Source: an uncultured Cytophagales bacterium
GTDB lineage: Bacteria; Bacteroidota; Bacteroidia; Cytophagales; Cyclobacteriaceae
Assembly (NCBI GenBank): GCA_963711495.1
Contig: CAVQEK010000007.1
Span: 94,970 to 158,969 of the forward strand
Direction: 5' to 3'
Length of the DNA: 64,000 nt
Translations under genes and position numbers: made by a program
In this document: one piece after another, positions 1 to 64,000 of the stretch
How positions within the stretch are numbered: position 1 is the first letter of the stretch
Layout: every line of letters starts with the position of its first letter
Notes under the pieces: generated by a model
What the model saw: the letters and a program-made list of their open reading frames with translations, nothing else
The model's database searches: none
Told to the model about the DNA's origin: nothing

Positions 1-73
1 ACCAGGGACGTCTAGTCATAAAATTTAGTGATTCAAAAATTTGATATCAGAATACAATCGATCGCGATCGTAA

Positions 74-859
74 CTAAGCAATAATCACCTGCACGCCACT
101 TTTTTCCAAGCGGTTCTTATCTTCCTCCTTAATCCCCGAATCCGACACTACCACATTAACATCTGATATTGGACCAATAAAAGCAAAACGCCTCCTTTCA
201 AACTTCCTTGAATCGGCAACGACGATCACTTTCCTGGCGATCTTGATCATTATCTGATTTAGATGGGCTTCCTCAGAATTTGGCGTTGACAAGCCATGCG
301 TGGTATCGAAACCGTCCGCACCCAAAAACAGTTTGTCACAATAAAATTTTTCAAAGCTTTCATCTGCAAGAACACCGACTAGTGATAACGATTTTTTTCG
401 CAGTGAACCTCCGGGCATAAAAATGTTGAACCCTTCATATTCAGCAAGTATACTTGCTATGTTAAGGGCGTTTGTAATGATGGTAAGATTTTGAAACTGG
501 TCGAGATTTTTGGCTACTTCTGTGGTGGTTGTGCCGGAATCCAATACAATAGTGTCACCTTCATTGATGAGTTTAACTGCTGCTTTTGCAATGGCTTGTT
601 TTTCCTTCAAAAACTCTTTTTCCTTTTCAGAGAATGAAGGATCGATCCCCATACGGTAAAATTTTATTTTTAATGCACCGCCCCGAGCACGGATCAACAT
701 ATTTTGCTTTTCGAGATGGGTCAAATCGTTTCGGATTGTAACCTCGCTGATCTTGAACTTTTTACTTAACTCACTAACAGATACTTGTCCATTTAATTCA
801 AGCTCTTCCAGTATCTTAGCTCTTCTGGAAACTGTAGATTTACTAAATGATCGGTCCAT
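74..859 (-). CDS. DeoR/GlpR-family transcriptional regulator
   Basis: 261-aa ORF. The N-terminus RRAKILEELELNGQVSVSELSKKFKISEVTIRNDLTHLE is a typical DeoR winged HTH. The C-terminal part (IVLDSGTTT..., LFLGADG, VIVVADSRKF) fits the DeoR-C sugar-phosphate sensor domain. Confidence 0.85.
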   Translation of the reverse strand: MDRSFSKSTVSRRAKILEELELNGQVSVSELSKKFKISEVTIRNDLTHLEKQNMLIRARGGALKIKFYRMGIDPSFSEKEKEFLKEKQAIAKAAVKLINEGDTIVLDSGTTTTEVAKNLDQFQNLTIITNALNIASILAEYEGFNIFMPGGSLRKKSLSLVGVLADESFEKFYCDKLFLGADGFDTTHGLSTPNSEEAHLNQIMIKIARKVIVVADSRKFERRRFAFIGPISDVNVVVSDSGIKEEDKNRLEKSGVQVIIA

Positions 860-1179
860 TTGCTTTCTTTAATTTTAGGTGACTACTGTATTTCGACTGA
901 TCTGATAACACTCATAGGTAACAAGACAACTCGAAATGATTAATATCAGACGTATTCGAAACGAACAAATAAAAAATGCTTTTCAAGCATTACTGAAAAC
1001 AAAAATTCTTTCAAATCCTTACACATACAATCAAATGAAAGGTATTTTTGCCTAAAACTAAGAAAAATCAATATATTTTGGTTACAATCATTAACTATTT
1101 TTTTTAAATTTCAATTTAATCAAAAGACAAGGTCAATTTATTCATGTATCCATGGATTCTCCGTTAACTGGAGGAATAT

Positions 1180-2299
1180 TTCTGTGAAAACCGCACTGTG
1201 TCCGTCAATTTAAAAAATGCGAGAAACATCCCCATTCCAGAACTAATCCTCTCAAATAATGCTCAATATGCTCTTGTGAGATTCTGTGACAATGCGATCA
1301 CAACTTTATAAGGTCATAAACAAATAAACTTTTAGCAAACTAGATCCTCATCATTACCCACTCAATTTTTTTAATCCTATAATTAACATTTGATCGTAGG
1401 ATATCACAAATCAAAAAATCAAAAGTAGATAAGGTATTGGATGCGTTTTGATCTGGCGATTACCTAATTTCAGGATATTCAATTCCACATATCATCAAAC
1501 CCGTCTTCCATTTTGCCCATACCTTCATATCTAATTGTAACATCAGTGTACAAAAACCGGTCAAAGTGAGCACCTCAGACAGAAGTAAAGTGACCACTGC
1601 TGCCAATTTTGACTGACCACCCTTTACCTTAACAGATTTTTGTATTTGTGTAAGTATATGAAATACAATAAATTCTATTACCTCCTTTCAAAGAATATAT
1701 TATTAATTAAAAGTTACTCAGAAGATTTGGTTAAAGGTTGATGACTGCATTGAAGTGAGTGAAATTGATTGCCAAAGTCCTCTATGAAAAAATAGCCGGA
1801 GAATGATTATCGTCAGATAACTGGTCAAAAATCAACCAAATGCTGCAGGGAAACCGCTAAAGCTCTTTGCCGATGAAAAAATTTATAATCAGTAACGCTA
1901 TACCGACTGTATCACCAACGTTTCACTGCCAACTGCCGAGATCTGGAGGTTATATCACCGAAGAGCAGATTCTGAAAACAGGAGTAAAGAATAAAAATAT
2001 AACGTTGGATTTCATAACTTCAATTTAAAGCAGTTTTTCGGCACAGAGGCCGCATGAATTTTTACAATGTTGACTCACATATTATGGCTACATTTAGAAT
2101 GATTATCCTCAAATGTAAAAATCAACATACACTGTCAACTTTGAGATTTAAGATTCTTGCCATTGGAGCATATTTCCAGATAGTAAAAGAAGAATATGTT
2201 CTCAATCTAGCTTTAAACAAACAAAAAAAATATTGGTTTGAAGGCCTTTGGAATCAATCAAACCAAATCAATTTACCTTTTTGCTTCTCTAATGCTTAA
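1180..2299 (+). pseudogene. Decayed IS4/IS1380-type DDE transposase gene (relic, no intact ORF)
   Basis: Translating 1795-2299 across frames gives RRMIIVR*LVKNQPNAAGKPLKLFADEKIYNQ*RYTDCITNVSLPTAEIWRLYHRRADSENRSKE*KYNVGFHNFNLKQFFGTEAA*, then after a frame change the 81-aa ORF 2054-2299 (KILAIGAYFQIVKEEYVLNLALNKQKKYWFEGLW). A Y-x2-R-x3-E-x6-K motif sits at 1953-1997. In-frame stops lie at 1893, 1992 and 2055. The stretch upstream of about 1790 has only weak N-terminal-like similarity, so the left boundary is uncertain. Confidence 0.5.
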
Positions 2300-2359
2300 T
2301 TTTGTTTATATCAATGAGCCTGAAATAACATGAAAGATCCAACATCTGCCGTACTCATT

Positions 2360-3361
2360 TCACTGGCCGGCATAAATAATCGAAATGATCCCTGTAATAA
2401 AAAGGATAAACATGATTGCCAGTTGGACACCGGTTCCTTTGGGTGCGTTCTTAAATTCTTTCCAAATAAATACACCCCACAGGGCTGCGACCAATGTAGC
2501 CCCTTGACCAAGTCCGTAAGATATGGCTGCACCGGCTTTCCCGGCAGCAATAAGGTTCAGTGAATTACCAATACCCCAAATAATCCCACCAAATATTCCG
2601 ACAAGGTGAGTCGAAAAACTTCCTGTGAAATATGCCTTATAACTTGTAGGCTCTCCGCTAATGGGCTTTTTCAATAAAATGGTATTGAAAATAAAATTGC
2701 TGAGAAAAATACCCACGGAAAAAATAACCACTGCTGAATATGGTGTCATCATACCTTCACCCGGATTTTTGAAATTATCGAGATCCATCGAGGCGGCAAT
2801 AAAACGATAAAAGAATGACATCAGCACACCGGCAATAATAGAAACGACAAGCCCTTTTGTTGACAGTTTTTGACTTTCGGAAGATGCTTTTTTATACGCT
2901 AAAGCATTGATGATGATGGCAACAGTGATGAGCCCTACACCTAAAAAGAGCAGTATTGGATCTCCCTTTTGAGATCCTAAATAATTTATGACAACGCCTA
3001 AAACCAACGCGATTCCTATCCCTACCGGAAAGGCCACCGACATCCCTGCAATGGCAATGGCTGTGGACAACAATATGTTGGCTGCATTAAAAATAACCCC
3101 TCCCAGAAAAGCGCTTACCAGATTTTTGGTGTCTGCCTGCATCAGATCCTGGACAAATCCCCGTCCATTCTCTCCAATACTTCCCAATGTAAAAGCAAAG
3201 ACCAGTGACAAAATCAGGATTCCAGAAACATAGTCCCAATAAAAAAGTTCGTATCGCCAGGTCTTTCCAGCCAACTTTTGAGTGTTGGCCCAGGAACCCC
3301 AGCAGAGCATAGTGATCAGACAAAAAATCACCGCCAATGGATAATCGTTTACAATAAACAT
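2360..3361 (-). CDS. GRP/DMT-superfamily sugar permease (about 10 TM), candidate ribose/pentose uptake protein
   Basis: 333-aa ORF, hydrophobic throughout, with two five-helix halves. It has an N-terminal CWGSWANTQK motif like GRP-family (GlcU/RbsU-type) FWGS. It lies directly downstream of the ARH-family gene and ribokinase. Confidence 0.6.
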   Translation of the reverse strand: MFIVNDYPLAVIFCLITMLCWGSWANTQKLAGKTWRYELFYWDYVSGILILSLVFAFTLGSIGENGRGFVQDLMQADTKNLVSAFLGGVIFNAANILLSTAIAIAGMSVAFPVGIGIALVLGVVINYLGSQKGDPILLFLGVGLITVAIIINALAYKKASSESQKLSTKGLVVSIIAGVLMSFFYRFIAASMDLDNFKNPGEGMMTPYSAVVIFSVGIFLSNFIFNTILLKKPISGEPTSYKAYFTGSFSTHLVGIFGGIIWGIGNSLNLIAAGKAGAAISYGLGQGATLVAALWGVFIWKEFKNAPKGTGVQLAIMFILFITGIISIIYAGQ

Positions 3362-3549
3362 GATGGTCTGTTTTAGTAGTTAATCATTTAATATCAATTT
3401 TTTATTTCTATCAGTTTAAAAAACAGGTTTATATGAATTCAAGGGGAAGCGTATCGGTGGCGTGTTAATCAAAACTCGCAACGGGCAATTATTAATCCAC
3501 ACAATACCATATGAAATCAAAGAACCATAGCACCTATCCATTGTCTTTT

Positions 3550-5127
3550 TCACAATCCAACATCATAAGGTTCATCTCCATAAATGATGGCATAATTAAT
3601 ATCTATTTTCGCATAATCTACCGGATTGAGGATCTTTATCACCACTTTATGTTTTCCCTTGGGTAGTTGATATCTCCAGAAAGGGGTAAACCGGCGTTTA
3701 TTGACTTCGGTGGGTAGTTTGGCAGTTTCCATCAGTTTACCATCAATATACATTTCTGTGTTAAAGACATGATTCATTTTGCCATAGTCTCTGCCATCTG
3801 GTTGTGCGACCATGGCGAATCCAATACCATCGAACTCAAAAGAGATCTCATTAGGCAACATCCTAGGAAATACTTTGCCGATAGGATAGTGGCCTTTAAA
3901 GGAAATTTCCAGCGGAACCGTTTTTGGCTTTTGCAGCGGAATGCTGACCTCATTGTCACCAATCTTTCCGCCATTTCTTTTAATCATTTCTTCGGCAAAC
4001 TTGTAAGACATATCGTAGGCATCATTCAGAGATATATCCGTCCCCATAAACGGAAGATCTTCCACCTTGTCCAATCCCTGTGTCCAAAATTCAGGAATGT
4101 TCTTATATCCCTTTATGGCAGCCAGAATTCCGCCCGCTGTTCCCGGATTGCAATCGGCATCGTCGCCACAGCGTACCGCTATTTGGTAAGTTCTGGTAAA
4201 ATCACCATTTCCGTAAAGCAATCCCATCAGCACCCAGGCTGCATTGATCTTGGCGTCAATGTTAAAAGGACGAAAAATCCCCCAAGGGGACCCGGTGTCC
4301 ACACCCCATTTTCGGAAAGTTTTAAACCATGTGGATTTCCAATCGACTGGATCCTCCTCATGCCATTTAATGACATCACTAATACATTGAGCAAATTTAC
4401 TTTCAGGGGGGATTACCGTAAGTGCCTCTTTGGCGATGCGTTCAATGTCGTCAGGATTATCGGATATTAGAGCCAAAGAATAAAGACTGGCCACATAAAC
4501 GCCACCATACCATCCATCTCCATAATTCATAATGTGGCCAACCTTATCGCATATTCCAACTGCGGAGTTTGTCAAACCCGGACACATCAGGCCTGCAAAG
4601 TCCGACTCAATCTGAAAATCGATATCATCGGCACAGGGGTTATTCAGCCAATATCCGGACTGTGGTGCCTTCAAACCATTCTGAATATTATAACGGGCCG
4701 TTTGATTGGCGAACCAGAGCTTATAGTCTGCATTGGCAAATGATTCCGCAAACGATTGAGCAGGAGCATCGATTCCTTTGTCCCGGATAACTTTCATAAA
4801 AGAGAGGTCCATGTAAACATCATCATAGGTACCAGGCCTGTCCCTGTATTCGACATACATGGAAGAATCGGTCCAAGAAATGGGCTGGTTATCCCGAACC
4901 AAGGTCGAATTATAGTTGAACTCAATAGGTGCCCCGAAAGTAACACCTACGGTCTGGGCCACCCATGCCCCTTTAATTTTATCTTTCAACGTTTCTTTGG
5001 ACATGATGATCATATCGCCTTTTTTTTCGATGCCCTTCATTTGGGAAAATGCATTTCCCCAAACCCCCAGACAAACCATTATTAAAATTGTCCTCATCAT
5101 GGTTTTCATGATTTTAGTTGTAAACAA
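3550..5127 (-). CDS. Secreted ADP-ribosylglycohydrolase (ARH)-family protein with a C-terminal beta-rich extension
   Basis: 525-aa ORF with a signal peptide (MKTMMRTILIMVCLGVWGNAFSQ). ARH-family signatures are visible: KIKGAWVAQTVGVTFGAPIEF, GTYDDVYMD and RCGDDADCNPGTAGGILAAIKGY. The last 120 aa or so (ISFKGHYPIGK...VVIKILNP) lie outside the ARH core. Confidence 0.75.
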   Translation of the reverse strand: MFTTKIMKTMMRTILIMVCLGVWGNAFSQMKGIEKKGDMIIMSKETLKDKIKGAWVAQTVGVTFGAPIEFNYNSTLVRDNQPISWTDSSMYVEYRDRPGTYDDVYMDLSFMKVIRDKGIDAPAQSFAESFANADYKLWFANQTARYNIQNGLKAPQSGYWLNNPCADDIDFQIESDFAGLMCPGLTNSAVGICDKVGHIMNYGDGWYGGVYVASLYSLALISDNPDDIERIAKEALTVIPPESKFAQCISDVIKWHEEDPVDWKSTWFKTFRKWGVDTGSPWGIFRPFNIDAKINAAWVLMGLLYGNGDFTRTYQIAVRCGDDADCNPGTAGGILAAIKGYKNIPEFWTQGLDKVEDLPFMGTDISLNDAYDMSYKFAEEMIKRNGGKIGDNEVSIPLQKPKTVPLEISFKGHYPIGKVFPRMLPNEISFEFDGIGFAMVAQPDGRDYGKMNHVFNTEMYIDGKLMETAKLPTEVNKRRFTPFWRYQLPKGKHKVVIKILNPVDYAKIDINYAIIYGDEPYDVGL

Positions 5128-5185
5128 AACATGTTAACTTTTACGACATTCCGGTGCGTAAGAAAATTTATTAGCGCGTGCTGAC

Positions 5186-6121
5186 TTATCCCTTTTCCTG
5201 GGTTACAAGATTCTTCTTTAAAAATTCGGCCACTTCCATTTCGGTCGGGATGGATGATTGTGCGCCCATACGCGTTACACAGATGGCCGCCGCGGCAGTG
5301 GCAAACTTAAGCGCCTCGTCCCAATCACGGTTTTTGCTCAATGCTGCCGCTAATGCCCCGCAAAATGTATCGCCGGCCCCCGTACTATCCAAAGTTTCCA
5401 CATTGAACGCAGGAACAGACTGAAATACATCACTTTTCTTAAGCAAACATCCTTGTTTACCCAATGTTAAAATCACCTTGCTAACGCCCATTGCAAGCAG
5501 TGTATCAATAATTCCCTCCATACCGACTTTTTCCACCTTTTGACCGGATACTGCTTCAGCCTCGATCTCATTGACAACTAGAATATCAATCTTATTTATT
5601 ATATCCGCATCCAACTGGCGGGCTGGAGCAACATTAAGCATTACACTTTTGCCATTTTTGTGGGCAAGATCGCATGCAGCCTTTATGGTTTCATACGGAA
5701 TCTCCATTTGCAACATTACCATGTCTGCCCTTCTCACATCCTCTTCCAGTTTATGAAGGTAGGCTGGGGTGAGCATATTGTTGGCCCCTGGTGTGATCAC
5801 AATGCAGTTTTCCCCGTTTTTATCGACCCAGATCATAGCAGTGCCTGACGGAACATCATCAACGATCAGCGAAGAGGAAACATCCAGTCCTTCTTTCTTA
5901 TAATATCTCAGGGTGTTCTGTCCATTGGCATCTTTGCCCAAGCAAGTAATAAATTTAACATCTCCACCTAATCGATGGGCTGCAATAGCTTGATTGGCGC
6001 CCTTACCGCCCATTGCCTGAAAAAAAGATAAGCCCTCTATCGTTTCTCCGGCTTTTGGGAAATAATTGATCTTGGCAATTAGATCCGTATTCGAACTTCC
6101 TATTACTAGTATTTTACTCAT
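5186..6121 (-). CDS. rbsK: Ribokinase (PfkB family)
   Basis: 311-aa ORF. It begins ILVIGSSNTDLIAKINYFPKAGETI and carries GGKGANQA, VVNEIEAE and the anion-hole/ATP motif GAGDTFCGALAAAL, which is the ribokinase pattern. Confidence 0.85.
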   Translation of the reverse strand: MSKILVIGSSNTDLIAKINYFPKAGETIEGLSFFQAMGGKGANQAIAAHRLGGDVKFITCLGKDANGQNTLRYYKKEGLDVSSSLIVDDVPSGTAMIWVDKNGENCIVITPGANNMLTPAYLHKLEEDVRRADMVMLQMEIPYETIKAACDLAHKNGKSVMLNVAPARQLDADIINKIDILVVNEIEAEAVSGQKVEKVGMEGIIDTLLAMGVSKVILTLGKQGCLLKKSDVFQSVPAFNVETLDSTGAGDTFCGALAAALSKNRDWDEALKFATAAAAICVTRMGAQSSIPTEMEVAEFLKKNLVTQEKG

Positions 6122-6200
6122 GGCTTAACAATTTCATCGTCATACAATCTTTTAAAACCTATATCGTCCCATCCACAATAACATCATGATCGCTCAATTT

Positions 6201-6383
6201 TTACTTCCCCGGCACATAATCCGGATATGAAGCCATCATTTTGGCATGCACATCCTTTCTCCACTGATGCAACATGGCCCTCAATTTCTCAACCATCTCC
6301 AACTGAGATTCGGAAAGATCAGTTTGATCTCCAGGATCTGTCTTTAAGTTAAAAAGCTGAACCGTATTATTTTTATAATTCAT
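6201..6383 (-). pseudogene. Orphan C-terminal fragment of a sulfatase gene
   Basis: The 60-aa ORF NNTVQLFNLKTDPGDQTDLSESQLEMVEKLRAMLHQWRKDVHAKM aligns with the C-terminus of the 568-aa sulfatase at 14145-15851 (NNKVQLFNLKEDPGEQQDLASSNPDKVNELRTMLHEWRKKVNAEM). No catalytic domain lies upstream; the complete sulfatase 6405-8042 ends 22 nt away. Confidence 0.6.
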
Positions 6384-6404
6384 TTAGCGTATTAATATAT
6401 GTGG

Positions 6405-8042
6405 TTAGTTTCCTTCTTTTATTGCCTTATGCTGCACCTGTTCAATGACATCTTCTAATTCCTTCACTTTATCCGGCATTTCGCCAAATAAATTATTTTG
6501 TTCTGATTCATCCTCTTTGAGATTGTACAGCTGAGGATCCAGCTTGCTCGGGCCATTGGGATAGTAGGTTTCGGGCCATCTTCCAGGAACCGCTGCTTCA
6601 ATAAACTTCCAGTGATCTTTGATCTCCACAAAAGCGCCGCTGGCTCCGGCAGTAAGCGTCAAGCTTTTCCTGACCTGAGGGGCATTTTTATCATAAAGAC
6701 TGGCAAGAAAACTATAACTATCTTCTCCCTGACCATTTTTCAGCGAATCCCCGACCAATTCAGCAAATGTCGCCAACATATCACTGGCACATATTACTGA
6801 TCCATTTACTGTCCCCGGTTGTACTTTGTCCGGCCAGCGGACAATAAATGGTACGCGAAGACCACCATCCCATGCATCTGATTTAAATCCCAACAGATCT
6901 CCGGCAGCCCTGTGGCCATAGGTGAACCAGCCATTTTTCCAAATCTCATTGCCGTGCTCATTGATGTACTCCGCAGAATAATTGTCAAAATAATCCTGAT
7001 GGTAATTTTCATAATCACCATTTTCATACCGCTCCATCCAAATTGCCGGATCTCCGGGTCTTGGACCATTATCCGATGTGAAAATCAATAAAGTATTGTC
7101 ATAAGCACCATTTTCTTTCAGCGCCTTTACAATTTCATTGACGGTCCAGTCCAGTTCAATCACAATATCACCACGCAAACCCGCCTCACTTTTCCCCTTG
7201 GTAAAGCTCGGCAAACAAGGCCTGTGGATGGCACTGGTGGGAAAATATAAAAACAGTGGCTGGTCCTGATGATTTTTAAAATGATTATTGATAACGTCAA
7301 CGGCTTTGTGGGTTAAAACCTGATTGACCTTTTTGATATCCCAGTTTGGCGCTTTGGCGACATTGATGTAATGATCGTAAGGTTTTTGCGATTCGGAAGG
7401 TGCCTCGGTTACCATGTCGTTTTCAATAAAGACATATGGCTCCATGTTATTCGAACCGGCCATTCCATAAAAATAATCAAACCCCCTTTCGATTGGGCCA
7501 TTCCCGACTGGTTTTAAAAAATCAATATAATCCTGCACATGTTCATCCCAGGAATTAAACACGGATGAATCCGGATTGGCCGGGGCTTTCTGGTTCACTT
7601 CCCAATCAAGCCCCAGATGCCATTTTCCTATGCAAACTGTGTGGTATCCATTTCTTTTTAGCAGTGAGGCTATTGTAGTCTGATCTTTTTGAATAAGTGG
7701 TTTATCAAAATATTTCAGTACGCCAAATTTTAACCGTGTTCTCCAGGAATATTGGCCGGTGAGTATGCTGTATCTCGAAGGAGAACAAAGAGAAGACGCA
7801 ACATATGCATTGGTAAATTTCATACCATCAGCGGCCAGTTTGTCTATATTGGGCGTCGAAATTTTGGTGGCACCATAACAACTCAAATCACCATATCCCA
7901 GATCGTCTGCAAGGATCAAAACTATATTGGGGGTATCCTTCTTTTGCTCTTTTTCACCGCATCCTGAAACCAGCACAACAACATAAATGATTGTCCACAG
8001 ATAAAAACGACATAAAAATATTGGTCTGTTCATTGTTTTCAC
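6405..8042 (-). CDS. Family S1 sulfatase (Cys-type formylglycine site)
   Basis: 545-aa ORF. It has PNIVLILADDLGYGDLSCYG, the FGly motif SSLCSPSRYSILTGQY and GKWHLG, plus a C-terminal LYNLKEDESEQNNL box and a signal/lipoprotein N-terminus. Confidence 0.9.
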   Translation of the reverse strand: MKTMNRPIFLCRFYLWTIIYVVVLVSGCGEKEQKKDTPNIVLILADDLGYGDLSCYGATKISTPNIDKLAADGMKFTNAYVASSLCSPSRYSILTGQYSWRTRLKFGVLKYFDKPLIQKDQTTIASLLKRNGYHTVCIGKWHLGLDWEVNQKAPANPDSSVFNSWDEHVQDYIDFLKPVGNGPIERGFDYFYGMAGSNNMEPYVFIENDMVTEAPSESQKPYDHYINVAKAPNWDIKKVNQVLTHKAVDVINNHFKNHQDQPLFLYFPTSAIHRPCLPSFTKGKSEAGLRGDIVIELDWTVNEIVKALKENGAYDNTLLIFTSDNGPRPGDPAIWMERYENGDYENYHQDYFDNYSAEYINEHGNEIWKNGWFTYGHRAAGDLLGFKSDAWDGGLRVPFIVRWPDKVQPGTVNGSVICASDMLATFAELVGDSLKNGQGEDSYSFLASLYDKNAPQVRKSLTLTAGASGAFVEIKDHWKFIEAAVPGRWPETYYPNGPSKLDPQLYNLKEDESEQNNLFGEMPDKVKELEDVIEQVQHKAIKEGN

Positions 8043-8063
8043 TTTTAGCGCATTTAATATTTT

Positions 8064-10016
8064 TTAGTGATCAATATTATACTGTACCCAAGTCAGTCGC
8101 CAGGTACCGGCACTTCTCCCTCCAGCTTCATAAAGTGGAACAAATAGCAATGGTTCCTTTCCAGGAATTTTCAACGCATAAGCCTGTCCCTTCATTCCCT
8201 GTAGTGAAGCGACTTGTTTGAACAAAGTCTCAGGGTTTTGAGGTGACAGTTGAAAAACTCTTTCACGATCTTCTCCATTAATTAATCCGTTTGTGGCATA
8301 AACCAAAGGGCCGCGGGTTAGCGCAAACCAATCGACTTTATAGATGTCCGAATTTCCCTGGGGAACTGTGGCCTGTTCGATTTTTTGGTGTATTTTCAGA
8401 TCAAATGGAAAATTTATTTCAATCGTATTTTCTTTCGCCCATTTTCGATCCAATCTGAAGTAAGTGCCACTTTGGATCTTACCCGCGTCTACCGGCTCTC
8501 CATTAACACTGATCGCTGTCCCATTGGCCCAATCCGGTATCCTGATGAAAATTGGGAATTCAGCTCTCTTCGAAGGACGAACCGTTAGTTGGATATTGCC
8601 GTCAAAAGGATAATCTGTTTTCTGATTGATCTGAACCGGGTTTGCATTTACCAATGTGATCGTTGCTTCATTTTCAGAAAACAGATTGCAGGCGATGCCG
8701 CCATCTTTGATTGTATAAATAAGCGGCGACAATTCCTCCAGGGCCAGCGCACCACTGGAGGGGCAACAATCATTGAAATGCGCTATATATCGGCGCCCAT
8801 TGGTAAATGAATGGTAGCACCAATTTTGACCATCCGGGTATTGAGCACCCAATAATGCATTATAAGCGGATCTTTCAATTTCCTGGGCATACTTTGCCTC
8901 ACCAGTTATGTACAGCATTTCTTTATTGAACTGGATCCAGGACATCGTACTACAGGTTTCGATAAAGCCATAAGGATCCCAGAATCCTTTGCGGTTGAAG
9001 CATTCATAATGCTTGCCAATGCCTCCCCACGGACCGCCACTGATCGTCAAATGAGAATCAACAATATTCTGCCATGCATTCTCGGTGGCCTTGAGATAAT
9101 CCGGATTACCAGTTACCTCATAAAGTTTTGCCACAGCAGTGAGATTCCAGATAATCTGATACGCCTTACCGTCGCCTACATTCTCCATATCTTGGTTGTG
9201 CAAGGCCACAGAAATAAGACGTACTCCCTCTTTTTCTTCCATTTCTTTAATGATCAACTGGGCAAAGTCGAGATACCTTTTGTCGCTGGTAATTTTGTAT
9301 AATTCCACCACCGGGTCCAGAATTATAGTTGCCGATATACCGTGTCTTGTCCCATAATCGGTAATATTCGCCGAGCCATCGCCGAAGGTTTTCAGAAATA
9401 ATTCTCCGATCTTTTTTGCTGCGTTCAAATATTTCTGGCCCGGGAAAAATCGATTAATCTGCAATAACCCGAGGGTCATGTAGCTGAGGGTCCACACGTC
9501 CCAGGAATGCCCGTGTGATTTTGAATTTTTATTGGTGATCCGCAAATCCGATGAGTACGATCCGAGATAACCGTCCTCCTCTTGTGTGCTGACCAGGTAA
9601 TCTGCTGTCTGCAGTAAAAGTGTCTTGAGATATTCATTTCCTGTCCGGTTTGCCGCAAGTGCTGTGGAATACATCCATTTCCCGGCATGCTCTCCGTACC
9701 AGTCAGTTCTATCATTGTTATTCCTGGATTCGCGGCTGAACATTTTTATCAATTCGCCATCATGCCAATGTGGGAGAGTAAGTAAGCGACCATTCCCGCT
9801 GGTAGAAATTGCATCTCCGAGGATCCCTTTCACTGACACCTCTGACGGATCAACAAATTTTTCCTGGGGCTGAATTTCCAAATCTGATAAATTCTGAGAA
9901 TAGGCATCGCCTCTAGGAAAGAGACACAGGAAACTTATACAAACAACATGTAGTCCACTTAGGCCTAAACCTGTAAGGCTGTCGATAAAATGATTTTTAA
10001 TGTTTAACAAAGTCAT
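8064..10016 (-). CDS. GH127-like glycoside hydrolase (DUF1680; beta-L-arabinofuranosidase / 3,6-anhydro-D-galactosidase family)
   Basis: 650-aa ORF. WYGEHAGKWMYSTALAA resembles the GH127 (alpha/alpha)6 core. The Zn/Cys catalytic signature is present as IETCSTMSW (E-x-C) and FNDCCPSSGA (C-C). Confidence 0.7.
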   Translation of the reverse strand: MTLLNIKNHFIDSLTGLGLSGLHVVCISFLCLFPRGDAYSQNLSDLEIQPQEKFVDPSEVSVKGILGDAISTSGNGRLLTLPHWHDGELIKMFSRESRNNNDRTDWYGEHAGKWMYSTALAANRTGNEYLKTLLLQTADYLVSTQEEDGYLGSYSSDLRITNKNSKSHGHSWDVWTLSYMTLGLLQINRFFPGQKYLNAAKKIGELFLKTFGDGSANITDYGTRHGISATIILDPVVELYKITSDKRYLDFAQLIIKEMEEKEGVRLISVALHNQDMENVGDGKAYQIIWNLTAVAKLYEVTGNPDYLKATENAWQNIVDSHLTISGGPWGGIGKHYECFNRKGFWDPYGFIETCSTMSWIQFNKEMLYITGEAKYAQEIERSAYNALLGAQYPDGQNWCYHSFTNGRRYIAHFNDCCPSSGALALEELSPLIYTIKDGGIACNLFSENEATITLVNANPVQINQKTDYPFDGNIQLTVRPSKRAEFPIFIRIPDWANGTAISVNGEPVDAGKIQSGTYFRLDRKWAKENTIEINFPFDLKIHQKIEQATVPQGNSDIYKVDWFALTRGPLVYATNGLINGEDRERVFQLSPQNPETLFKQVASLQGMKGQAYALKIPGKEPLLFVPLYEAGGRSAGTWRLTWVQYNIDH

Positions 10017-10022
10017 ATAATT

Positions 10023-11939
10023 CTATTTAAACAGCAAGCCATAATGCTTCATAAAACCAGCAAGATTATCTTTATTCGACAATATAAATACCCCTTTATC
10101 GCGATTGGATTCTAAAAAGGAAACCATGTTTTCCACCTTTTTCCGGATTTCATGAGCAGATAGCAATGACGCACACGCTTGCTGTATTTGTAAATCATAA
10201 TAAGCATATTGTACCATAAGCAACAGCCTGGATAAGTTTGCCGCCACAGTAGAGTCCGATGTATTTTCTTGTGCAATCCGAATGTCATCTTCTCTCCTCT
10301 TTAATTCCCGCTCTCCACTGCCAATCTGTTCTATTGATTTTAGCGTCGTGAAGGGAATACTTCCGACAAAACGCACAATATTTTCCAATGAAGCGTAGAC
10401 TGCCTTTGTCATTTTCCATTCAGAACCAAATCGTATCCGGCAAAATTGATCAATTAAAGTATCCATCTCGCAATCCGGGTCCCAGGCCAGGTGGCCTAAC
10501 ACATAATGATTCAATTCATAAGTAAACCAATCACCCGGCTCGGCATAAGTGCAAATCCCCTGTAATGGAACCTTGATATACCATTGTAAATCCTTTTGCA
10601 TATAATGCGGAATAATATTCGGTAAGGATCTCCAGGCATACTTTCGATAGTAAGAATAAAGCGCTATATCGCCGGTGAACTTCTTACGCCAGGATTGAAT
10701 GGCACTAACGTAGTCAACATTATTGGAGGCAGCAGGATCATAAATTTGCTTCTCAAAACTTTGATTGATCGGGCAAAAATCAACCAGAATATCTTTATTC
10801 AAAGCTTCTTTTTCTGGTGGCAACAGAGCCCGGGCATAAGCAATAATTTCAAGATGTAGACCCGGTCGGATCGTTTTGAGAACAGAATCGACCTGAATGG
10901 CAAGACGCGCCTGTCTGTCCTGCGACGATCCCAATGCGGAAAAATTAACACATTCGGCCCAACGAGCACCATCCGGTGGCCAAAAATCAAAAATATCGAT
11001 TTCGGGATGCTGACTGATATATGCTGCAATATTATTGGTAAAATATTGCATTGCATCCTGATTGGAAGTATTGAAAACGATATGCTCTGCGGGGCTAGGT
11101 TCACAGTTTTTGTCTTGGCCAAACCACTCCGGATGCTGGTCAAACAATGTAAGTCCTTTATCGGTATTTAATATTGCCGGCATTTTGGCATTCAGAAAAT
11201 TCTGATATCCGTGCCCACCCACTTCGATCATCAAATCTCTCTTTTCCAATTCCGGAGTTAATTGTTCTCTCCATTGATCCCACTGAACGCGTCCGGAACC
11301 TCCATAATCCAATGGAACCATCAGTATATTATAGCGCAGTTTGGGCATCCATTCAATAAGTTGCTTCAAATTCTCTACATTATGAGAACGGCCTTCTTCT
11401 ACATCCAACTTGCGATAGGCAAAACGCGGTTGTTCGGATACAACATGAACATTATAAAAAAGAGTGGACTTTGACGGAATATATTCTGCCTGTCCATTAT
11501 AAAAGGAAAACTGAGGCGCCAGCCATTCACATCCCAGGCGATGGAGGAAATCATATGTTGCATACAATATAGCCCGATCAGAACCTCCTGAAAGTACAAT
11601 GTCTTTATTCAGAACGGTGATTGTATAACTATCTTTATCCAGTTGGTTACTACGCTCAATGAGGATGACATGGTTTGTCTTATTTTGATGCGTTGTAATG
11701 AAGAAATCAGCACCACTGATTTGTTGAAGATATTTGACTAGTTCCGAACCCGCGAATTGTTGAGTGACCGAAGGACGGACAGGTAAAGTAATTGCCATAT
11801 ATGACTGGCTATTTTTCGCTATCAGAATTTTTGGAGAAGTATCAATGTATTTCCCTATCCATTTTGTGCCACTCATATACAGGACCAATAATCCTAACAA
11901 AATGAACAGTAAAAAAATATATGCAAACCTGAACCTCAT
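10023..11939 (-). CDS. DUF4838-like putative glycoside hydrolase (GH67-N-like domain, TIM barrel, helical C-terminus)
   Basis: 638-aa ORF. The N-terminal pattern QFAGSELVKYLQQISGADFFI...YTITVLNKDIVLSGGSDRAILYATYDFLHRLGCEWLAP is typical of DUF4838. A later stretch reads FNTSNQDAMQYFTNNIAAYISQHPEIDIFDFWPPDGARWAEC. Confidence 0.55.
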   Translation of the reverse strand: MRFRFAYIFLLFILLGLLVLYMSGTKWIGKYIDTSPKILIAKNSQSYMAITLPVRPSVTQQFAGSELVKYLQQISGADFFITTHQNKTNHVILIERSNQLDKDSYTITVLNKDIVLSGGSDRAILYATYDFLHRLGCEWLAPQFSFYNGQAEYIPSKSTLFYNVHVVSEQPRFAYRKLDVEEGRSHNVENLKQLIEWMPKLRYNILMVPLDYGGSGRVQWDQWREQLTPELEKRDLMIEVGGHGYQNFLNAKMPAILNTDKGLTLFDQHPEWFGQDKNCEPSPAEHIVFNTSNQDAMQYFTNNIAAYISQHPEIDIFDFWPPDGARWAECVNFSALGSSQDRQARLAIQVDSVLKTIRPGLHLEIIAYARALLPPEKEALNKDILVDFCPINQSFEKQIYDPAASNNVDYVSAIQSWRKKFTGDIALYSYYRKYAWRSLPNIIPHYMQKDLQWYIKVPLQGICTYAEPGDWFTYELNHYVLGHLAWDPDCEMDTLIDQFCRIRFGSEWKMTKAVYASLENIVRFVGSIPFTTLKSIEQIGSGERELKRREDDIRIAQENTSDSTVAANLSRLLLMVQYAYYDLQIQQACASLLSAHEIRKKVENMVSFLESNRDKGVFILSNKDNLAGFMKHYGLLFK

Positions 11940-12011
11940 GGTTTAATTCACTTCTTTATAATAACAGTGACCAATGTTAGAAAATATAACACTAGAATTA
12001 TCTTAAATGGA

Positions 12012-14141
12012 TTATTTATCCACCACACATCGGAAACCAATAGCACCAGAACGGTCAAGGCTAGGTGCCATCAATAAATATTTGCCGTATTGATTGAGTT
12101 CGGAAACCCTGGGAAAATACCATTTGGACGTAGTAGCCCTATAATAGCCTCCACCTTTCAGGACGGCCGAGCGTGTATGCTCGTCGATATATTCATCGGT
12201 CCATTGCCATACGTTTCCAGTCATATCCACCACACCGAAAGGACTTGCGCCTTGTGGGTAAGCCTTTACGTCGGTTGGTGGTCTCATTTCGCGGGTTGAA
12301 TCTGGAGGCGGTATCCTGTCTGCGTCCATTTCATTTCCCCAGGGATAACGCCGGTTATCTGTGCCCTGCGCAGCATATTGCCATTCCCACTCATGAGGCA
12401 ATCTTTTTCCTGTCCAAAAGGCATAAGCCCTTGCATCTTCAATGGAAACCCAGGTGACCGGTTTATTCTCCCAACCCTTGGGATAATTACCATTCATCCA
12501 ATCCCTTAAAAAATTATGATCATCCTTTGGATGGTAATGGGTGACGTCCAAAAACTGTTTAAACTGTTTGTTGGTTACCGGATACTTGTCTATATAGAAT
12601 GAAGGAACACTCATGACATGTTCCTGTGAGCGCGAGGGGTGTTGTTCCCATGGATGCTGAACGCCCACAGCGTCAGGAAGCGGATCTCCTTCAATCATTA
12701 CGCCCACCGAATTGAAATCATATTCTTTTGTCCCCGGTATCAAAACCATTCCCTTTGGCGTTTTAACAGCAGATTTTGTTTTATTGATTGCTACCATTTG
12801 CTGAGGCAGTGGCTGCCAAGCCGTAGAATAACTCTTTAAAGGTTTTTCGGACAAAGTGTTCATCTTACTTAGGACCTGTTGAAAAAAACCATCTACGGCA
12901 TAAGATTTGACAGCCACCAACGCTCCAAAACCGAGGCCTTCTATCGGAAAAGATAACTCGATGTGATCATCCGATTTCTTCGGTGTCAACTCTTTCCCGT
13001 TCCATAAATCATAATACTTCATACCTTCCTCGTCCGGTAATTGCAATTGTCTTCCGTTTGCATCTGTACTATCCCTGTTTACTAATGTGTAAACGGTTTC
13101 ATCAAGTCCAGGAAACTTAGATGCAAAGACTCCGTCTTGCAGTGTGGGTACAAAAGGCTCCCATTCCTGGCTATTCCATATACCTGGAAATGCTCTATAG
13201 ATTGTGGCTATCATGCGGATTTCCTTTTCATATCGATCCGGAATTTGGTTCCAAACGCCCCACATATTCTCCCATGCATTATAGCCAATACCGTTAAAGA
13301 AGGCATATTGCAGATCATCGGCTTTATCAACGGCCCACCGGTTGGTTACAAAAACCTGGTGTTGTGGCTCCAGCCATTTGCAGATGCTTACACCAGGCTC
13401 AAAAGTGTAATCCCAGTAATATCCCCAACTGGAAGTATTCCATTGTATCATTTTTAAATCAGTGCGAACGCCTACTTCCGGCTGTAAAACCACCGGATAA
13501 TGGAGACTGTCGTATGCATCTTTGAAATCTTCTGTCACTCCGCTCATCGTGTCGCCATTCAATCCGTCTGCTCCAATTTCTTTCATTTCCGATATCAGGG
13601 CTGCAGGCATGGATGAATCTATTTCTCTTGTGCCATGATCCCAGTACATGATCGGGAAGAAAACCCTAACGCCCCTCTTTTTGAAGTCAACAATCATCTG
13701 TTTTATCTCATTGACTCCACCGGGCATATCGTGCAAGAGATCAAACTGATTCCGGTTATCAATGCCGATGTTCGGATAGGTCGGCCAAATGAGGACGGCA
13801 TCGATGCCGCCATATCGTTCTTTCAAGTCGTCCAGGAACCGGTCGACGGTATATTTTCCTGTTACTACGTCATAGAAATAACGGTCATGCGCCATCATCT
13901 GCACATAAATGAATGTATTCTTCAGCCATTCGAATTCCGGTCTGAGGTATTCCGAATCATTGTAGTTCAATTTTTCTCTTTCTGCCATTCTCCATTGTCT
14001 CATTTCCCGGAGCCACGCATCATGTTCTGAGGGAGCGGGGCCTGCAAACAATTCCTTTAGCCTTCCCTGATATTGCGGATATTGAGCATATCCAGCACTG
14101 GTGAAAACTAATATGAATCCTAATATGAACCGGATCTTCAT
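12012..14141 (-). CDS. Fusion protein: N-terminal TIM-barrel-like domain of unknown family plus C-terminal FGE-sulfatase (SUMF1/DUF323) domain lacking the catalytic cysteines
   Basis: 709-aa ORF with a signal peptide. The C-terminal 250 aa carry FYIDKYPVTNKQFKQFL, VTWVSIEDARAYAFWTGKRLPHEWEWQYAAQG, GNVWQWTDE and IGFRCVVDK. The segment after KGGG reads YYRATTSKWYFPR, with no Cys-x4-Cys. Confidence 0.7.
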   Translation of the reverse strand: MKIRFILGFILVFTSAGYAQYPQYQGRLKELFAGPAPSEHDAWLREMRQWRMAEREKLNYNDSEYLRPEFEWLKNTFIYVQMMAHDRYFYDVVTGKYTVDRFLDDLKERYGGIDAVLIWPTYPNIGIDNRNQFDLLHDMPGGVNEIKQMIVDFKKRGVRVFFPIMYWDHGTREIDSSMPAALISEMKEIGADGLNGDTMSGVTEDFKDAYDSLHYPVVLQPEVGVRTDLKMIQWNTSSWGYYWDYTFEPGVSICKWLEPQHQVFVTNRWAVDKADDLQYAFFNGIGYNAWENMWGVWNQIPDRYEKEIRMIATIYRAFPGIWNSQEWEPFVPTLQDGVFASKFPGLDETVYTLVNRDSTDANGRQLQLPDEEGMKYYDLWNGKELTPKKSDDHIELSFPIEGLGFGALVAVKSYAVDGFFQQVLSKMNTLSEKPLKSYSTAWQPLPQQMVAINKTKSAVKTPKGMVLIPGTKEYDFNSVGVMIEGDPLPDAVGVQHPWEQHPSRSQEHVMSVPSFYIDKYPVTNKQFKQFLDVTHYHPKDDHNFLRDWMNGNYPKGWENKPVTWVSIEDARAYAFWTGKRLPHEWEWQYAAQGTDNRRYPWGNEMDADRIPPPDSTREMRPPTDVKAYPQGASPFGVVDMTGNVWQWTDEYIDEHTRSAVLKGGGYYRATTSKWYFPRVSELNQYGKYLLMAPSLDRSGAIGFRCVVDK

Positions 14142-14144
14142 AAA

Positions 14145-15851
14145 TTAATCATCATTATTTAAAGCGTCAGGTGACCAGCTTAACTTTGCATCATAATCCG
14201 AATTAGGAACAGGCATTTCCGCATTCACCTTTTTTCTCCACTCATGCAGCATGGTTCTTAACTCATTTACCTTGTCGGGGTTGGAACTTGCGAGATCTTG
14301 CTGTTCACCTGGGTCCTCTTTCAGGTTGAATAATTGCACTTTATTGTTTTCATAATATTCAATCAGTTTATAATCCCCATAGCGGACAGCACCTCCTGGG
14401 CTTTGTGCGCCGTGATTGCTGTAATGTGGAAAATGCCAATAAAGAGCCCTATTTTCAATTTTATCATTGCCTTTTTCTTCTCCCTTTAGGATAGGAACCA
14501 GACTTATCCCATCCACACCATCATCGCCGTGGGTAAGGGGATCCAGGCCAATCATATCCAAAATCGTTGAGTAAAAGTCAGTGCTGATCACTGGCACGTT
14601 GCTTACGGTTCCATGATTTCCTTCATGAGGCCAGTAAACGATTAATGGTTCGCGAATACCACCCTCGTAAAGCCAACCCTTACCTCCTCTAAGGGGGAGA
14701 TTAGAAGTCGAGTAAGCTTCGTTCAGATCGCATTCTTCAATTATTCTCCGAGGATTCCCGAAATTGGCAGCCGACATGCCGCCATTGTCGGAGAAGAAAA
14801 TTACAATGGTGTTATCGGCCAGCCCTAATTCTTTCAACTTGTCGAGAATTCTTCCCAGGCTTTCATCCACACTTTCGACCATCGCCGCAAATATGGGGTT
14901 CGTTTGGTGTTGCCTGATCTTGACCGTCCTGTTGGGTAGGAGGCTAAAACCCATGTACCGCCGATCGTCCAAAAGGTTTGTGAGTTTGTTTCGGCTAAGG
15001 GGATTGGGATCATCGGGATTTTCTTCCAGAATGTAATCCGGTCCGGGCGGCATTTTCTTCTGGTTTTTCATCTTATTCAGCTTCTGGTCATATTTCAATA
15101 CCAAATCACCGCGACCTTGAATAGGGTCGTGCACGGCATAATTGGCGAAATAAAGAAAGAATGGCTGGTAACGGTGTTCCTGAATCCAATTCAAAGCTTT
15201 GTCGGTCAGCACATCAGAAAGGTAAGCGCCCTTTGGAGTACCGTCATCCAACCCCTTCAGATCAAAAGGAGCGAAATAGGATCCATTGGGCCAGCCTGCA
15301 TCCCAGTCGGGAATATGAAGATCGAATCCCTGCCGGAGCGGAGACTGAACATTCGTGGTATCATCCCATCCCAAATGCCATTTCCCAAAAATGGCGGTCG
15401 CGTAACCGTTTTCCCTGAGCACCCTGGGTAATGTAGGCAGACCATACGGTAAATGCTGGGCTGACTTTACATTCTTTAATTTTTGAAAAGGATAATCCTT
15501 TCGCCCGGGCAGCCAATCGGTCAAATGCGTACGGGCAGGGTATTCACCAGTCAGAATGCTGGCACGGGTAGGGGAACAGACATGACAGGCGGCATAGGCC
15601 TGGGTAAACCGCACACCTTGTTTGGAAAACTGATCAATAACAGGAGTATCATAGAAACGGCTGCCTTCATATCCCACATCACTCCAACCCAGATCATCCA
15701 CCAAATAGAAGATGACATTCATCTTTTTAACCTGTTGGACGTCTTTTGAGGACTGAAGCGGCGACGAATGAAAGACTTTCTTCGTGATAGTTAGCCCAAG
15801 AATACTCATCCCCATACTAAAAGACAGGAAATACAGAAAGAACTTTTTCAT
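14145..15851 (-). CDS. Family S1 sulfatase (Cys-type formylglycine site)
   Basis: 568-aa ORF. It has MNVIFYLVDDLGWSDVGYEG, the FGly motif AACHVCSPTRASILTGEY, GKWHLGWD and SDNGG. Its stop is 3 nt from the start of the next gene downstream, the FGE-like fusion gene. Confidence 0.9.
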   Translation of the reverse strand: MKKFFLYFLSFSMGMSILGLTITKKVFHSSPLQSSKDVQQVKKMNVIFYLVDDLGWSDVGYEGSRFYDTPVIDQFSKQGVRFTQAYAACHVCSPTRASILTGEYPARTHLTDWLPGRKDYPFQKLKNVKSAQHLPYGLPTLPRVLRENGYATAIFGKWHLGWDDTTNVQSPLRQGFDLHIPDWDAGWPNGSYFAPFDLKGLDDGTPKGAYLSDVLTDKALNWIQEHRYQPFFLYFANYAVHDPIQGRGDLVLKYDQKLNKMKNQKKMPPGPDYILEENPDDPNPLSRNKLTNLLDDRRYMGFSLLPNRTVKIRQHQTNPIFAAMVESVDESLGRILDKLKELGLADNTIVIFFSDNGGMSAANFGNPRRIIEECDLNEAYSTSNLPLRGGKGWLYEGGIREPLIVYWPHEGNHGTVSNVPVISTDFYSTILDMIGLDPLTHGDDGVDGISLVPILKGEEKGNDKIENRALYWHFPHYSNHGAQSPGGAVRYGDYKLIEYYENNKVQLFNLKEDPGEQQDLASSNPDKVNELRTMLHEWRKKVNAEMPVPNSDYDAKLSWSPDALNNDD

Positions 15852-15918
15852 GGTCTCAGATTTTTGAGATTTTTAATATACAGGAACTCTATGGTCATAA
15901 GCAATTGAAATTTCTATT

Positions 15919-17505
15919 TTAATAACCTGTGTTTTGTGTCAAATTAGGATTGAGTTCTGTTTCATTTTGAGGAATAGGCCACAGATAATTCCGGTCATTC
16001 CAAGTCCAATTCCAACCTGGAACTACTACAGTTTGAAGATCGCCGTTATCATCAGTATATGTGATTCCATAAGCGCGTCCCGTCATAACGGTGCCGGCAA
16101 TCTTCCACCGACGGATGTCAATAAATCTCTGACTTTCAAAAGCTAATTCCGTTAACCGTTCTTGACGCACAATTTGACGCATTTCATCCTGAGTCTTTCC
16201 GGTGGTTATCGTTGGCATATTAACATCAGGGCGCTGTCTTATCATGTTGATGGCATCATAGACAGAAGCATCGATCTGATTAATTTCTATTTTCGCTTCA
16301 GCATAGTTCAGCAACACCTCAGCATATCGTAGAAGTATAATGTTAATCCCGCAATTCGTAGGGTCCGGCAGATCTTCCGTATTAACATATTTTCTTGTAT
16401 AAAAGCCTGTTTCAGAAACCACGAAACTGGATCCGGCCTCATCACTTGTCCCGCTACCAGGTTTGGAATTCAATATGGTGCCATCCGGTAAGATATCACC
16501 TGGAACATAAACGGAGTAATGCAAACGTGGATCCCTATTATCATAAGGGTTATAAGGGTCATATCCGGATCCAGAATCGTCAATAGACAAACCGTTTGTC
16601 ATTTCATAAGCATCGACGATATTTTTGGTAGGAAAATACTGAGGCGAACCATGTTGACTCACAGGAGCTAAGATTTGGTATATATTATTTGAAAAATTGT
16701 TTTCGATAAACTGGACGTCGAGAATGACTTCCTGATTATTTTCCGTCGAATAAGCAAACAAGTCTTTGTAGGATGGATATAGACTATAAACATTTGAATC
16801 CATCACCTGTTTAGCGGCGTCGGACGCTTCCTGATAACGTCCGGCATATAGCATAGCCCTTGATTTCAAGGCCAGGGCAGCCCCTTTGGTTATTCTGCCG
16901 ACATCATTTTGAGTGAGCGGCAATTCACCAGTTGCTTCAGTAAGCTCGTCCGAGATAAAATCCCACACCTGGGAGACGGGTGTTCTTGTTAACTCTTTGC
17001 TTTCATCAATCGAAATTTCGGTAGTGATCAAGGGTACATCCCCGAATATGGAGGCGAGGCTAGTGTATAAATAGGCTCTAATCACTCTAACTTCTCCTTT
17101 TAACCTGGTGATGAGGTCCGGATCATCTGTTTCTACCTTATCAATGTTGGCAAAAAAGGAATTGGCAGCCCGAATACCCGCATAGGCATTAGACCATTCG
17201 TCTCCTACCCTGGTACTCAGCGGATCAATCTGACCCTGGGCCAATTGGGCTATGGCAAGATTGGGCGTGTGAGTCATCGCAATATCTGTCATAGCATCCC
17301 AGCTTATAAAGATACCTGCCCCTTCAGTTAAGTGCCGATATATTGCATTGGCAGCATAGATGGCATCATTGTCTGTTTTCCAAAAGAGTTCTGTGGAAAG
17401 ACGGTCGTTAGGAACGGTTACCAGAAAATCCTTGTCGCAATTCTGGCAAAGAATTATAGCAACTACGCTGATTATCAAAATTTTTAAGAAACGCATAATT
17501 CTCAT
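15919..17505 (-). CDS. SusD/RagB-family nutrient-binding outer-membrane lipoprotein (PUL-1)
   Basis: 528-aa ORF with a lipobox (ILCQNC). SusD hallmarks are present: IRAYLYTSLASIFGDVPLI, LLRYAEVLLNYAEA and ERLTELAFESQRFIDIRRW. It lies immediately downstream of SusC. Confidence 0.85.
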   Translation of the reverse strand: MRIMRFLKILIISVVAIILCQNCDKDFLVTVPNDRLSTELFWKTDNDAIYAANAIYRHLTEGAGIFISWDAMTDIAMTHTPNLAIAQLAQGQIDPLSTRVGDEWSNAYAGIRAANSFFANIDKVETDDPDLITRLKGEVRVIRAYLYTSLASIFGDVPLITTEISIDESKELTRTPVSQVWDFISDELTEATGELPLTQNDVGRITKGAALALKSRAMLYAGRYQEASDAAKQVMDSNVYSLYPSYKDLFAYSTENNQEVILDVQFIENNFSNNIYQILAPVSQHGSPQYFPTKNIVDAYEMTNGLSIDDSGSGYDPYNPYDNRDPRLHYSVYVPGDILPDGTILNSKPGSGTSDEAGSSFVVSETGFYTRKYVNTEDLPDPTNCGINIILLRYAEVLLNYAEAKIEINQIDASVYDAINMIRQRPDVNMPTITTGKTQDEMRQIVRQERLTELAFESQRFIDIRRWKIAGTVMTGRAYGITYTDDNGDLQTVVVPGWNWTWNDRNYLWPIPQNETELNPNLTQNTGY

Positions 17506-17554
17506 GATTAATATGTGTAACTAATAATATTTAGAAATGATCGCATCAGAATGA

Positions 17555-20500
17555 CTAAAACTGAATATGAGTACCGACGGTATATAAGGCTACCTGAGGA
17601 TAATAGTTTTGCCAACCAGATGTTGCTTCAGGATCCAAATGCCATTCGTTTAATTTGGAGATAGTAAACAGATTAGTTCCTGACACGTAAATGCTGATCA
17701 GACTCAAATCCAACTTCTTTATTAGCGAAGCCGGTAGTTGATATGCCAACTCGATATTTTTTAAACGAACGTAAGAAGCATCCAGCATTCTCTGATCACT
17801 CATAACCCGATTACGCAAATCCTGTTTGACAACTCTTGGAAAACGGGCATCCGTATGCTCCGGCGTCCAGTAATTGTTTGCATATATGCTTGGAACAAAA
17901 CCCTCATAAATGCCCATTTCGCTTAAAGCGCGTGCCAATACCATACTTACATCCGCGGCACCCTGAATTGCCAGATTTAGTGTAAATCCTTTGTAGGACA
18001 AATTAAAGACTCCACCAAAATTGTATTTGGGGAAAGAGTTCCCCAGATAAGTCATATCGTTAGGGTCCACAATGCCGTCACCGTTCAAATCCAGGTATTT
18101 CACGTCGCCTGCTACTGAAGGTCGCATGAATTCAGGATAATCTGCTGCTTCTTGATCCGTATTGAAAAATCCATCTGTTTTATAGCCCCAAACGGAATTA
18201 ATTGGTTGGCCTTCTGCTGTTATATAGCGGGGGTCAAAATCTGAACCACCATAATAATAAGGCCCCGTGCCGGCCAGATCGATAACTTTATTATCATTGA
18301 TATGAAAATTGAGATTGGCATCCAGGACGAACGGGCCAAAATTATTCTTTCCATTGAAATTGAATTCCCAACCCGTATTATCTACTACTCCTGCGTTTTG
18401 GGGAGCAGCACTTAAACCTATCGTAGCTGGGACAGGTAAATCAAGTAATATCCCCTTTGTTCTCTTCTTATAATAATCAACAGATAAGGAAATCCTGTTG
18501 TTTAAGAACTCAGCATCGAAACCTACATCAGTTTGGGTGGTCGTTTCCCAAGTAAGGTCAGAATTTACCATTTGTTGTTGAACATACCCATCCACGGGAT
18601 TACCGCTGAAGGAGTAGGTAACGTGGTTCAAAGTGGGATAAAAGGTATACAGGCCCACTGCCTGGTTACCGGTCGATCCTAGTGATCCCCGTATCTTGAA
18701 TTCATTGATATAGTCTCGTAATCCACTCCAAAATGGTTCCTGTGATATTCGCCATGCTGCTGAAAAAGAAGGAAAAAAAGCGTAACGGTTTGTACTCGTA
18801 AACTTCGAAGATCCGTCATAACGGGCATTCGCTTCAAAGAGATATTTGTCCTTAAATGAATAATTAAATCTCCCGAAATAGGAACGTAGCGTCCATAGGT
18901 AATTACTGCCACTATTGTCCTTAGTATCATCATTAGCACCCTGGCTCAGAACCTTAATGTCGTTATTATAAAAATCCTGGCGATAGGCACTTATCGAATT
19001 GCCATTATTTTGTTCCTGGGAATAGCCAGCCAAAATCTTAATCGAATGATCCCCTTTATCGAAAGAATAAGTCAACAGATCATTAAGTGTATAGAATCGA
19101 TCGGTAGTTCTTTGTTCATTTAATTGATTGTGGAGAAAGGTCTTTTTAACTTTAGTGGAGTCTCTTGTTTCCCATGTTTTATTATGATCCGTGAGGTATC
19201 CATCATTGATGTGTCCGTCAAATTGCATGGTAAAAGTCAATCCCTTCAGGATATTCCAGTCTCCTTTTAGGTTGACATTAAAGTAATCATAGTTTGATTG
19301 GGAAATTCCCGCTTCTTCAGCCAGGAGTAGCGGATTATTGCCCTGAGTACCTCCTCCATAATCCCCGTTCGGATATTTGGGGACATCCCATATCGCATTT
19401 TGCATCATTTGCCGAAATACCTCGTTTATACCCTTACCGGCACCACTAGGCTCGATCCCTTTTTTATTTTGAAAATAGAGATCTGCTGATAACTTTATTT
19501 TGGGGATGATGGTAAAATCAGTGTTTACCCTTCCTTCAACCAGTTTTGAATTCGTATTGGCAATGACCCCGTCCTGGTCCTGATAGCGGAGAGACATCCG
19601 ACCCTTAAAATTCTCAGTTCCTCCATTTACGGATAACGAATGATATTCCTGAGGAGCCGTGTGGAACATGACGTTATACCAGTTATAAGGTAAAGGATAA
19701 TGCAAGGGATCATTAACACTGCCTTGTACATATTCCTGTATGTACGCATCACTGTATTTGACCGGATTGCCGGCATTTATATAAGCCTCATTTTGAAGAT
19801 TGAAATAATCTTCCATACCTATCGGTTCAGGGTTCATAATAGATTTTTGAATAGCATGGGAGAAATCATATGAAACAGAGATTTTTCCCTCAGCTCCTCG
19901 TTTGGTGGTGATAAGTATTACCCCGTTTGTAGCCCTTGAGCCATAAATTGCCGTAGAACTGGCATCCTTTAAAACAGAAATCGAAGCGATATCATTCGGA
20001 TTGATACTCTGGAACGGTTGCACTGCACCGTCAACCAGGACCAATGGACCGTTATCACCAACGGTGCTTGTGGTTAATGCACCAAGGCCATCTGGGCTAA
20101 AAGGAACATTTACACCCCGTATTACAATATTTGTGTTCGGTGAGCCTGGACTTCCACCTTTATCAAGAATTGTTACCCCTGGTAGTTTGCCTTGTAAAGC
20201 TTGTTGGATACTGTTAACCGGTCTTCTTTCCAATTCGCTTCCCGATATCTCATCGACTGCACTGGTAAGACTTACTTTTTTTTGCGTGCCGTATCCTACC
20301 ACCACAATTTCCTGAAGTGATTTGACGTCAGGGTTCAAGGTCACATCAATGACTGACTTTTCTCCGACCGTTATTTCCAGTCTTTGATAGCCTACAGAAC
20401 TAAAAACCAATACAGATTCCCCATTCGGTACATCAATTTTATAATTTCCGTTCAAATCGGTTACCGTGCCAAGAGTAGTCCCTTGAATAGATACATTCAC

Positions 20501-20701
20501 TCCGGGTATACCTTGGTAATCTTCTGAGGATACAACTTTTCCTGTAATCGTTATGGATTGTTGCTCATCCAAACGTTCACTTTTCTGATTTACATAACTG
20601 TTAGTTGCCCAAAGTGGTCCAACCAGAAAACACATCATCCAAAGTCCCGTCAGCAAATATTTTAATATGCTGAGAACATGTCCTAGTAGTTTTAATACCA
20701 T
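17555..20701 (-). CDS. SusC/RagA-type TonB-dependent outer-membrane transporter (PUL-1)
   Basis: 1048-aa ORF. It has a carboxypeptidase-regulatory-like N-domain (ITGKVVSSEDYQGIPGVNVSIQGTTLGTVTDLNGNYKI), a plug (EIVVVGYGTQKKVSLTSAV) and a C-terminal aromatic residue (HIQF). Confidence 0.9.
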   Translation of the reverse strand: MVLKLLGHVLSILKYLLTGLWMMCFLVGPLWATNSYVNQKSERLDEQQSITITGKVVSSEDYQGIPGVNVSIQGTTLGTVTDLNGNYKIDVPNGESVLVFSSVGYQRLEITVGEKSVIDVTLNPDVKSLQEIVVVGYGTQKKVSLTSAVDEISGSELERRPVNSIQQALQGKLPGVTILDKGGSPGSPNTNIVIRGVNVPFSPDGLGALTTSTVGDNGPLVLVDGAVQPFQSINPNDIASISVLKDASSTAIYGSRATNGVILITTKRGAEGKISVSYDFSHAIQKSIMNPEPIGMEDYFNLQNEAYINAGNPVKYSDAYIQEYVQGSVNDPLHYPLPYNWYNVMFHTAPQEYHSLSVNGGTENFKGRMSLRYQDQDGVIANTNSKLVEGRVNTDFTIIPKIKLSADLYFQNKKGIEPSGAGKGINEVFRQMMQNAIWDVPKYPNGDYGGGTQGNNPLLLAEEAGISQSNYDYFNVNLKGDWNILKGLTFTMQFDGHINDGYLTDHNKTWETRDSTKVKKTFLHNQLNEQRTTDRFYTLNDLLTYSFDKGDHSIKILAGYSQEQNNGNSISAYRQDFYNNDIKVLSQGANDDTKDNSGSNYLWTLRSYFGRFNYSFKDKYLFEANARYDGSSKFTSTNRYAFFPSFSAAWRISQEPFWSGLRDYINEFKIRGSLGSTGNQAVGLYTFYPTLNHVTYSFSGNPVDGYVQQQMVNSDLTWETTTQTDVGFDAEFLNNRISLSVDYYKKRTKGILLDLPVPATIGLSAAPQNAGVVDNTGWEFNFNGKNNFGPFVLDANLNFHINDNKVIDLAGTGPYYYGGSDFDPRYITAEGQPINSVWGYKTDGFFNTDQEAADYPEFMRPSVAGDVKYLDLNGDGIVDPNDMTYLGNSFPKYNFGGVFNLSYKGFTLNLAIQGAADVSMVLARALSEMGIYEGFVPSIYANNYWTPEHTDARFPRVVKQDLRNRVMSDQRMLDASYVRLKNIELAYQLPASLIKKLDLSLISIYVSGTNLFTISKLNEWHLDPEATSGWQNYYPQVALYTVGTHIQF

Positions 20702-20803
20702 GGTTTTAGGGTTTTAAATAGTTTATATCATCCTCTGTTTGTATGATCCCTTTCTTAGAAATCATTGTCAGGAAGTCTATAAATTTAGTAAAGAAAATAT
20801 ATA

Positions 20804-20819
20804 GAACAAACGTTTGTTC
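20804..20819. promoter_or_regulatory. Perfect 16-bp palindrome GAACAAACGTTTGTTC, candidate LacI-family operator
   Basis: Read directly from the sequence; it is its own reverse complement with a central CG. It lies about 100 bp upstream of the susC start (20701), in the divergent region shared with the LacI gene. Confidence 0.6.
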
Positions 20820-21013
20820 AAAATATTTATAAATTGAGTTCAAATTTCTTTTAAAGAAAATAAATTAAATCCTCCTTTGTGTTCATTGAGTAATTAAATT
20901 TCTCATTTTCAACAGTTTATTTTTTTGATCTTTTGTTGCATATTGCCAGAATAAAAATTATTCGTTTGTCGGTCTTTCTATTTGTGAAATTCAAAAAAAT
21001 ATGAGTATTTTTA

Positions 21014-21028
21014 GATAAACGTTTGTTC
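21014..21028. promoter_or_regulatory. Imperfect copy of the same operator (GATAAACGTTTGTTC), candidate autoregulatory site
   Basis: The right half GTTTGTTC is identical to the perfect palindrome and the left half is degenerate. It ends 9 nt upstream of the LacI ATG (21038). Confidence 0.45.
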
Positions 21029-21037
21029 TAATTTTAT

Positions 21038-22057
21038 ATGGCCAGTCAAAAAGTAAATATTAACGATATTGCTGAAAAATCGGGGTTTTCAATTACCACG
21101 GTTTCCAGGGTTCTGAATGGTAAAGCTGAACAATACAGGATTAGCAGGAAGTCTCAACAAAGAATCAAAGACACTGCGAGAGAGTTAAATTATGTTCCGA
21201 ATCAATTTGCTGCGAATTTAAAATCCGGTAAAAGTAATACCATCGCTTTGATTATTCCTTCTTTGAATAATCCATTCTTCGCCGACATTGCCAGCGAAAT
21301 CAATGCCGAGATCCGTAAGCGGGGTTATATCACAATCATTGGTGACAGTGATGAAAACAAAGACATTGAAAGAGAAGAACTGTTACAATTGGAATCCCGG
21401 AATATTGAAGGTCTTGTCATTGCTCCATGCAGTCAAAATTGGGAATATATTAAAAAAATGTATGATAAGGGATTACCAGTCATCTGTATTGACCGTTATT
21501 TTGAAGATCTGGACATGCCTTATGTTTCAACGGACAATTATGAAGGGGCTTATAATGCTACTCATTATCTAATAGAACAAGGCCATACTAAAATTGCCTG
21601 TATACAAGGTGTACAACAGTCCACTCCTAATATGTTGAGAATAAAAGGATATAAAGATGCTATGATTGAGAGAGGAATCAAAAATATTAGTATTAGCGGA
21701 GATGAATTCAGTGTACAGAATGGCTATCTGGAAACCAAACTTCTGCTTCAGCAGAAAGAAAGACCAACGGCGATTTTTACACTTAGCAATACCATTGCCA
21801 TGGGATGTTTCAAGGCATTAAAGGAAGAAAAAGTATCGGTGCCGGACGACATCTCCATCATTACTTTTGATGATCATCCGTACCTGGATTATCTGGCAAC
21901 ACCACTTACCTGTATTACCCAACCCACCAGCGATATTTGTAAAATAGCCATTAAATATCTGTTTTCGATGTTAAATAAACAGGCGATAGAAACGAAGCAG
22001 GTCTTGTTAAAACCTGAATTGAAACACAGAAGTTCCGTAAAGAAAATTGCGTCGTAA
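21038..22057 (+). CDS. LacI/GalR-family transcriptional regulator
   Basis: 339-aa ORF. The HTH reads VNINDIAEKSGFSITTVSRVLNGK, followed by a periplasmic-binding-protein-like effector domain (IALIIPSLNNPFF..., TFDD). Confidence 0.9.
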   Translation: MASQKVNINDIAEKSGFSITTVSRVLNGKAEQYRISRKSQQRIKDTARELNYVPNQFAANLKSGKSNTIALIIPSLNNPFFADIASEINAEIRKRGYITIIGDSDENKDIEREELLQLESRNIEGLVIAPCSQNWEYIKKMYDKGLPVICIDRYFEDLDMPYVSTDNYEGAYNATHYLIEQGHTKIACIQGVQQSTPNMLRIKGYKDAMIERGIKNISISGDEFSVQNGYLETKLLLQQKERPTAIFTLSNTIAMGCFKALKEEKVSVPDDISIITFDDHPYLDYLATPLTCITQPTSDICKIAIKYLFSMLNKQAIETKQVLLKPELKHRSSVKKIAS

Positions 22058-22090
22058 TTGGGTTGGCCATATTTTACTGGAGACAAATAA

Positions 22091-23038
22091 TTAGATAACT
22101 TCACCAAACTTATCCTTGGCGGTGCGCTTGAATATTTCATAATCCCGGAATGCAGCGATACCCCCGGCAGCGGTGGTGGAAACCGCACCTGTTAAATTGC
22201 CAAATCTCTGGCATTCGGCAACGTCCTTTCCATTTATAAATTTATATATAAACCCGGCATTAAAACTATCTCCGGCACCAATCGCATCTATCACCTGCGT
22301 GTTCAAAAAAGGTGGCAAGGCTATCAGTTGATTTTTATTATGAATAAGCGATCCCTTATTGCCCCGCTTGATAGCTAGGATGTTGGTATGCATCTTAATG
22401 GACTCGATGGCTACATCTAAATTGCTTTTCCCGGTTAACTGCATCAGTTCCCTTTCGTTGGGCAGGAAGACATCTACATTTGGCAATACATCCAAAAAAT
22501 CCAGATTCCATTTCTCCAGAGGATCCCACTGCATATCGAACGATGTTGTCAAACCCAGATTTTTTGCTTCACGAAATAGCCCACCCAAACCTTGCCACAT
22601 CCCAGGCTGTAGAAAATAAGAAGAAAAATGAAGATGTCTGGCTTTCTTCAAATCATCTCTGGAAATATCATCTGTTGTAAGATATTCCATCGCTCCGGGA
22701 TAGGTTGTATTCGCTCTGTCTTCATTAATATTCAAGATTACTGTAGCTCCGGTACCATGATATTCATCCATTTTGATCATCGAGGTATCAACATGTTTAT
22801 CCTTTAGATTCTCAATGACAATTTCTCCGAATTTGTCATTTCCTATCTTCCCTATGAACGCTACACGAGCGCCCAAACTTGAAATGTTGCTGGCGAAAAT
22901 AGCCGATGAACTTCCCAATGTTAATGTCATTTGGTGCGCCAGAACTTCTTTTCCTATTTCAGGAAATTTTTCAATCTCATCCATGATGAGATCTACATTC
23001 AATTCTCCTACAACTAATACGTCAAATTTTTTTTCCAT
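22091..23038 (-). CDS. PfkB-family carbohydrate kinase (substrate not assignable; keto-deoxy-sugar-acid or fructose kinase type)
   Basis: 315-aa ORF with an N-terminal VLVVGELNVDLI, and DAIGAGDSFNAGFIYKF plus GAVSTTAAGG at the C-terminus. Confidence 0.8.
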   Translation of the reverse strand: MEKKFDVLVVGELNVDLIMDEIEKFPEIGKEVLAHQMTLTLGSSSAIFASNISSLGARVAFIGKIGNDKFGEIVIENLKDKHVDTSMIKMDEYHGTGATVILNINEDRANTTYPGAMEYLTTDDISRDDLKKARHLHFSSYFLQPGMWQGLGGLFREAKNLGLTTSFDMQWDPLEKWNLDFLDVLPNVDVFLPNERELMQLTGKSNLDVAIESIKMHTNILAIKRGNKGSLIHNKNQLIALPPFLNTQVIDAIGAGDSFNAGFIYKFINGKDVAECQRFGNLTGAVSTTAAGGIAAFRDYEIFKRTAKDKFGEVI

Positions 23039-23103
23039 TTGCTCTGTTTTAATCTCAATTTAAATCTAAAAAGGAAGATGTGCGAAGTCTCCCCCATCTC
23101 ATC

Positions 23104-23667
23104 TCAAAACTTAATTCTTTGTCGATCGCGACACACCCATGAACCCAGTCGTAAGTTGACAACAATGATCCCTATCACTGCAAAAATACAGAAGTAGAGC
23201 AGAACCTGTTTCTCAATAATCTGGTAAAATACACCATGTAAGGCCACCAATCCAAACAGCACATAATTTTATCGTTGCAACTTCTTCCATTTCTTCCGGC
23301 CTAGTGTGCGGAGCCTAAGGTCATTTGACGTTGCAAGAAGCAAAGCCAAAATAAGCATTGCAACCAGACCTGTATAATTTGCCGCACCAAACAAGTCAAG
23401 ACGAACCAATGGAAAATGCATATCTCCCTTAAAAACAGTAGCCACAACCTGCCCCTGGACGATCCGAAACAGGCCTCTGTCCCCATGTAAAACTGTATAC
23501 TTTAATTCGGTATCGGCTATCGCCAAAGTCAGTACTCCGGTCTGTATTTTGGAAAGTATTGATATACATGATACCAGGTTGTTGAGGGTCTTTGTCGAGG
23601 CATCTACCAGATTACGCTGATCAAAAACCTGCCTCCCTTTGTCAATACATCCAACATCCTCTCTGAG
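23104..23667 (-). pseudogene. MsrQ/ferric-reductase-like transmembrane protein relic, interrupted by an in-frame TAA
   Basis: The reading frame gives ...NYTGLVAMLILALLLATSNDLRLRTLGRKKWKKLQR*NYVLFGLVALHGVFYQIIEKQVLLYFCIFAVIGIIVVNL. This aligns by eye with E. coli MsrQ ([41 protein letters not shown]). The stop at 23269-23271 falls at the conserved LH heme-ligand position, and the N-terminal third is not TM-like. Confidence 0.4.
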
Positions 23668-23684
23668 TCAGTCAGGTTTTTGCA

Positions 23685-25928
23685 TCAATGCACCAGAAAG
23701 GTCCCCGGACATCTACTGTATCCCTTGTTTCCGTAAATATCCGATGATTCGATTCCCAGTCTATACAGTTCAAATTTTTCAGCAGGAACTTTTCCGCCGA
23801 ACCTGTTATCGCCAGCCACACGGTCACCGTCTATTCCGACGTCGTTCAGTTCTATATTCAGAAAATTTTCAGGACCATTGTCTGAGATCAACCGGGCCTT
23901 TACCCATCTGACCTTTCCCCCATCATAAACCCAGGCGTGCACAATATTATCACCCGTTATCTCAGCCTTTCGCAACATAGGTGCAATGGTATCCTTACCA
24001 GATACCTTTATTCGTATTTTCCCATTTTTTATAATATGATAGGGATAATCCGGCAACCAGTAAGTGGCAAAAAATTCTACCATCTGATTGTCAGGGGTTT
24101 CCGAAGAGATCAAAGGGATGGAGTATTTTTCCGAGCCACCCACGTGATCATAGCTGCCCCAGTTATCCGATTCCCTGAACCTAAGTCCCAAAGGGTTAAT
24201 ATACTGGTCATTTGTGAACAGTTCCGTTCTGTGGTACAATCCGCTGTCCCCGACCAGGAGTACTATGGATTCTCCGGGATTGGCAATGCCGTCTCCGTTT
24301 CCGTTACCCAAAAAAACCGAAGCCGTATCATCACCGGCCACGGCGACCGTAAAATAATTGCCATCGGCCACAACAACATCTTTAAACTCCCCGACTTCAG
24401 GTCGTACAGGTATGGTAAAATGCTGAATCCATGCGTTTCCAAGGTCATCCTTGATCATCAGTTTGAATTTTTCAATTTCCACACTGTCACTTTTAATAAT
24501 GAAGGAGAATGGGCGATCGGACTCCGCAAGTCCGTTGACATCCACCTTACCATATTCGGCTACGGCATTCATAATTTCCGCATCACCATTCTCATCGGAT
24601 AGTACCGCTTTTACATTTCCGGACTTTCCGGTTCCCTTATTCAACAAACTGACCTTGAGGTTCACCACCTTTCCGGGCACTACCCAATTTATATTGGTAA
24701 CTTTCTGCGCCGTCATACACAATTTTGGTCCGCTATCTGTTGTACCGATGCCAATTTCATGGAGCGCCCCATCCGTTATAATTTCAATTCTTCCTTCTTC
24801 ATCACTGTTTACCACGTATTGGGCGTGGCTTCCTGCCGTCAGGTTTACATCATTTATGACGTAAGTATGGTGCTTTTCATAGTTCGGTGCAGTGGTTACA
24901 GTAACTTTCACAAAAGGCATAACAGAACCGTTGGGAAGAAATTCCTTTACCGAGCATCTGAACCCGCGATCGTTTACATTTTCCAAAAGGGTAAAACCGG
25001 GATAATGACGGTCAGAACTTACTTCGTAACCCCAAACTTTAAATTCGGGATAAACATCAATATGACTCCATGTTTCCGGTTTGGGAAGTGGGTTTTTAAA
25101 CGTGTCGAGTATAAAATCAAACATCTCGCCAAGACCACAGGTCGTATGGTCTGCATGATAGATCTTGTATTCATAATTATCCAACACCCTGGCCCATATC
25201 CTATTCATATCTTGATGATAGGCACGGATAAAATCCTGATCACCATAGTTTAAACGTAACTTGACTCCCGCGTAGTTTTTATACATATCCAGATGCCGGT
25301 ATTCCACGGGAAAATCATAAGGGCCCACTACAAATTCCGTTGAGCCACAAAAGTTCCCTGCCGCACAAACCATCTCGGGATATTTGCCTGCAATCCAAAA
25401 AGTCATAAACCCACCCATCGACAAGCCGGATATTGCCCGGTGATCCCTGTCGGGAATGGTTCGGTAGTTGGCATCGATATACTTTACAATTTCCGGGAAG
25501 TAGAGCGGAAACTGGCGGTATGTTTCCACGGGTCCGATATTGTAGGGTCTGAGGTAATAAGGATCGCCAGGATTGCGGTTATAGCCATCCGGCTTGACCA
25601 CGATCACGTCGTGCCGAGCGACATAGTTGGCAATGTTGTCGCCATTGTTATTGCCTCCCTGGTCGATATCAGGCGTATTGATACTTCCGAAATAGCGTTG
25701 AGACCAGCCATGGTAAAAATAAATGACAGGGTAATACCTGTCGGTGTGCTGAAAATACCCCGGAGGAAGGAAGATGCGGTAATTTCTCATTTCACCGAAC
25801 ACTTCACTGTAATGTTGCGAATCGATGATGGTTACTCCTCCGTTATTGGACACCACTTCAAAAAAAGTAAATACCAACAACAAGCCTGGTAAGCATTTTA
25901 TCATCAATTTTCCGGTTTTCCGTTTCAT
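23685..25928 (-). CDS. Secreted alpha/beta-hydrolase esterase (CE1 / esterase-D-like) with a roughly 450-aa beta-rich C-terminal extension
   Basis: 747-aa ORF. It has YRIFLPPGYFQHTDRYYPVIYFYHGW, the nucleophile elbow AISGLSMGGFMTF, and HADHT near the end of the catalytic domain. It is a paralogue of 32560-34425 (shared KNPLPKPETWSHIDVYPEFKVWGYEV vs KDPLPEPKRWDHADLYPNFDVWGYEV, and NGNGDGIANPGESIVLLV vs GNGNNIAEPGEWIMVYEV). Confidence 0.7.
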   Translation of the reverse strand: MKRKTGKLMIKCLPGLLLVFTFFEVVSNNGGVTIIDSQHYSEVFGEMRNYRIFLPPGYFQHTDRYYPVIYFYHGWSQRYFGSINTPDIDQGGNNNGDNIANYVARHDVIVVKPDGYNRNPGDPYYLRPYNIGPVETYRQFPLYFPEIVKYIDANYRTIPDRDHRAISGLSMGGFMTFWIAGKYPEMVCAAGNFCGSTEFVVGPYDFPVEYRHLDMYKNYAGVKLRLNYGDQDFIRAYHQDMNRIWARVLDNYEYKIYHADHTTCGLGEMFDFILDTFKNPLPKPETWSHIDVYPEFKVWGYEVSSDRHYPGFTLLENVNDRGFRCSVKEFLPNGSVMPFVKVTVTTAPNYEKHHTYVINDVNLTAGSHAQYVVNSDEEGRIEIITDGALHEIGIGTTDSGPKLCMTAQKVTNINWVVPGKVVNLKVSLLNKGTGKSGNVKAVLSDENGDAEIMNAVAEYGKVDVNGLAESDRPFSFIIKSDSVEIEKFKLMIKDDLGNAWIQHFTIPVRPEVGEFKDVVVADGNYFTVAVAGDDTASVFLGNGNGDGIANPGESIVLLVGDSGLYHRTELFTNDQYINPLGLRFRESDNWGSYDHVGGSEKYSIPLISSETPDNQMVEFFATYWLPDYPYHIIKNGKIRIKVSGKDTIAPMLRKAEITGDNIVHAWVYDGGKVRWVKARLISDNGPENFLNIELNDVGIDGDRVAGDNRFGGKVPAEKFELYRLGIESSDIYGNKGYSRCPGTFLVH

Positions 25929-25957
25929 AATGTATTAAGTTACCAGCACTGCAATTC

Positions 25958-27262
25958 CTATTGACTATTTGTTATTATTTTTTGACGAGAATTCACCCTC
26001 ATGATATAAGCCTGCCTGCTACCCGTTCGGGTTGAATTGAATCCGATTATATCTCCATTCTGACTCCACCGGCAGTGAAGGTCGCAGCGCCAGCCACCGG
26101 AAAATTCCTCTGGTTCGAAAAAACGCCCCAGAGACAACACGGCTTGAGTTTTCATATCCATCATGAAGATCTTCTGTTCATTCATGCCCTCACTCGGATA
26201 AGTATCGGTTATCATCCATTTCCCGTCTGGTGAAAAAGTTCCGTGAGCGTCGAAGTCAAGCAAGCCTTTGCCAAGTCGTGTATAATCTTCCTTCCCGACC
26301 GTAAACAAAACATGCGCGTATTGTTTTGCGTCGTATTTCGCGGTGATCATTAGCCGGTCGTCGTCAAGCCAATCAAAATGTGATCCTTCCCAGTCGTCGG
26401 GGAAACATCGCCGAAGCCCGGAGCCATCGACATTGACGGTGAAGCAGGTCGTATTTCTTCGCGGTGTCGCTCGGGCCAGCCAGAATATCTTCGTGTCTTC
26501 ACGGCTAAATAATGTATGGTTGAAATATTCAATGCCTTCGGGGGGAACTTCCGGCACCAATTCCCTAACCTGGGCCATCGATACGATCAGCTTTGCGCTT
26601 CCGGTTTCAAGATCAACCACAAATATTCCGTCGTTTTCAGGAAACTGCACATCTGCCAACGGATTCTGGCCTTCGCCTCCGTAACCGTAATCCGGGCGTG
26701 TTATGCGGATCCTGCCGTAATTGATACTTATGGCTATCTTGCCGTCGTGGGATACTGCGCTTATAGGGTACGGAATGATTCTCTTTTCTTCTCCGGTATG
26801 CACATTAAGAATGACCGATACAAACCGGCCATTTCGCAGATCATTGTAGATTATGAGGGAATCCGGAGAAGTCCCCAGCCAGTGCACCATGCAGCCCTGT
26901 TGGAAATTCCATGCCCTGGTCCTGGCCACCGGCTTGAATTTAAGGGTCTCAAGGTCAACGATGCCCAGTGTCACCGTATCGTTTTCCGTTGGTATTCTGT
27001 ATTTCACGTCGGTTTCCAGCACTGTTGCGTACCTTTCGGAAGCACTGAAAGAATTGATGCCGTAATAGCTCGCAAAAAAATGCTCCTTCGTGTTATCCGT
27101 TATTTGTAGCGGTGAAGAAATTTGCGGGAAAACGGCCCCGTTATCGTCTTTGCTTTTTCTGCAACCGCCCAAAATCAGGATGGCAAAAGTCGCCATAAAG
27201 AAAATTATCGATCTGTACATAATCATAATGACTTGGAATTTAATCAATTTATCTTGATTCAT
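25958..27262 (-). CDS. Lipoprotein with a TolB/oligogalacturonate-lyase-like beta-propeller (function uncertain)
   Basis: 434-aa ORF with a lipobox (ILILGGC). The repetitive beta-strand pattern has SPDGKW-type blades. The C-terminal WRCDLHCRWSQNGDIIGFNSTRTGSRQAYIM resembles the end of Ogl-type (PL22) propellers. The family call is by eye only. Confidence 0.4.
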   Translation of the reverse strand: MNQDKLIKFQVIMIMYRSIIFFMATFAILILGGCRKSKDDNGAVFPQISSPLQITDNTKEHFFASYYGINSFSASERYATVLETDVKYRIPTENDTVTLGIVDLETLKFKPVARTRAWNFQQGCMVHWLGTSPDSLIIYNDLRNGRFVSVILNVHTGEEKRIIPYPISAVSHDGKIAISINYGRIRITRPDYGYGGEGQNPLADVQFPENDGIFVVDLETGSAKLIVSMAQVRELVPEVPPEGIEYFNHTLFSREDTKIFWLARATPRRNTTCFTVNVDGSGLRRCFPDDWEGSHFDWLDDDRLMITAKYDAKQYAHVLFTVGKEDYTRLGKGLLDFDAHGTFSPDGKWMITDTYPSEGMNEQKIFMMDMKTQAVLSLGRFFEPEEFSGGWRCDLHCRWSQNGDIIGFNSTRTGSRQAYIMRVNSRQKIITNSQ

Positions 27263-27415
27263 TTAGAGTTCACAAACGAAGAATAGATCATCGTGATCAA
27301 CTGTATAATGTTCGTCAACAGGTTTTAACTATTTGCGCATTCAAAGTCTCACCATCCTGACCTGTTCAGTTTCCTGACGGTACAATTTCTCTTTTTTTGT
27401 CAAGTTTTCCTTCAA

Positions 27416-27856
27416 TTAATGCTTTTCCCTAACCACCGTGAAGTGAGCAGTAGTTACCAAAGATCTGAAATCCATATCCGCCGTCTTTTTAATGATGAAC
27501 TTGTCTTTCGTCCACTTTTTGTCAAAATTAGGGTTGCAGGGATAGCGGGTCCAGTGAATACTGTCGTCAGAGGTAGCGTAGCCCAGGTATTTCGGGTCAG
27601 TATCTTTGTCCAAATAGCCCGAGTACCACATTTTATATTTTCCATCTCCTTGCAGGATGTAGCCCCGTTCCCGATTATTCCGGTCCCAGGTATCGGTATC
27701 CGTTCCGCTGAAAATTGGATTGCGTTCGTAAGGGGTAAAAGAGACCATTTCCGGGGGAAATGCCTCAGAAGAACCGGATCCGGTCTTCTTTTTTGAACCA
27801 CAGGCGATCAGCAAAAAAACCAAGGCCTATACGATAAACTGCCCTATGACTTTCAT
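27416..27856 (-). pseudogene. N-terminal fragment of a five-bladed beta-propeller glycosidase (GH43/GH130-like); an amber stop interrupts the signal peptide and the gene is truncated
   Basis: Reading from the ATG at 27856 gives MKVIGQFIV*ALVFLLIACGSKKK, with the TAG at 27827-27829. The 135-aa ORF contains NPIFSG..TWD...GYILQGDGKYKMWYSGY....LGYATSDDSIHWTRYPCNP, which is one blade pair only, then ends. Only about 150 bp remain before the next gene. Confidence 0.45.
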
Positions 27857-27980
27857 CTTTATAGTTTTAATATATAAATATCAATTAATGATCATTTCAT
27901 CTGTTTCTGTCAGACTTCCCGGAAAGGAACAAACGGCAATATGCCTACAATTTACGCCATTACATCATTCCGTCCACCCA

Positions 27981-29906
27981 TTATTTAAACGGCGTGGCCA
28001 GGTATCCCTCGATATCCGTCCAGTGCCGCAGCATGATCTTCCTTTTGGACTTAAGCTGCCCGATTAGGTCCGGACCGAGCAAAAATGTATCCTCATACTT
28101 CGGGTCTTTGGCATGGGCAATGAATTCCATCCCGCCATCTTCCAGCACATCGATCAGATCCTGGGTATTGTCCAACTCATCCCGCATCACAGCATTAAAT
28201 GCCTGCAAGTCGGGATCACCCTCCCAGGTGGGGCTTTTATCAGGCCGGTGAGGGGGCATGCTGAGTTTGTCGGCATTGCGGTCCCGAATCGCTTGTGCCT
28301 CGGCAAAATTTCCGATGGTCCGGAAAATACTGCTGTGGATCTTCAGGGCTGTCGCCAGATGTTGAAGAAAAGCCTTTTCCGGGGCATTCTCACTGGCTTT
28401 TTCTATCAAATCGATCGTCCGGTTGATCTTTGAGGTGTAATTACCTGCTGCTCCGGAAGCGAGGGTCCGGTGGGCGCCATGAATGTCGGTGAAATCCATC
28501 CGCGCCTCCTTTTCGGACGGATTGAATACATATGGCAGAAAATAAGCTTCTTCCTCCGGGGACAACCTGTCCGGGGCAATAACAAGCGGCCTGGTGATCT
28601 GCCGTTCGGACACGCCCCAATAGATCCCGGATGCGCCACCCAACGCTGTGCTTCTGTACTGATCGGCCTCCTCCAGGATCTGAAAAGCCTTAAACAACGG
28701 ATCGGCCCCTTCTTCGCCCCCCCAATCATGGCAAAGTTGTTTCAATTGCTCCAATTCTGCGATCACTCCTTCATCACCAGGATGTTTCAAATTCGCCACC
28801 AACAGGTCGAGATATTTGTCTGTCGTCGCAAGCGGCTCATATCCCCTGTCATAGGAAGCCCTGAAATTGATGAAGATCGTATTGGCCGGTTCATCTTTGA
28901 TGGAATTGACATTCCTGATGATCTCCAACGGGTCGAACAATCCGCGCACAGGATAGTTACCCAAGATCATGCTGTTTATTCCCTGTACAATGTCCGACCG
29001 GTGACCCTGGAAATAACATCCTTCCGGAAGATGCTGATAAATATCCTTCATTTCTTCGTCGGAAAACATAGATCCTACCAGGTAAATAGAAATATCCCGG
29101 CCGGCTTCCGCAGCGCCTGCTTTAAAAGTATTCATCAGCGTTTCGACCCGCTCTCCCATGCTCTTGTTTTTGCAATGTGCCGGGCCATTGGGGCCGACAT
29201 ACTGCCAGTCGGACCAGCAGATCCCTGAACCGGCGTCATTAGTCTTAAAAAAGAAGGTATGTATCTCCGGCACATTCTTCAGCAATTCGGCTACCATGTT
29301 ACGGTACATTTCCTGGGTTTCTTTCACACTGACGCAGGGCGCAAATGCCGGATGATTCCCGCGCCTGGGGTGATCAACCCTCGGTCCGCGCAGATGGGGA
29401 TATTTTTCAAAGAATGCGTCGGGCAGAAAATTGGGTTCATAACTCCAAAAGGCGGCGTCCAGTCCGTATTCGCGCAAGATCTTTGCTTTCGCCAGCAGCA
29501 GTTCGCGGTTTTTCTTCACAAAATCAGCCGGAATGAACGGGGCAATTTTAGGATCAGGGAAAAACTTATAGGGCGTAGGATTATAACTCGCGTACTCATA
29601 CCAGGAATTTCTCCCCTCGGGGATCTCATAAAAACCTTTTTCCGCCAAAGTACTGATGTTGATCTCGACCCGGCCGAATGGTTTCAGCCGGGAGGCCTGC
29701 TTGGCCAACGCCCGGAATTCATCCAGGTCTTTGATTGGCGCATGGATCACAAATACTTTCTCTTTGCTTTTCCCCGGGTCGTGAACCGCTTTTTCTTTTC
29801 CTTCATTGTTCTCATCTGCCTTCCCGATATTGATTGATGTCAATAAAAGCAAGCATGCCAATAAGAAACGCATTTTCCTCACATCATTTCTAATCATATC
29901 CTCCAA
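27981..29906 (-). CDS. Secreted protein of unassigned family (family-A copy 1; TIM-barrel-like N-half, helical C-half)
   Basis: 641-aa ORF. The probable start is MRFLLACLLLL at 29873. It shows strong, colinear similarity to 54981-56972 (for example YPHLRGPRVDHPRRGNHPAFAPCVSVKETQEMY...EIHTFFFKTNDAGSGICWSDWQYVGPNGPAHCKN). I recognise no catalytic signature. Confidence 0.7.
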   Translation of the reverse strand: MEDMIRNDVRKMRFLLACLLLLTSINIGKADENNEGKEKAVHDPGKSKEKVFVIHAPIKDLDEFRALAKQASRLKPFGRVEINISTLAEKGFYEIPEGRNSWYEYASYNPTPYKFFPDPKIAPFIPADFVKKNRELLLAKAKILREYGLDAAFWSYEPNFLPDAFFEKYPHLRGPRVDHPRRGNHPAFAPCVSVKETQEMYRNMVAELLKNVPEIHTFFFKTNDAGSGICWSDWQYVGPNGPAHCKNKSMGERVETLMNTFKAGAAEAGRDISIYLVGSMFSDEEMKDIYQHLPEGCYFQGHRSDIVQGINSMILGNYPVRGLFDPLEIIRNVNSIKDEPANTIFINFRASYDRGYEPLATTDKYLDLLVANLKHPGDEGVIAELEQLKQLCHDWGGEEGADPLFKAFQILEEADQYRSTALGGASGIYWGVSERQITRPLVIAPDRLSPEEEAYFLPYVFNPSEKEARMDFTDIHGAHRTLASGAAGNYTSKINRTIDLIEKASENAPEKAFLQHLATALKIHSSIFRTIGNFAEAQAIRDRNADKLSMPPHRPDKSPTWEGDPDLQAFNAVMRDELDNTQDLIDVLEDGGMEFIAHAKDPKYEDTFLLGPDLIGQLKSKRKIMLRHWTDIEGYLATPFK

Positions 29907-29933
29907 AATTAAGATCTCAATATTTCCATCTGT

Positions 29934-32573
29934 TTATTTCCCGTGTCCCTTTACATGGATTACCGCCGGTACACTTTCATTCCACCGGTTGTCGACGGCA
30001 ACTACTTTATAAAACAGGTCGCTTTGCCTTTCTGGCGGTACATCATTCACCGATGTTTTCATGACCGATCTGATCAACGTTTCGTTGCCACATTCGTCGT
30101 TGGCAGTCTTTCCGCAATAAATGGAATAATGATGCAGATCAGGGGCCGGTGAAGGTGTCCAGGAAAGGGTAATCCGGTCCCCGTTGACCGTGGCGTGAAG
30201 ACCTTTTACCTCCCCGGGAGCAATGCCGTCGCCGGGATACGGTGCCTCGGGTGTAAATTCATCCGTCGTAAATAGCAGCATATCCAATTTCAAATCGTCA
30301 TCTCCGGAAGACAATTCAATAGTTTTCTGTTGGCCATCTGGATTAAAAACACCCAGGCTCATCCATTTCCAGTCCTGCGATTGGACCGGAAACGCGTTGG
30401 CTCCAACAGACCAGGAACCAGTACCTTTGACACTACCCCATATAAAATAATGTCCCGCAGGCATCCCATCCAAGGGGATGTTGACCACTCCTTTCGACGC
30501 CGTTTCTGCAGTTGATTCCGCGTTGATGCGGACGCACTGAAATCCATTGGCGTACCCGTCAAAGAACCGTCTTGCCGGCGGGGTCAATGCCATGTCCTCG
30601 GCCTCGAAATAAAAGGACCTTGCACCTTCGGTCGAGACTTCACATGAAAAATCGCTTTCCAATCCGGAATGCTCCACCGACGCAATGGCGTAATACTTCC
30701 ACCGGCCATCAATCTTTGCCCGAATTTCCGTTAAAGGTTTTTCATTAAGCCGGACAAAGTCCCGGCCGCTGCTGTCTGAACCATAGATGTTGTAACCCGC
30801 AATCTCCCGGTGTCGCTTGGGCTGATCCCAGGTGATCAGTGCTCCATCGAGCGTTACATTGACCGGTGCGTCGGGTCGGCGGGTGTATACCATCTGGAGT
30901 TCTGTGCTGCCGATGGCATTTTCGTTATAAATCAGCTTGGTGTAATCCGGACTGGGGCGGCTGTAGGTGGTCGACGTCCAGGAAAATTTGGTAAAATACC
31001 GGGCCACCCGCATCACTGCCCCCGGATCTTTCGAAGAGATCATCAGATGTTGATGATCGACATCCACCCGGGTCCCGTTGGTGAAGACATACTGGTTGTC
31101 GGCGGTGAGCCTGCCGTAATCGGTGACAATGTCATTCTTCCAATTTGCCCAGACCGAAATTTTATCGCCCGGCGTAAATGTATCACCGATGTCTCCCGGG
31201 ACAAAAACATTCAGGTGCCCCCCGAAGTTGGCGACCATTCCGTTTGGTCCATGACTGGCGTGCCCGGCGCTGAATCCCGGCACAAGCCCTTTTTCTCCGA
31301 TGTCCAGGTTCATCCACCACACCTCATAGGTGTAACAATTGGCCCAGCGAATAATGTTGTCGTTGCCGCCCACACTGGCGTCTTTCAAGCGGGTAGGCAA
31401 ATTAATATACCGAGCCTTCTTGTTTTTAACATCGATGATGTACAGGTGCGGCGTTTCACGGAACGCCACCACAATGTTACCCAGCGGCGTAAACCGTTTA
31501 AATTCGATGTATGAGCCCACTTCAGGAACCGAAAATGCAGCAATAGGTGTTTCTTCTCCCGTGATCCTGTTCCACGAGAACACCGAAAACCGAAGCCCGT
31601 TCCTTTTCATCAGGTATAAGACATCGGGGTCATTTTCGCTCCACATCCTCCAACCGGCATCTTTCGGTCCGGCAATCACCCTTCCCTCTCCGGGTATGCA
31701 GATGGGAATACCGCCAATTTTCCGGCTACTTTCAAATTTTATGGCTGCGCCGTCTGCCGACCAGATGCCCCCTTCACCAAAATAATCATCACCCGGAGTT
31801 GCCGTGAGACGGGTGGTGATCCCACCGGTGGCATCATCCCTGAAAATCGCCATCTCTTCGCCATCTATAACCGGAACCAGGATATTTTCCCGCTTCTTCA
31901 AAGCTTCCAGCCCATGATATGGCCTGGGTCCCAGGTGCTCTTCCCGGATGGTAAGCCCGCTGCCGATCAATTTTTCCTGTTCCTCCTTGCTGAGTTCAGA
32001 AGCAAACTTGAGATCGTCCAGGGTCAGGTGGGTATGGTTGTCCTGAAGATCGATCCCAAAATTAACCCGCCGTTTTCCCCTGATCCGGTCGTCATCGTAA
32101 TCTTTTAAGTCAATGACCGTAAGCCCGGTGGTGTATCCCAGCTTCGTCGTGAACCCGTTGATATCAAAAAAACTGCTGGAACCTTTTTCCCGCACATCCA
32201 ACACCACATAGTGATACCAGTCTAGGTCCACCACGCCATAATCCTTCCTCAGGTTGGTGGACGTGTCCTCTGTGGATTCAATCCAGGGCCATTTTTCTGC
32301 GGCTTCTTCCAATGTTCTGAATTTATGATGGATGATCAGCACCCCATCCTTCGATTCCATCTTCAACGCCGGAAGAATCGTGTCTCCCCTCGGGTTGATT
32401 TCCCGCCATCCCTCCACTGTGGTAAAGTCATCGTGCAAACCAATCTTTTTACCGTCAGACTGACAGGAAATGCATAACACGATCAGACACACCAAAAAAA
32501 TTGCCGGGGTTAGCCGCATTGTCGATGTGGTTGATTTCAGCAAGCCCATATCACCACTATCAATTATCCTCAT
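29934..32573 (-). CDS. Multidomain secreted lipoprotein: N-terminal jelly-roll-like domain, Ogl/PL22-like beta-propeller, Fn3, CBM-like domain, Fn3
   Basis: 879-aa ORF. The probable start is MRLTPAIFLVCLIVLCISC at 32519. The propeller entry FRDDATGGITTRLTATPGDD...SADGAAIKFES and exit YSRPSPDYTKLIYNENAIGSTELQMVY resemble oligogalacturonate lyase. Fn3-like segments are present (ITWDQPKRHREIAGYNIYG; ITLSWTPSPAPDLHHYSIYCG), and a CBM-like block reads FYFEAEDMALTPP...LLFTTD. Confidence 0.6.
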   Translation of the reverse strand: MRIIDSGDMGLLKSTTSTMRLTPAIFLVCLIVLCISCQSDGKKIGLHDDFTTVEGWREINPRGDTILPALKMESKDGVLIIHHKFRTLEEAAEKWPWIESTEDTSTNLRKDYGVVDLDWYHYVVLDVREKGSSSFFDINGFTTKLGYTTGLTVIDLKDYDDDRIRGKRRVNFGIDLQDNHTHLTLDDLKFASELSKEEQEKLIGSGLTIREEHLGPRPYHGLEALKKRENILVPVIDGEEMAIFRDDATGGITTRLTATPGDDYFGEGGIWSADGAAIKFESSRKIGGIPICIPGEGRVIAGPKDAGWRMWSENDPDVLYLMKRNGLRFSVFSWNRITGEETPIAAFSVPEVGSYIEFKRFTPLGNIVVAFRETPHLYIIDVKNKKARYINLPTRLKDASVGGNDNIIRWANCYTYEVWWMNLDIGEKGLVPGFSAGHASHGPNGMVANFGGHLNVFVPGDIGDTFTPGDKISVWANWKNDIVTDYGRLTADNQYVFTNGTRVDVDHQHLMISSKDPGAVMRVARYFTKFSWTSTTYSRPSPDYTKLIYNENAIGSTELQMVYTRRPDAPVNVTLDGALITWDQPKRHREIAGYNIYGSDSSGRDFVRLNEKPLTEIRAKIDGRWKYYAIASVEHSGLESDFSCEVSTEGARSFYFEAEDMALTPPARRFFDGYANGFQCVRINAESTAETASKGVVNIPLDGMPAGHYFIWGSVKGTGSWSVGANAFPVQSQDWKWMSLGVFNPDGQQKTIELSSGDDDLKLDMLLFTTDEFTPEAPYPGDGIAPGEVKGLHATVNGDRITLSWTPSPAPDLHHYSIYCGKTANDECGNETLIRSVMKTSVNDVPPERQSDLFYKVVAVDNRWNESVPAVIHVKGHGK

Positions 32574-34425
32574 CTTTTCCCACGGTGATGGTAAAGGTCC
32601 CCCAGGTCACATTTCTTTTGATCGCCTTCCACTCCTTCACTTCATAATTGGCCAAAAACCTGATCTTGTGTCCGATAGGACAGTCCTTGGAAATATGCAC
32701 GATGGAAGAAACCGCATAGCCGTCACCCCACTTGTCGGGTTGCAGGTCCACATGGATGCGCTCGGAATCGATATATGGATCGTCGTAATAAAGCCGCGTG
32801 CGGTGACTTACCTCATAGACCATGATCCACTCTCCAGGCTCAGCAATATTATTCCCATTGCCACTCCCGAAGATCTCGCTGTCGCCATCATCAATTCCGA
32901 TGTGCGTAAATTGAGGAACGTCATAAAATACCGGGGCATCGAACTCATCATTCCAGGTATTCTGTTTTTTGTCCGTCACGGCAACCTGAAACCTGACCCT
33001 GAACGGCGAACCATCCTTGGTAGGCTCATTGGACGCGGTCACTTCAATATCAGTCGCTACCCAGCTATCTCCGCACGAAGGGATATCATCGATGGTGATG
33101 GTAGGATTTGCAATGGATACACCGTCAGCCAGGGTGGTCAAAGTCACCTTCAACCCTTTGGCCACTGCACCGCCGCGATTCAGGAGATGGAGCTTGAGGT
33201 TACATTCCTTTTTATGATCCAGGAAGGTCCCTTCTCCATTTACCTGATATCCAATAACCACGATCTCCGCCGGATCGTTTTTTCTAAAAATACCGATCTG
33301 GTGCGGCTCATGATCGACATCAAAATTTATCTTCCCTTCCGCATCACTCTTTACGGTTGACACTTCCTTTTTATTGAGTGATTCGTTGTAATCCAATAGA
33401 CTGTATGAAGCATTAGGGTGGTAAATTGCCGGGGTTTTAACGTTGATCTTCACGCCGGGGATGGTGCGGCCATGGGGCTCCCATTTTCTTGTGGTGATCC
33501 CCATGCCCCCTTTTGTCACGCCGTGCATGTCAATAAAGCCGGGTTCATCGAGGTTGCTTCGCACTTCATAGCCCCAGACATCAAAATTGGGATAAAGATC
33601 GGCATGATCCCACCGTTTCGGCTCCGGCAGTGGATCTTTAAACGCCCGGATCACAAAGTTGAATGCATCGGTAAGCTCTTCGGCAGTCAAATGATGCCCG
33701 CCCTCATAAATTTTATATTCAAAAGACAGATCACCTTCATGCAAAGCTCCCTGGTACACTTCGTTGTTCAGGTAAACCAGTTCGCCGTTGGTGCTGTTGT
33801 CAAACCTAAGCTTTACGCCGTGAAGATTCTTGAAGAAATAGCGAACACTATACAGTGTATGGTTATCAGGATACCCGATGAAAAATTCGGGAGATCCCTT
33901 AGAACTTACCGCTGCGCCGACTAACTGCGGATATTTCCCGGCCAGGTAAAAAGACATGATCCCTCCCATGCTGTGTCCGATAATTGCCCGGTGCGCCCGG
34001 TCGTTCAATGTCCGGTAGGTAGAGTCAATATGCGCTACAAATTCAAGAAAGTAATCCTTGAACTGCACCTGATAGTTGATGTTGGAATGAAAACCAACGT
34101 TATAGGGCCGAACATCGGACTCGACGGAACGGCCGTTCCAGGCCACCATGATCACCGAATTTTCCTTTGCCAACCGGGCCATCGTATCGGATAAGGGATT
34201 TTGATGGGTTCCTTTGTTGCCATGGAAAAAATAGATCACCGGATATCTTTTATTGGACGTTTCATAATCATCCGGCAAAAATATTCGATAGGGCTTTTCC
34301 CTGTTGAACACCTTGCTAAAATGAACTTTGTCTTGCTGTGCCAAAGATCCGGATGAAAGCCCTACCGTCACCATTAATACCAATGCGGCCACTTTCATCA
34401 GGTTGTTTACCATCAATTTTTTCAT
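32560..34425 (-). CDS. Secreted alpha/beta-hydrolase esterase (CE1 / esterase-D-like) with a beta-rich C-terminal extension; first gene of the operon
   Basis: 621-aa ORF with a signal peptide. It has YRIFLPDDYETSNKRYPVIYFFHGN, the nucleophile elbow AIIGHSMGGIMSF and EGGHH. It is a paralogue of 23685-25928. Confidence 0.7.
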   Translation of the reverse strand: MKKLMVNNLMKVAALVLMVTVGLSSGSLAQQDKVHFSKVFNREKPYRIFLPDDYETSNKRYPVIYFFHGNKGTHQNPLSDTMARLAKENSVIMVAWNGRSVESDVRPYNVGFHSNINYQVQFKDYFLEFVAHIDSTYRTLNDRAHRAIIGHSMGGIMSFYLAGKYPQLVGAAVSSKGSPEFFIGYPDNHTLYSVRYFFKNLHGVKLRFDNSTNGELVYLNNEVYQGALHEGDLSFEYKIYEGGHHLTAEELTDAFNFVIRAFKDPLPEPKRWDHADLYPNFDVWGYEVRSNLDEPGFIDMHGVTKGGMGITTRKWEPHGRTIPGVKINVKTPAIYHPNASYSLLDYNESLNKKEVSTVKSDAEGKINFDVDHEPHQIGIFRKNDPAEIVVIGYQVNGEGTFLDHKKECNLKLHLLNRGGAVAKGLKVTLTTLADGVSIANPTITIDDIPSCGDSWVATDIEVTASNEPTKDGSPFRVRFQVAVTDKKQNTWNDEFDAPVFYDVPQFTHIGIDDGDSEIFGSGNGNNIAEPGEWIMVYEVSHRTRLYYDDPYIDSERIHVDLQPDKWGDGYAVSSIVHISKDCPIGHKIRFLANYEVKEWKAIKRNVTWGTFTITVGKDEDN

Positions 34426-35045
34426 TGCACTGTTTGTTTATTCAATATTCTTAGATCACCATATATTCGCCTAAGCCAAAAGCCTCGATTCCACTGCATC
34501 AGGCTATCCGGACATTTCATCACAAAATTTCTTCCGTATCAAAAAATGTTGTTCAGGAACACTCAAATAATCCGCTCCTATGCCGCTATTGTGAATCGCT
34601 CACTAACTGCGCTACCGCGTAGCCAGTGCCAAGCCTCAAATCCACTGCTAAAAACCTCATTGACCATATCTGTTTACATATGTATCGGGCTCACTCAATG
34701 CCGGGATGCTGGTTGTTGTGTCCGGTTGTATTTAAAAACAAATTCGAATTTGCAGTATACTAAAAAATAACGTTTTGAAACAATAAAATTAATAATTAAA
34801 ATGAAATATAAAACATTTGGGGTCCATTGGGATGATATTTTTACCAATAAAGTCATATACGGTACCAAAAAGTTAATAATTACTTTCAATTAGAGGAATA
34901 TTGTTTTATAATTACTTTTGAATTGACTCCATATTAACCATTTATCAATATATTATATTTCGTTGTCTTACATTCTTGGAATTTTACCCGGAGAATAATA
35001 GACATAGACTTGTAGAAAATTCAATCACCAACAGCATTAGTCATT

Positions 35046-36038
35046 ATGATGTTTTCATTCATTACAAAAACCCCCAGAAGCATCCGTTCGATCACCCTTG
35101 GACTTATGAGGCTTCTCCTTTTTGGCCTCCTGCTCCCGGTTGCTTGTAGCCCTCAGAAGAAATCACCTTTTACTTTTAAAAGAAATGATCAAGGGATCGA
35201 AGTGAAGGAAAACGGGAAGCCGGTATTCTTTTATCAGAAAGAACCAAAATCGCTTGATGGAAAATATGTATGCGATAATTACCTGCATCCGCTGTACAGT
35301 TTGAGCGGAGACACTCTCACGGAAGAGTTTCCCGCCGACCATCCCTACCACCGGGGTATTTTCTGGGCCTGGCACCAGGTCCATATCGACAATAAAAGTG
35401 TCGGTGATGGCTGGGTTATGGAAAACATTGAACAAAAGGTTGTGGATGTGCAAACGGTCATTAATGATCACGTCGGCCAACTCGAAATAAATGCGCTGTG
35501 GAAATCCCCACTGTACGAAAACAAGAAACCGTTTATTGCCGAACACACCACCATATCGCTCCATCCTCTTGAAGACAGCGTACGCAAAATCGATTTTGCC
35601 ATCCGCCTGAAGGCGCTCGTTCCTCACGTTGAAATCGGCGGCGCCGACGACGAGAAAGGTTATGGAGGATTGTGTGCCAGGATCAGGCTGCCGGAGGATA
35701 TAATTTTTACATCTGCAAATGGAATGGTTACTCCGCAGACATATCAGGTGAAAGCCGGACCATGGATGGATTTTTCCGCTTCGTATGGAAAAAACAATGA
35801 AATGGAAGGGATTGCCATACTTTGTCACCCAAAAACTCCAAATTATCCAGCACCATGGATCCTGCGCGCTGAAAAAAGCATGCAGAATATCGTGTTTCCG
35901 GGAAGGGACCGGGTCACGTTGCCAACGGAAGGGTTCATCATTTTGTACTACAGGTTGATTGTCCACAGCGGAAATGCTGATGACCTCAATCTATCCAAAC
36001 TGCAATTAGAATATGCAGAAAAGAAAATAACAAAGTGA
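35046..36038 (+). CDS. PmoA-like / DUF6807-family protein (secreted)
   Basis: 330-aa ORF with a signal/lipobox (LLLPVACS). The family hallmark NYLHPLYSLSGDTLTEEFPADHPYHRGIFWAWHQV is followed by LCHPKTPNYPAPW. Confidence 0.6.
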   Translation: MMFSFITKTPRSIRSITLGLMRLLLFGLLLPVACSPQKKSPFTFKRNDQGIEVKENGKPVFFYQKEPKSLDGKYVCDNYLHPLYSLSGDTLTEEFPADHPYHRGIFWAWHQVHIDNKSVGDGWVMENIEQKVVDVQTVINDHVGQLEINALWKSPLYENKKPFIAEHTTISLHPLEDSVRKIDFAIRLKALVPHVEIGGADDEKGYGGLCARIRLPEDIIFTSANGMVTPQTYQVKAGPWMDFSASYGKNNEMEGIAILCHPKTPNYPAPWILRAEKSMQNIVFPGRDRVTLPTEGFIILYYRLIVHSGNADDLNLSKLQLEYAEKKITK

Positions 36039-36369
36039 TGATCTTTAAAAGATTTGGATACCCGCTCAGAACGATATGGCTCTTTGTTGCCAGAGGAATT
36101 TGCATTTTGATTCGGTCCATCAATAACTCTTGTTAGGATTAATGTCATTTAATGGCACCACCATCCAGTACTCTAATGCCACTTTCAAACACCTGATAAA
36201 GCTGTTTAGCAGATGTCCGACTTTTAGCCCAAAAATGCGGTAGAAAGACCTGTCACAAAACCGCCAATAATAATCACATTCAAATCCGTTTTTTCCTGAG
36301 CCTGCTTTCTTTTATTTAGACATTTACCACCATAAAATGGTCAAATATTCATTTGCTCACATTCACCTT

Positions 36370-37564
36370 TTATTGAATGTAACTCTTAGTATTTCCCCTA
36401 TATTGATACAGCTTTACTCCTTCAACAACCCTGGATATTGCTCCACTTACAGAAGGTGAATCTGGGTTGAGACCCAAGGAAATCGATTTGAAAAACCCCA
36501 GTAGCTGGGCGGGCAAGACGCTGACGACCGACAATAGGTCTTCAGATATTCTGCCGTCTTCCGGACCTGCTAATTCTATCACGGTATCGAAGCCGTTTAA
36601 CTGTTCAGTTCGGTCAACCAACGCAACCCTGTAAAGCCCCCTTTCTCCATTGTCAATGTCTTCTACCAGATCAAACTCGTATTGTCGAACATATTCATCG
36701 TCGGAAAAAAGGAAAAATATCAACGTACTGCGATCGATGACAGCTTTGGGACCATGCCTGAACCCAAGATAGGAATCATGCTTGCAAATGATTCTGCCAT
36801 CAGTAAGTTCCTGCAACTTTAAATGTGACTCCCTTGCTGTACCAAGCATGGGGCCGGAACCGAGAAATATAGCTCTTGAAAATTCCAAGCTGTGCGATGC
36901 TAAATATTCGATCCCGGTAATCGTTGAGAATTTTCTCTCCATAGGAAGCAAGAAGATCAATTTGAGACTTAAGTATGTCAATATCATCAAGCCTCGATAT
37001 AAGGTATGCAGCAAGCAACATGGAAGTATAACTTCCGGTCATGGCCAATCCTTTGTCGTTCGATTCAGCCGGCAGGACAATTATCATGTCCTTTCCGGGG
37101 CGAACCTCTCCAACTATGTCGCCTGACTCATTACACGTAATTATCAGATGAAAAACACCCTGGCAGATTTCATTGGCCAATTTAATGGTAGCTACACTTT
37201 CCGGGCTATTTCCAGATCTTGCAAAGGAGATCATCAAGGTTGGCCTATCCTTATTGAGATAATTTTCCGGATGAGTAACGAGATTGGTTGTCGCTACTGC
37301 CCTGGACCGAGCCTTCGTATACCTTTGAAAAGGTCCCTCCAAAACCTCACCGATAAATGCTGAAGATCCTGCACCTGTCAATATGACCTCCAATCCCTGA
37401 TTTGAATATACTGCCCTCAAATACGCACTTATCTCCTTTCGTTTATCTTTAATCAGGGCAAAGATCTTTTTCCAAAGCTCCGGTTGCCCATCAATTTCCC
37501 TAGCAGTATTAAGCCCACCTAATTTCTCTAGTTCAGAGATTTTAAAGCCCAAAAACTCTTCCAT
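36370..37564 (-). pseudogene. agaS: AgaS-like double-SIS ketose/aldose isomerase-deaminase, split by a 1-nt frameshift
   Basis: Two overlapping ORFs in different frames (36800-37564 and 36370-37014) together align colinearly with E. coli AgaS. N-part: ILTGAGSSAFIGE...ISFARSGNSPESVATIKLAN...ITCNESG...PAESNDKGLAMTGSYTSM. C-part: AIFLGSGPMLGTARESHLKLQELT...GFRHGPKAV...SGAISRVVEGV. The frame switch lies between about 36880 and 36905 (...DRIFSIAQL / EFSRAIFLGSG). Confidence 0.75.
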
Positions 37565-37898
37565 ACTATTGTTTTGTTTCGATAACCAAAATTAGCATTA
37601 AATATTATACTTAGAAAAGGTTTTGTAAAAAAATAATGTTAATTATTTTTTATTTCATTATTATTTAAATTTAAAAAGAAAGATTCGATCTTGTTGGGCT
37701 AATTGGCTTATGTAGTTAACGTGTCAATTTGCAGGATTAAAAGATTACGCATGTTATCCGCTTAAAGAAGAGGCTTCCGTGGAAAATTATGTCCAAACTG
37801 GAATAAAAAAATAAAGCGACGCAGCATTTAAGCCTTTGCTCAAAGTTCTTATTTTATTCGCAATGCATTTTCAGAAAAAACCACTTGGCTGATGCCCA

Positions 37899-39050
37899 TT
37901 AATCTTTAAATATTCCAAACCATTTTTGTGCGTTTTTCAGGTAGATCTTATCAATTACTGCTTTGGGAAGTTTAAGCCCCTGAAATGATTCGTCGACCAG
38001 GTCACTGGTCATTTGATCATCGGAGACCAAATACTGCCAATCCCGGTACCATGTGTCATGCATTTGCTTCTGAAGTTGCTCTTTGGTTGATTGGCCGTAA
38101 TCCCCCAAATCAGTAGCATATAGCAGCCGGTCCTGATATTTTATGAAGAAGTCCCGCACTTTTTTACGGTCGTAGTGTGTTTGATAAAAAAGTTGCCCCA
38201 TTCTGGCGGCCATATCGACCACCATATTGGGAAATCTATCCAATCTTTTCGTCAGTTCGTCAACGTCCCATTCCAGGCTGCCCAAATGCGCCCCAATAAA
38301 GATCAGATCCGGATTTTTTTCCAACATATGGTCACGGGCGGCAATCTGATCTTCATATGACGGCAAATCGGGATGTTTGTACATGTGATACTCGGGGTGC
38401 TCATGGTAATACACGCTATCGTTGTTGGTAGTCATTTCATTCAATGGCAACCAACAGTTCTTGGGTTCGCCCAAATGGCCGATAACCGGAATCTTTCTTT
38501 CCGTCAGCATATGAAATATCGGGTCAAACCGGTCATCATCGATCCTGATCAGTTTCCCCTCCTTGTCTCTGAACACCATACCGATGTTCTTCCAGATCTT
38601 CACCGCGATAGCCCCGTCGTCAATGGCTGTATCCAGCCACGCCATGGTCTTCTCCTGCCAATCGGGATTGTCCCAGCCTTCCATGGAAAACGCTGTGGCA
38701 AACTGCACCATATCGGGGTGTCTTCTCATTTGCCCCACACAATAGCGGTGTTGTTGCAGAACGACTTCAAAGGAATTTTTGGAGTCCAGCGCTATCGTCA
38801 ATAGCCTGAAGTTGTCTTCCTGCGCGCGTGTCACAAAGAAATCCCTGTCCGTATGTATATGCACATGGACGTCAGATTTTGCCACTTTGCAGTAATCATC
38901 AAGCGAGTAATATTGTGATTTGTGTGCGCTACACCCCAAGAGGAATAAACCCACAATAAATGGCCACTTTTTCATTTGATTAAATTTATGTCTAAAGATC
39001 TTATGAGCTGCACCAATTGGTTCAGGAATGCGTAAACACCATCCCGGCAT
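37899..39050 (-). CDS. Amidohydrolase_2-family metal-dependent hydrolase (TIM barrel; lactonase/decarboxylase-type), probably a lipoprotein
   Basis: 383-aa ORF. The likely true start is MKKWPFIVGLFLLGCSA at 38975. It has the HxH motif SDVHVHIHTD, VIGHLGEP, FIGAHLG and a distal Asp in LLYATDLG. Confidence 0.6.
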   Translation of the reverse strand: MPGWCLRIPEPIGAAHKIFRHKFNQMKKWPFIVGLFLLGCSAHKSQYYSLDDYCKVAKSDVHVHIHTDRDFFVTRAQEDNFRLLTIALDSKNSFEVVLQQHRYCVGQMRRHPDMVQFATAFSMEGWDNPDWQEKTMAWLDTAIDDGAIAVKIWKNIGMVFRDKEGKLIRIDDDRFDPIFHMLTERKIPVIGHLGEPKNCWLPLNEMTTNNDSVYYHEHPEYHMYKHPDLPSYEDQIAARDHMLEKNPDLIFIGAHLGSLEWDVDELTKRLDRFPNMVVDMAARMGQLFYQTHYDRKKVRDFFIKYQDRLLYATDLGDYGQSTKEQLQKQMHDTWYRDWQYLVSDDQMTSDLVDESFQGLKLPKAVIDKIYLKNAQKWFGIFKD

Positions 39051-39228
39051 ACCCGGCCTTCCCGATAAAATTCATTGATATCATTGCGAAATTTCAATAT
39101 TTCCGATGGTGTACCATCCGTCTTTGTCTTCTCCCTTGATGGCCAGCTTCAGCCTGGGCATATTTTGCTGCCGGTCTACCATGCCAATCTGGAGATCATA
39201 AAGTCATGCAGGGAAATCATACCAATAT

Positions 39229-40284
39229 TCATTCGAGCCAATCTGTTAAATGTTCCCGCACAAAATCATCATCGTTCAGATCGGGATATTCCCGATATAC
39301 CCTGGATATTTCTTGCATTTGTCCTGGCGACAATTGCTCACTGGGGTTCAAACACCAGGTCCCTTCAAGCAACCCTTGCCTTCTGAGAATTTCATGAATG
39401 CCGGCAATACTCCCCTTAAAATTATTGGCCGAGTCAAAAATTGCCGAGTTTGCATCCGTGATCGCTGCGCCTTTTGTCAACAATTCCGGGGGAATTCCAC
39501 GGCCGGACCTTTTGACCTGTTTGATCTCCTCCAGTAGCGCCACCACCTTGCTTGTCCAGACAGCCCAATGGCCAAGCAAACCACCGACGATCGATTTTTC
39601 ACAGACCTTGCCATCGACGGTAAACCAGTAGGTTGTGAGCAGGTCCGCGACTATATTATCATCATTCCCGGTATAAAGGGCGATCTCATCACAACGAGGA
39701 GAACAGCAAACCGCCCGCACGACGTCCAGTGTGCGGTACCTGTCAAATGGTGCCATTTTAATGGCGTGGACATTGGGTACTTTGGCAAAATCCTTCCAAA
39801 AATCAAAGCTGAAAATTCTTCCACCAACTGCAGGCTGCAGATAAAACCCGAAGACCGGAATAATTTCTGCAATTTTTTCAATCCGCCCGATCAGATCGGT
39901 CTCTGACCAACTATTCAATCCGCCCATGCTCACGAGACCGAGATCGTATCCCAAACTGGCGGCAATTTTCGCTTCTTCAACAGCCTGGCCGGTCGGCCCG
40001 ACGATACCGGCGATCTTTAGAAACGGCCTGTTAAGGTTTGCTTTGGTTATTGTCTCGGCGGCCAATTCCAAGACGGGCTCATATAACCCATATTTTTTGT
40101 CCCTGATTTCAAATTGCGTGGTATGCACGCCAACAGCAACTCCGCCAGCACCACTTGCCATATAGTAGCGTGTGAGTGCCCGCTGTCGGTCTTTATCCAG
40201 TTTTCGGCTGGCATTCAGTGCCATCGGGTGCGCCGGGATCACCACGCCTTCATGAAGTAAATCTCTTATTTCTTGTGTCAACAT
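39229..40284 (-). CDS. DHDPS/N-acetylneuraminate-lyase-superfamily TIM-barrel protein (class I aldolase/dehydratase-like)
   Basis: 351-aa ORF. The N-terminal GVVIPAHPMALNASRKLDKDRQRALTRYYMASGAGGVAVGVHTTQFE follows the DapA-family layout, and there is a candidate Schiff-base Lys in VHAIKMAPFD. The usual TGE is replaced by TTQ, so the subfamily is uncertain. Confidence 0.5.
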   Translation of the reverse strand: MLTQEIRDLLHEGVVIPAHPMALNASRKLDKDRQRALTRYYMASGAGGVAVGVHTTQFEIRDKKYGLYEPVLELAAETITKANLNRPFLKIAGIVGPTGQAVEEAKIAASLGYDLGLVSMGGLNSWSETDLIGRIEKIAEIIPVFGFYLQPAVGGRIFSFDFWKDFAKVPNVHAIKMAPFDRYRTLDVVRAVCCSPRCDEIALYTGNDDNIVADLLTTYWFTVDGKVCEKSIVGGLLGHWAVWTSKVVALLEEIKQVKRSGRGIPPELLTKGAAITDANSAIFDSANNFKGSIAGIHEILRRQGLLEGTWCLNPSEQLSPGQMQEISRVYREYPDLNDDDFVREHLTDWLE

Positions 40285-40292
40285 GATCTGAT

Positions 40293-41309
40293 TTAATATG
40301 CTCCTTTTCTTTCCTGAAAATGCGTCGGTTTGTTTAAAACAGCACCCCCCTTAGTCAACCACAGTGCTACAATCTCGATCATTTTCTGTAAGGTAGTTTT
40401 TGGATACCCAAAGATCTTATGTGCCTGCGCAGCGTTGCTCAACAAGGCCGTCAGCTGTTCCTGACCTGTAAAACGAGGCTTTTTGCCCAGGTAAACGCCA
40501 AATTGGTTGGCAAGCCATCGGACCGATACCGTTTCCGGTCCGGTTACGTTGAGTATTTTTGGCGGTGAATCACAAAGCTTGATGGATCGCAGGGCATATT
40601 CATTGGCGTCGTCCTGCCAAATCACATTCACATGTCCGGTCGTCAGATCAATCTCCTTTTCATTGAGCACTGACATTGCAATTTCCAATAATATACCGTA
40701 CCGGAAGTCGATGGCATAATTAAGGCGAAAAATCAGTGCCAAAGTGCCATTTCTTTTTGAAAAATATTCAAAGACTCTTTCCCGTCCGAGGCACGATTGT
40801 GCATATTCACCTACCGGACCCGGTCTGTCATCTTCTGTCGCTCCACCTGAAATTAGCGGCATAAACGGATAGACGTTACCGGTAGAAAACACCACGATCC
40901 TGGAATCCTTGAATTTCCGGGCTATCCTACCCGGCAAATACGCATTCATTGCCCAGGTAAACGACTCATTGCCCTGAGTGCCAAACTTAGTACCGGCCAT
41001 ATATATAATATTCTTTACGTCAGGAAGCGCTGTAAGCTGGATCTCGTCAAGGAGATCTGCTTTGATGGTCTCAACACCGTTTGTATCCAAATTTCGCTGG
41101 GTAAGATCGTCAGAAAACCTCGATACCGCAATTACCCGGTTATTTTTTCCCGTGTTATCCACCGCCCTTTTTGCCAGTATGGCCAGGTCCGGCCCCATCT
41201 TGCCCCCTGCGCCCAGGATCATGATATCACCCTCAAGATGCTTCAAATCTCCGACAAGGTCTGCCGATGGCTGCAACATTTCTTCTTTCAATTTTGTAAG
41301 TGCTTCCAT
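40293..41309 (-). CDS. NAD(P)-dependent epimerase/dehydratase-family (extended SDR) protein
   Basis: 338-aa ORF with the Rossmann motif IMILGAGGKMGPDLA. The segment expected to hold YxxxK reads GEYAQSCLGRE, so the Lys position appears to be Cys by eye alignment. Confidence 0.65.
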   Translation of the reverse strand: MEALTKLKEEMLQPSADLVGDLKHLEGDIMILGAGGKMGPDLAILAKRAVDNTGKNNRVIAVSRFSDDLTQRNLDTNGVETIKADLLDEIQLTALPDVKNIIYMAGTKFGTQGNESFTWAMNAYLPGRIARKFKDSRIVVFSTGNVYPFMPLISGGATEDDRPGPVGEYAQSCLGRERVFEYFSKRNGTLALIFRLNYAIDFRYGILLEIAMSVLNEKEIDLTTGHVNVIWQDDANEYALRSIKLCDSPPKILNVTGPETVSVRWLANQFGVYLGKKPRFTGQEQLTALLSNAAQAHKIFGYPKTTLQKMIEIVALWLTKGGAVLNKPTHFQERKGAY

Positions 41310-41319
41310 GAATAATCCA

Positions 41320-42552
41320 TTATGTCAATAAAAAAGTGCGTACATTATTAATCGCAAGGAGGACCAATAAAAGCAGTCCTATTATTCCGGCGATATTCTT
41401 CCATTTATTGTTTTTCATGGCTCCCATGGTAGTGCCGTCATTGGCCACAAAAAACAATGCCACTCCAATGAGCGGGGCTATGATCACCGTCACCGCTTGT
41501 GCAAAAATGATCAATTCCAACGGCAAACGTCCGAATCTTACCGCTATGCCCGAACCGATAACCATTACCAGCATGATCATTAACCTCACCTTCTTATTTG
41601 CCAGTTCATATCCCATTTCAAATGCGTCAGAGAGCAGGGCACCTCCAATAGTTGCATTGCCGATAAGGGAAGAAAAAGAAGCACCAAAAAGGCCCATCAT
41701 AAATATCACGGTAGCAATATTCCCATATAATGGTTCCAGAGCAAGTCCCATATCCGCCGCGGAGTTAACTTTTATGCCCTTCGGGTGGAGCACGGCCGCA
41801 GCATTGATCAGAATGAATGAAGATATCGCACCCAGGATCAGAACGCCTGCCAGGCTTTCCCTCCTGCCAGCGTTAATTTGGTCTGACTTCCATCCTTTTT
41901 CCTTTACCAAATACGACTGGTAAAAGGCTCCTACTATGGAAAAGCTCGAGGCGATCAGGGCAATCGACAAAAGCTCCGACCCTTCCGGCAAGCTTGGGAC
42001 GAGCCCTTTGCCAACTGCAATCAGATCCGGCTTGGCCAATATCAAAGTAACCACAAAAGAAACAAGCATCACCCCGACAAGAGCAATCATAATCTTTTCA
42101 AGGATCCTGTAGAAAGACCTAAATACGAGAAGCAAGATCCCAATTAGGGTGAAAACAATGATCCACAATCTCATTTTTGTGTGAAAAAGTTCGGCAAAGG
42201 CAATGCTCGCTCCAATGGTATTCCCTGCCTGAAATGAAGCGGTAATTAAGAATATTCCGAGGCCCAACGCCACGGAAACAGGTCTCCCCCACTTTGCTCT
42301 TATGATCGTCAGCAGGGACCCGTTTGCCACAATTCCCACGCGCGCGCCCATCTCCACAAAAACAACCATAAAAAAAATGGCAACCACAATGACCCAAAAA
42401 AGATCGTAGCCAAATAATGCACCCATTCTCGAAGTGATCGTCAGGCTCCCCGGGCCAAATACAAGCGCTGCCGTGATCAGGCCTGGACCCAACACTGAAA
42501 GTTTCCTTTTCAATGATATTTTCCCAGTTCCGGTGTTGTCAATTTTTGCCAT
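41320..42552 (-). CDS. NRAMP-fold (MntH-like) transporter lacking the canonical metal-binding residues
   Basis: 410-aa ORF with about 11 TM. TM1 LGPGLITAALVFGPGSLTITSRMGALFGYDLFW aligns with MntH [29 protein letters not shown], so DPGN becomes GPGS. The TM6 region SSFSIVGAFYQSYLV replaces ATVMPHxxYLHS. Confidence 0.7.
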   Translation of the reverse strand: MAKIDNTGTGKISLKRKLSVLGPGLITAALVFGPGSLTITSRMGALFGYDLFWVIVVAIFFMVVFVEMGARVGIVANGSLLTIIRAKWGRPVSVALGLGIFLITASFQAGNTIGASIAFAELFHTKMRLWIIVFTLIGILLLVFRSFYRILEKIMIALVGVMLVSFVVTLILAKPDLIAVGKGLVPSLPEGSELLSIALIASSFSIVGAFYQSYLVKEKGWKSDQINAGRRESLAGVLILGAISSFILINAAAVLHPKGIKVNSAADMGLALEPLYGNIATVIFMMGLFGASFSSLIGNATIGGALLSDAFEMGYELANKKVRLMIMLVMVIGSGIAVRFGRLPLELIIFAQAVTVIIAPLIGVALFFVANDGTTMGAMKNNKWKNIAGIIGLLLLVLLAINNVRTFLLT

Positions 42553-42722
42553 TTTACTCGATCGATTCAGATTAAAGTTGCTAAATCCAACGATCTTTTA
42601 AAAATCACCGCCCCATCAACTATCATCACGCGATACATTAATCGATCATTATTGTTCATAAGATTTAAAATAAAGGTTTCGACAAGAAACATAAATATAA
42701 AATAATGAAATAAAACAAAAGT

Positions 42723-44066
42723 ATGTATATTGCAAAAGAAATAAAAGATTATTGTATGAAAGAAAAAGTAAAACAACAAAGACGGACTTTCATAAAGCAA
42801 ACTTCAGCAGTCGTCGGCGGAATACTTATCAGTCCACTGGGCATCCACCGCAGTGCCTATGCAGCCGGAAACGACGAAATAAAAATCGGCGTAGTGGGGT
42901 GTGGCGGCAGGGGTACCGGCGCAACAGCACAGGCACTTACCGCCAAACCGAATATTAAGCTGGTAGCCATGGCCGATGTTTTTGAGGGTCAAATAGAAAA
43001 AAGCTATAAAAATCTTCTTTCCATAGGAGAAATAAAAGACCAGGTGACTGTTTCCGATGAAAATAAATTTGTTGGCTTTGATGGTTACAAAAGTGTTATT
43101 GAAGCATCCGACGTGGTAATATTGGCCACCCCGCCAGGGTTTCGCCCCGAACATTTCGAGGCCGCCGTCAATGCCGGAAAGCATGTGTTCATGGAAAAGC
43201 CGCTCGCCTGCGACGCCCCGGGTTTAAGAAGAATATTAGCTTCAGGAGAACTGGCGACAAAAAAGAACCTGAAAGTAGTCGTCGGGCTGCAAAACCGGTA
43301 TGACCCCGTTTATATCGAAATGGTAAAACGCATTCAGGATGGGCAGATAGGTGATATCGTTTCCAGCACCTGCTATTATATGAAAGGAGCATATGATATT
43401 GTCCCGAGATCATCCGTCAACTCAGAACTTGCTTTCCAGATCAAAAACTGGCACTTCTTCAACTGGTTATGGGGTGGCGCGCCAGCAGGCCTGCAAATCC
43501 ACAACACCGATATTGTACATTGGGCAAAAGGAGCATACCCGGTACAGGCCCAGGGTATGGGGGGAAGAGCGGTACTCGACGGCCCGGATACCGGAGAAGT
43601 GTTTGATCATTTTTATATAGAATATACTTATCCCGATGGCACAAAACTGCACAGTCAGATCCGAATAATGAATAATACCTGGACGAAGAATGGTGCATTC
43701 TTTTGCGGCACCAAAGGAACGGCGAATGAACGCGAAGGTATTGCCGACCTGAGCGGACATGAAATATGGCGTTACCGGGACAGGGATCGCCCAGACCCCT
43801 ATCAGATCGAACATGATAAGCTGTTCGACGCCATCGTAAACGATATCCCAATAAATGACACCGAATACGGCGCCAAGAGTACCATGGCGGCAATTTTGGG
43901 GCGCATGGCATGTCATTCAGGCCAGTTTGTCACTTGGGAAGAGGCATTCCATTCGGATCTAAAACTTGTTCCCGATAATATGGATTGGAATACCAAACCG
44001 CCTATCTTGCCAGATGAACACCGTATTTATCCGGTCTCTCAACCCGGCGTAACTAAAGTGTATTGA
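42723..44066 (+). CDS. Tat-exported Gfo/Idh/MocA-family oxidoreductase (glycoside/sugar dehydrogenase type)
   Basis: 447-aa ORF. The likely start is MKEKVKQQRRTFIKQ at 42756. The twin-arginine motif QRRTFIK is followed by a hydrophobic stretch and AYAA, and the Rossmann motif reads IGVVGCGGRGTG. Confidence 0.85.
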   Translation: MYIAKEIKDYCMKEKVKQQRRTFIKQTSAVVGGILISPLGIHRSAYAAGNDEIKIGVVGCGGRGTGATAQALTAKPNIKLVAMADVFEGQIEKSYKNLLSIGEIKDQVTVSDENKFVGFDGYKSVIEASDVVILATPPGFRPEHFEAAVNAGKHVFMEKPLACDAPGLRRILASGELATKKNLKVVVGLQNRYDPVYIEMVKRIQDGQIGDIVSSTCYYMKGAYDIVPRSSVNSELAFQIKNWHFFNWLWGGAPAGLQIHNTDIVHWAKGAYPVQAQGMGGRAVLDGPDTGEVFDHFYIEYTYPDGTKLHSQIRIMNNTWTKNGAFFCGTKGTANEREGIADLSGHEIWRYRDRDRPDPYQIEHDKLFDAIVNDIPINDTEYGAKSTMAAILGRMACHSGQFVTWEEAFHSDLKLVPDNMDWNTKPPILPDEHRIYPVSQPGVTKVY

Positions 44067-44107
44067 CCAAATTGAAGTGGTAACGTCCGCATCAAACAAA
44101 AACAGAT

Positions 44108-46288
44108 ATGATTGAGAACAGGTACTTAAAATCGTCGGGCGTCACTGCTCTGCTCACTTTTTTTATCCTGACATTTGCCGCCATTTCTCAATCCGGAGCC
44201 ACTGCACTTTATCAGCATGGGCTATATGTGGTCCCTTACCCACGACAGGTGGTTATTGAAGGGGAAAATTTCACCATAGACCATGATGTGGTCATTGTGA
44301 TCGATCAGGGTGCATCTTCCGACGATCAATTTGCCGCTGAGGAGCTTTCCAGAGACTTACGCTCGGAATACGGTATCAATGCAACCGTGGACGCAAAAAT
44401 TTCTCCGGGATGCATTGTACTGACACGCAAAGATGCCGACAAGAAAATCGGTGAGCAGGGTTATCAGCTTTTGAGCGCTCCCGGTCAATTAATAATCAAG
44501 GCCAATGGCGCTTCCGGATTGTTTTACGGCACGCAAACACTCCTCCAACTGATAAAAAAAGAGGAAAAAGGATATTTTGTCCTCGGCATGGAGATCACCG
44601 ACTGGCCGGATGTAAAAGAGCGTGCCATGCATTACGATACAAAACATCATCAGGATAAAGAATCCTACGTAAAGCATTTCATCCGTGATCTGGCGCGATA
44701 CAAGGTCAATATGCTGGTTTGGGAATGGGAAGACAAACTGGCATATCCCAGTCATCCCGAGATCGGAGCCCCGGGAGCATTTACCGTGGAACAAATGAAG
44801 GAGTTTACGCGGTATGCGCGAAAATACCACATACAGCTTGTTCCCCTGGTGCAAGGCCTCGGACATGTCAGTTTTATTCTAAAATGGCCCCAATATGCTC
44901 ATTTAAGGGAAGTTGCGTCTTCCAACTGGGAATTCTGTCCGCTTAAAGATGGCTCCTACGACCTGCTTTTTGACCTGTGGGAAGATGCCATCAAGGCCAC
45001 GCCCGGTTCAAACTATATCCATATAGGAAGTGACGAAACCTTTGAACTGGCGTCGTGTGATGCCTGCAAGGCTAAGGCCGACCAGATCGGCACCAGTGGC
45101 TTATATCATTTATTCGTCAGCAAAGCAGCCAAACACCTGAAAGCACTGGACAGAGAGGTGATGGTATGGGAAAGGCCGATGGGCTGGAAAATGAGTTCTT
45201 CACCGGCTGTAGGTATAAAACCGGAAAGCGGGCTGATGCTCACGGAAAGTTACGGGTATGAAGAACCTGATTTTCACTATGCGAAAGAAGCAAAGGCATT
45301 GGGATACAAGGTGTTTGCCTACGATCCAAATCCCGGGATCGAACAGTTGTTTTTGCCATATTTTTACAGAGAAAAGAACGACCAGAAAATAATGGGGAGC
45401 CTTGAAAATTCCTACCAATTCGTATCTTCTGCTACAATATCAGGCGTATTTGACGGTGTGATCAATACCTCCTGGGATGACGCAGGACTGAACAATCAGG
45501 TTTGGATGCTGAGCTTTGTCACGTCAGCAGCTTTTTCCTGGAACGGGCGCAAACCGGACCTTGATGAGTTTACAGACTCTTTTTTCAAAAGCTACTACGG
45601 TCCGAACTCCATGAACATGAAAGAGCTGTTTTACTTGTTGAATGAGGGGGCTTATTATTATATGTCAACTTTTGAAAGGAATGTCTGGCATTATGGCGAC
45701 GTGGGAAAGACCCATTTGCCTGACTTGCCGCGAGGCGATGCCATGGAATATGACCCGTACTGGAACCGGGAATACCACGACATACTAGAAAAGTCGGAAG
45801 AGATCGACGACAAGATGCGGCGTGCTTCCAGCATCATAGCAGACAACCTCAAATCCGGCGTCAAAAATTCTTATGATTTCGAAGTGTTTGAAACCATTGT
45901 GGATATGATCAGGCATACCGCACATACCTACAGCGATCTATCGGAATTGGAGCATCTGATCACAAAAGCCCATCAAAATCATTTCGTTGATCATGCGACG
46001 GCGTATGATTATCTCAACCAGGCAGCCGACCTCATTGAGCACAGCCTTGTGCGAAGAAAACAAGTCTTCGACAATTTGGTGACCGTATGGGAAAAAACAC
46101 GCCTGCCGAAAGGGATGTCCACTGATGAAAAGCAGTACTTTTTCCAGCAGGACCGGGCACGGCATTTTGCCAATCGCCGCCCCGACATGACCTATCTGAT
46201 CTACGACGAGCAACTGCTCGATCTTGAAGGTTACCTGGAAAAACTCAGGGATTATATGAAATATTATCAAAAAACTTACCTGGATTAA
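44108..46288 (+). CDS. GH20-like glycoside hydrolase (beta-N-acetylhexosaminidase-family architecture) with a helical C-terminal domain
   Basis: 726-aa ORF with a signal peptide. The GH20b-like N-domain reads LYVVPYPRQVVIEGENFTI. The catalytic barrel pattern reads ITDWPDVKERAMHYDTKHH...YKVNMLVWEWEDKL...QLVPLVQGLGH, with an IHIGSDE acid pair. Confidence 0.6.
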   Translation: MIENRYLKSSGVTALLTFFILTFAAISQSGATALYQHGLYVVPYPRQVVIEGENFTIDHDVVIVIDQGASSDDQFAAEELSRDLRSEYGINATVDAKISPGCIVLTRKDADKKIGEQGYQLLSAPGQLIIKANGASGLFYGTQTLLQLIKKEEKGYFVLGMEITDWPDVKERAMHYDTKHHQDKESYVKHFIRDLARYKVNMLVWEWEDKLAYPSHPEIGAPGAFTVEQMKEFTRYARKYHIQLVPLVQGLGHVSFILKWPQYAHLREVASSNWEFCPLKDGSYDLLFDLWEDAIKATPGSNYIHIGSDETFELASCDACKAKADQIGTSGLYHLFVSKAAKHLKALDREVMVWERPMGWKMSSSPAVGIKPESGLMLTESYGYEEPDFHYAKEAKALGYKVFAYDPNPGIEQLFLPYFYREKNDQKIMGSLENSYQFVSSATISGVFDGVINTSWDDAGLNNQVWMLSFVTSAAFSWNGRKPDLDEFTDSFFKSYYGPNSMNMKELFYLLNEGAYYYMSTFERNVWHYGDVGKTHLPDLPRGDAMEYDPYWNREYHDILEKSEEIDDKMRRASSIIADNLKSGVKNSYDFEVFETIVDMIRHTAHTYSDLSELEHLITKAHQNHFVDHATAYDYLNQAADLIEHSLVRRKQVFDNLVTVWEKTRLPKGMSTDEKQYFFQQDRARHFANRRPDMTYLIYDEQLLDLEGYLEKLRDYMKYYQKTYLD

Positions 46289-46299
46289 TCAAAACACAA

Positions 46300-48525
46300 A
46301 TGGGTTCAACTGGTGCAGGAAGAATATTGCGAAAAAACATTTCAATAGTGATTTTGATGCACCTGCTGATCTTTGGATCATCATGCAAACACAATGTAAC
46401 CGAGAATAAGTCGCAATCAGTTGTCAAGGCCGCTTTTCATTGGGAATATGCAAGCCCTGAAAGTCAGGGGATGTCGTCGGCAAAACTTGACCATATGGCA
46501 AACGTGCTAGCCGGCAAAGGCACGAAAAAACTGTTAATTATAAAGAACGACAAAATTATCTATCAGTGGTTTGCCAACAGATGGGAAGACTCGGCAAGGA
46601 CACACTATACCGCATCCCTGGCAAAGGCTATTGTTGCCGGAATGTCATTATTGGCGGCACTGGACAATGGTTATATTCATCTCGACGAACCGGCCTGCAA
46701 TTACATCCCTTCCTGGAAAACAGACAACAAAAGATCGAAGATCACCATCAGGCAACTGGCCACACATACCTCAGGACTCAGCGATGCGGAGGGCAGTCCC
46801 GAGGAATTGATCGCCATCGAATCCAAGGGGCTTCACCGGCATTTTGACCTTCCAGGCTGGAGGGGGCAATTCTGGAGAAAGGAGCCCGATCCATTTTCCG
46901 TTGCAAGGGACAGCACGCCGGTAGTCTTCACACCAGGAGAAAAATATGCCTACAGTAATCCGGGTATCGCCATGCTCACTTATGCCGTAACTGCGTCTCT
47001 GAAAAATTCAAAATACAACGATATACGAAGCTATTTAAAAGAGCAGATCTACGCTCCCATTGGGTTAGAAGAAAAAACATACACGATGGGATACGGGAAA
47101 ACCTACGAGGTTGACGGATTAAAATTAGTGCCGAGTTGGGGTGGCGGCAACTACACCGCCAAAGCCATCGCCCGGATCGGCCTGCTGATGCTTCACAAAG
47201 GTAATTGGCAGGGGAAACAGCTCATCGATTCAGCGACGATCGCAAAAGTAACCGAATATGGGGGCACCGCGTTACCATCCGCGATTTCGGAAAGTGCCGA
47301 ACCGGAGGACGATACCCGAACCGCCAACAATCCCATACCGATCACAACTGCCGGATGGTATACCAACCGGGACGGCGTATGGAACAATGTGCCGCGGGAT
47401 GCCTTTGCCGGTGGTGGTGCCGGTAACCAGCATTTGTTGGTCATTCCAAGCTTAAACATGGTCGTAGTGCGTATGGGCGACAATCTGTTTGATGCATCAA
47501 ATCATGAGGGATTTTGGTTTGGTGCGGAACAATACCTTTTCAATCCCATCATGGAAGCCATTGATGAACCGCCATATCCCAAGAGCAATATTTCTGCGGA
47601 GTTTGCCCCTAATGCCACCATCATACGCCTGGCCAGCGGCAGTGATAACTGGCCTGTGACCTGGGGAGATGATGACAACTTGTATACAGCCTACGGCGAT
47701 GGCAAGGGCTTTCCGCCCCACACTGACATCAAACTCAGTCTCGGCCTGGCCAAAATAACAGGAGACCCTCCTGCGCTTCAAGGAATCAATATCCGCACGC
47801 ACTCCGGGGAAAGGGTCGGAAAGGGAAAAAATGGGGTAAAGGCAAGCGGTATGCTGATGGTGGATGGGGTGCTGTATATGCTCGTTCGAAATAGCAACAA
47901 TGCCCGCCTGATGTGGTCGGACGATCACGGAAAGACCTGGGAACAGTCCGGTTGGAAATTCGACGTAAGTTTTGGATGCCCTACTTTTCTCAACTACGGG
48001 AAAAACTATCGGGGTTCTACGGACAATTATGTGTATATCTATTCTCAAGATGATGCCAGTGCGTATAAAAACAGCGACCAGTTTGTATTGGCAAGGGTTT
48101 TGAAAAACCAGATAAAGAACTGGCGTAAATATGAATATTTCGCTGGTTTTGCTGTTGATCATGAACCAAAATGGTCTGAAGATATTCGAAAGAGGGTACC
48201 GGTATTTTCCAATCCCGCAAAATGTTACCGGTCCGGGATCACTTATAACCAGGGATTGAAAAAATACCTCTGGTGCCAGACAATACAATTATCTTCATTC
48301 GAAGAACACTCCGATGCCAGATTCAAAGGCGGGGTAGGAATATTTGAATCTTTGACGCCCTGGGGCCCCTGGAAAACAATCTTTTACACCAGAGACTGGG
48401 ATGTCGGGCCGGGTGAAACGTCATCCATACCCGTCAAATGGATGAGTGATGATGGAAAAATATGTTATTTGCTGTTTTCAGGAGATGATGCTTTTTCAAT
48501 TCGAAAAGTGGTTTTCAAATTATGA
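46300..48525 (+). CDS. Fusion of a serine hydrolase (beta-lactamase / family VIII esterase fold) with a C-terminal Asp-box beta-propeller-like domain
   Basis: 741-aa ORF with a lipobox (IFGSSC). It has an SxxK motif (YTASLAKAIV) and YxN (YAYSNPG). The C-terminal half has WPVTWGDDDNLYTAYGDGKGF and a BNR/Asp-box, WSDDHGKTW. Confidence 0.65.
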   Translation: MGSTGAGRILRKNISIVILMHLLIFGSSCKHNVTENKSQSVVKAAFHWEYASPESQGMSSAKLDHMANVLAGKGTKKLLIIKNDKIIYQWFANRWEDSARTHYTASLAKAIVAGMSLLAALDNGYIHLDEPACNYIPSWKTDNKRSKITIRQLATHTSGLSDAEGSPEELIAIESKGLHRHFDLPGWRGQFWRKEPDPFSVARDSTPVVFTPGEKYAYSNPGIAMLTYAVTASLKNSKYNDIRSYLKEQIYAPIGLEEKTYTMGYGKTYEVDGLKLVPSWGGGNYTAKAIARIGLLMLHKGNWQGKQLIDSATIAKVTEYGGTALPSAISESAEPEDDTRTANNPIPITTAGWYTNRDGVWNNVPRDAFAGGGAGNQHLLVIPSLNMVVVRMGDNLFDASNHEGFWFGAEQYLFNPIMEAIDEPPYPKSNISAEFAPNATIIRLASGSDNWPVTWGDDDNLYTAYGDGKGFPPHTDIKLSLGLAKITGDPPALQGINIRTHSGERVGKGKNGVKASGMLMVDGVLYMLVRNSNNARLMWSDDHGKTWEQSGWKFDVSFGCPTFLNYGKNYRGSTDNYVYIYSQDDASAYKNSDQFVLARVLKNQIKNWRKYEYFAGFAVDHEPKWSEDIRKRVPVFSNPAKCYRSGITYNQGLKKYLWCQTIQLSSFEEHSDARFKGGVGIFESLTPWGPWKTIFYTRDWDVGPGETSSIPVKWMSDDGKICYLLFSGDDAFSIRKVVFKL

Positions 48526-48717
48526 CTTCGGTAAAGTGGTGAATACGATTATTTTAATTCCGCGAAACAACAAATGCAAAAAAACTTTCAAGGAACCGGT
48601 ACTGCATCTAGTTTCTGTAAAACAGCGGATAAACGATGATTGTGATGATAATCGCCTCAGGATTATATTTGAACTTGAAAGTAATTAGACATTAAACAAA
48701 AAAGTTACTCAAGAAAA

Positions 48718-49644
48718 GTGGAGTTCCCGAAGATATTAGCGGTTTGCCCGAATCCATCGATCGATATCCTGGCCACTATTGCCCAACTGGTGCCCGGAAA
48801 AGTGAATCGCATAATTGACGAAAAACACTTTCCTGGCGGGAAAGGCATCCATGTGGCACTGGCAGTTGCTGAAATTGCCGGCAGTGGCGACGTTCTCGGT
48901 ATTTGGGGTGGGCCCTCGGGAAGCTGGTTAAAAAAAGAATGCGAACAAAGAAATGTAATGTGCAGCGGCCCACTGGTAGCGGAATGGAACAGAAGCTGCT
49001 ATACTTTTAACTCCGAGCATCAGGGAGTCCATGATACTGAATTATTGAGTCCGGGACCAAATCTGTCCGAGTCTGAATTGAAGGGCTTTTACCTACAATT
49101 TGAAAAAATTTCGGCAGGATTTGAGATCATATGCTTGAGCGGGTCGTGGCCGCATGGCGCTCCATCCGGTGCGTATCATCAATTAATTAATTTAGCCAGC
49201 AACAAAAAAGTATTTTTGGACTGCTCCGGCGCGCTGTTACAGGAGGGCCTTAAAGCGCATCCGTATGGCATACATGTCAATTTAAATGAAGGCATTGCGC
49301 TTACAGGTGAGGACGACCCAGTCGCGATTGCAAGGGTGCTCGGGGAACAGTGCACCTGCGCCGCGATAACCGCCGGAAAGGACGGACTTTTCATGGCTTT
49401 CCAAGGTCATATCCTTCACGCCAATGTACACATCGATAAAGTAGTTGGCTCTTCGGTGGGCAGTGGTGATTGCCTGGTAGCAGGATTGGCCATTGCCACG
49501 TCAAGAGGTTATTCCCTGGAGGATACGGCCAAATTTGCCGTTGCGTGCGGAGCAGCCAATTGCCTGAATCCCGATCTGGGCATGCTGAAACGTGCAGATG
49601 TTGAAAAATTATTTGGTGAAGCCACAACAAGGACAATACAATAA
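48718..49644 (+). CDS. PfkB-family hexose-phosphate kinase (1-phosphofructokinase / tagatose-6-phosphate kinase type)
   Basis: 308-aa ORF with a GTG start. The N-terminal ILAVCPNPSIDI...VNRI...FPGGKGIHVA is typical of FruK/LacC, and the C-terminus has VGSGDCLVAGLA and GAANC. Confidence 0.75.
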   Translation: MEFPKILAVCPNPSIDILATIAQLVPGKVNRIIDEKHFPGGKGIHVALAVAEIAGSGDVLGIWGGPSGSWLKKECEQRNVMCSGPLVAEWNRSCYTFNSEHQGVHDTELLSPGPNLSESELKGFYLQFEKISAGFEIICLSGSWPHGAPSGAYHQLINLASNKKVFLDCSGALLQEGLKAHPYGIHVNLNEGIALTGEDDPVAIARVLGEQCTCAAITAGKDGLFMAFQGHILHANVHIDKVVGSSVGSGDCLVAGLAIATSRGYSLEDTAKFAVACGAANCLNPDLGMLKRADVEKLFGEATTRTIQ

Positions 49645-49717
49645 GCCCACGAGAATACTCCTGAGATTGCTATTGGTAAAGTTCCCGTCTGCAAAATATT
49701 TAAATGAGAGATGCAGG

Positions 49718-49722
49718 AATTA
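49718..49722. repeat. Target-site duplication AATTA (left copy)
   Basis: It immediately abuts the TGTG end of the IS. An identical pentamer at 51044-51048 abuts the other end. Confidence 0.65.
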
Positions 49723-49753
49723 TGTGTAATAGCTCCGACTTGATCTGACAGTT
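49723..49753. repeat. IS481 terminal inverted repeat (end proximal to the transposase stop)
   Basis: Matches the reverse complement of 51015-51043 apart from a 2-nt indel and a few mismatches. The inner 18 nt, CGACTTGATCTGACAGTT, match 17 of 18. Confidence 0.75.
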
Positions 49754-50961
49754 CAAGGTGTTGGTTTTGAGTTTTCTTTAGGTATACCACTCCCAAAATG
49801 GTGATAAGCAAGGGGCAAATAAAGCCCCTCGCCATTTCGGTCGGCAAGGTTATTCCTGGCAGGTTGGTCTCCACCAGAGCCTGCTTCCGCTTCACCTTGC
49901 GGTAATAAAGGTACGAAATTTTCATTCTGCCGATCCAACAATTTTTCTTTCGCCAGATGTAAGGATTCTTCCCAGGTTTGTATTGGTGTTTTCCCAAAGC
50001 AGTATTTGCCTGAATGGGGCCGGTCATGGTTGTATTGATCAATCCAAACATCCAGATCCTGCTGAAGTTCTTCAATATTGTGGTAGATCTTCTTTCTAAA
50101 AGCCACCGCATAGAATTCGTCTTGTATGGTACGATGGAAGCGCTCACAAATGCCGTTGGTTTGAGGACTTTTGGCTTTTGTCTTACTATGGTCTATATCC
50201 TCAATGGCCAAATAAAGCTGATATTCATGATGCTCCCTGGAGCCACAATATTCAGTGCCTCGATCAGTTAAAATTCGAAGTAACGGGATGTCATATTTTT
50301 CATAGAAAGGGATCACCCGATCGTTCAGTATATCTGCCGCTACTAATGCATTTTTCCTGTCATACAACTTAACATGGGCTGTTTTGGCATATGTATCGAT
50401 AAATGTCTGCTGATAAATCCTGCCAACGCCCTTAATGGTTCCAACATAATAGGTGTCCTGGGCACCCAGGTAGCCCGGATGAAGTGTCTCTATCTCGCCC
50501 TGGGCCCGCTTCTCTTCCTTAGCCTTTTCCATGGCGGTAATTTGAGATTCAGTCAGTATCAATCCTTCTTGGGCAACTTTAGCCTCCAGAGCTTTGAGTC
50601 GCTTTCTGAAGGTCTCCAGATCATGTCGCAGCCAAACACAGCGCACACCACAGGGAGATATGAATACCCCTTCTTTCTTAAGTTCATTGGAGGCTCTTAA
50701 TTGGCCATATGCAGGATATTCATATGCAATGGATACGACACGTTCTTCTATGGCTGGCTCAATGCGATTTTTGTGATTCGGTTGGCGGCGGCTAAGTTCA
50801 GCCAATGCCATCTCTCCGCCTTGATCGTACAACTCTTTGTAGCGGTAAAAGCTATCTCGACTATATCCAAATATTTTACAGGCTTGGGATACATTGCCTA
50901 ATTGTTCGGCTAAGTTGAGTAGTCCTAACTTAGTTTTGATTACTTTTGTCTCTGTATTCAT
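49753..50961 (-). CDS. IS481-family DDE transposase (rve integrase core)
   Basis: 402-aa ORF. The N-terminal HTH reads LGNVSQACKIFGYSRDSFYRYKELY. The rve core has WLGAQDTYYVG-type D, ILTDRGTEYCG and SPQTNGICERFHRTIQDEFY. The stop codon lies inside the left inverted repeat. Confidence 0.9.
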   Translation of the reverse strand: MNTETKVIKTKLGLLNLAEQLGNVSQACKIFGYSRDSFYRYKELYDQGGEMALAELSRRQPNHKNRIEPAIEERVVSIAYEYPAYGQLRASNELKKEGVFISPCGVRCVWLRHDLETFRKRLKALEAKVAQEGLILTESQITAMEKAKEEKRAQGEIETLHPGYLGAQDTYYVGTIKGVGRIYQQTFIDTYAKTAHVKLYDRKNALVAADILNDRVIPFYEKYDIPLLRILTDRGTEYCGSREHHEYQLYLAIEDIDHSKTKAKSPQTNGICERFHRTIQDEFYAVAFRKKIYHNIEELQQDLDVWIDQYNHDRPHSGKYCFGKTPIQTWEESLHLAKEKLLDRQNENFVPLLPQGEAEAGSGGDQPARNNLADRNGEGLYLPLAYHHFGSGIPKENSKPTP

Positions 50962-51014
50962 TTCTGACAGTTTATGGGGTTAATGATTAAATTCCTCATT
51001 TAAATTTAATCCCT

Positions 51015-51043
51015 AACTGTCAGATTAAGTCGTAACTACCACA
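51015..51043. repeat. IS481 terminal inverted repeat (end proximal to the transposase start)
   Basis: AACTGTCAGATTAAGTCGTAACTACCACA is the reverse complement partner of 49723-49753. Confidence 0.75.
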
Positions 51044-51048
51044 AATTA
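51044..51048. repeat. Target-site duplication AATTA (right copy)
   Basis: See 49718-49722. Confidence 0.65.
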
Positions 51049-51151
51049 TGCAACCGATAAAATATGTTGTCATTCTGGCAAAAATCTTTTATCAGCAGAT
51101 TCTCAATTCAAGTATTGCTTTTTATTAACACCACAATTACACTCTTTCCAA

Positions 51152-53356
51152 TCATAAAATGATCGTGATTTCATCATTCTTATTCAAGTCAATCACTTTA
51201 GTGACTTTCCCTGCAACTACTTTATACGGACTTTGAAATACAACTTTGCCTTCGTTATCTTCATATTCCATCAATTCCTCCGAAACCATTCCCGCTTCAT
51301 CTGTTTCCCTGTCGACGACTTCTTTTCCATCTTTGTTTTGGATACGGACATCAATCCCGGACAGCGGATCCCCATCAGAATTGACTATTTTAATCTTTAA
51401 TGTCCAATACACGGAAAAGTGATGATCCTGACCGGTGGCATCAATCTTAAATTCACTTCCTTTGACTTCGTTGGATCGGAACTCCACATTTTGGGCGACG
51501 CATTCTTCACAACCGTCATAACCCAACAAAAAAGTTTTGCCAGTTGCCTCGCCAAGCGGGATGATCGTATTGCCGGTCAGTTTCGAATTGGAAGCGCCAC
51601 CGTACATTGTGGCAATCCATGCCGCCGGAACATTGGTTGTAATTGTGTTGCCGTAAAACTGACCCCCAAAATATTTGGGACCACCGCAAATGTACAACGC
51701 TGCGGCCCTGACTTTCGAAGCTGTATCCACTTTATTCACGATAAACTCATTGTCATAGACATAATTTTCCCCACCTCTGGCGCTGTAAAATATCCCCCAG
51801 GCCATAGGAATATATTTCTCCGGTTTTGGATAATTTTTTGCTGTAATATAAATTTTATTGTCGTGTATTCTGTCGCCTACTGTTGCTTGTGGAGAACCGG
51901 GCACAGCATGGTAATCGCCCATGCGTATAGCGGCTGTACTATATTCCTCCCGCCCATATTCACAAGTTGGCGCCGATGTCTCAATTTTAAAAATATTATG
52001 GTCTACTTCTGTGTACCGTGAAACATAGATTCCTGATCCCTGCTTCGGCTCAAAGCGATTGTTGTATATCCTGGAACTTTCGCCTGTTCCCATGATGCTA
52101 TAATGGTTCGTTACCGTTTGGTTGTTTATGAAAAGATTATCATGGACCAGCGATTTTTTTGCTTTGATCGACAGGCAGCCTTCTCCTCCGTTAAATTCAC
52201 AGTTGGCTATTTCGGTCGGGTTTTCACCACGGATAACAACAGAACAAAAGCCAACATGGCGCTGAATTAGAAAGGGCATATTTACATCGAACCGGCAATT
52301 ACTGATGTCCGCATAGGGCACATACACCGCCCCGCAACTGATACCACTTGTCTTTATATTGACATTTTCAAGGATGACTTTTACGTCATTGGCTGAAGAT
52401 TGGATGCCCCATGACTGTATCCCTTCCACTCCACTTTCAATGGTACCGTTCTTTATGGTGATTGTTCCTTGGCCAACTACCTGTGGCAGCGAAGACTTCG
52501 GTTTTCCTGTGGCCATGCCTTCGGTATAGTCATAAAAAGCGGGGATTGTCGGCGGGCGTGTTTCCGCAATCACATGATCATAGTGCGCCAATGGTGTAGT
52601 TTTATCAATAATGCTAATGCCTACATCCATGGCAGGACGGATATCGATTTGGTCGACCAGGCAATCTGTATTAGCCTTCACGCGGACCCGGTATTTCCCG
52701 GCAGGCAAGCCTGTGAGGTGCGCATAAACAAAGCCTCCGCCCAATCGCGGACGTTTGTTTTCAACCGGGCATCCCTGTTTGGTGCCGTCACCATACCGGT
52801 TCATACATTTTACTTCGTTGCCCTTCTCATCTTCCACATACACACTCACCCGCATCTCGTCGTCAGGATACTTCTCCATATCATGATAATAGTGCCCGGT
52901 GATGCCGCACATGGCAAAATAAGACCGATTGGCCACTGGCAAATAAACATACGAAGATGTGATCTCATCGCCGGCTTGTAAACTCATTAACTTATCACCT
53001 AAGAACACATGCACGTCTGCGGTATTCATCACTTTGGCCCCGGGAGCTTGCGAGACGTCCCAATCTTTTAGCCCTTCTTCAAACCCGGAATTCGGAATTT
53101 GGCCGTAGCTCGCATCGGAATATTTAACGGTATAACCATTCAGATCCAGAATTATGTCTTTTCCCAGAAAAAGCGTGCTCTTGTCGCTTGTAATATCGTT
53201 GGTCAATACGTAAGTCGCGCCGGCTTTGGCATAACTGCCTGCCTTTTTTATCGCTATTTCATTCCCAGAAATTTTCCGGTGTTCCACAGGCCGGTACTGT
53301 GCAAAACACGTTGATTCAAAAATTACAATAGTAAGTAGTGAAATGTATATATTCAT
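51152..53356 (-). CDS. Secreted right-handed parallel beta-helix protein (pectate-lyase fold) with an inserted beta-sandwich and a C-terminal carboxypeptidase-regulatory-like domain; family-B copy 1
   Basis: 734-aa ORF with a signal peptide. Periodic beta-helix turns are visible: IKNGTIESG, NVNIKTSG, NCRFDV, NCEFNGGEGCL, VHDNLFIN, IYNNRFEP, VDHNIFKI, IHDNKIYI, VYDNEFIV, FYGNTITT, LTGNTIIP. The C-terminus reads IVNSDGDPLSGIDVRIQNKDGKEV. It is a colinear paralogue of 58250-60487. Confidence 0.7.
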   Translation of the reverse strand: MNIYISLLTIVIFESTCFAQYRPVEHRKISGNEIAIKKAGSYAKAGATYVLTNDITSDKSTLFLGKDIILDLNGYTVKYSDASYGQIPNSGFEEGLKDWDVSQAPGAKVMNTADVHVFLGDKLMSLQAGDEITSSYVYLPVANRSYFAMCGITGHYYHDMEKYPDDEMRVSVYVEDEKGNEVKCMNRYGDGTKQGCPVENKRPRLGGGFVYAHLTGLPAGKYRVRVKANTDCLVDQIDIRPAMDVGISIIDKTTPLAHYDHVIAETRPPTIPAFYDYTEGMATGKPKSSLPQVVGQGTITIKNGTIESGVEGIQSWGIQSSANDVKVILENVNIKTSGISCGAVYVPYADISNCRFDVNMPFLIQRHVGFCSVVIRGENPTEIANCEFNGGEGCLSIKAKKSLVHDNLFINNQTVTNHYSIMGTGESSRIYNNRFEPKQGSGIYVSRYTEVDHNIFKIETSAPTCEYGREEYSTAAIRMGDYHAVPGSPQATVGDRIHDNKIYITAKNYPKPEKYIPMAWGIFYSARGGENYVYDNEFIVNKVDTASKVRAAALYICGGPKYFGGQFYGNTITTNVPAAWIATMYGGASNSKLTGNTIIPLGEATGKTFLLGYDGCEECVAQNVEFRSNEVKGSEFKIDATGQDHHFSVYWTLKIKIVNSDGDPLSGIDVRIQNKDGKEVVDRETDEAGMVSEELMEYEDNEGKVVFQSPYKVVAGKVTKVIDLNKNDEITIIL

Positions 53357-53585
53357 TTGATTTTTATTGATTCAGTTTTTTTAAATAAAATATGCTTCTC
53401 GCGATAGCTCCCTTACGACGACTGATTGTGAAGCCGACAATCTTTATTTGAGGGAAAATAGGTCTATCAGTCACTGAAATCCCTATGTTCTTTTTTCCCA
53501 AACTGCCGGATCCATAATATTTCAGTTGCGTCTGCGCGTTACCTGTTAAGTCTTACCTGATAAATTTCGTCGCCGACTTGATGGA

Positions 53586-54122
53586 TCAGAACATCCGGTT
53601 CAACCTGAAAGATCGTAGAATACCCGCTCCGGTTCCCATAATCCGTAGTATACCAGGTCTGCCAGTGATCCGCATCGCGCGTTGTGGAGATGGCAAGTCT
53701 GCAACGCCGCGGATGGTCACCGGCATTAAAGTGCTCAATGAATTGTTCCGGTCGCCGGCAGGCTGGATCATTTCTCCATAGGACAGGGCAATAAAAAAGC
53801 CAGGCCAGGAATAAAAAGAATTCATTGCGCCTTCTTTTATGGCTTCTGACGGAAACAGAGATGTGGCTAGAGGGCTTACGACATATTGCCCGTCTTTTTC
53901 TTTTTTTATCTCCACCTGTCCCTGAATAAAAATATTACCTCCCGGACCCTGAAAAGAACGAGTATACCTCGGATTCGCAATACTGTCAATCGAGACCCTG
54001 ATAAGCTGAATCGATTGTGTTCTACCAGGAAGATCTCCTTTTTGATCCGGTTGTCCAAACGTCTTATTGTTTGATAAACCTGTCAAAAACAATAAGAAAA
54101 TCAAAAAACTCCGGCTGATCAT
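53586..54122 (-). CDS. Small secreted hypothetical protein
   Basis: 178-aa ORF with a clear signal peptide (MISRSFLIFLLFLTGLSNNKTFGQ). It sits 30 nt downstream of the preceding operon gene. No motif is recognisable, and the C-terminal 30 aa look low-complexity. Confidence 0.4.
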   Translation of the reverse strand: MISRSFLIFLLFLTGLSNNKTFGQPDQKGDLPGRTQSIQLIRVSIDSIANPRYTRSFQGPGGNIFIQGQVEIKKEKDGQYVVSPLATSLFPSEAIKEGAMNSFYSWPGFFIALSYGEMIQPAGDRNNSLSTLMPVTIRGVADLPSPQRAMRITGRPGILRIMGTGAGILRSFRLNRMF

Positions 54123-54152
54123 GGCGCTGCAGTTATAATCTCGGAAATGCGT

Positions 54153-54965
54153 CTACACCACTTGCCTGTTTTTCCCAAACCGGCTTAAACTGTAGGGCAA
54201 CATCAACAGGAATGGAATAATCCAGATCGCCCAATAAGAAAAATATTCAAACCAGTTGTTGATCGTGTAGACATGCTTTTTATCGCCAAAAATCTTTACT
54301 ACAAAATCCGTAGTGTACGGATCAACGGCATCAGGATAATACAAAGACGCCATGTTTTGGTACGGTCCTCTCACCAACTCAGGATTTAAAGAAACCGCTC
54401 CCGTATCGTACGGAACAACCACCCCAAAGTCCGGATCGAGGAGGTAGGTTGCCGTGTCATTCAATTCGGCCCTTACCACGACATGATGCCCGCCGACATC
54501 CAGCAGTTGCGCCTTTATTCCATTGTCCTCCAAAACACCTTTCACAACCGTAGAATGAGTTGAACACAGGCCAACACCCCGTTCCAGATTTTTCTTGTAG
54601 TTGCTGAACTCGTATCGCTCGTACCGGCCGGGGTCGATATATGAGGCGGCATACAGCAGGTAATTTTCCCACACCGGCACACGTTCATGGTACTTTTCGA
54701 TTCCCGCTTGCTTCCAATAATGAGCAAAGCCATCATTGACGACTTTATTAATTCGTGTAGCAAATTGTATGTTGTTTTCCCCGGGTTTCCTTTTCAGCAT
54801 TTCCTTTATGTCAGGATACCGGATGGTCACATCATTAACCCTGTTGTGTAATGTCTTTTCCAACGTATATATTTCCGGATTACGCATGGTTTTAAACAAT
54901 CCGTAAAAATTAATCGCCATAAGACAAAGGCCGGCAACGAAGAGAACTATATTCAACTTTTTCAT
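54153..54965 (-). CDS. Membrane-anchored transglutaminase-like (Cys-His-Asp) superfamily protein
   Basis: 270-aa ORF with an N-terminal TM (IVLFVAGLCLMAINFYGLF) and a C-terminal TM (YWAIWIIPFLLMLPY). The candidate triad is spaced as in the transglutaminase core: GVGLCSTHS, GGHHVVVRAEL, YLLDPDFG. Confidence 0.5.
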   Translation of the reverse strand: MKKLNIVLFVAGLCLMAINFYGLFKTMRNPEIYTLEKTLHNRVNDVTIRYPDIKEMLKRKPGENNIQFATRINKVVNDGFAHYWKQAGIEKYHERVPVWENYLLYAASYIDPGRYERYEFSNYKKNLERGVGLCSTHSTVVKGVLEDNGIKAQLLDVGGHHVVVRAELNDTATYLLDPDFGVVVPYDTGAVSLNPELVRGPYQNMASLYYPDAVDPYTTDFVVKIFGDKKHVYTINNWFEYFSYWAIWIIPFLLMLPYSLSRFGKNRQVV

Positions 54966-54980
54966 AATTATTACAATATC

Positions 54981-56972
54981 CTATTTAAATGGTGACGTCA
55001 TATAGTCTTCAATATCACGCCAATGATCCAGCATGATCTTGCATTTTTTGTTCAGTTGATCAATCAGGTCTGGCCCCGGCAAAAAGCAATCTTCATGCTT
55101 TTGGTCATTGGCATGGCAAACTTGCTCAAGGCCTCCACGCTCGAGAACCGCGATGAGTTCCTCAGTATTATCCAGTTCGTCCCGCATGATCTCGTTGAAT
55201 TGTAACAGATCCGGGTCTCCTGTCCAGGTAGGTTCCTTACTTGGCCTGTGGATCGGACCATTCAGCTTTTCAGCGTTTCTGTCACGGATGTCCTGTGCCG
55301 CAGCAAAATTCCCACAACTTCGCATTATGCTTGCATGGATCCTCAGCGCCGTCGAAAGATTCGTTATGAATTCATTTTCCGTTCTACGGTCAATCCTTTC
55401 AAGTTTACTACATATCCTCATTATCTTCTCCACATAAATCTTGACGGTATCACGGGAAGTTTTCCAACGACCACCGTGGATATCCAGATAATCCATCCTG
55501 GCCTGCTCGTTGGAAACATTGAAAATGTAAGGTAAAAAATAAGCTTCTTCATCTTTCGAAAGCCTCTGGGGAGCAGCAACGAGCGGCCTTGTCATCATTC
55601 TCACAGAAACACCCCAGTAGATCCCGGACAAATTACCCAAATTTGCGTTCCTGAACCTATTTACAGCATGCAATTCATCAAACGCCTGGTACAGGCTGTC
55701 GGCAAACTTTTCGCCAACCCAAGTGCTGCACCAGGTATGCAGTGTTTGTTGTAACGTCCACTGATCAGATGCACTGCTGAAGGTGCCATCCATCAGTTGA
55801 AAAATCAGGTCATCAACGGCTGGACTTTCATTTCCGCGACCATAGGCCCCATTGAAACTCAGAAATATGGTTTGCGATTTATGAACATCTATCTCCTTCA
55901 GGCTGTTCAGAAGGGAATACATATCCAGGATGCCTTTCGCGGGATACATTATCCAAAAATTGTTCCCGACCGTTCTCATCTCATGCGCAGGGGTGTTGAC
56001 AAAATAGCAGTTTTCCGGCAGCCTTTTCTGAATATCATCCCTTTCTTCATCCGAAAAATTCGATGAACCCTGGGCATGCGAAAGATAAACATCCAATGAT
56101 CTTCCCGCCTGGGAAGCGCCTGCCTGTAATGCCGCCAGCAAATGTTCTATCCGCTGACCAGTGGTTTCGTTTTTGCAATGATCAGGTCCGTTGGGTCCGG
56201 TATATAGCCAGTCGGACCAGCAATTGCCTGAGCCGGCATCATTGGTTTTAAAGAAGAAGGTTTTAATTTCCGGAGCATTCTTTAAAAGATCTGCCATCAT
56301 TTCAGTATACATATCCTGCATTTCTTTTACACTCAGGCAAGGGGAAAAGAAAGGAACATTACTGCGCCGGGGATGGTCCACACGTGGCCCCCTGAATTGG
56401 GGATAAGCTTCAAAGAAGGCGGAAGGCATGAATTCAGGTTCATTGCTAAAAAAAGCAGCATCCATACCATTTTCGCGCAGGATCTTTGCTTTTGCCAGCA
56501 TTAATTGTCTGTTATTACGTACAAATTCTTCGGGAACAAACGGGGCAATTTGTTCAAAAGGATAAAATTTGTACAGATTGGCAAAATTACTGGCATATTC
56601 GTTCCAGGGATTTCCCCCGGCAGGGATCTCAAAAAAGGCCTTATCGGCCACCACGCCAATATTGATCTGGACATTGCCGTATTTCTTCAGCCGCCAGGCG
56701 GAATGAACGAGTTGCCTGAATTCATCCAGATTGGTGATGGAATTGTTAATGATAAAAGTCGGCTTCCCGCTGTCGTTGTTTTGAACCATGCCGGACGTTT
56801 CTCTGGGAGCTTCAGTGTAACTATGGGCATGATCAGTTCCTTTTGACGGCATTGCCAACAGAATGGCCCAAAAACCAATTAAAAAAGATTTTATTATGAT
56901 CTTGTTATTTAGCCAATTTCCGACGAGACCCATGGCATTTTTTGTTGTATTAATTTCCATCATAAAAATCAA
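54981..56972 (-). CDS. Secreted protein of unassigned family (family-A copy 2)
   Basis: 663-aa ORF, colinear with 27981-29906 over essentially its full length. Example: YPQFRGPRVDHPRRSNVPFFSPCLSVKEMQDMY...EIKTFFFKTNDAGSGNCWSDWLYTGPNGPDHCKN, with the C-terminal ...MLDHWRDIEDYMTSPFK vs ...MLRHWTDIEGYLATPFK. Confidence 0.7.
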   Translation of the reverse strand: MIFMMEINTTKNAMGLVGNWLNNKIIIKSFLIGFWAILLAMPSKGTDHAHSYTEAPRETSGMVQNNDSGKPTFIINNSITNLDEFRQLVHSAWRLKKYGNVQINIGVVADKAFFEIPAGGNPWNEYASNFANLYKFYPFEQIAPFVPEEFVRNNRQLMLAKAKILRENGMDAAFFSNEPEFMPSAFFEAYPQFRGPRVDHPRRSNVPFFSPCLSVKEMQDMYTEMMADLLKNAPEIKTFFFKTNDAGSGNCWSDWLYTGPNGPDHCKNETTGQRIEHLLAALQAGASQAGRSLDVYLSHAQGSSNFSDEERDDIQKRLPENCYFVNTPAHEMRTVGNNFWIMYPAKGILDMYSLLNSLKEIDVHKSQTIFLSFNGAYGRGNESPAVDDLIFQLMDGTFSSASDQWTLQQTLHTWCSTWVGEKFADSLYQAFDELHAVNRFRNANLGNLSGIYWGVSVRMMTRPLVAAPQRLSKDEEAYFLPYIFNVSNEQARMDYLDIHGGRWKTSRDTVKIYVEKIMRICSKLERIDRRTENEFITNLSTALRIHASIMRSCGNFAAAQDIRDRNAEKLNGPIHRPSKEPTWTGDPDLLQFNEIMRDELDNTEELIAVLERGGLEQVCHANDQKHEDCFLPGPDLIDQLNKKCKIMLDHWRDIEDYMTSPFK

Positions 56973-57034
56973 AAGATGTCAACTTTTCCCTACCGTTGCG
57001 ATACGAACACTACCAAGCGGTTCCCATCCTATGG

Positions 57035-58243
57035 TTATGATTCAGTCTTTTTGATTAACCTCAGGAGGATCAAACCATGGCTTTCAATTTCTGACCTGAA
57101 ATTGCTTTTCGTGGTTCCTAAGTCCTTGTGTCCCCACAGATCCCTGATCTTAAAATTTTCATCGATTCTGTAAGTATAAGATTCAGGTTTAAAATTCGTA
57201 TCATAGGTAACCAATTGAAGACTTCTGTCAAATGTGATCTTTTCACTACCACGATTTAGTATCCCTAGTGCGAAATCCCCATTTGCCAGCGGTTTCAACC
57301 AAATTTCAAGATCTCCGTAATCCATCCATTTCAGGGCCTCCCGGCCAAGCGGGTCTTGATCAATGGCAATCACTTCCTTGTTTGTTAAAACTTCATTAAT
57401 TTCCTTGGGCATATTCCGAAGATCGTTACCGGCCATCAACGGTGCCGACAACAAGCACCACATGCCAAAATGAGCCCGCGCTTCGGTGAGTGTCAAACCT
57501 CCGTTGCCAACCTCTAGCATATCGGGATCATTCCAATGTCCGGGACCGGCATATCCGCGCAGGTTAACCTGCTGGTCGAGGATCTGCATCACCCCCAGCG
57601 ATCCCCAATTGGATTCACAGCTAAAACAATCGCTTATATCACCGGTGGTCCGCCAAAGGTGGGCAATATCCTTCGCCCACAACCACGGATTATTTGAACC
57701 CCATTCACACATACTGAACACAACAGGCCTGCCGGCTTTATGGAGTTCATCCCGCATCAGGCGATAGCTCGCTTCCGCACTTTGCCCTTCGGAGTGGCAC
57801 CAATCATATTTAAGGTAGTCTACCCCCCAGGAAGCATACGTCCGCGCATCCTGAAATTCATACCCCCGGCTACCCGGGCGACCGGCACATGTTCTGACTC
57901 CTCCGTCGGAATATATTCCGAACTTGAGTCCCCGGGCATGGATGTAGTCTGCCAACGCCTTGATCCCGGATGGAAATGCCTTGGCGTCGACAATAATGTT
58001 CCCGACACTATCCCTGCGCTGCTGCCAGCAATCATCAATAACTATGTATTCGTATCCGGCATCGCGCATCCCCCTGCTGACCATAGCATCGGCAGTCTCC
58101 CTGATCAGTTGTTCATTAATCCGGCAACCAAACTGGTTCCAACTGTTCCATCCCATTGGCGGTGTCTGCGCCAAGTGCTCAAATTTCTGGGCAAACGCTG
58201 TTTGCACGACGACCATCATCAAAACGATTATACTTCTCTTCAT
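57035..58243 (-). CDS. GH27 alpha-galactosidase / alpha-N-acetylgalactosaminidase
   Basis: 402-aa ORF with a signal peptide. It has PPMGWNSWNQFGC, YEYIVIDDCWQ, GLKFGIYSD, the nucleophile region VDYLKYDWC and MCEWG, followed by a C-terminal beta-sandwich. Confidence 0.9.
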   Translation of the reverse strand: MKRSIIVLMMVVVQTAFAQKFEHLAQTPPMGWNSWNQFGCRINEQLIRETADAMVSRGMRDAGYEYIVIDDCWQQRRDSVGNIIVDAKAFPSGIKALADYIHARGLKFGIYSDGGVRTCAGRPGSRGYEFQDARTYASWGVDYLKYDWCHSEGQSAEASYRLMRDELHKAGRPVVFSMCEWGSNNPWLWAKDIAHLWRTTGDISDCFSCESNWGSLGVMQILDQQVNLRGYAGPGHWNDPDMLEVGNGGLTLTEARAHFGMWCLLSAPLMAGNDLRNMPKEINEVLTNKEVIAIDQDPLGREALKWMDYGDLEIWLKPLANGDFALGILNRGSEKITFDRSLQLVTYDTNFKPESYTYRIDENFKIRDLWGHKDLGTTKSNFRSEIESHGLILLRLIKKTES

Positions 58244-58249
58244 TTCTTT

Positions 58250-60487
58250 TTAGGCTTTGATCTTCACAGTGATTTTATCATCTTTTTTCAGGGAGACCTT
58301 TTGCCGGACTTTCCCAACAACCACGGTGTATGGAGCGAGCACGGTCCTCTGTTGATCATCCACCGAGTATTCCTGCAACTCCACCTTGACCATGCCACCT
58401 TCATCGGTTGATTGTCGAACCACCTGTTTACCATTCGTATCCAGTATTTGAACGACTGTGTTTTTCGCTGGATTTTCTTTCTTATCTTCCACGTTGACTG
58501 TTAATGTCCACCAAACAGAATAACTATGGGGTTGTGCGGTGGCATCAATACCGAAATCCAACCCGACAAGTTTATTTGAGCGGAATTCGATGTTTTTGGC
58601 CACGCAATCTTTGCGTTCAGCCCATCCCATTCGAAATGGCTGAAAATCGCCTTCTGCATGTGGCGATTTTATGATCGTATTATTTGACAATTCCGTATCC
58701 ATATCACCTCCATAGCGGCACGCCACCCACGCTGCGGGAACATTTGTTGTGATTCGGTTATCGTAAAACTTTCCCCCAATGGTTCCGCCACCGATGTAAA
58801 ATGCAGAAGTTTCATTCTTCTTGCCCGGACTCAGATCTTCGATATAAATGTCATTGCCAAAAATAAAATTGTCTCCGGCGCTGGAACTGTAAAATACCGC
58901 CCATGCCATAGGAATATAATCCGAATATTCAGGGTAATCTTTCCCGGTGACATAGATCTTATTGTTGTATACTTTGTTTCCGGAAGAGCCTGCAGGAGAG
59001 CCGGGCTCGGCATTATAATCAGCAATACGGATGGCATCCACCGAATACTCTTCATGCCCATATTCGCAGGTCGGCGGCGACGCCTGGATCCTGATAGTGT
59101 TGTTGAAAATCTCCATGCCCCGGTGAACATAGACTTCAATGCCAGAGCCGATCTCCGGTTCTATGTCATTGGCATAGATGGATGAACTATCACCCATGGC
59201 CATGATGCTGTAATGATTGGTCACCGTTTGCCGGTTCACAAAATGATTATGATGGACTACCGATTGATTCCCTTTAAATACAAGACACCCCTGCCCACCA
59301 TAAAAGTCCGAATAAGAGACCTCAGAAGGTAGATCACCCCTCAAATCAACCGCATAGAACTCCGAGCCATGGCGATTGATGATAAATGGGTTCGTCACGT
59401 CGAAAGTGGAATGGGTAATGGTGGCCTGCGGGACATCCACTGCCGTGGCATTGATGCCCGAATTTATGACCTTCACATTGTCCAGAATAATCCTGACATT
59501 GTTAGCCGTTGACTGAATACCCCATGAAAGTGCACCGATCGAACCATTCTTGATAATACCGTTCTTGATGATCACAGTGCCCTTTCCTGTAACCCTCGGA
59601 ATTCCAGCAACCGGTTCCGAGGTGAGCGCGTCGGCAGTATAATCAAAGAATGCGCTGTGGGCCCGCTCGTAGAGATGGTCGTTATCCCCCATCGGATCGG
59701 TCTTTTCAACAATTCCTATGCCTACATCCATAGCAGGTCGGATATCCACCTGATCGATGAGGCAATCGGTCTCAGCCTTAACCCGGATGCGGTACTTTCC
59801 GGCGGGCAGTCTGTTCAAATGTGCAAACACGAATCCTCCACCCAAACGGGGAGACCGGTCCTCTACCGGACAGCTTTGTTTCAGGCCATCGCGGTATCTG
59901 GTTTTGCAGATCACTGATCTTCCAGTTTCATCTTCAACGTAAACACTGACCTTCATTTCCGGACCAATAACACCGCACATTGCCAAATAAGAACGGTTGC
60001 CTAATGGAAGCCGGATGTATTGAGAAACAATTTCATCTCCTTTTGACAAGCGCAAAATTTTATCACCTATAAAAACATGAACTTTGGTGTCTTCAATTTT
60101 TGCATCCGGAGCCTTCGATACGTCCCAGCCCTTTAATCCTTCTTCGAAGCCGGAATTGGGAACGTGTGCATAGCTGGTGTCCGCAAAAGATACGGTGTAC
60201 CCGTTCAAATCCAATACAACATCTTTTCCCAAAAACAATGTACTTCGGGCGCTGGAGATATCATTCGTAAGAAGATAAGTTGTGCCAGGCATACCATAAC
60301 TTCCGGGACGGCTTATTACCTCCTCATCGTTACCGGGAGCCCGGTGCTGAGGATGGGAATATTGACTGAAAGCAATATTGGAAAAAACAAGGCAGATCGA
60401 CGTAAATATGAAAATATATGTTTTGTAAGCGTATTTAAGCATGTTGATATTTCTTTGAGGGAATTTCTTCCATTTGTATAAACTCAT
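58250..60487 (-). CDS. Secreted right-handed parallel beta-helix protein; family-B copy 2
   Basis: 745-aa ORF. The likely start is MLKYAYKTYIFIFTSICLVFSNIAFSQ at 60442. It shows the same turn periodicity and the same inserted segment as 51152-53356 (NGYTVSFADTSYAHVPNSGFEEGLKGWDVSKAP vs NGYTVKYSDASYGQIPNSGFEEGLKDWDVSQAP). Confidence 0.7.
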   Translation of the reverse strand: MSLYKWKKFPQRNINMLKYAYKTYIFIFTSICLVFSNIAFSQYSHPQHRAPGNDEEVISRPGSYGMPGTTYLLTNDISSARSTLFLGKDVVLDLNGYTVSFADTSYAHVPNSGFEEGLKGWDVSKAPDAKIEDTKVHVFIGDKILRLSKGDEIVSQYIRLPLGNRSYLAMCGVIGPEMKVSVYVEDETGRSVICKTRYRDGLKQSCPVEDRSPRLGGGFVFAHLNRLPAGKYRIRVKAETDCLIDQVDIRPAMDVGIGIVEKTDPMGDNDHLYERAHSAFFDYTADALTSEPVAGIPRVTGKGTVIIKNGIIKNGSIGALSWGIQSTANNVRIILDNVKVINSGINATAVDVPQATITHSTFDVTNPFIINRHGSEFYAVDLRGDLPSEVSYSDFYGGQGCLVFKGNQSVVHHNHFVNRQTVTNHYSIMAMGDSSSIYANDIEPEIGSGIEVYVHRGMEIFNNTIRIQASPPTCEYGHEEYSVDAIRIADYNAEPGSPAGSSGNKVYNNKIYVTGKDYPEYSDYIPMAWAVFYSSSAGDNFIFGNDIYIEDLSPGKKNETSAFYIGGGTIGGKFYDNRITTNVPAAWVACRYGGDMDTELSNNTIIKSPHAEGDFQPFRMGWAERKDCVAKNIEFRSNKLVGLDFGIDATAQPHSYSVWWTLTVNVEDKKENPAKNTVVQILDTNGKQVVRQSTDEGGMVKVELQEYSVDDQQRTVLAPYTVVVGKVRQKVSLKKDDKITVKIKA

Positions 60488-60499
60488 GGATGATCCAGC

Positions 60500-60529
60500 A
60501 AATAGCCCATAAACGTTTATGGGCTATTT
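60500..60529. promoter_or_regulatory. Perfect 30-bp palindrome AAATAGCCCATAAACGTTTATGGGCTATTT between susD and the beta-helix gene (operator and/or RNA hairpin)
   Basis: Read directly from the sequence; it is self-complementary around the CG at 60514/60515. Its core, ATAAACGTTTAT, shares AAACGTTT with the palindrome at 20804-20819. Confidence 0.6.
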
Positions 60530-60622
60530 ATATCAAACAAAGCTGAATCAAGACAATCTCATTATTTCCAGGGTGTTTCTCTCCATCAATAGTTTACATT
60601 CACTTAACAAATAGTCCAATGC

Positions 60623-62308
60623 CTATTGAGAAACCCATGGGGTAGTACGTGTTTCGACAGTTCCAGGATGTGGTTTGAATGGGTCAGGATTAGCTTCCCA
60701 CCAGAAATTGGTAGTTCGCGTGTCTTTCCCTTCACCGCCAATACTTTCCAATGCTATCCGGTATTGCTCTGCATTAATCTGTTGTTCATTGTCCGGCCAA
60801 GGCATCCTGCGAGGCATGTGTCCATTGAGTGGGCCGAGATCTTCCCCAACAAGAATCCTTGGGTATCCGGTCCTCCTATACTCACACCATCCTTCATGCT
60901 CCTGTGGAAACAGAGCAATTATTTTTTGATTAATAATTTGCTCCTGTTTTTCATCGTCCGTGCCCGTTAATGTAACAGTGGGTTCATTGCTAAGGAATTG
61001 ATCAATTTGTTCTTGTGTTATCTTCTTTTCCTCAAGTAGGCTGGCCAGATAAGCATCAACCTCCTCCTGTGATTGTCCGGCTTTAAACAAAGAAACTACC
61101 TCCGGCAGTTGAGGAACCGCATCCTCATACATCTCTTTGGCATGAGCCATAGCCAGTTCTATCCCTTTTTTATAATATGCCTGAGCATCTCCCGATTTTA
61201 ACCCGGACAAGGCAGCCTCTGCAAGGTTAAAATAAGTCTCAGAAGCCTTATACAAAGGAAATTCCTGAAATTGGACCCATAGTAGGTCAGACCACAACGA
61301 AACAGTATTATCGCCATAAGCATACTTTTCTTGAGTATTAGAGCCAAGTAGAGGCCTTCCACGATACCCAAAATAAGGAACATCTTCATAACCCGGTGTT
61401 TGTGGGAACCACGCTGTTACAGTGTCACAAAAAACATGGAGACGTGGATCATTATTATTTTTTAAAATATCGAGAAAAGTTTGTGGGACCATATTTTTGA
61501 TTACAGTTGCTTTTCTCGCAAGCAGATCCACATACCGACTATTCTCATGTTCAGGGTAATCATCAATATTGTAAATGGAAGCATCATCTTCTCTGCTTGT
61601 AATCAAATCAGCCTCAGTCAGGTCTGCCATTTGTTCACTTGCCATAGCCGCATCAGCATATCTGACGCGCAAAGCCAATCTGAGCCTTAACGAATTAGCA
61701 AACTTTTTCCATTTCGTTAAATCGCCTTTATACAATATGTCAGCATCGCCAAATGTGGGCTTAGAATCATCTATTTCAGCTACAGCTTCCTTAAGTTCTT
61801 TGAAGAAATCGACATAGATATCCTTTTGCTTGTCGTATTTAGGAGTTGTTACGGCATCATCAACGGGAAGACATGATTCAAAATAAGGAATATCGCCATA
61901 AGTATCGGTACATCTTGCAAATGCCCAAACCCTTAATATCCGGGCAATTGCTTTTTTATTGATAAGATCAGCCGCATTCTCCCTTGTTGAGCATATATTT
62001 ACAATATCGCTTAAATTTCGGCCGTAATTGCCATAAACATCGTTCCAAACACCAGGACTTGCCCCTGTGATAAAAGGGTTGTTTGCCCCTGAAACGGACA
62101 TCCCGGACCAGTTCCCTACTGTACCCAGGCCCATTTCTTTATTAACAACCGCATTCGCCAATACCTGCGTAAACATCATATTGACGTCGACAAGTTCCTC
62201 AGTAACGAGTTTTCTTGATGTGTTTATCTTATCAAAATCATCGGTGCATGAGATATTAATTAGCGTCACCAATGATATTAAAAAAATAATTTTTATATAT
62301 GTTTTCAT
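60623..62308 (-). CDS. SusD/RagB-family nutrient-binding outer-membrane lipoprotein (PUL-2)
   Basis: 561-aa ORF with a lipobox (LINISC). It has the C-terminal WCEYRRTGYPRIL motif typical of SusD-like proteins and lies 18 nt downstream of the SusC-like gene. Confidence 0.8.
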   Translation of the reverse strand: MKTYIKIIFLISLVTLINISCTDDFDKINTSRKLVTEELVDVNMMFTQVLANAVVNKEMGLGTVGNWSGMSVSGANNPFITGASPGVWNDVYGNYGRNLSDIVNICSTRENAADLINKKAIARILRVWAFARCTDTYGDIPYFESCLPVDDAVTTPKYDKQKDIYVDFFKELKEAVAEIDDSKPTFGDADILYKGDLTKWKKFANSLRLRLALRVRYADAAMASEQMADLTEADLITSREDDASIYNIDDYPEHENSRYVDLLARKATVIKNMVPQTFLDILKNNNDPRLHVFCDTVTAWFPQTPGYEDVPYFGYRGRPLLGSNTQEKYAYGDNTVSLWSDLLWVQFQEFPLYKASETYFNLAEAALSGLKSGDAQAYYKKGIELAMAHAKEMYEDAVPQLPEVVSLFKAGQSQEEVDAYLASLLEEKKITQEQIDQFLSNEPTVTLTGTDDEKQEQIINQKIIALFPQEHEGWCEYRRTGYPRILVGEDLGPLNGHMPRRMPWPDNEQQINAEQYRIALESIGGEGKDTRTTNFWWEANPDPFKPHPGTVETRTTPWVSQ

Positions 62309-62326
62309 ATTTCCTAAATTTTAAAA

Positions 62327-64000
62327 TTAGAATGTTAGCTTGATGTTGAACCCAACTGTACGTGTTGAAGGTACACCTAAGGCTTCAATGCCTGAAGCAC
62401 CCCCTGATGTATTCGGAGCCGACTCTGGTGACAGGCCAAGATATCCCATTTTGTTTTGAAGATATGCCAAATTGCGACCAATTGCAGTTAATGTCAACCC
62501 GGTAAATGGAGTTTTCTTTAACAATGAAGGTTGAAAGTTATAACTAAACATAACCTCTCTCAAAGAGATATAACTACCGTCTTCAACAAATTCTTCTCCG
62601 ATACCATTCCATGCTCTGTTGGCCCAATAGGTCTGACCGGGTACAGCTTTGGTATTCTTTTCATATCCGGTTACATTTCCGGAAGCATCTTTTATTTCAA
62701 CAACACCGTCCAAAATACCAGTATATGGTCTTGGATCGCCAACAGCAGACCCTGCAGGAATATCAGTATCCCCCTCCAAATACCTGGCTTTAGGCCTTCT
62801 TCCCTCTACGGTCCATGCACCTGTTCCTTTCCTCGTCATTTCATATTTGGAGGCCGAAACAACATCACCACCCTGAACAAAGTCGAGGAGCACATTTAAT
62901 GAAAATCCTTTATACGTGAATGTGTTGTTTAAACCGCCAATCCAATCGGGTGTGATGTTGCCAAGGACTGACACTTCGCTTTCACGAACATAGCTACCGT
63001 TCCCATCAACTATTCTTTGCCCATCAGGAGCTTTTCGATAAGCATAACCAACAATATTTCCGTAAGGGGCGCCTACCTGAGCCACAATATTACTAAGACC
63101 AGGTTCTCCTTCAGAACTACTGATGATTTGGTATGTTTGGATGTTACCATCAAGAACGACCACTTTTGAATGGTTCGCTGCGTAGTTGAAATTAATGTCC
63201 CAACGGAAATTATTTAATTGCACCGGGGTTATTCCTAATGTTGCTTCTATACCGCTATTTTCAATTTCACCTGCATTGATAACCTCTTCATTATAACCCG
63301 AAGCAGTAGAAACTGGCAACCTTAATATTTGATTACTGGTTGTTCCATCGTAATAGGTAAGGTCTAAGTTTATCCGGTTTTTCAGAAACCTCAGGTCAGC
63401 ACCAAATTCAATGGATTCAGTCAGCTCGTTTTTCAAATCCAATAATGGAATCGTTCCACTTTTCGTTGCATAGGGTAATCCATCAAATCCGGTGGCATAA
63501 AGTGAATAACCCTGGCGTGTTAAATATGGGTCAGAGTCATTACCTACCTGTGCCCAGGAAGCACGCACTTTACCAAAACTCAAAATATTATCACCCATAG
63601 CAAAAGCGTCGGTAAATACAAAACTTGTACTTACGGATGGATAAAAGAATGATTGATTATTGACACCAAGAGCTGAAGACCAGTCGTTACGGCCCGTAAC
63701 ATCTAAAAATAAGTAGTTCTTGTAAGCTACCTGACCGGTAAAAAATACCGATTGCATCTCTTTTTGATATAGGCCAGAACTTGGACGGATATCATTAAAA
63801 TTTGAAACATCATATACATCTTTCGACTTAAATCCTATGGCATCCCACGCCATGTAGTCACTTCTATACTGACGAATACTTGCGCCCAGTACCCCGTTTA
63901 AGCTAATATTTTCAGAAACTTCCTTGTCAGCTGTAAGCAATACATCGGCATTCAAATCGCGTGTCCGGTCCAATGTTTGTGTAAATTCTCCCAATCTGGA
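62327..64000 (-). CDS. SusC/RagA-type TonB-dependent transporter, C-terminal beta-barrel portion (gene continues beyond the window)
   Basis: The reading frame is open to the window edge. It shows alternating beta-strand barrel sequence, ends in ...GFNIKLTF, and is paired with the downstream SusD. Confidence 0.85.
   Translation of the reverse strand, partial: SRLGEFTQTLDRTRDLNADVLLTADKEVSENISLNGVLGASIRQYRSDYMAWDAIGFKSKDVYDVSNFNDIRPSSGLYQKEMQSVFFTGQVAYKNYLFLDVTGRNDWSSALGVNNQSFFYPSVSTSFVFTDAFAMGDNILSFGKVRASWAQVGNDSDPYLTRQGYSLYATGFDGLPYATKSGTIPLLDLKNELTESIEFGADLRFLKNRINLDLTYYDGTTSNQILRLPVSTASGYNEEVINAGEIENSGIEATLGITPVQLNNFRWDINFNYAANHSKVVVLDGNIQTYQIISSSEGEPGLSNIVAQVGAPYGNIVGYAYRKAPDGQRIVDGNGSYVRESEVSVLGNITPDWIGGLNNTFTYKGFSLNVLLDFVQGGDVVSASKYEMTRKGTGAWTVEGRRPKARYLEGDTDIPAGSAVGDPRPYTGILDGVVEIKDASGNVTGYEKNTKAVPGQTYWANRAWNGIGEEFVEDGSYISLREVMFSYNFQPSLLKKTPFTGLTLTAIGRNLAYLQNKMGYLGLSPESAPNTSGGASGIEALGVPSTRTVGFNIKLTF

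What the first reader, a model, noticed from the sequence alone, without database searches (positions are those of the whole stretch)
23685..34425. A 10.7-kb operon of secreted enzymes without its own SusC/D, mirrored by paralogues in PUL-2
Five intact minus-strand genes with short gaps run in this order: esterase, an 879-aa propeller/Fn3/CBM protein, the family-A protein, a 434-aa propeller lipoprotein, and a second esterase. A GH43/130-like fragment lies between the third and fourth genes. There is no transporter or regulator inside the block. Three protein families are duplicated within or between this block and PUL-2 (51-64 kb): the two esterases, the two family-A proteins and the two beta-helix proteins. 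The combination of CE1-like esterases, Ogl/PL22-like propellers, beta-helix proteins and GH27 suggests a uronate-containing, esterified heteropolysaccharide. Most members cannot be placed in characterised families by eye. This pair of loci is my best candidate for an undescribed degradation system in the window.
Basis: inference. Interest (0 to 1): 0.7.

Follow-up and report, generated by a model that had tools for sequence, protein, structure and literature searches.

The report
Orphan enzyme operon of an uncharted PUL
This five-gene block is the transporter-less half of a sugar-polymer degradation system found across many Bacteroidota, and most of its enzymes belong to protein families that nobody has characterised, so it is a good lead for discovering new carbohydrate-active enzymes.

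Summary
Five intact minus-strand genes lie at 23685-34425, with a truncated sixth gene between the third and fourth. They encode two CE1-like serine esterases (gA, gE), a multidomain lipoprotein with a PL22-fold propeller (gB), "family A" (gC), and a propeller lipoprotein (gD). There is no transporter or regulator inside the block. The paralogy is real: family A copies are 52% identical, the esterases 31%, and the PUL-2 beta-helix proteins 51%.

Family A has no Pfam, NCBIfam or PDB sequence match. Its model is a TIM barrel plus helical bundle, closest to GH138 alpha-galacturonidase. A diverse gD-family profile hits PL22 oligogalacturonate lyases (E 6e-7). The PL22 catalytic His and three of the four metal-ligand positions align with invariant gD residues.

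In 80 loci from other Bacteroidota, family A sits beside the same esterase, a 270-aa membrane protein, the beta-helix protein, a PUL-2-type SusC/D pair, DUF6807 and GH27. The block and PUL-2 are therefore one conserved system, split in this genome.

The best reading is a new PUL type for an esterified, uronate-containing glycan. The substrate and operon status are inferred, not shown. I found no publication on these families, and I could not query CAZy or dbCAN.

The parts
32560..34425 (-). gA: secreted CE1-like serine esterase (621 aa) with a ~350-aa C-terminal extension that has no family match
   Evidence: PF00756 E 4.6e-19. PDB CE1 feruloyl esterases 7xrt, 1jjf and 7b5v, E 5e-13 to 3e-8. 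S152 (GHSMGG) and H244 are invariant in homologues. It lies next to family A in 44 of 80 related loci.
29934..32549 (-). gB: 871-aa lipoprotein. Domains: N-terminal beta-sandwich, 7-bladed PL22-fold propeller (~230-560), Fn3, CBM-like beta-sandwich, Fn3
   Evidence: AF2 model pLDDT 87, pTM 0.83. Foldseek finds 3pe7 and 3c5m (PL22) with TMt 0.64 and 0.63, rmsd 4.6 A. The Fn3 domains match by profile. Only 51 homologues were found. It sits between the esterase and family A in 7 of the 8 related loci that carry it. The residues that define the PL22 active site are absent in low-confidence alignments.
27981..29897 (-). gC: family A, a 638-aa secreted TIM barrel plus C-terminal helical bundle; a putative exo-glycosidase of an undescribed family
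   Evidence: No Pfam, NCBIfam or PDB sequence hit, even with a 36-sequence profile. At least 528 homologues, none carrying a functional name. AF2 pLDDT 82, pTM 0.85. Foldseek best match is GH138 BT0997 (E 1e-10, TMq 0.5, 11% identity), followed by GH20, GH89, GH115 and GH84. Invariant E154 and N220-D221 lie at the C-terminal ends of barrel strands.
27416..27823 (-). Truncated remnant (first ~115 aa) of a ~300-aa five-bladed-propeller lipoprotein (GH32/GH43/GH130-like)
   Evidence: Intact 320-350-aa homologues (48-64% identity) lie just downstream of family A in 19 related loci. An intact homologue hits Glyco_hydro_32N at 1.4e-10, GH130 at 2.4e-8 and GH43 at 5.9e-8. The same truncation appears in two independent assemblies.
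25958..27226 (-). gD: 422-aa propeller lipoprotein, a distant PL22 relative and putative metal-dependent uronate lyase
   Evidence: 1312 close homologues and 3929 cluster representatives at 50% identity. A 69-sequence profile hits PL22 3pe7 at E 5.8e-7 and 3c5m at 8.5e-6. Invariant H283, H328, D382 and H384 align with YeOGL H242, H287, H353 and H355. Pfam PL22 does not recognise gD, and only 2 of 69 relatives match it weakly. Close relatives are fused to GH2.
23685..25928 (-). gE: second CE1-like serine esterase (747 aa), a paralogue of gA with a longer C-terminal extension
   Evidence: PF00756 E 1.3e-12. 31% identical to gA over 644 aa. The GLSMGG serine and H261 are conserved.
22091..23038 (-). 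PfkB-family sugar kinase, a recurrent neighbour of the cluster and a probable downstream catabolic step
   Evidence: PfkB E 2e-53. Orthologues at 50-75% identity lie next to family A clusters in L036, L071, L074, L080 and L081. Its specificity is unresolved.
35046..36038 (+). DUF6807 protein, divergently transcribed from gA; a conserved neighbour
   Evidence: PF14100 E 7e-42. The same divergent DUF6807/esterase arrangement occurs in L002, L006, L014, L016, L017, L022, L024 and L028. It is present in 20 of 80 loci.
54981..56972 (-). Family A paralogue (famA2) in PUL-2
   Evidence: 52% identical to gC. No Pfam or NCBIfam hit.
54153..54965 (-). o270: 270-aa protein with N- and C-terminal hydrophobic helices and invariant Cys134, His161, Asp177/179. 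It is tightly coupled to family A genes
   Evidence: Present in 47 of 80 loci, usually starting a few tens of nt after the family A stop codon. Invariant residues. No PDB hit. Only three weak, single-member transglutaminase-like Pfam hits, E 0.03-0.1.
51152..53356 (-). Right-handed beta-helix protein 1 (734 aa) with a C-terminal Ig-like domain; candidate depolymerase
   Evidence: NosD E 5.6e-5, just under cut-off. In the family, 9 of 24 members hit Beta_helix (best 1.6e-8) and 15 of 24 hit CarboxypepD_reg. It follows o270 in most loci.
58250..60487 (-). Right-handed beta-helix protein 2 (745 aa)
   Evidence: 51% identical to beta-helix protein 1. It belongs to the same family alignment A6.
57035..58243 (-). 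GH27 glycosidase
   Evidence: Melibiase_2 E 1e-77 and Melibiase_C E 2.5e-15. It co-occurs with the cluster in L049, L065, L073, L074 and L077.
60623..63994 (-). SusD (60623-62308) and SusC (62327-63994, running off the window end); probable cognate transporter for both loci
   Evidence: SusD-like_2 E 2e-79. Orthologues at 31-79% identity precede the esterase and family A genes in 20-21 of 80 loci.

Best explanation
The block is an accessory enzyme cluster of a conserved but uncharacterised Bacteroidota polysaccharide-utilisation system. The core of that system (SusC/SusD, beta-helix proteins, GH27, a second family A gene and its 270-aa membrane partner) lies 17 kb away in PUL-2. Proposed working model; every step is inferred unless marked otherwise. 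The substrate is an acidic, O-esterified complex glycan that carries uronic acids, either pectin-like or a microbial or algal analogue. The beta-helix proteins depolymerise it outside the cell, and the lipoprotein gB (CBM-like and Fn3 domains plus a PL22-fold propeller without the PL22 catalytic residues) binds or cuts it there. The PUL-2 SusC/D pair imports the fragments. The serine esterases gA and gE remove acyl or methyl esters. The family A TIM-barrel enzymes (gC and its paralogue) remove terminal uronate or hexosamine-type residues as exo-glycosidases. gD cleaves short uronate-containing oligosaccharides by metal-assisted beta-elimination, using a conserved histidine as base. The neighbouring PfkB kinase feeds the products into central metabolism. 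Shown here: gene content, paralogy, folds, remote homology with aligned catalytic residues, and cross-genome synteny. Not shown: activities, substrate, cellular location and co-transcription.
For: Synteny: among 80 loci from other species, family A lies within 10 kb of a gA-type esterase in 44, o270 in 47, a beta-helix protein in about 35, a PUL-2-type SusC/D pair in 20-21 and DUF6807 in 20. In L002, block-type genes and PUL-2-type genes sit within a few kb of each other. In L018, gB lies directly beside the SusC/D pair. Enzymology: the CE1-like esterases have an intact Ser and His. The family A model is closest to GH138 alpha-galacturonidase, then to GH20, GH89, GH115 and GH84, which all act on uronic acids or N-acetylhexosamines. 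The gD family profile hits PL22 at E 5.8e-7. Four of its eight invariant residues fall on the PL22 base and metal-ligand positions. Other genomes place GH88, a CE15/DLH-like esterase and CE2 next to family A. All five proteins begin with hydrophobic signal-like segments, and gB and gD have a conserved lipobox cysteine.
Against: No activity, expression or substrate data exist for any member. Family A resembles GH138 only by fold (TM 0.5, 11% identity), and a family profile does not detect GH138 by sequence. gB lacks the PL22 catalytic and metal residues in the available alignments, which are low confidence. The gD family occurs in many unrelated CAZyme contexts and within 10 kb of family A in only 3 of 80 loci. 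It is fused to GH2 or to glycosyltransferases elsewhere, so its tie to this system is loose. In gD the PL22 Gln ligand position is Arg and the PL22 Arg217 position is not conserved. Nearby AgaS, GH20 and recurrent DUF5009 genes point instead to amino sugars. The nearest SusC/D pair is physically PUL-1, not PUL-2. The PL22 residue numbers come from my memory of Abbott et al. 2010, because that paper was not held in the library.
Confidence: 0.6

Rival explanations
1. The system is the same, but the substrate is an amino-sugar-rich acidic polymer such as a bacterial capsule, EPS or cell-wall glycan, or a galactosamine-containing polymer, rather than a pectin-like glycan. Family A would then be an N-acetylhexosaminidase-type exo-enzyme. 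GH27 would be an alpha-N-acetylgalactosaminidase. o270 would be a Cys-His-Asp amidase or acyltransferase acting on N-acyl or amino-acid substituents.
For: An AgaS-family sugar-phosphate isomerase, PfkB kinases and a DeoR regulator lie between the two loci. They recur next to family A clusters in L036, L071, L080 and L081. GH20 and a GH20-like DUF4838 protein are in the window. DUF5009 (an HGSNAT-like acyltransferase family) and an M14 peptidase-like protein recur near family A in 10 and 9 loci. Family A's structural neighbours include GH20, GH84 and GH89. o270 has invariant Cys, His and Asp.
Against: The best structural match of family A is an alpha-galacturonidase, not a hexosaminidase. The family A motif is N-D, not the D-E or D-D pair I recall for GH20 and GH84. 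The PL22-like gD and the recurrent GH88 and CE15-like genes point to uronates. The two readings do not exclude each other, because many bacterial glycans carry both.
Confidence: 0.2
2. The block serves the adjacent PUL-1 (SusC/D at 15919-20701, sulfatases, GH127, DUF4838), not PUL-2. It would add esterase, lyase and glycosidase functions for a sulfated glycan, under the LacI regulator at 21038-22057.
For: It is physically close (3 kb) and on the same strand as PUL-1. The LacI and PfkB genes sit between them. The same arrangement appears in an independent contig, L001.
Against: Across 80 loci, family A clusters are joined to PUL-2-type SusC/D pairs in 20-21 cases at 31-79% identity. SusC1/D1-type proteins appear in only 1-3 loci at 23-35% identity, and sulfatases in 1-3. 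Block-type and PUL-2-type genes are contiguous in L002, L022, L024 and L028.
Confidence: 0.1
3. The propeller proteins, and possibly family A, are non-catalytic glycan-binding or scaffolding proteins. The only enzymes in the block would be the two esterases, making it a de-esterification module.
For: gB carries CBM-like and Fn3 domains typical of surface glycan-binding proteins and lacks the PL22 catalytic residues. No catalytic residue of family A could be validated against GH138. Relatives of gD are fused to complete GH2 enzymes, as a binding module might be.
Against: In gD, the residues aligned to the PL22 base and metal ligands are invariant across 69 sequences that are only 24-42% identical to gD. 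That is hard to explain without catalysis or metal binding. Family A keeps invariant acidic residues at barrel strand ends and is 47-75% conserved across orders.
Confidence: 0.1

Closest known systems
PL22 oligogalacturonate lyase (Ogl; Yersinia enterocolitica YeOGL, PDB 3pe7; Vibrio VPA0088, 3c5m)
   Same: gD: sequence homology is detectable over the C-terminal half of the propeller when a diverse family profile is used (E 5.8e-7 and 8.5e-6). Invariant residues lie at the positions of the His base and of three of the four Mn2+ ligands. gB: seven-bladed propeller fold, TM 0.64.
   Different: The Pfam PL22 model does not detect gD or gB. In gD the ligand set would be His/Asp/His, with Arg where PL22 has Gln. 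gB lacks all of these residues. Both are lipoproteins, whereas Ogl is cytoplasmic (from memory, Abbott et al. 2010). gB adds a beta-sandwich, two Fn3 domains and a CBM-like domain.
GH138 alpha-galacturonidase BT0997 of the Bacteroides thetaiotaomicron RG-II PUL (PDB 6hzf, 6hzg)
   Same: It is the best structural match to family A (E 1e-10, TMq 0.5). BT0997 also works in a PUL where an alpha/beta-hydrolase esterase (BT1017) must act for breakdown to go to completion (PMC7939467).
   Different: Only 11% identity. A 36-sequence family A profile finds no GH138 in the PDB at E <= 10. Catalytic residues could not be compared. The neighbouring genes are different.
CE1 feruloyl/acetyl-xylan esterases (PDB 7xrt, 1jjf XynZ, 7b5v)
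   Same: The N-terminal ~170-260 residues of gA and gE are homologous to them (E 5e-13), with a GxSxG nucleophile and a conserved His.
   Different: gA and gE carry 350-470-aa C-terminal extensions with no family match. They form their own clade, which is syntenic with family A rather than with xylanases.
Canonical SusC/SusD polysaccharide utilisation loci
   Same: Secreted and lipoprotein enzymes are clustered on one strand. Orthologous clusters elsewhere sit directly behind a SusC/D pair.
   Different: This block has no SusC/D pair or regulator of its own, so it is a satellite CAZyme cluster. The conserved core includes a membrane Cys-His-Asp protein (o270) that is not a usual PUL component.

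Membership tests
PL22 (gD) | Recognised by the family's sequence model (Pfam PF14583) | tested here: not met
   No PF14583 hit for gD at E <= 0.01. Only 2 of 69 diverse relatives hit it, best E 7.3e-4.
PL22 (gD) | Homology to solved PL22 enzymes | tested here: met
   Profile A5 vs PDB: 3pe7 E 5.8e-7 (profile 202-385 vs chain 185-383) and 3c5m E 8.5e-6. The narrower profile A2 found nothing.
PL22 (gD) | Histidine Bronsted base (YeOGL His242; residue number from memory) | tested here: met
   It aligns with gD H283 (422-aa numbering), which is invariant in 69 sequences.
PL22 (gD) | Mn2+ site made of three His and one Gln (YeOGL H287, H353, H355, Q350; numbers from memory) | tested here: inconclusive
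   H287 aligns with H328, and H355 with H384; both are invariant. H353 aligns with invariant D382. Q350 aligns with near-invariant R380. A metal site is plausible but would differ from PL22.
PL22 (gD) | Seven-bladed beta-propeller fold | not tested
Only faint PD40, TolB and Tricorn_N repeat hits.
PL22 (gD, gB) | Cytoplasmic enzyme acting on digalacturonate | tested here: not met
   Both have N-terminal hydrophobic segments with a conserved Cys, i.e. a lipoprotein-type signal read by eye. Activity is not testable with these tools.
PL22 (gB) | Seven-bladed beta-propeller fold similar to Ogl | tested here: met
   Foldseek: 3pe7 TMt 0.64, rmsd 4.6 A, E 3.4e-10; 3c5m TMt 0.63.
PL22 (gB) | Catalytic His and metal ligands | tested here: not met
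   hhalign of gD vs gB puts a gap or Ile at H283, a deletion at H328, and Thr/Tyr at D382/H384. The alignment probabilities are only 30% and 5%, so this result is provisional.
GH138 (family A) | Sequence similarity to GH138 members | tested here: not met
   Profile A1 vs all PDB sequences finds no GH138 hit at E <= 10. Single-sequence search finds none either.
GH138 (family A) | Shared fold | tested here: inconclusive
   Best Foldseek hit 6hzg/6hzf: E 1e-10, TMq 0.47-0.51, rmsd 8-9 A, 11% identity. The architecture is related but the superposition is not close.
GH138 (family A) | Catalytic residues and alpha-galacturonidase activity | not testable with these tools
   The GH138 paper was not held and no residue-level structural alignment is returned by the tool.
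CE1 (gA, gE) | PF00756-type alpha/beta-hydrolase domain homologous to characterised CE1 esterases | tested here: met
   PF00756 at 69.6 and 48.5 bits (cut-off 22). PDB CE1 hits at E 5e-13 to 3e-8.
CE1 (gA, gE) | Ser nucleophile in GxSxG and a catalytic His | tested here: met
   S152 is conserved in 43 of 43 aligned residues and H244 in 46 of 46. The acidic triad member was not pinned down.
Polysaccharide utilisation locus (block) | Adjacent susC/susD pair within the locus | tested here: not met
   No TonB-dependent receptor or SusD domain lies between 23685 and 34425. Orthologous clusters elsewhere do follow a SusC/D pair.
Transglutaminase-like Cys-His-Asp superfamily (o270) | Conserved Cys/His/Asp core recognised by family models | tested here: inconclusive
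   C134, H161 and D177/D179 are invariant. There is no PDB hit. Only three single-member Pfam hits at E 0.03-0.1.
GH32/GH43/GH130 five-bladed propellers (fragment) | Full-length catalytic propeller domain | tested here: not met
   An intact homologue hits GH32N, GH130 and GH43 models. The window copy keeps only ~115 of ~300 residues.

The most novel reading that the evidence does not exclude
The block and PUL-2 together define a new, widely distributed PUL type built almost entirely from undescribed catalytic families. These would be a GH138-like TIM-barrel glycosidase family; a large family (about 3900 clusters at 50% identity), secreted in gD and its close relatives, of PL22-related lyases with a His/Asp/His metal site; a PL22-fold surface protein with a different active site; a new beta-helix depolymerase family; and a membrane Cys-His-Asp enzyme genetically coupled to the glycosidase. 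The system would target an abundant environmental acidic glycan for which no degradation pathway is yet known.
Probability: 0.35. Interest if true: 0.75.

Novelty: new variant of a known kind. Interest (0 to 1): 0.6.

Why it matters
Bacteroidota PULs are the main route by which complex glycans are recycled in soils, sediments, wastewater and guts. Their unknown genes limit what we can predict about carbon turnover. This cluster supplies at least three protein families with a definite, testable functional hypothesis: family A, the gD family and the beta-helix family. Each has hundreds to thousands of homologues and none has a functional annotation. For gD there are specific residues to mutate. 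If confirmed, the families would extend the PL22 and GH138 lineages to secreted enzymes of environmental Bacteroidota and would add new CAZy families. They would also identify a recurrent PUL architecture with the order SusC/D, esterase, family A, membrane Cys-His-Asp protein, beta-helix protein. Its substrate could then be sought by expression studies in cultured relatives.

Tried and rejected
1. Single-sequence and narrow-profile searches of gB, gC and gD against PDB sequences found nothing useful. Only a diverse gD profile, built from the 50%-identity representatives, reached PL22.
2. BLASTP of gB against gD found no similarity. hhalign gave probabilities of only 30% and 5%. I therefore do not claim the two propellers are homologous by sequence.
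3. The sigma-70 promoter and terminator scans returned no more sites than shuffled sequence, and those consensus patterns do not fit Bacteroidota promoters. They say nothing about operon structure.
4. Literature searches on DUF6807, GH138 PULs and new propeller lyase families found no paper on these families. The GH138 and YeOGL structure papers were not held.
5. Pfam at relaxed thresholds gave nothing for the fragment, o270, the 178-aa ORF, the esterase C-terminal extensions, the gB N-terminal domain or the 351-aa ORF.
6. I considered a siderophore-esterase or PHA-depolymerase role for gA and gE because of weak NCBIfam hits. I rejected it because the CE1 matches are stronger and the glycan context is conserved.
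7. I considered a role in glucuronoxylan or lignin-carbohydrate complexes (CE1 plus CE15-like plus a GH115-like fold). I rated it low because no xylanase is present in the window or among the ten commonest window-absent neighbour families scanned.
Relatives are Prolixibacteraceae-type MAGs.

Full report
**Observation**

The region 23685-34425 holds five uninterrupted minus-strand ORFs:
- gA, 32560-34425, 621 aa
- gB, 29934-32573, 879 aa
- gC, 27981-29906, 641 aa
- gD, 25958-27262, 434 aa
- gE, 23685-25928, 747 aa

Database proteins 100% identical to gB, gC and gD start slightly downstream, giving 871, 638 and 422 aa. With those starts the intergenic gaps are 10, 36 and 29 nt, plus 157 and 189 nt on either side of a 135-codon ORF at 27416-27823. 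Pfam and NCBIfam find no transporter or regulator in the block. All five proteins begin with a hydrophobic signal-like segment. gB and gD have a cysteine there that is conserved across their families. These signals were read by eye.

An independent Logan assembly reproduces window 26560-38360 at 99.98% identity. The arrangement is therefore not an assembly artefact of this record.

**Paralogy**

- gC is 52% identical over 599 residues to the ORF at 54981-56972.
- gA and gE are 31% identical over 644 residues, including their long C-terminal extensions.
- The two PUL-2 proteins at 51152-53356 and 58250-60487 are 51% identical.
- gB and gD show no BLASTP similarity.

**The esterases**

gA and gE hit PF00756 above its cut-off. 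gA's closest solved relatives are CE1 feruloyl/acetyl esterases: 7xrt at E 5e-13, then 1jjf and 7b5v. In 46 homologues from related loci, the serine of GxSMGG and a histidine (gA S152 and H244) are conserved wherever a residue is aligned. The 350-470-residue C-terminal extensions match no family.

**Family A**

gC has no Pfam, NCBIfam or PDB sequence match, even when a 36-sequence profile is used. It belongs to a family of at least 528 proteins, and none of the listed ones carries a functional name.

An AlphaFold2 model (pLDDT 82, pTM 0.85) shows an N-terminal (beta/alpha)8 barrel followed by a helical bundle. Foldseek places it nearest to the GH138 alpha-galacturonidase BT0997 (E 1e-10, TMq about 0.5, 11% identity). 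Next come GH20, GH89, GH115 and GH84. From established knowledge of those families, this group acts on uronic acids or N-acetylhexosamines.

Invariant E154 and N220-D221 lie at the C-terminal ends of barrel strands. That is where TIM-barrel glycosidases place their catalytic residues, so I treat them as candidates. This is inference. Family A is best described as a putative exo-glycosidase of an undescribed family. It is GH138-like in architecture but is not a GH138 member.

**gD**

gD belongs to a very large family: 1312 close homologues and 3929 representatives at 50% clustering. A narrow profile found nothing in the PDB. A profile of 69 diverse representatives, 24-42% identical to gD, hit the PL22 oligogalacturonate lyases 3pe7 (E 5.8e-7) and 3c5m (E 8.5e-6).

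That profile has only eight invariant columns. In the printed alignment, four of them fall on YeOGL positions 242, 287, 353 and 355 (numbering of the 422-aa form of gD):

| YeOGL residue | Role in YeOGL (from memory) | gD residue | Conservation in gD family |
|---|---|---|---|
| His242 | catalytic base | H283 | invariant |
| His287 | Mn2+ ligand | H328 | invariant |
| His353 | Mn2+ ligand | D382 | invariant |
| His355 | Mn2+ ligand | H384 | invariant |
| Gln350 | Mn2+ ligand | R380 | near-invariant |
| Arg217 | not assigned here | T260 (mapped by hand) | not conserved |

The YeOGL roles are recalled from Abbott, Gilbert and Boraston 2010, which I could not retrieve. The coincidence of four recalled positions with four of eight invariant columns is itself strong support.

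Pfam's PL22 model does not detect gD and only weakly detects 2 of 69 relatives. gD is therefore a distant, lipoprotein-type relative of PL22 with a probably modified metal site.

Its genomic contexts vary:
- with GH113 and GH2 in one genome;
- with sulfatases, GH88 and a GH42-like gene in another;
- alone in a third.

Its closest multidomain relatives are fused to GH2, and more distant ones to GT2/GT4. The wider family is thus carbohydrate-active but is not tied to this system.

**gB**

The gB family is small, with 51 homologues. The AlphaFold2 model (pLDDT 87, pTM 0.83) has five parts:
1. an N-terminal beta-sandwich
2. a seven-bladed propeller
3. an Fn3 domain
4. a CBM-like sandwich
5. a second Fn3 domain

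The only compact Foldseek matches are the same PL22 lyases (TMt 0.64 and 0.63, rmsd 4.6-4.9 A). All other high-ranking hits are loose superpositions on propeller-plus-Fn3 arrays.

hhalign alignments of gD against gB are co-linear but weak (probability 30% and 5%). In them, gB has no counterpart of any of the four gD catalytic or metal residues. gB is either a surface glycan-binding protein or an enzyme with a different active site. Many polar residues in its propeller are invariant.

**The fragment**

The 135-codon ORF at 27416-27823 is the 5' end of a ~300-aa lipoprotein gene. That gene lies intact directly after family A in 19 related loci. An intact homologue matches GH32N, GH130 and GH43 models. 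The window copy gives only weak PDB hits, all to the same propeller clan. The truncation is present in two other assemblies.

**Link between the two loci**

I fetched 78 loci from the genomes of other species using the family A profile. To these I added two loci (L002, L003) recovered by exact-protein look-up. I then mapped every window protein onto all 80. Within 10 kb of family A there is:

| Neighbour | Loci (of 80) |
|---|---|
| 270-aa protein (o270) | 47 |
| gA-type esterase | 44 |
| beta-helix protein | about 35 |
| PUL-2-type SusC and SusD (31-79% identity) | 20-21 |
| DUF6807 | 20 |
| gB | 8 |
| GH27 | 5 |
| SusC1/D1-type proteins or sulfatases (low identity) | 1-3 |

Further points:
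- gB lies between the esterase and family A in 7 of the 8 loci that carry it. The eighth locus, L038, shows gB directly before family A with no esterase match.
- The recurrent order is SusC, SusD, esterase, family A, o270, beta-helix, then optionally DUF6807 and GH27.
- In L002, block-type and PUL-2-type genes are a few kb apart.
- The divergent DUF6807/esterase arrangement seen in the window recurs in at least eight loci.
- o270 usually starts a few tens of nucleotides after the family A stop codon.

o270 has hydrophobic helices at both termini and invariant Cys134, His161 and Asp177/179. I could not confirm a transglutaminase-like assignment. The beta-helix assignment is confirmed at family level.

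The block and PUL-2 are two parts of one conserved system. The cognate transporter is more likely the PUL-2 pair than the physically closer PUL-1 pair.

**Substrate**

Nothing here measures it. Evidence for an esterified, uronate-bearing glycan:
- the GH138-like fold of family A;
- the PL22-like active site of gD;
- two CE1-like esterases;
- the families that recur beside family A in other genomes but are absent from this window: GH88 (9 loci), a CE15/dienelactone-hydrolase-like esterase (17 loci) and CE2 (10 loci);
- a GH140-type apiosidase next to family A in Reichenbachiella.

Evidence for amino sugars instead, or in addition:
- an AgaS-family isomerase, PfkB kinases and a DeoR regulator between the loci, which recur in other loci;
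- GH20 and DUF4838 in the window;
- DUF5009 and an M14-like peptidase as recurrent neighbours.

I commit to an acidic, O-esterified heteroglycan with uronates (about 0.55). Pectin-like material is the leading specific guess (about 0.3).

**Comparison with known systems, and novelty**

The system works like a PUL and resembles pectin or RG-II degradation in its logic. In the B. thetaiotaomicron RG-II system, an alpha/beta-hydrolase esterase must act before glycosidases such as GH138 can finish the job (PMC7939467). Membership tests fail or are inconclusive for PL22 (by family model) and for GH138 (by sequence). The block itself lacks a SusC/D pair. No paper on these families was found. CAZy and dbCAN could not be queried.

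I rate it a new variant of a known kind: a conserved PUL architecture built from probably new CAZyme families. It is a solid discovery lead rather than a surprise in principle, because PULs with unknown genes are common. Interest 0.6.

Noticed in passing
window 36370-37564 (-), indel near 36889: An AgaS-family sugar-phosphate isomerase is split into two overlapping ORFs (36800-37564 and 36370-37014). Compared with an independent Logan assembly (99.98% identical), which has one intact 397-aa gene, the window carries a single extra base. This is either a frameshift in this strain or a sequencing indel.
   Followed up: yes
window 32872 (inside gA); locus L001 1-7026: ENA contig_64544 matches window 17985-32872 at 99.8% and then diverges inside gA into unrelated genes (a methyltransferase, CMD and others). 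The Logan contig supports the window's arrangement. The ENA contig is therefore probably chimeric or a strain with a rearrangement.
   Followed up: partly
window 49753-50961 (-): An IS-type transposase (HTH plus rve integrase core) lies between the sugar-catabolism genes and PUL-2. It may mark the rearrangement that separated the block from PUL-2.
   Followed up: no
window 46300-48525 (+): A 741-aa protein combines a beta-lactamase-fold (serine esterase/peptidase) domain with a sub-threshold DUF4185 domain. From memory, DUF4185 is the family of GH183 endo-D-arabinanases. It sits next to a GH20 gene.
   Followed up: no
window 6405-20701 (-): PUL-1 holds SusC/D, two sulfatases with SGSH_C domains, a 709-aa protein with a C-terminal FGE-sulfatase domain, a DUF4838 (GH20-like) protein and a GH127. 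It is a separate locus for a sulfated glycan with its own unknown members.
   Followed up: no
window 74-6121 (-): A DeoR regulator, a ureide/sugar permease-like transporter, a 525-aa ADP-ribosylglycohydrolase-family protein and a PfkB kinase form a small, unusual catabolic cluster at the left end of the window.
   Followed up: no
window 27981-34425: gA, gB and gC have higher G+C (0.47-0.51; GC3 0.55-0.585) than the window mean (0.44) and the SusC/D genes (0.41; GC3 0.36-0.38). This could reflect horizontal acquisition or family-specific composition.
   Followed up: partly
window 53586-54122 (-): A 178-aa ORF with a signal-like N-terminus fills an ~800-bp gap between o270 and beta-helix protein 1. 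In other genomes those two genes are adjacent. The ORF has no homologue in the 80 related loci and no Pfam hit.
   Followed up: partly
window 27823-27981; loci L022, L024, L028, L006, L008, L038: In related genomes, gC-type family A genes are followed by a divergent o270 copy (39-48% identical to the window's o270). In the window, gC has no such partner and only 157 nt separate it from the truncated propeller gene. This suggests a deletion that removed o270' and the 3' part of the propeller gene's neighbourhood.
   Followed up: partly
window 37899-42552 (-); loci L019, L023, L028, L059, L079: A module of an Nramp-family transporter, an NAD-dependent epimerase/dehydratase-family protein, a 351-aa protein with no family and (in the window) an amidohydrolase_2 protein recurs next to family A clusters in several genomes. 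It may be a catabolic route for the released sugar; a uronate-oxidation-type route is one possibility.
   Followed up: no
proteins P0292, P0296-P0298, P0343, P0346, P0350, P0364, P0365 (one search hits): The PL22-related gD-type propeller occurs fused to complete GH2 enzymes in its closest multidomain relatives and to GT2 or GT4 glycosyltransferases in more distant ones. The wider family therefore has roles beyond PULs.
   Followed up: partly

Follow-up and report, generated by a model that had tools for sequence, protein, structure and literature searches.

Two paralogous genes in a Bacteroidota PUL region represent a candidate new glycosidase family

Two paralogous genes and their neighbourhoods

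The window analysed here, a stretch of 64,000 nucleotides from an uncultured Cytophagales bacterium, contains two related open reading frames (ORFs), FAM-A (27981..29906, 641 aa from a TTG codon) and FAM-B (54981..56972, 663 aa from a TTG codon). Both lie on the minus strand, which the original prediction did not give when it described them as colinear paralogues; the description itself holds, as both ORFs are intact and their products align by BLASTP over 599 colinear residues with 52% identity, 67% positives and 7 gap positions (E = 0). The sequence blocks that it quoted as shared (GPRVDHPRR, FFFKTNDAGSG.CWSDW.Y.GPNGP.HCKN, AYFLPY.FN and IRDRNA.KL) are all found in both copies. Public gene callers begin FAM-A at Met4, and a 638-aa database protein (P0001) is 100% identical to it; FAM-B is called from Met14 as a 650-aa protein in public data from near-identical contigs. 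The true starts are likely Met4 at 29897 and Met14 at 56933, giving proteins of 638 and 650 aa, respectively.

Read by eye, the N-termini of FAM-A (MRFLLACLLLLTSINIGKA) and FAM-B (KIIIKSFLIGFWAILLAMPSKG) each have a charged segment ahead of a hydrophobic one, a pattern typical of Sec signal peptides. Secretion had been proposed for the family as such, and this is borne out for the window copies and the entire Bacteroidota clade, which is exported, but not for the wider family, where a signal peptide is absent in about 60% of the non-redundant members; these are presumably cytoplasmic.

Orthologues of FAM-A in other genera share 70-75% identity and those of FAM-B 61-68%, well over the 52% that separates the two copies, which indicates that both paralogue lineages have been maintained. 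At least two family copies also occur in several other genomes. All 15 polar residues conserved family-wide are kept in both FAM-A and FAM-B, including, for example, D245 of FAM-B (56238-56240). The two genes are ancient paralogues, and their separate orthologue lineages and retained residues agree with the earlier suggestion that both are under selection.

The surroundings of the two copies contain the esterases, propeller, GH27 and β-helix proteins reported previously, with the propeller-like match being weak. In the copy-A operon, EST620, a 621-aa PF00756 esterase that partners FAM-A-type genes (32560..34425, minus strand; Pfam Esterase, E 4.6e-19), is separated from FAM-A by a gene for an 879-aa protein with a weak Pfam match to fn3 (unk879; 29934..32573, minus strand). 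On the other side of FAM-A are a gene for the weak propeller-like protein (25958..27262) and, distally, one for a second PF00756 esterase of 747 aa from the same cluster as EST620 (23685..25928, minus strand). A neighbouring locus downstream of this operon carries SusD (15919-17505) and SusC (17555-20701), also on the minus strand.

The copy-B locus, likewise on the minus strand, is headed by a SusC-like gene, of which the window retains, at its end, the C-terminal part (62327-63994), and a SusD-like gene (60623-62308); the former falls in the SusC cluster of the locus comparison. Between SusD and a GH27 α-galactosidase-type gene that lies directly upstream of FAM-B (57035..58243, minus strand; Pfam Melibiase_2, E 1e-77) is a gene for a 745-aa β-helix protein that drew almost nothing from Pfam (58250..60487, minus strand). 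Directly downstream of FAM-B is p270 (54153..54965, minus strand), which encodes a conserved partner protein of 270 aa predicted to have a transmembrane helix at either terminus. The operon ends distally with a gene for a 734-aa β-helix protein with weak Pfam matches to NosD and CarboxypepD_reg (51152..53356, minus strand). Both β-helix proteins belong to one cluster, termed BH736. NCBIfam and PDB searches with unk879 and the β-helix neighbours gave no match.

Comparison of 80 Bacteroidota loci revealed a recurring cassette of SusC/D, the 620-aa esterase, the family gene, the 270-aa membrane protein and a β-helix protein. The EST620 cluster is represented in 44 of the 80, usually directly upstream of the family gene, p270 lies directly downstream of it in 48, and the BH736 cluster is found in 36, mostly after p270; the order esterase, unk879, FAM-A is repeated in 8 loci. 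SusC or SusD occurs within 10 kb of the family gene in 22-24 of the 80, and by this co-location with SusC/SusD and carbohydrate-active enzymes FAM is a component of Bacteroidota PULs. The carriers include Prolixibacteraceae, Chitinophagaceae, Cyclobacteriaceae and Saprospiraceae, and the cassette recurs in families from sediments, soils and wastewater. Assemblies with the cassette, mostly MAGs, include ones named as Reichenbachiella sp. MALMAid0571, Chitinophaga, Niabella, Pedobacter and Flavihumibacter. We identified 439 homologues of p270, and the 120 listed are 67-79% identical save for one 100% match; Cys134, His161 and Asp177/179 are invariant. As the p270 model has only moderate confidence (pLDDT 68.7) and its fold search is not significant (weak local matches to the PNGase/transglutaminase core, best E about 1), a transglutaminase/PNGase-like function is a lead only.

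Further cassette neighbours in the 80 loci are CE15-like, CE2 and SGNH esterases and GH88-like, heparinase II/III-like and weak PL14-like proteins. Distant cytoplasmic members have two GH28 genes alongside, or a PL2 lyase with a β-helix protein and a sugar transporter, or else adjoin a GH88-like gene or have a PcRGLX lyase nearby. All these contexts point to glycans containing uronic acids. Peptidases and amidohydrolases are also among the neighbours of some family genes, which raises the possibility of a glycoconjugate as the target in place of a pure polysaccharide. Sulfatases, a GH20, a DUF4838 protein and GH109 are present in the window or in related loci; the neighbourhoods also include PfkB sugar kinases and an aldolase.

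Database searches and predicted fold

The family is large: clustering at 50% identity gives 643 representative clusters, and the close homologues number at least 528. Scans of FAM-A and FAM-B against Pfam (2025) and NCBIfam (June 2026) yielded no match even at E <= 1, in line with the Pfam part of the original judgement, made by eye, that no CAZy or Pfam signature could be assigned. Searches of PDB chain sequences (2026) with a single protein and two profiles returned noise only, namely a HIT protein, AVR-Pik and a designed helical protein. With no sequence match in Pfam, NCBIfam or the PDB, there was no hit below E 1e-10 to a characterised family. A description of the family was not found in the literature searched; Lac161, a 'novel β-galactosidase' reached via PF14100, is a β-propeller protein and different from FAM. 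It is credible that FAM is new as judged against Pfam, NCBIfam, the PDB and the literature; it may already carry a GH number in CAZy.

The AlphaFold2 model of FAM-A (pLDDT 83.6, pTM 0.85) consists of an N-terminal β/α barrel followed by an all-helical C-terminal half. From the secondary structure of the model, Foldseek and hhalign, we place the barrel at residues about 48-358 (28833..29765, minus strand), with strands at 51-55, 79-83, 150-156, 215-221, 273-277, 307-311 and 343-347; it carries RGPRVDHPRR and FFFKTNDAGSGICW. The helical domain, delimited by the model and by conservation, covers residues about 359-641 (27984..28832, minus strand). The loop from D224 to C230 is modelled with pLDDT below 50. 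The predicted architecture is a (β/α)8 barrel with a C-terminal helical bundle, an arrangement common to GH20 (GcnA type), GH163/GH185, GH138, GH115, GH67 and GH89.

A Foldseek search with the model gave 68 matches at E <= 0.001, of which the 50 best are all glycosidases; the closest folds are GH138, GH20 enzymes with a helical C-terminal domain, GH89 and GH115. The barrel with an all-helical C-half agrees with what had been anticipated. The top match to the whole model is GH138 (E 1.7e-12, about 690 aligned columns), represented by BT0997/BP0997 (PDB 6hzg, 6hzf, 6hze), an α-galacturonidase that acts on chain A of rhamnogalacturonan II. Both families combine a barrel with a helical region, and both appear to reside in loci for complex esterified glycans containing uronic acids. 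However, identity is 11-12%, and the TM-score of 0.45-0.48, being below 0.5, indicates substantial differences in domain packing. Neither phmmer nor two profile searches of the PDB chains, among which 6hzg, 6hzf and 6hze are presumed to be present, found GH138 at E <= 10.

GH20 GcnA from Streptococcus gordonii (2epm) and GH20C from S. pneumoniae (5a6j) matched at E 6e-9 to 1e-6, with GcnA at 6e-9; they share the two-domain layout of about 600 aa and, as proposed for FAM, have the catalytic acid after strand 4. The resemblance of the GcnA type to the FAM model is at the level of fold only: FAM has neither the H-x-G-G-D-E motif nor an N-terminal GH20b domain, and no Pfam match to GH20 or GH20b. 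GH89 and GH115 followed at E 1e-5 to 6e-5. As a group, the α-glucuronidases GH115 and GH67 and the α-N-acetylglucosaminidase GH89 (E 1e-5 to 2e-4) share the TIM barrel and helical bundle, and the two α-glucuronidase families cleave off side chains of uronic acid, consistent with the context proposed for FAM. These matches are nevertheless partial and weaker (TM about 0.3-0.43), the enzymes have extra N- and C-terminal domains, and there is no sequence similarity.

Conserved residues and the relationship to DUF4838

Among 79 diverse family members, DUF4838 (PF16126) was the sole recurrent near-match in Pfam. Eight of the 79 gave sub-threshold matches (best E 0.0019), and none reached the gathering threshold of 26.6 bits. 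When the family profile (A3) was aligned with a DUF4838 profile (A5) using hhalign, the two matched over 127 columns spanning strands 3-5 with 83.4% probability and E 8.5e-6, versus E 0.19-0.2 and 0.15 for control alignments with the GH20 and GH27 of the window, respectively. A shallow profile (A1) against a single DUF4838 sequence was suggestive (E 0.037), and the signal strengthened with deeper profiles on both sides. The original prediction had likened the strand ending in HTFFFKTND to a DUF4838/GH20 barrel strand that closes on a conserved acid, and this likeness is supported both by the alignment and by the conservation of D224. These results support a remote sequence relationship between FAM and DUF4838, one of superfamily rather than of family membership. 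To call the proteins unassignable was accurate in that they have no family-level match, but slightly too strong, since as a superfamily member they have a place beside DUF4838/GH20.

DUF4838 includes GH163, represented by the endo-β-N-acetylglucosaminidase BT1035, which acts on complex N-glycans, and GH185, represented by the exo-acting 6-sulfo-β-GlcNAcase Sp_0475 (PMC10570127). As in FAM, a TIM barrel is followed by C-terminal helices, and cytoplasmic and secreted members exist side by side. In the hhalign alignment, N223-D224 of FAM-A falls on the invariant Asp of the DUF4838 motif WPPDG, which is Asp323 in the DUF4838 protein of the window. From the His-to-Asp spacing alone (80 versus 82 residues), we infer that D323 corresponds to D309 of Sp_0475, mutation of which lowered kcat 7800-fold (PMC10570127). 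The other active-site residues of GH185, Q174, H227, Y436 and R633 (PMC10570127), lie outside the convincing coverage of the aligned region. A C-terminal Arg of GH185 binds the anionic group of the substrate (PMC10570127), and FAM likewise has invariant Arg/Lys in its helical domain. In contrast, the GGHG His and WPPDG of DUF4838 and the Tyr and Gln of GH185 are not recognisably conserved in FAM, which has motifs of its own (RGPRVDHPRR, TNDxGxGxCW, YxGxNGPxxC, RWLTRPLV and RxExDNT), a co-varying Cys triad and a context of esterase, β-helix and uronate-type genes.

Fifteen polar residues are near-invariant in the family, five of them Arg/Lys of the helical domain. They lie at the C-terminal ends of strands 3 and 4, or just past them, as well as in the helical domain, where R435, R439, R575, E577, N580 and K621 of FAM-A are near-invariant. 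Conserved acidic residues are present, as the original prediction supposed (E157, D178, D224 and E577), and in 110 non-redundant members D224 is retained in 109 and N223 in 98. Conservation and the DUF4838 alignment mark Asn223-Asp224, just after barrel strand 4 (29235..29240, minus strand), as the putative catalytic pair. That so many polar residues persist across members only 23-30% identical argues for catalysis rather than mere binding.

This last point weighs against a protein that serves the locus by binding or as a scaffold without being catalytic, which we considered jointly with a polysaccharide lyase and regard as highly improbable. The probably uronic-acid-rich substrate context would suit a lyase, as lyases act on such glycans, and the classical carboxylate pair at strands 4 and 7 is not evident from the conservation analysis. 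However, we know of no polysaccharide lyase family with a (β/α)8-plus-helical-bundle fold, which makes a lyase unlikely, and the loci already contain candidate lyases or β-helix enzymes. Of the original proposal of a new glycoside hydrolase or lyase family, it is the hydrolase half that the fold and the DUF4838 link favour.

The basic residues admit another reading, in which FAM is a glycoside phosphorylase or other non-hydrolytic carbohydrate enzyme (a transglycosylase, epimerase or isomerase) whose Arg/Lys would bind phosphate or a sugar phosphate. Five or six basic residues are invariant, TIM-barrel phosphorylases such as GH112 exist, the PfkB kinases and aldolase lie in the neighbourhoods, and the many members lacking a signal peptide presumably work in the cytoplasm. 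We nonetheless consider this improbable: the window copies, like their whole clade, are exported, and enzymes rarely perform phosphorolysis outside the cytoplasm, the 50 best of the 68 fold matches are all hydrolases, and so are the homologous DUF4838 enzymes.

Less easily set aside, though in our view still unlikely, is a β-N-acetylhexosaminidase-type enzyme, possibly acting on sulfated HexNAc by the substrate-assisted catalysis of GH20, GH84, GH85, GH163 and GH185. Of Asn223-Asp224, the Asn would then be the polariser, as in GH85, and the Asp the acid/base; this conserved adjacent pair follows strand 4, the position of D-E in GH20 and of D-D in GH84. Stabilisation of the oxazoline would fall to Y236 and binding of sulfate to the Arg belt, much as it does to R633 in GH185. 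The sole sequence-level relative of the family is the DUF4838 group of GH163 and GH185, both of which cleave at HexNAc (PMC10570127). Conserved Trp and Tyr are close by, the sulfatases, GH20, DUF4838 protein and GH109 described above would fit, and many members are presumably cytoplasmic, like GH185 cluster 3. Against these stand the absence of H-x-G-G-D-E and of any GH20 Pfam match or hhalign signal, recurrent neighbours that belong to uronate-type enzymes and esterases, not to genes for HexNAc processing, and a best fold match, GH138, that is an α-galacturonidase.

Candidate activity and its setting

Sequence homology leads to the β-hexosaminidase-type DUF4838 enzymes, and context and the best fold match lead to uronidases. 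We consider it reasonably probable that FAM-A and FAM-B are periplasmic or secreted members of a candidate new family of glycosidases that have an anionic sugar, probably uronic acid, as their target. The active site would lie on the C-terminal face of the barrel, where Asp224 after strand 4, with Asn223 beside it, would serve as general acid or acid/base, and one of three residues could be its carboxylate partner: E157, which follows strand 3, D178 of the RGPRVDHPRR loop or E577 of the helical domain. W231 and Y236 may stack on the sugar. The negative group of the -1 sugar, carboxylate or sulfate, would be bound by a basic belt to which the barrel loop contributes R173 and R182 and the helical domain R435, R439, R575 and K621; the C-terminal Arg633 of GH185 binds the 6-sulfate (PMC10570127).

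In the proposed pathway, the cassette esterases would free the glycan of acyl or methyl esters, with the β-helix enzyme cutting its backbone, whereupon FAM would take the terminal anionic sugar, most likely uronic acid, off the imported oligosaccharides. FAM-A and FAM-B would probably serve two related substrates or linkages. More broadly, FAM would be the signature enzyme of a four-gene cassette in which almost every protein is unannotated, consisting of a PF00756-type esterase whose C-terminal half is uncharacterised, FAM, the inner-membrane-anchored Cys-His-Asp protein p270 and an unclassified β-helix enzyme. The cassette would enable environmental Bacteroidota to degrade an esterified acidic glycan. 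This wider joint reading, which takes in the signature role, the acidic glycan and a metal site at the Cys triad, is tentative; we find it plausible but would not quite expect all of it to hold.

If FAM is a glycosidase, it would extend the GH20/GH163/GH185/GH138 structural group by a new GH family and give a handle on a PUL type whose core genes are all unannotated and which recurs across several Bacteroidota families. Knowing its substrate would tell what over 600 protein clusters do, together with the three partner families p270, BH736 and the extended esterase, and could reveal an unrecognised route for the turnover of esterified acidic polysaccharides. A glycosidase would also have practical value as a source of new exo-glycosidases for the analysis of anionic glycans.

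Beside the putative active-site loop, Cys191, Cys230 and Cys245 form a co-varying triad. The Zn-Cys3 site of GH127 suggested that these Cys might supply a nucleophile, catalytic or bound to Zn, but this was rejected as core chemistry because 20 mutually divergent members without the full triad, 17 of them without any of the three Cys, keep nearly all of the 15 key residues. An Fe-S cluster is unlikely in the window copies, as their signal peptides, read by eye, are of the Sec type rather than twin-arginine. The triad would instead be a structural metal site, unseen in related GH families.

Two divergent copies of a widespread, unannotated family

The two copies of the family in the window, FAM-A (27981-29906, minus strand) and FAM-B (54981-56972, minus strand), are intact open reading frames (ORFs) of 641 and 663 amino acids, respectively, when read from TTG; public gene calls start at Met4 in FAM-A (638 aa; P0001, a database protein that is 100% identical) and at Met14 in FAM-B (650 aa). 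In agreement with the original prediction of two secreted, colinear paralogues, the proteins share 52% identity and 67% positives across 599 colinear residues with 7 gap positions (BLASTP), contain all of the shared motifs that had been quoted, and begin with a short charged and then hydrophobic stretch that reads as a Sec-type signal peptide. Scans of Pfam-A and NCBIfam at E ≤ 1 gave no match for either copy, consistent with the original failure to place them in Pfam by eye, and one single-sequence and two profile searches of PDB sequences found no related chains. A literature search likewise found no description of the family.

The family is large. A word-indexed protein search identified at least 528 homologues, the best 120 of which are 56-75% identical, with the exception of P0001 (100%), and are nearly all ~630 aa long. 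No precomputed Pfam domains were present among the listed homologues, and those with names are almost all annotated as hypothetical proteins. When the family profile was searched exhaustively against 1.84 billion cluster representatives, 643 clusters matched at E ≤ 1e-3, of which 227 reached E ≤ 1e-30; in full-length members, the match covers nearly the whole ~600-aa protein. Using one genome per GTDB species, we identified 184 stretches encoding relatives. The best 80 of these are all labelled Bacteroidota, bar two metagenome-assembled genomes (MAGs) labelled Chlorobiota; almost all are MAGs, and the carriers include Prolixibacteraceae/Mariniphaga/Draconibacterium/Maribellus, Chitinophagaceae, Cyclobacteriaceae, Rikenellaceae, Saprospiraceae and Pedobacter. 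More distant members, at 23-30% identity, are exemplified by a Halanaerobiaceae MAG and a Planctomycete-like contig.

To compare members, 234 full-length sequences were re-aligned to the family HMM and reduced to 110 non-redundant sequences with less than 60% mutual identity. Sixty-seven of these lack an N-terminal extension ahead of the first strand of the barrel and presumably reside in the cytoplasm; the window copies are, by their sequences, part of the exported Bacteroidota clade. One apparently cytoplasmic member, P0127 (locus L084, 10001-11830), is encoded by a gene inserted between pheS and pheT within a row of ribosomal-protein and tRNA-synthetase genes, an odd place for a carbohydrate enzyme. 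A-type orthologues from other genera are 70-75% identical to FAM-A and ~50% to FAM-B, B-type orthologues are 61-68% identical to FAM-B, and several other genomes carry at least two copies of the family; judged from sequence, both paralogue lineages are old.

Predicted fold and remote relationship to DUF4838 and GH20

An AlphaFold2 model built from a 34-sequence alignment (mean pLDDT 83.6, pTM 0.85) predicts a (beta/alpha) barrel at residues ~48-358 (FAM-A numbering throughout), where strands (51-55, 79-83, 150-156, 215-221, 273-277, 307-311 and 343-347) alternate with helices and the sole low-confidence part is the loop at 224-230 and 237-240. Residues 359-634 are all helical in the model, as had been proposed for the C-terminal half. 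In a Foldseek search of the PDB to April 2026, the 50 matches listed were exclusively glycoside hydrolases. The best was the GH138 enzyme BP0997 (E 1.7e-12, ~690 aligned columns, TM 0.45-0.48, 12% identity); GH20 GcnA and GH20C (E 6e-9 to 1e-6), in line with the GH20-type barrel originally suggested, the StrH GH20 modules, GH89 (E 1e-5) and GH115 (E 6e-5) also matched, and the GH36, GH31, GH27 and GH13 barrels did so more weakly. The first four groups, GH138, GcnA/GH20C, the StrH modules and GH89, have a common barrel plus helical bundle layout. The search recovered no close relative among solved structures, and we found no sequence similarity between the family and PDB chains of GH138, GH115 or GH89. 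In fold and context, the family resembles GH138, GH115 and GH67.

Scanning 79 diverse members at E ≤ 1, we found that DUF4838 (PF16126) was the only Pfam family matched repeatedly, in 8 members with a best E of 0.0019, all of them below the gathering score. We therefore compared profiles, using for DUF4838 39 homologues of the protein of this type encoded in the window itself (10023-11939, minus strand). The diverse family profile aligned to it with 83.4% probability (hhalign; E 8.5e-6, 127 columns) across family residues 140-278, corresponding to strands 3 to 5; as controls, the same profile gave E 0.19 against the window's GH20 and E 0.15 against its GH27. This bears out the claim that a barrel strand recalls DUF4838, as N223-D224, in the motif FFFKTND, align with the Asp that is invariant in FDFWPPDG, a DUF4838 motif. 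In CAZy, DUF4838 forms the catalytic domain of families GH163 (BT1035) and GH185 (Sp_0475), both distant relatives of GH20; the proposed acid/base of GH185, D309, whose substitution in D309A lowers kcat 7800-fold, lies 82 residues past the conserved His227 (PMC10570127). The spacing between the invariant His243 and Asp323 of the window protein is 80 residues. Given this spacing and the alignment of D224 on the DUF4838 Asp, we infer that D224 corresponds to D309 of GH185. The window's DUF4838 protein, a bona fide one of the GH163/GH185 type, is thus a remote relative encoded ~16 kb from the family.

The pattern of conservation across the 110 members centres on the same region. Active sites of TIM barrels are located just after the barrel strands. 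In the model, E157 (E or D in 93%) directly follows strand 3, and N223 (89%) and D224 (99%) follow strand 4, placing a conserved acidic residue at a strand end as originally described. The remaining conserved barrel residues, R173 (97%), R176 (86%), D178 (D or E in 96%), R182 (90%), W231 (96%), Y236 (99%) and N240 (96%), occupy the loops after strands 3 and 4. Six further near-invariant residues, R435 (97%), R439 (96%), R575 (91%), E577 (96%), N580 (93%) and K621 (95%), are supplied by the helical domain, which suggests that this domain closes over the putative active site; a parallel is found in GH185, whose C-terminal Arg633 binds the sulfate of its substrate (PMC10570127). FAM-A and FAM-B keep every one of these polar residues.

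A cysteine triad, C191, C230 and C245 (window 29334-29336, 29217-29219 and 29172-29174 in FAM-A), flanks the low-confidence active-site loop. It co-varies, with all three cysteines present in 93 of the 110 members and otherwise mostly all absent, and is conserved in cytoplasmic and exported members alike. The 20 members without the full triad (17 without all three) are mutually divergent yet keep nearly all other key residues, so the triad is probably not the catalytic centre but a structural element next to the loop, either a metal site or a disulfide.

We propose that the family would comprise exo-acting glycosidases with an active site at the barrel's C-terminal face. D224 would serve as general acid or acid/base with the assistance of N223, and E157, D178 or E577 would supply the second carboxylate; W231 and Y236 would form a sugar platform, and the Arg/Lys belt would recognise a carboxylate or sulfate group of the sugar at the -1 position. 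Such a mechanism would resemble that of the DUF4838/GH20 group, to which the family is remotely related. The main rival reading is a GH20/GH185-like HexNAc-ase in which the adjacent N-D pair would support substrate-assisted catalysis; the family has neither a GH20 motif nor a GH20 HMM match, and we consider this reading unlikely. A phosphorylase is less likely again, as is a lyase or binding role. Of the original candidacy as a new glycoside hydrolase or lyase family, the hydrolase part is favoured by fold and remote homology: judged against Pfam, NCBIfam, the PDB and the literature, this is a probable new glycoside hydrolase family within a known structural superfamily.

A recurring cassette, probably for an esterified glycan

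The predicted neighbours, namely esterases, propeller-like and beta-helix proteins and a GH27, are all present in the two minus-strand operons. In order of transcription, the copy A operon encodes a PF00756 esterase (32560-34425), an 879-aa protein of unknown function (29934-32573), FAM-A, a truncated GH130-like remnant, a 434-aa propeller-like protein and a second PF00756 esterase (23685-25928). The GH130-like, DUF377-type remnant (~27353-27856) is probably a pseudogene fragment, because only residues ~1-169 are recognisable; proteins of its cluster, c9, normally measure ~317 aa, and in other genomes the c9 gene often follows that of FAM-A directly. The copy B operon comprises SusC, SusD, a beta-helix-type protein (58250-60487), GH27, FAM-B, a 270-aa protein termed p270 (54153-54965), a 178-aa ORF (53586-54122) and a beta-helix protein (51152-53356). 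None of the 80 related loci contains a homologue of the 178-aa ORF, and it matched nothing in Pfam or NCBIfam; it is called as a gene in the near-identical contigs L087 and L088. As the beta-helix and esterase partners each occur twice, the whole cassette, and not the family gene alone, is duplicated and split between two loci. Just past the end of the copy B locus, ~190 bp beyond the terminal beta-helix gene, lies a transposase gene (49753-50961, minus strand; HTH and rve integrase core) that may have played a part in rearrangements here.

We clustered ORFs from 80 loci (78 from GTDB and two from an exact look-up) together with the window. The gene for p270 occurs in 48 of the 80, almost always as the next gene downstream of the family gene and in the same direction. 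The gene for a ~620-aa PF00756 esterase (44 loci) is usually next to the family gene: in A-type loci the esterase gene directly precedes it in the same orientation, and in many Chitinophagaceae loci the two diverge. A ~736-aa beta-helix protein (36 loci) usually follows p270. SusC/SusD were found in 22-24 loci, and a module of DUF6807, GFO/IDH/MocA and DoxX proteins in ~21 (DoxX itself in 14), which may represent an oxidative sugar-processing route. The DUF6807/GFO/IDH/MocA module is present in the window (35046-44066) and in L018, L022, L058 and L078; its two halves are separated in the window by a block, recurring elsewhere too, that encodes SIS-domain, amidohydrolase_2, unknown 351-aa, epimerase-like and Nramp-like proteins.

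The p270, beta-helix and 879-aa proteins have no Pfam match above the gathering score (weak NosD, CarboxypepD_reg, bMG3 and fn3 matches fall below it), no NCBIfam match and no meaningful PDB sequence match. More conserved than the family gene, p270 has 439 homologues, none annotated, and the 120 listed are 67-79% identical across genera, bar one 100% match. Each end of the protein carries a predicted transmembrane helix. Its invariant Cys134 lies at a helix N-terminus, and the invariant His161 and Asp177/179 lie on the strands that come next, an arrangement that appears papain/transglutaminase-like in the model; a fold search gave no significant match, the best local one being the transglutaminase core of PNGase (52 columns, rmsd 1.5).

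Other recurrent neighbours include CE15-like glucuronoyl-esterase-type hydrolases, CE2 and SGNH esterases, GH88-like, heparinase II/III-like, weakly PL14-like and GH130-like, BNR, GH109 and GH27 proteins, M14 and S15 peptidases, amidohydrolases and URO-D-like proteins. Distant, apparently cytoplasmic members adjoin, in separate cases, two GH28 genes, an SSF transporter and URO-D; a beta-helix protein, a PL2 pectate lyase and an MFS transporter; a GH88-like gene, an SDR and a LacI-type regulator; GH127; and a nearby PcRGLX-type lyase. Judging from these annotations, the neighbourhoods converge on an esterified glycan that contains uronic acid, which agrees with the best fold match, since GH138 is an alpha-galacturonidase. 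The exported enzymes would then act in the periplasm, on oligosaccharides released by the beta-helix enzyme, after de-esterification. While unannotated polysaccharide utilisation locus proteins with glycoside hydrolase-like folds are common, this family stands out in being widespread, in having well-defined invariant residues, and in marking a conserved cassette whose core genes are nearly all unannotated.

Elsewhere in the window, a separate minus-strand block (6405-15851) directly downstream of a SusC/SusD pair (15919-20701) encodes two sulfatases, an FGE-sulfatase-domain protein, GH127 and the DUF4838 protein. A DeoR regulator, a ureide-permease/sugar-transport-like protein, an ADP-ribosylglycohydrolase-family protein and a PfkB kinase are encoded together at 74-6121 (minus strand). 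The window contains three or four PfkB kinases in all, an unusual concentration that is unrelated to the family.

What the first reader, a model, noticed from the sequence alone, without database searches (positions are those of the whole stretch)
29934..32573. 879-aa mosaic protein: jelly-roll, Ogl-like propeller, Fn3, CBM-like domain, Fn3
The central region begins FRDDATGGITTRLTATPGDD...SADGAAIKFES and ends YSRPSPDYTKLIYNENAIGSTELQMVY. These resemble the entry and exit of oligogalacturonate lyase (PL22) propellers, which are normally small cytoplasmic single-domain enzymes. Here the propeller is lipoprotein-anchored and fused to two Fn3-like modules and a carbohydrate-binding-like module. 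That implies activity on polymeric substrate at the cell surface. A second stand-alone propeller lipoprotein (25958-27262) lies two genes downstream.
Basis: partly seen in the sequence, partly recalled or inferred. Interest (0 to 1): 0.6.

Follow-up and report, generated by a model that had tools for sequence, protein, structure and literature searches.

The report
Divergent PL22-like propeller lipoprotein, metal site lost
This gene encodes a rare five-domain secreted protein whose core is a distant relative of the oligogalacturonate lyase (PL22) propeller; it keeps the catalytic histidine but has lost the manganese site, so it may be a new metal-independent sugar-acid-cleaving enzyme, which is untested.

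Summary
The 879-aa ORF (29934-32573, minus strand) and both quoted motifs are real. AlphaFold2 (pLDDT 88.8) gives signal/lipobox, an N-terminal all-beta domain, a 7-bladed propeller, Fn3, a beta-sandwich and Fn3.

No PL22 Pfam hit exists, even at E<=10. Three lines still point to distant PL22 homology:
- The best fold match is PL22 (3pe7, E 6e-12, TM 0.65).
- A propeller-only profile aligns collinearly to PL22 (hhalign E 2e-4; shuffled and reversed controls E 0.07-0.85).
- An exhaustive search found bridging proteins with the same architecture that match both the target profile (E 7e-16) and PF14583 (29-30.5 bits).

The active site is remodelled. The base His242 maps to invariant H438. Mn ligands H287 and H355 map to conserved Tyr486 and Tyr537. 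Q350 and Arg217 have no counterpart, and H353 maps to T535.

The family is rare (about 50 clusters; 1 of 201 genomes of the order). In Bacteroidales it sits in an esterase-target-TIM-barrel triad, and three genomes add GH2 and two GH88. The downstream stand-alone propeller is a clearer PL22 relative (hhalign 96%).

Verdict: a new variant of the PL22 fold, a candidate metal-independent His/Tyr lyase. It is not a canonical Ogl, and its function is unproven.

The parts
29934..32573 (-). Whole ORF, 879 aa (P0001); the family's full-length members are mostly about 850-900 aa (some about 1050)
32463..32519 (-). Probable signal peptide and lipobox (M19-C37, MRLTPAIFLVCLIVLCISC); probable true start at M19
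   Evidence: Sequence; Cys conserved in the family consensus; predicted helix 22-38. No SignalP/LipoP run.
31872..32453 (-). N-terminal all-beta domain (res 41-234), about 10 strands plus a short helical linker; also present in bridging proteins P0395 and P0404
   Evidence: no PDB or Pfam sequence match
30876..31871 (-). Seven-bladed PL22-like beta-propeller (res 235-566); the most conserved domain (75% identity among close relatives)
31260..31262 (-). His438 codon; aligns with PL22 catalytic base His242; invariant in the target family (31/31), bridging family (5/5) and PL22 (16/16)
31116..31118 (-). Tyr486 codon; aligns with Mn ligand His287 (Tyr in 31/31 of the target family; His in bridging proteins and PL22)
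30963..30965 (-). Tyr537 codon; aligns with Mn ligand His355 (Tyr in 27/31)
31077..31079 (-). Asn499 codon (TNG motif); aligns with PL22 Asp300 (GDG motif); Asn in 28/31
30624..30875 (-). Fn3-like module 1 (res 567-650)
   Evidence: PDB profile hit 3mpc E 9e-4 and titin Fn3 hits; beta-sandwich in the model
30228..30623 (-). Beta-sandwich module (res 651-782), 'CBM-like' by shape and position only
   Evidence: no sequence match to any known family
29937..30227 (-). Fn3-like module 2 (res 783-879)
   Evidence: Pfam fn3 E 2e-4, below cut-off; PDB profile hit to chitinase Fn3 E 1.8e-5
32560..34425 (-). Upstream operon partner: 621-aa esterase (PF00756) with a long C-terminal extension; conserved next to the target in Bacteroidales relatives
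27981..29906 (-). Downstream operon partner: 641-aa protein with no Pfam hit (P0054); conserved next to the target in Bacteroidales relatives
25958..27262 (-). Second, stand-alone propeller lipoprotein (P0053, 434 aa); a clearer PL22 relative that keeps His at the base and two metal-ligand positions; not a conserved neighbour of the target elsewhere

Best explanation
The gene encodes a secreted, probably lipid-anchored, five-module carbohydrate-active protein. Its catalytic core is a highly divergent member of the PL22 (oligogalacturonate lyase) seven-bladed propeller superfamily. The catalytic-base histidine is kept (H438 = YeOGL H242). The Mn2+ site and the stabilising Arg217 are gone. Two metal-ligand histidines have become conserved tyrosines (Y486, Y537), and conserved Asn499 and Arg539 lie nearby in sequence. 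I infer that it cleaves a uronate-containing, probably esterified, complex glycan by metal-independent beta-elimination. In that scheme His acts as base, Tyr as acid, and Asn/Arg neutralise the carboxylate. It would work together with the co-transcribed esterase and the TIM-barrel-like protein, while the Fn3 and beta-sandwich modules space the enzyme or hold the substrate. Shown here: the architecture, the fold, the distant homology and the residue mapping. Inferred: lyase chemistry, substrate class and location.
For: Fold: Foldseek's top hit is 3pe7 (E 5.8e-12, TM 0.65, 383 columns) and 3c5m is also found; no TolB or DPP-IV in the top 50. Sequence: hhalign of propeller profile A4 against PL22 plus 3pe7/3c5m gives local E 2.3e-4 (score 38.5) and global probability 88%, collinear over 7 blades. 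Reversed and shuffled controls score 11-21, and rotated profiles only recover the true register. Transitive homology: profile A4 finds P0378 end to end (E 7e-16 in 1.8 billion proteins). P0378 matches PF14583 over positions 14-376 of 386 (28.9 bits), P0425 reaches 30.5 bits (cut-off 30), and P0395/P0404 share the target's N-terminal domain, Fn3, beta-sandwich and Fn3. Residues: H438 is invariant at the H242 column; Y486 and Y537 sit at the H287 and H355 columns. Constraint: the propeller is the most conserved domain. Context: a tight operon with two esterases. The esterase-target-P0054 triad recurs in at least 8 Bacteroidales loci. GH2 plus two GH88-type (unsaturated uronyl hydrolase family) genes follow in 3 genomes. 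An enolase-superfamily (MR_MLE) gene follows immediately, with a 4-nt overlap, in one locus of another clade and lies within 1 kb in a second. Bridging protein P0404 lies beside a heparinase II/III-like protein. The metal-independent mechanism class is described in PMC8377490.
Against: There is no PL22 HMM hit at any threshold, and the full-length profile comparison is insignificant. The local hhalign probability is only 45%. All four Mn ligands and Arg217 are lost, which could equally mean loss of lyase activity or a different chemistry. I had no model coordinates, so I could not show that H438, Y486, Y537, N499 and R539 cluster in space. The window's contig carries no GH88/GH105 gene. GH88 neighbours occur in only 3 of about 10 informative loci, and the Planctomycetota and Armatimonadota loci show no carbohydrate context. 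The catalytic roles of the YeOGL residues come from my memory of Abbott et al. 2010 (paper not held); only their positions were verified.
Confidence: 0.42

Rival explanations
1. It is an enzyme of the PL22-like fold with a different chemistry, for example a glycoside hydrolase, epimerase or esterase using His438 with Asp485, Tyr486 or Glu357, acting on a non-uronate or uronate glycan.
For: The metal site and Arg217, which define PL22 chemistry, are lost. Other invariant polar residues exist (R284, D485, N499, K397, E357). The conserved partners are an esterase and a glycosidase-like protein, not lyase-pathway enzymes. The window has no GH88/GH105.
Against: The one universally conserved functional residue is the lyase base His. 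GH88 pairs, an MR_MLE gene and a heparinase-like neighbour in several loci point to uronate or sugar-acid chemistry.
Confidence: 0.25
2. It is a non-catalytic glycan-binding lipoprotein, like a surface glycan-binding protein, in which a dead PL22-like propeller and beta-sandwich modules capture substrate for the neighbouring enzymes.
For: Four of four metal ligands and Arg217 are lost. The multi-module Fn3 and beta-sandwich layout is typical of surface binding proteins. The lipoprotein sits in a glycan-utilisation region with SusC/D nearby.
Against: The propeller is the most conserved module (75% against 55% for the beta-sandwiches). The base His and a set of polar residues stay invariant down to 25% identity. 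That pattern is more typical of an active site than of a binding surface.
Confidence: 0.15
3. The resemblance to PL22 is generic: this is simply a PD40/TolB/Tricorn-type propeller with no specific relation to lyases, for example a protein- or peptide-binding scaffold.
For: Below the family itself, profile A4 mostly hits multi-repeat PD40 proteins through blade 1. PL22 proteins and P0053 also carry the generic Tricorn_N model PF26549. TM 0.65 is not high for propellers.
Against: PL22 structures outrank all other compact propellers. The alignment is collinear across all blades and register-specific. Bridging proteins share the whole multi-domain architecture and match PF14583 across the full model. 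The PL22 base His column is invariant.
Confidence: 0.1
4. It is a canonical Mn-dependent PL22 oligogalacturonate or pectate lyase, displayed on the surface to act on pectin.
For: PL22 fold and entry/exit motifs.
Against: No PF14583 hit. The Mn ligands and Arg217 are absent. There are no pectin-type neighbours, while sulfatases, GH127 and CE1-like esterases are present instead. The genome already has a bona fide PL22 elsewhere.
Confidence: 0.04

Closest known systems
CAZy PL22 oligogalacturonate lyases (YeOGL, PDB 3PE7; VPA0088, PDB 3C5M; Pfam PF14583)
   Same: Seven-bladed propeller, best fold match. The order of blades is collinear. The N-terminal 'D-x-x-TG-x-x-T-R-L-T' and C-terminal 'S/T-P-D-x-x-K...G' velcro motifs match. 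The base His242 column is conserved as H438. W342, D293, G301 and D361 also have conserved equivalents.
   Different: No HMM match. About 14% identity. Mn ligands H287 and H355 are replaced by Tyr, H353 by Thr/Asn, and Q350 and Arg217 are deleted. The propeller is embedded in a five-module, 879-aa probable lipoprotein, whereas these enzymes are about 390-aa single-domain proteins. The gene context is not pectin-related.
Uncharacterised multi-domain PL22-like proteins found here (P0378, P0395, P0404, P0425, P0417)
   Same: Same architecture: the same N-terminal domain in P0395/P0404, then propeller, then 'RRPD.P...ELAGYN.YR...E.SGLES' Fn3, beta-sandwich and Fn3. P0378 matches the target propeller profile end to end, at E 7e-16.
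   Different: Their propellers keep His at the H287 and H353 columns and Glu at the Q350 column, so a metal site is likely. They also reach or approach the PF14583 cut-off. None has been characterised.
P0053 family (second propeller of this operon, 25958-27262)
   Same: PL22-like propeller lipoprotein in the same operon; the top fold hits are also 3c5m and 3pe7.
   Different: Single domain. A clear PL22 relative (hhalign 96%, E 1.3e-8). Keeps His at the H242, H287 and H355 columns and Asp at H353. A large family (1312 hits). No detectable pairwise similarity to the target and not a conserved neighbour of it.
Metal-independent beta-propeller lyases (PL24/PL25 ulvan lyases, PL42 Rha-GlcA lyase)
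   Same: Analogy of mechanism only: propeller scaffolds that perform beta-elimination with His/Tyr-type catalysts and amino-acid charge neutralisers (general scheme in PMC8377490; family details from my own knowledge).
   Different: They were not among the top 50 fold matches. Homology is not claimed.
TolB / PD40 / Tricorn_N propellers
   Same: Blade 1 of the target profile hits many PD40-repeat proteins.
   Different: Those matches cover only the first blade or two (profile positions about 7-100). There are no TolB or DPP-IV structures in the top 50 fold hits for the target.

Membership tests
PL22 (Pfam PF14583, oligogalacturonate lyase) | Match to the family HMM at or above the curated cut-off (30 bits) | tested here: not met
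   No hit for P0001 even at E<=10. The whole-genome six-frame scan with PF14583 at E<=10 hits only C5 and C6, not the window.
PL22 (Pfam PF14583, oligogalacturonate lyase) | Seven-bladed beta-propeller closest to solved PL22 structures | tested here: met
   Foldseek rank 1 is 3pe7 (E 5.8e-12, TM on target length 0.65, rmsd 4.6 over 383 columns); 3c5m TM 0.62. The model has pLDDT 88.8.
PL22 (Pfam PF14583, oligogalacturonate lyase) | Catalytic base His242 (YeOGL numbering; role recalled from Abbott et al. 2010) | tested here: met
   H438 aligns to H242 in hhalign and MAFFT; invariant in 31/31 family members.
PL22 (Pfam PF14583, oligogalacturonate lyase) | Mn2+ ligands His287, Gln350, His353, His355 | tested here: not met
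   Y486, deletion, T535 and Y537 respectively. The genome's own Bacteroidota-type PL22 also differs at three of these positions (Y/E/N plus a new His), so this criterion is strict only for the enterobacterial type.
PL22 (Pfam PF14583, oligogalacturonate lyase) | Arg217 stabilising the enolate or carboxylate | tested here: not met
   It aligns to E417 (hhalign) or to a gap (MAFFT). Arg is invariant in 16/16 PL22 sequences.
PL22 (Pfam PF14583, oligogalacturonate lyase) | Beta-eliminative cleavage of oligogalacturonate | not testable with these tools
   Needs an enzyme assay.
PL22-like superfamily (distant homology) | Statistically supported link through intermediate sequences | tested here: met
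   Profile A4 matches P0378 at E 7e-16, full length. P0378 matches PF14583 at E 6e-7 over positions 14-376 of 386, and P0425 reaches 30.5 bits against a cut-off of 30. Direct hhalign gives E 2.3e-4, with controls at E 0.07-0.85.
Fibronectin type III (PF00041) | HMM match and beta-sandwich fold, two copies | tested here: inconclusive
   Pfam fn3 scores 21.9 bits against a cut-off of 25 for residues 789-833 only. The PDB profile gives Fn3 hits for both modules (E 1.8e-5 and 9e-4). Some homologues carry precomputed PF00041. Both modules are beta-sandwiches in the model.
Carbohydrate-binding module (any CBM family) | Sequence or fold match to a defined CBM family | tested here: not met
   There is no Pfam hit and no PDB sequence hit for the 651-782 profile or the 41-234 profile. 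A domain-level fold search could not be run.
Bacterial lipoprotein | Signal peptide followed by a lipobox Cys | tested here: inconclusive
   MRLTPAIFLVCLIVLCIS-C37 is read from the sequence, and the Cys is conserved in the family consensus. No predictor was run. No clear Bacteroidota surface-export motif follows the Cys (CQSDGKK).

The most novel reading that the evidence does not exclude
The family founds a new polysaccharide lyase family or subfamily that evolved from the Mn-dependent PL22 propeller into a metal-independent His/Tyr beta-eliminase. Two metal-ligand histidines became tyrosines, the base histidine was kept, and the enzyme is fixed in a conserved five-module secreted architecture. 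It would act on an esterified uronate-bearing glycan that no known enzyme family covers.
Probability: 0.33. Interest if true: 0.65.

Novelty: new variant of a known kind. Interest (0 to 1): 0.5.

Why it matters
Lyase families are normally either metal-dependent or metal-independent. A documented switch between the two on a single fold would show how lyase active sites evolve. Here the bridging family still looks metal-binding, while this family carries Tyr at the former ligand positions. In practical terms, the family and its conserved esterase and TIM-barrel partners carry no annotation in Pfam, NCBIfam or the source databases. They sit in glycan-utilisation loci of Bacteroidales, Planctomycetota and Armatimonadota from environmental metagenomes. 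They are therefore candidates for the missing enzymes that open up complex, substituted acidic polysaccharides. If the protein proves inactive or merely binding, it would be an ordinary accessory lipoprotein.

Tried and rejected
- Pfam and NCBIfam scans of the full protein gave nothing but a weak fn3.
- phmmer and a full-length profile against PDB sequences gave only Fn3 hits and a 40-residue 3pe7 match at E 0.35.
- hhalign of full-length A1 against a single PL22 and against PL22 alignment A2 was insignificant (probability 5-8%; the first aligned only the signal peptide, the second an off-register internal stretch). Significance appeared only after trimming to the propeller and adding the crystal-structure sequences.
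- BLASTP of the target against the second propeller P0053 showed no similarity. hhalign A4 against A3 was weak (E 1.2e-3).
- Domain profiles for the N-terminal and CBM-like modules found no PDB hit.
- I could not obtain Abbott et al. 2010 or any held paper stating the YeOGL residue roles.
- PF26549 is not in the local Pfam; it was later identified as Tricorn_N.
- P0053 homologues were not found within 10 kb of any target homologue, so the 'two propellers work as a pair' idea was dropped.
- There is no GH88/GH105 on the window's contig.
- Model coordinates are not exposed, so I could not check spatial clustering of the candidate catalytic residues or run a domain-wise fold search.
Full report
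**Observation.** The likely start is M19. It gives MRLTPAIFLVCLIVLCIS-C37, a signal peptide ending in a lipobox-like Cys that is conserved in the family consensus. No predictor was available, so 'lipoprotein' is read from the sequence only. The gene sits in a tightly packed minus-strand operon: esterase (621 aa), target, P0054 (641 aa, no Pfam hit), a gene fragment, propeller P0053 (434 aa), esterase (747 aa). A PfkB kinase gene follows on the same strand after a 650-nt gap. A SusC/SusD, sulfatase, GH127 and DUF4838 locus lies next to it.

**Architecture.** A homology search returned 51 proteins, most of them full-length 'hypothetical proteins' with no Pfam domain beyond an occasional fn3. With a 35-sequence alignment (A1), AlphaFold2 gave a confident model (pLDDT 88.8, pTM 0.86). 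The modules are:
- an N-terminal all-beta domain (41-234);
- a propeller of about 25 strands (235-566), which I assign to seven blades;
- three beta-sandwich modules (567-650, 651-782, 783-879).

The first and third sandwiches are Fn3-like by PDB profile hits (E 9e-4 and 1.8e-5) and a sub-threshold Pfam fn3 hit. The N-terminal domain and the middle sandwich have no detectable relatives by sequence. 'Jelly-roll' and 'CBM-like' therefore remain descriptions of shape.

A six-frame scan of the 7.26-Mb genome at E<=10 finds one real PL22 on another contig (93 bits) and nothing in the window. Three independent lines nevertheless indicate distant homology.
1. Fold. Foldseek's best hit is YeOGL 3pe7 (E 5.8e-12, TM 0.65 on the target's length, 383 columns), with Vibrio 3c5m also present. 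The other top hits are giant Fn3 or propeller proteins with rmsd above 18 A, and no TolB or DPP-IV appears.
2. Profile comparison. A propeller-only alignment drawn from the window and 20 fetched loci, down to 25% identity (A4), aligns to a PL22 alignment containing the two crystal sequences at local E 2.3e-4 (score 38.5). The global probability is 88%, collinear over all blades. Reversed or column-shuffled profiles score 11-21 (E 0.07-0.85). Circularly rotated profiles only ever recover the true register. The match is therefore not generic blade-to-blade similarity.
3. Bridging sequences. An exhaustive hmmsearch of 1.8 billion representatives with A4 finds about 25 family clusters, then many PD40-repeat proteins that hit only blade 1. 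It also finds P0378, matched end to end at E 7e-16.
   - P0378 matches PF14583 over positions 14-376 of 386 (28.9 bits).
   - P0425 reaches 30.5 bits against a cut-off of 30.
   - P0395 and P0404 share the target's N-terminal domain, the same Fn3, a beta-sandwich and a second Fn3.

I put homology to the PL22 superfamily at about 0.8.

**Active site.** The alignment of the genome's own PL22 to 3pe7 showed that chain numbering equals author numbering. It located R217, H242, H287, Q350, H353 and H355 in the sequence. Their roles are recalled from Abbott et al. 2010, which is not held: H242 as base, R217 as stabiliser, the other four as Mn ligands. hhalign and an independent three-way MAFFT alignment of 31 target-family, 5 bridging and 16 PL22 propellers agree on the mapping:

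| YeOGL residue | Target family | Bridging family | PL22 |
|---|---|---|---|
| H242 (base) | H438, His 31/31 | His 5/5 | His 16/16 |
| H287 (Mn ligand) | Y486, Tyr 31/31 | His 5/5 | His 16/16 |
| H355 (Mn ligand) | Y537, Tyr 27/31 | Ala 4, His 1 | Asn 15, His 1 |
| H353 (Mn ligand) | T535 (Thr/Asn/Arg) | His 4/5 | Glu 15, His 1 |
| Q350 (Mn ligand) | in an 8-residue deletion | Glu 4/5 | gap 15, Gln 1 |
| R217 | E417 or a gap | Gly/Thr/His | Arg 16/16 |
| D300 | N499, Asn 28/31 | Asp 4/5 | Asp 16/16 |

Among the columns conserved (>=90%, same residue) in both the target family and PL22, H242 is the only known catalytic residue. The propeller is the most conserved module, at 75% identity among close relatives against 55-67% for the others. 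Even the genome's bona fide PL22 subfamily has Tyr, Glu and Asn at the Q350, H353 and H355 columns. Metal ligation therefore already varies within PF14583.

**Context.** In Bacteroidales relatives (Prolixibacteraceae, Mariniphaga, Maribellus and Draconibacterium MAGs), the esterase-target-P0054 triad recurs in at least eight loci. DUF6807 and a putative sugar-acid catabolic cluster (Nramp-like transporter, SDR, 351-aa protein) are often nearby.
- Three genomes add GH2 and two GH88-family genes, the family of unsaturated uronyl hydrolases that process lyase products.
- In a clade at about 50% identity, an enolase-superfamily (MR_MLE) gene follows the target (4-nt overlap in one locus, about 0.5 kb downstream in another).
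- Bridging protein P0404 lies beside a heparinase II/III-like protein.
- Against this, the window's contig has no GH88/GH105, and the Planctomycetota and Armatimonadota loci show no consistent carbohydrate context.
- The family is rare. It appears in only 1 of 201 sampled genomes of the order, the window's own genome.

**The second propeller.** P0053 (25958-27262) is a lipoprotein of a much larger family (1312 hits). It is a clear PL22 relative: hhalign 96%, E 1.3e-8, with top fold hits 3c5m and 3pe7 followed by TolB. It keeps His at the H242, H287 and H355 columns and Asp at H353. It is not detectably similar to the target and is not its neighbour in other genomes. The operon thus holds two independently diverged PL22-superfamily propellers.

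**Interpretation.** The best-supported reading (0.42) is a secreted enzyme of the PL22 fold that has exchanged the Mn2+ site for a His/Tyr (plus Asn/Arg) set. It would act as a metal-independent beta-eliminase on an esterified uronate-bearing glycan. This is the mechanistic class described for metal-independent lyases (PMC8377490). The rivals are:
- another chemistry on the same scaffold (0.25);
- a non-catalytic binding lipoprotein (0.15);
- a generic PD40 propeller with no specific relation to lyases (0.10);
- a canonical Mn-dependent Ogl on pectin (0.04).

The inference of canonical PL22 chemistry is not supported.

**Novelty and score.** This is a new variant of a known kind: an unannotated, rare, architecturally fixed branch of the PL22 superfamily with a remodelled active site. 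Interest is moderate (0.5). It is a well-defined candidate for a new lyase family and for a metal-to-Tyr transition on one fold, but its function is entirely inferred.

Noticed in passing
window 25958-27262 (-), P0053: The stand-alone propeller lipoprotein is a clear distant PL22 relative (hhalign 96%, E 1.3e-8; top fold hits 3c5m and 3pe7). It has His at the base and two metal-ligand columns and Asp at a third, but no Arg217 equivalent. It belongs to a large unannotated family (1312 hits) labelled only PD40/Tricorn_N. It may be the operon's metal-dependent lyase.
   Followed up: partly
own genome G000:C5:243732-244826 (L001:1477-2742, -): The genome's bona fide PL22 (93 bits to PF14583) carries a signal peptide with a lipobox Cys. 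Its subfamily has invariant Tyr, Glu and Asn at the YeOGL Q350, H353 and H355 columns plus a new invariant His two residues later. Bacteroidota-type PL22 enzymes are therefore secreted and have a different metal-ligand set from the crystallised enzymes.
   Followed up: partly
proteins P0118 and P0139: There are 646-aa fusions of a PL22 propeller with SGNH/GDSL esterase domains (PF13472, PF00657). One cluster has 106 member sequences. They parallel the esterase-propeller pairing seen as separate genes in this operon.
   Followed up: no
L020:10671-11635 and L028:10673-11674: The target homologue in a Draconibacterium MAG appears frameshifted within the propeller (two tblastn segments in different frames). 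The one in a Pirellulales MAG has an in-frame stop in the propeller. These are either pseudogenes or assembly errors.
   Followed up: no
L005:8768-9973, L037:8766-9968, L017:8200-9300: In three relatives a 400-aa protein with a weak Peptidase_M14 hit is inserted between the esterase and the target homologue. It is absent from the window.
   Followed up: no
L036:11545-12660, L009:13090-14268: In the clade at about 50% identity, the target homologue is followed by an enolase-superfamily (MR_MLE) gene, with a 4-nt overlap in L036 and about 0.5 kb downstream (after a small DUF1284 gene) in L009. A GFO/IDH/MocA oxidoreductase gene lies close by on the opposite strand. This hints at a sugar-acid product.
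   Followed up: partly
window 54981-56972 (-), 51152-53356 (-) and 58250-60487 (-): P0054 has a paralogue (663 aa, about 46-54% identity to P0054 homologues in relatives) in the second glycan locus of the window. Two beta-helix-like paralogues (734 and 745 aa, weak NosD hit) also recur near target homologues in L016, L019 and L020.
   Followed up: no
window 49753-50961 (-): An IS-type transposase (HTH plus rve integrase core) separates the two glycan-utilisation regions of the window.
   Followed up: no
L038:3555-6299 (-): The bridging-family protein P0404 lies beside a 914-aa DSE-like_N plus heparinase II/III C-terminal domain protein on a short metagenomic contig.
   Followed up: no
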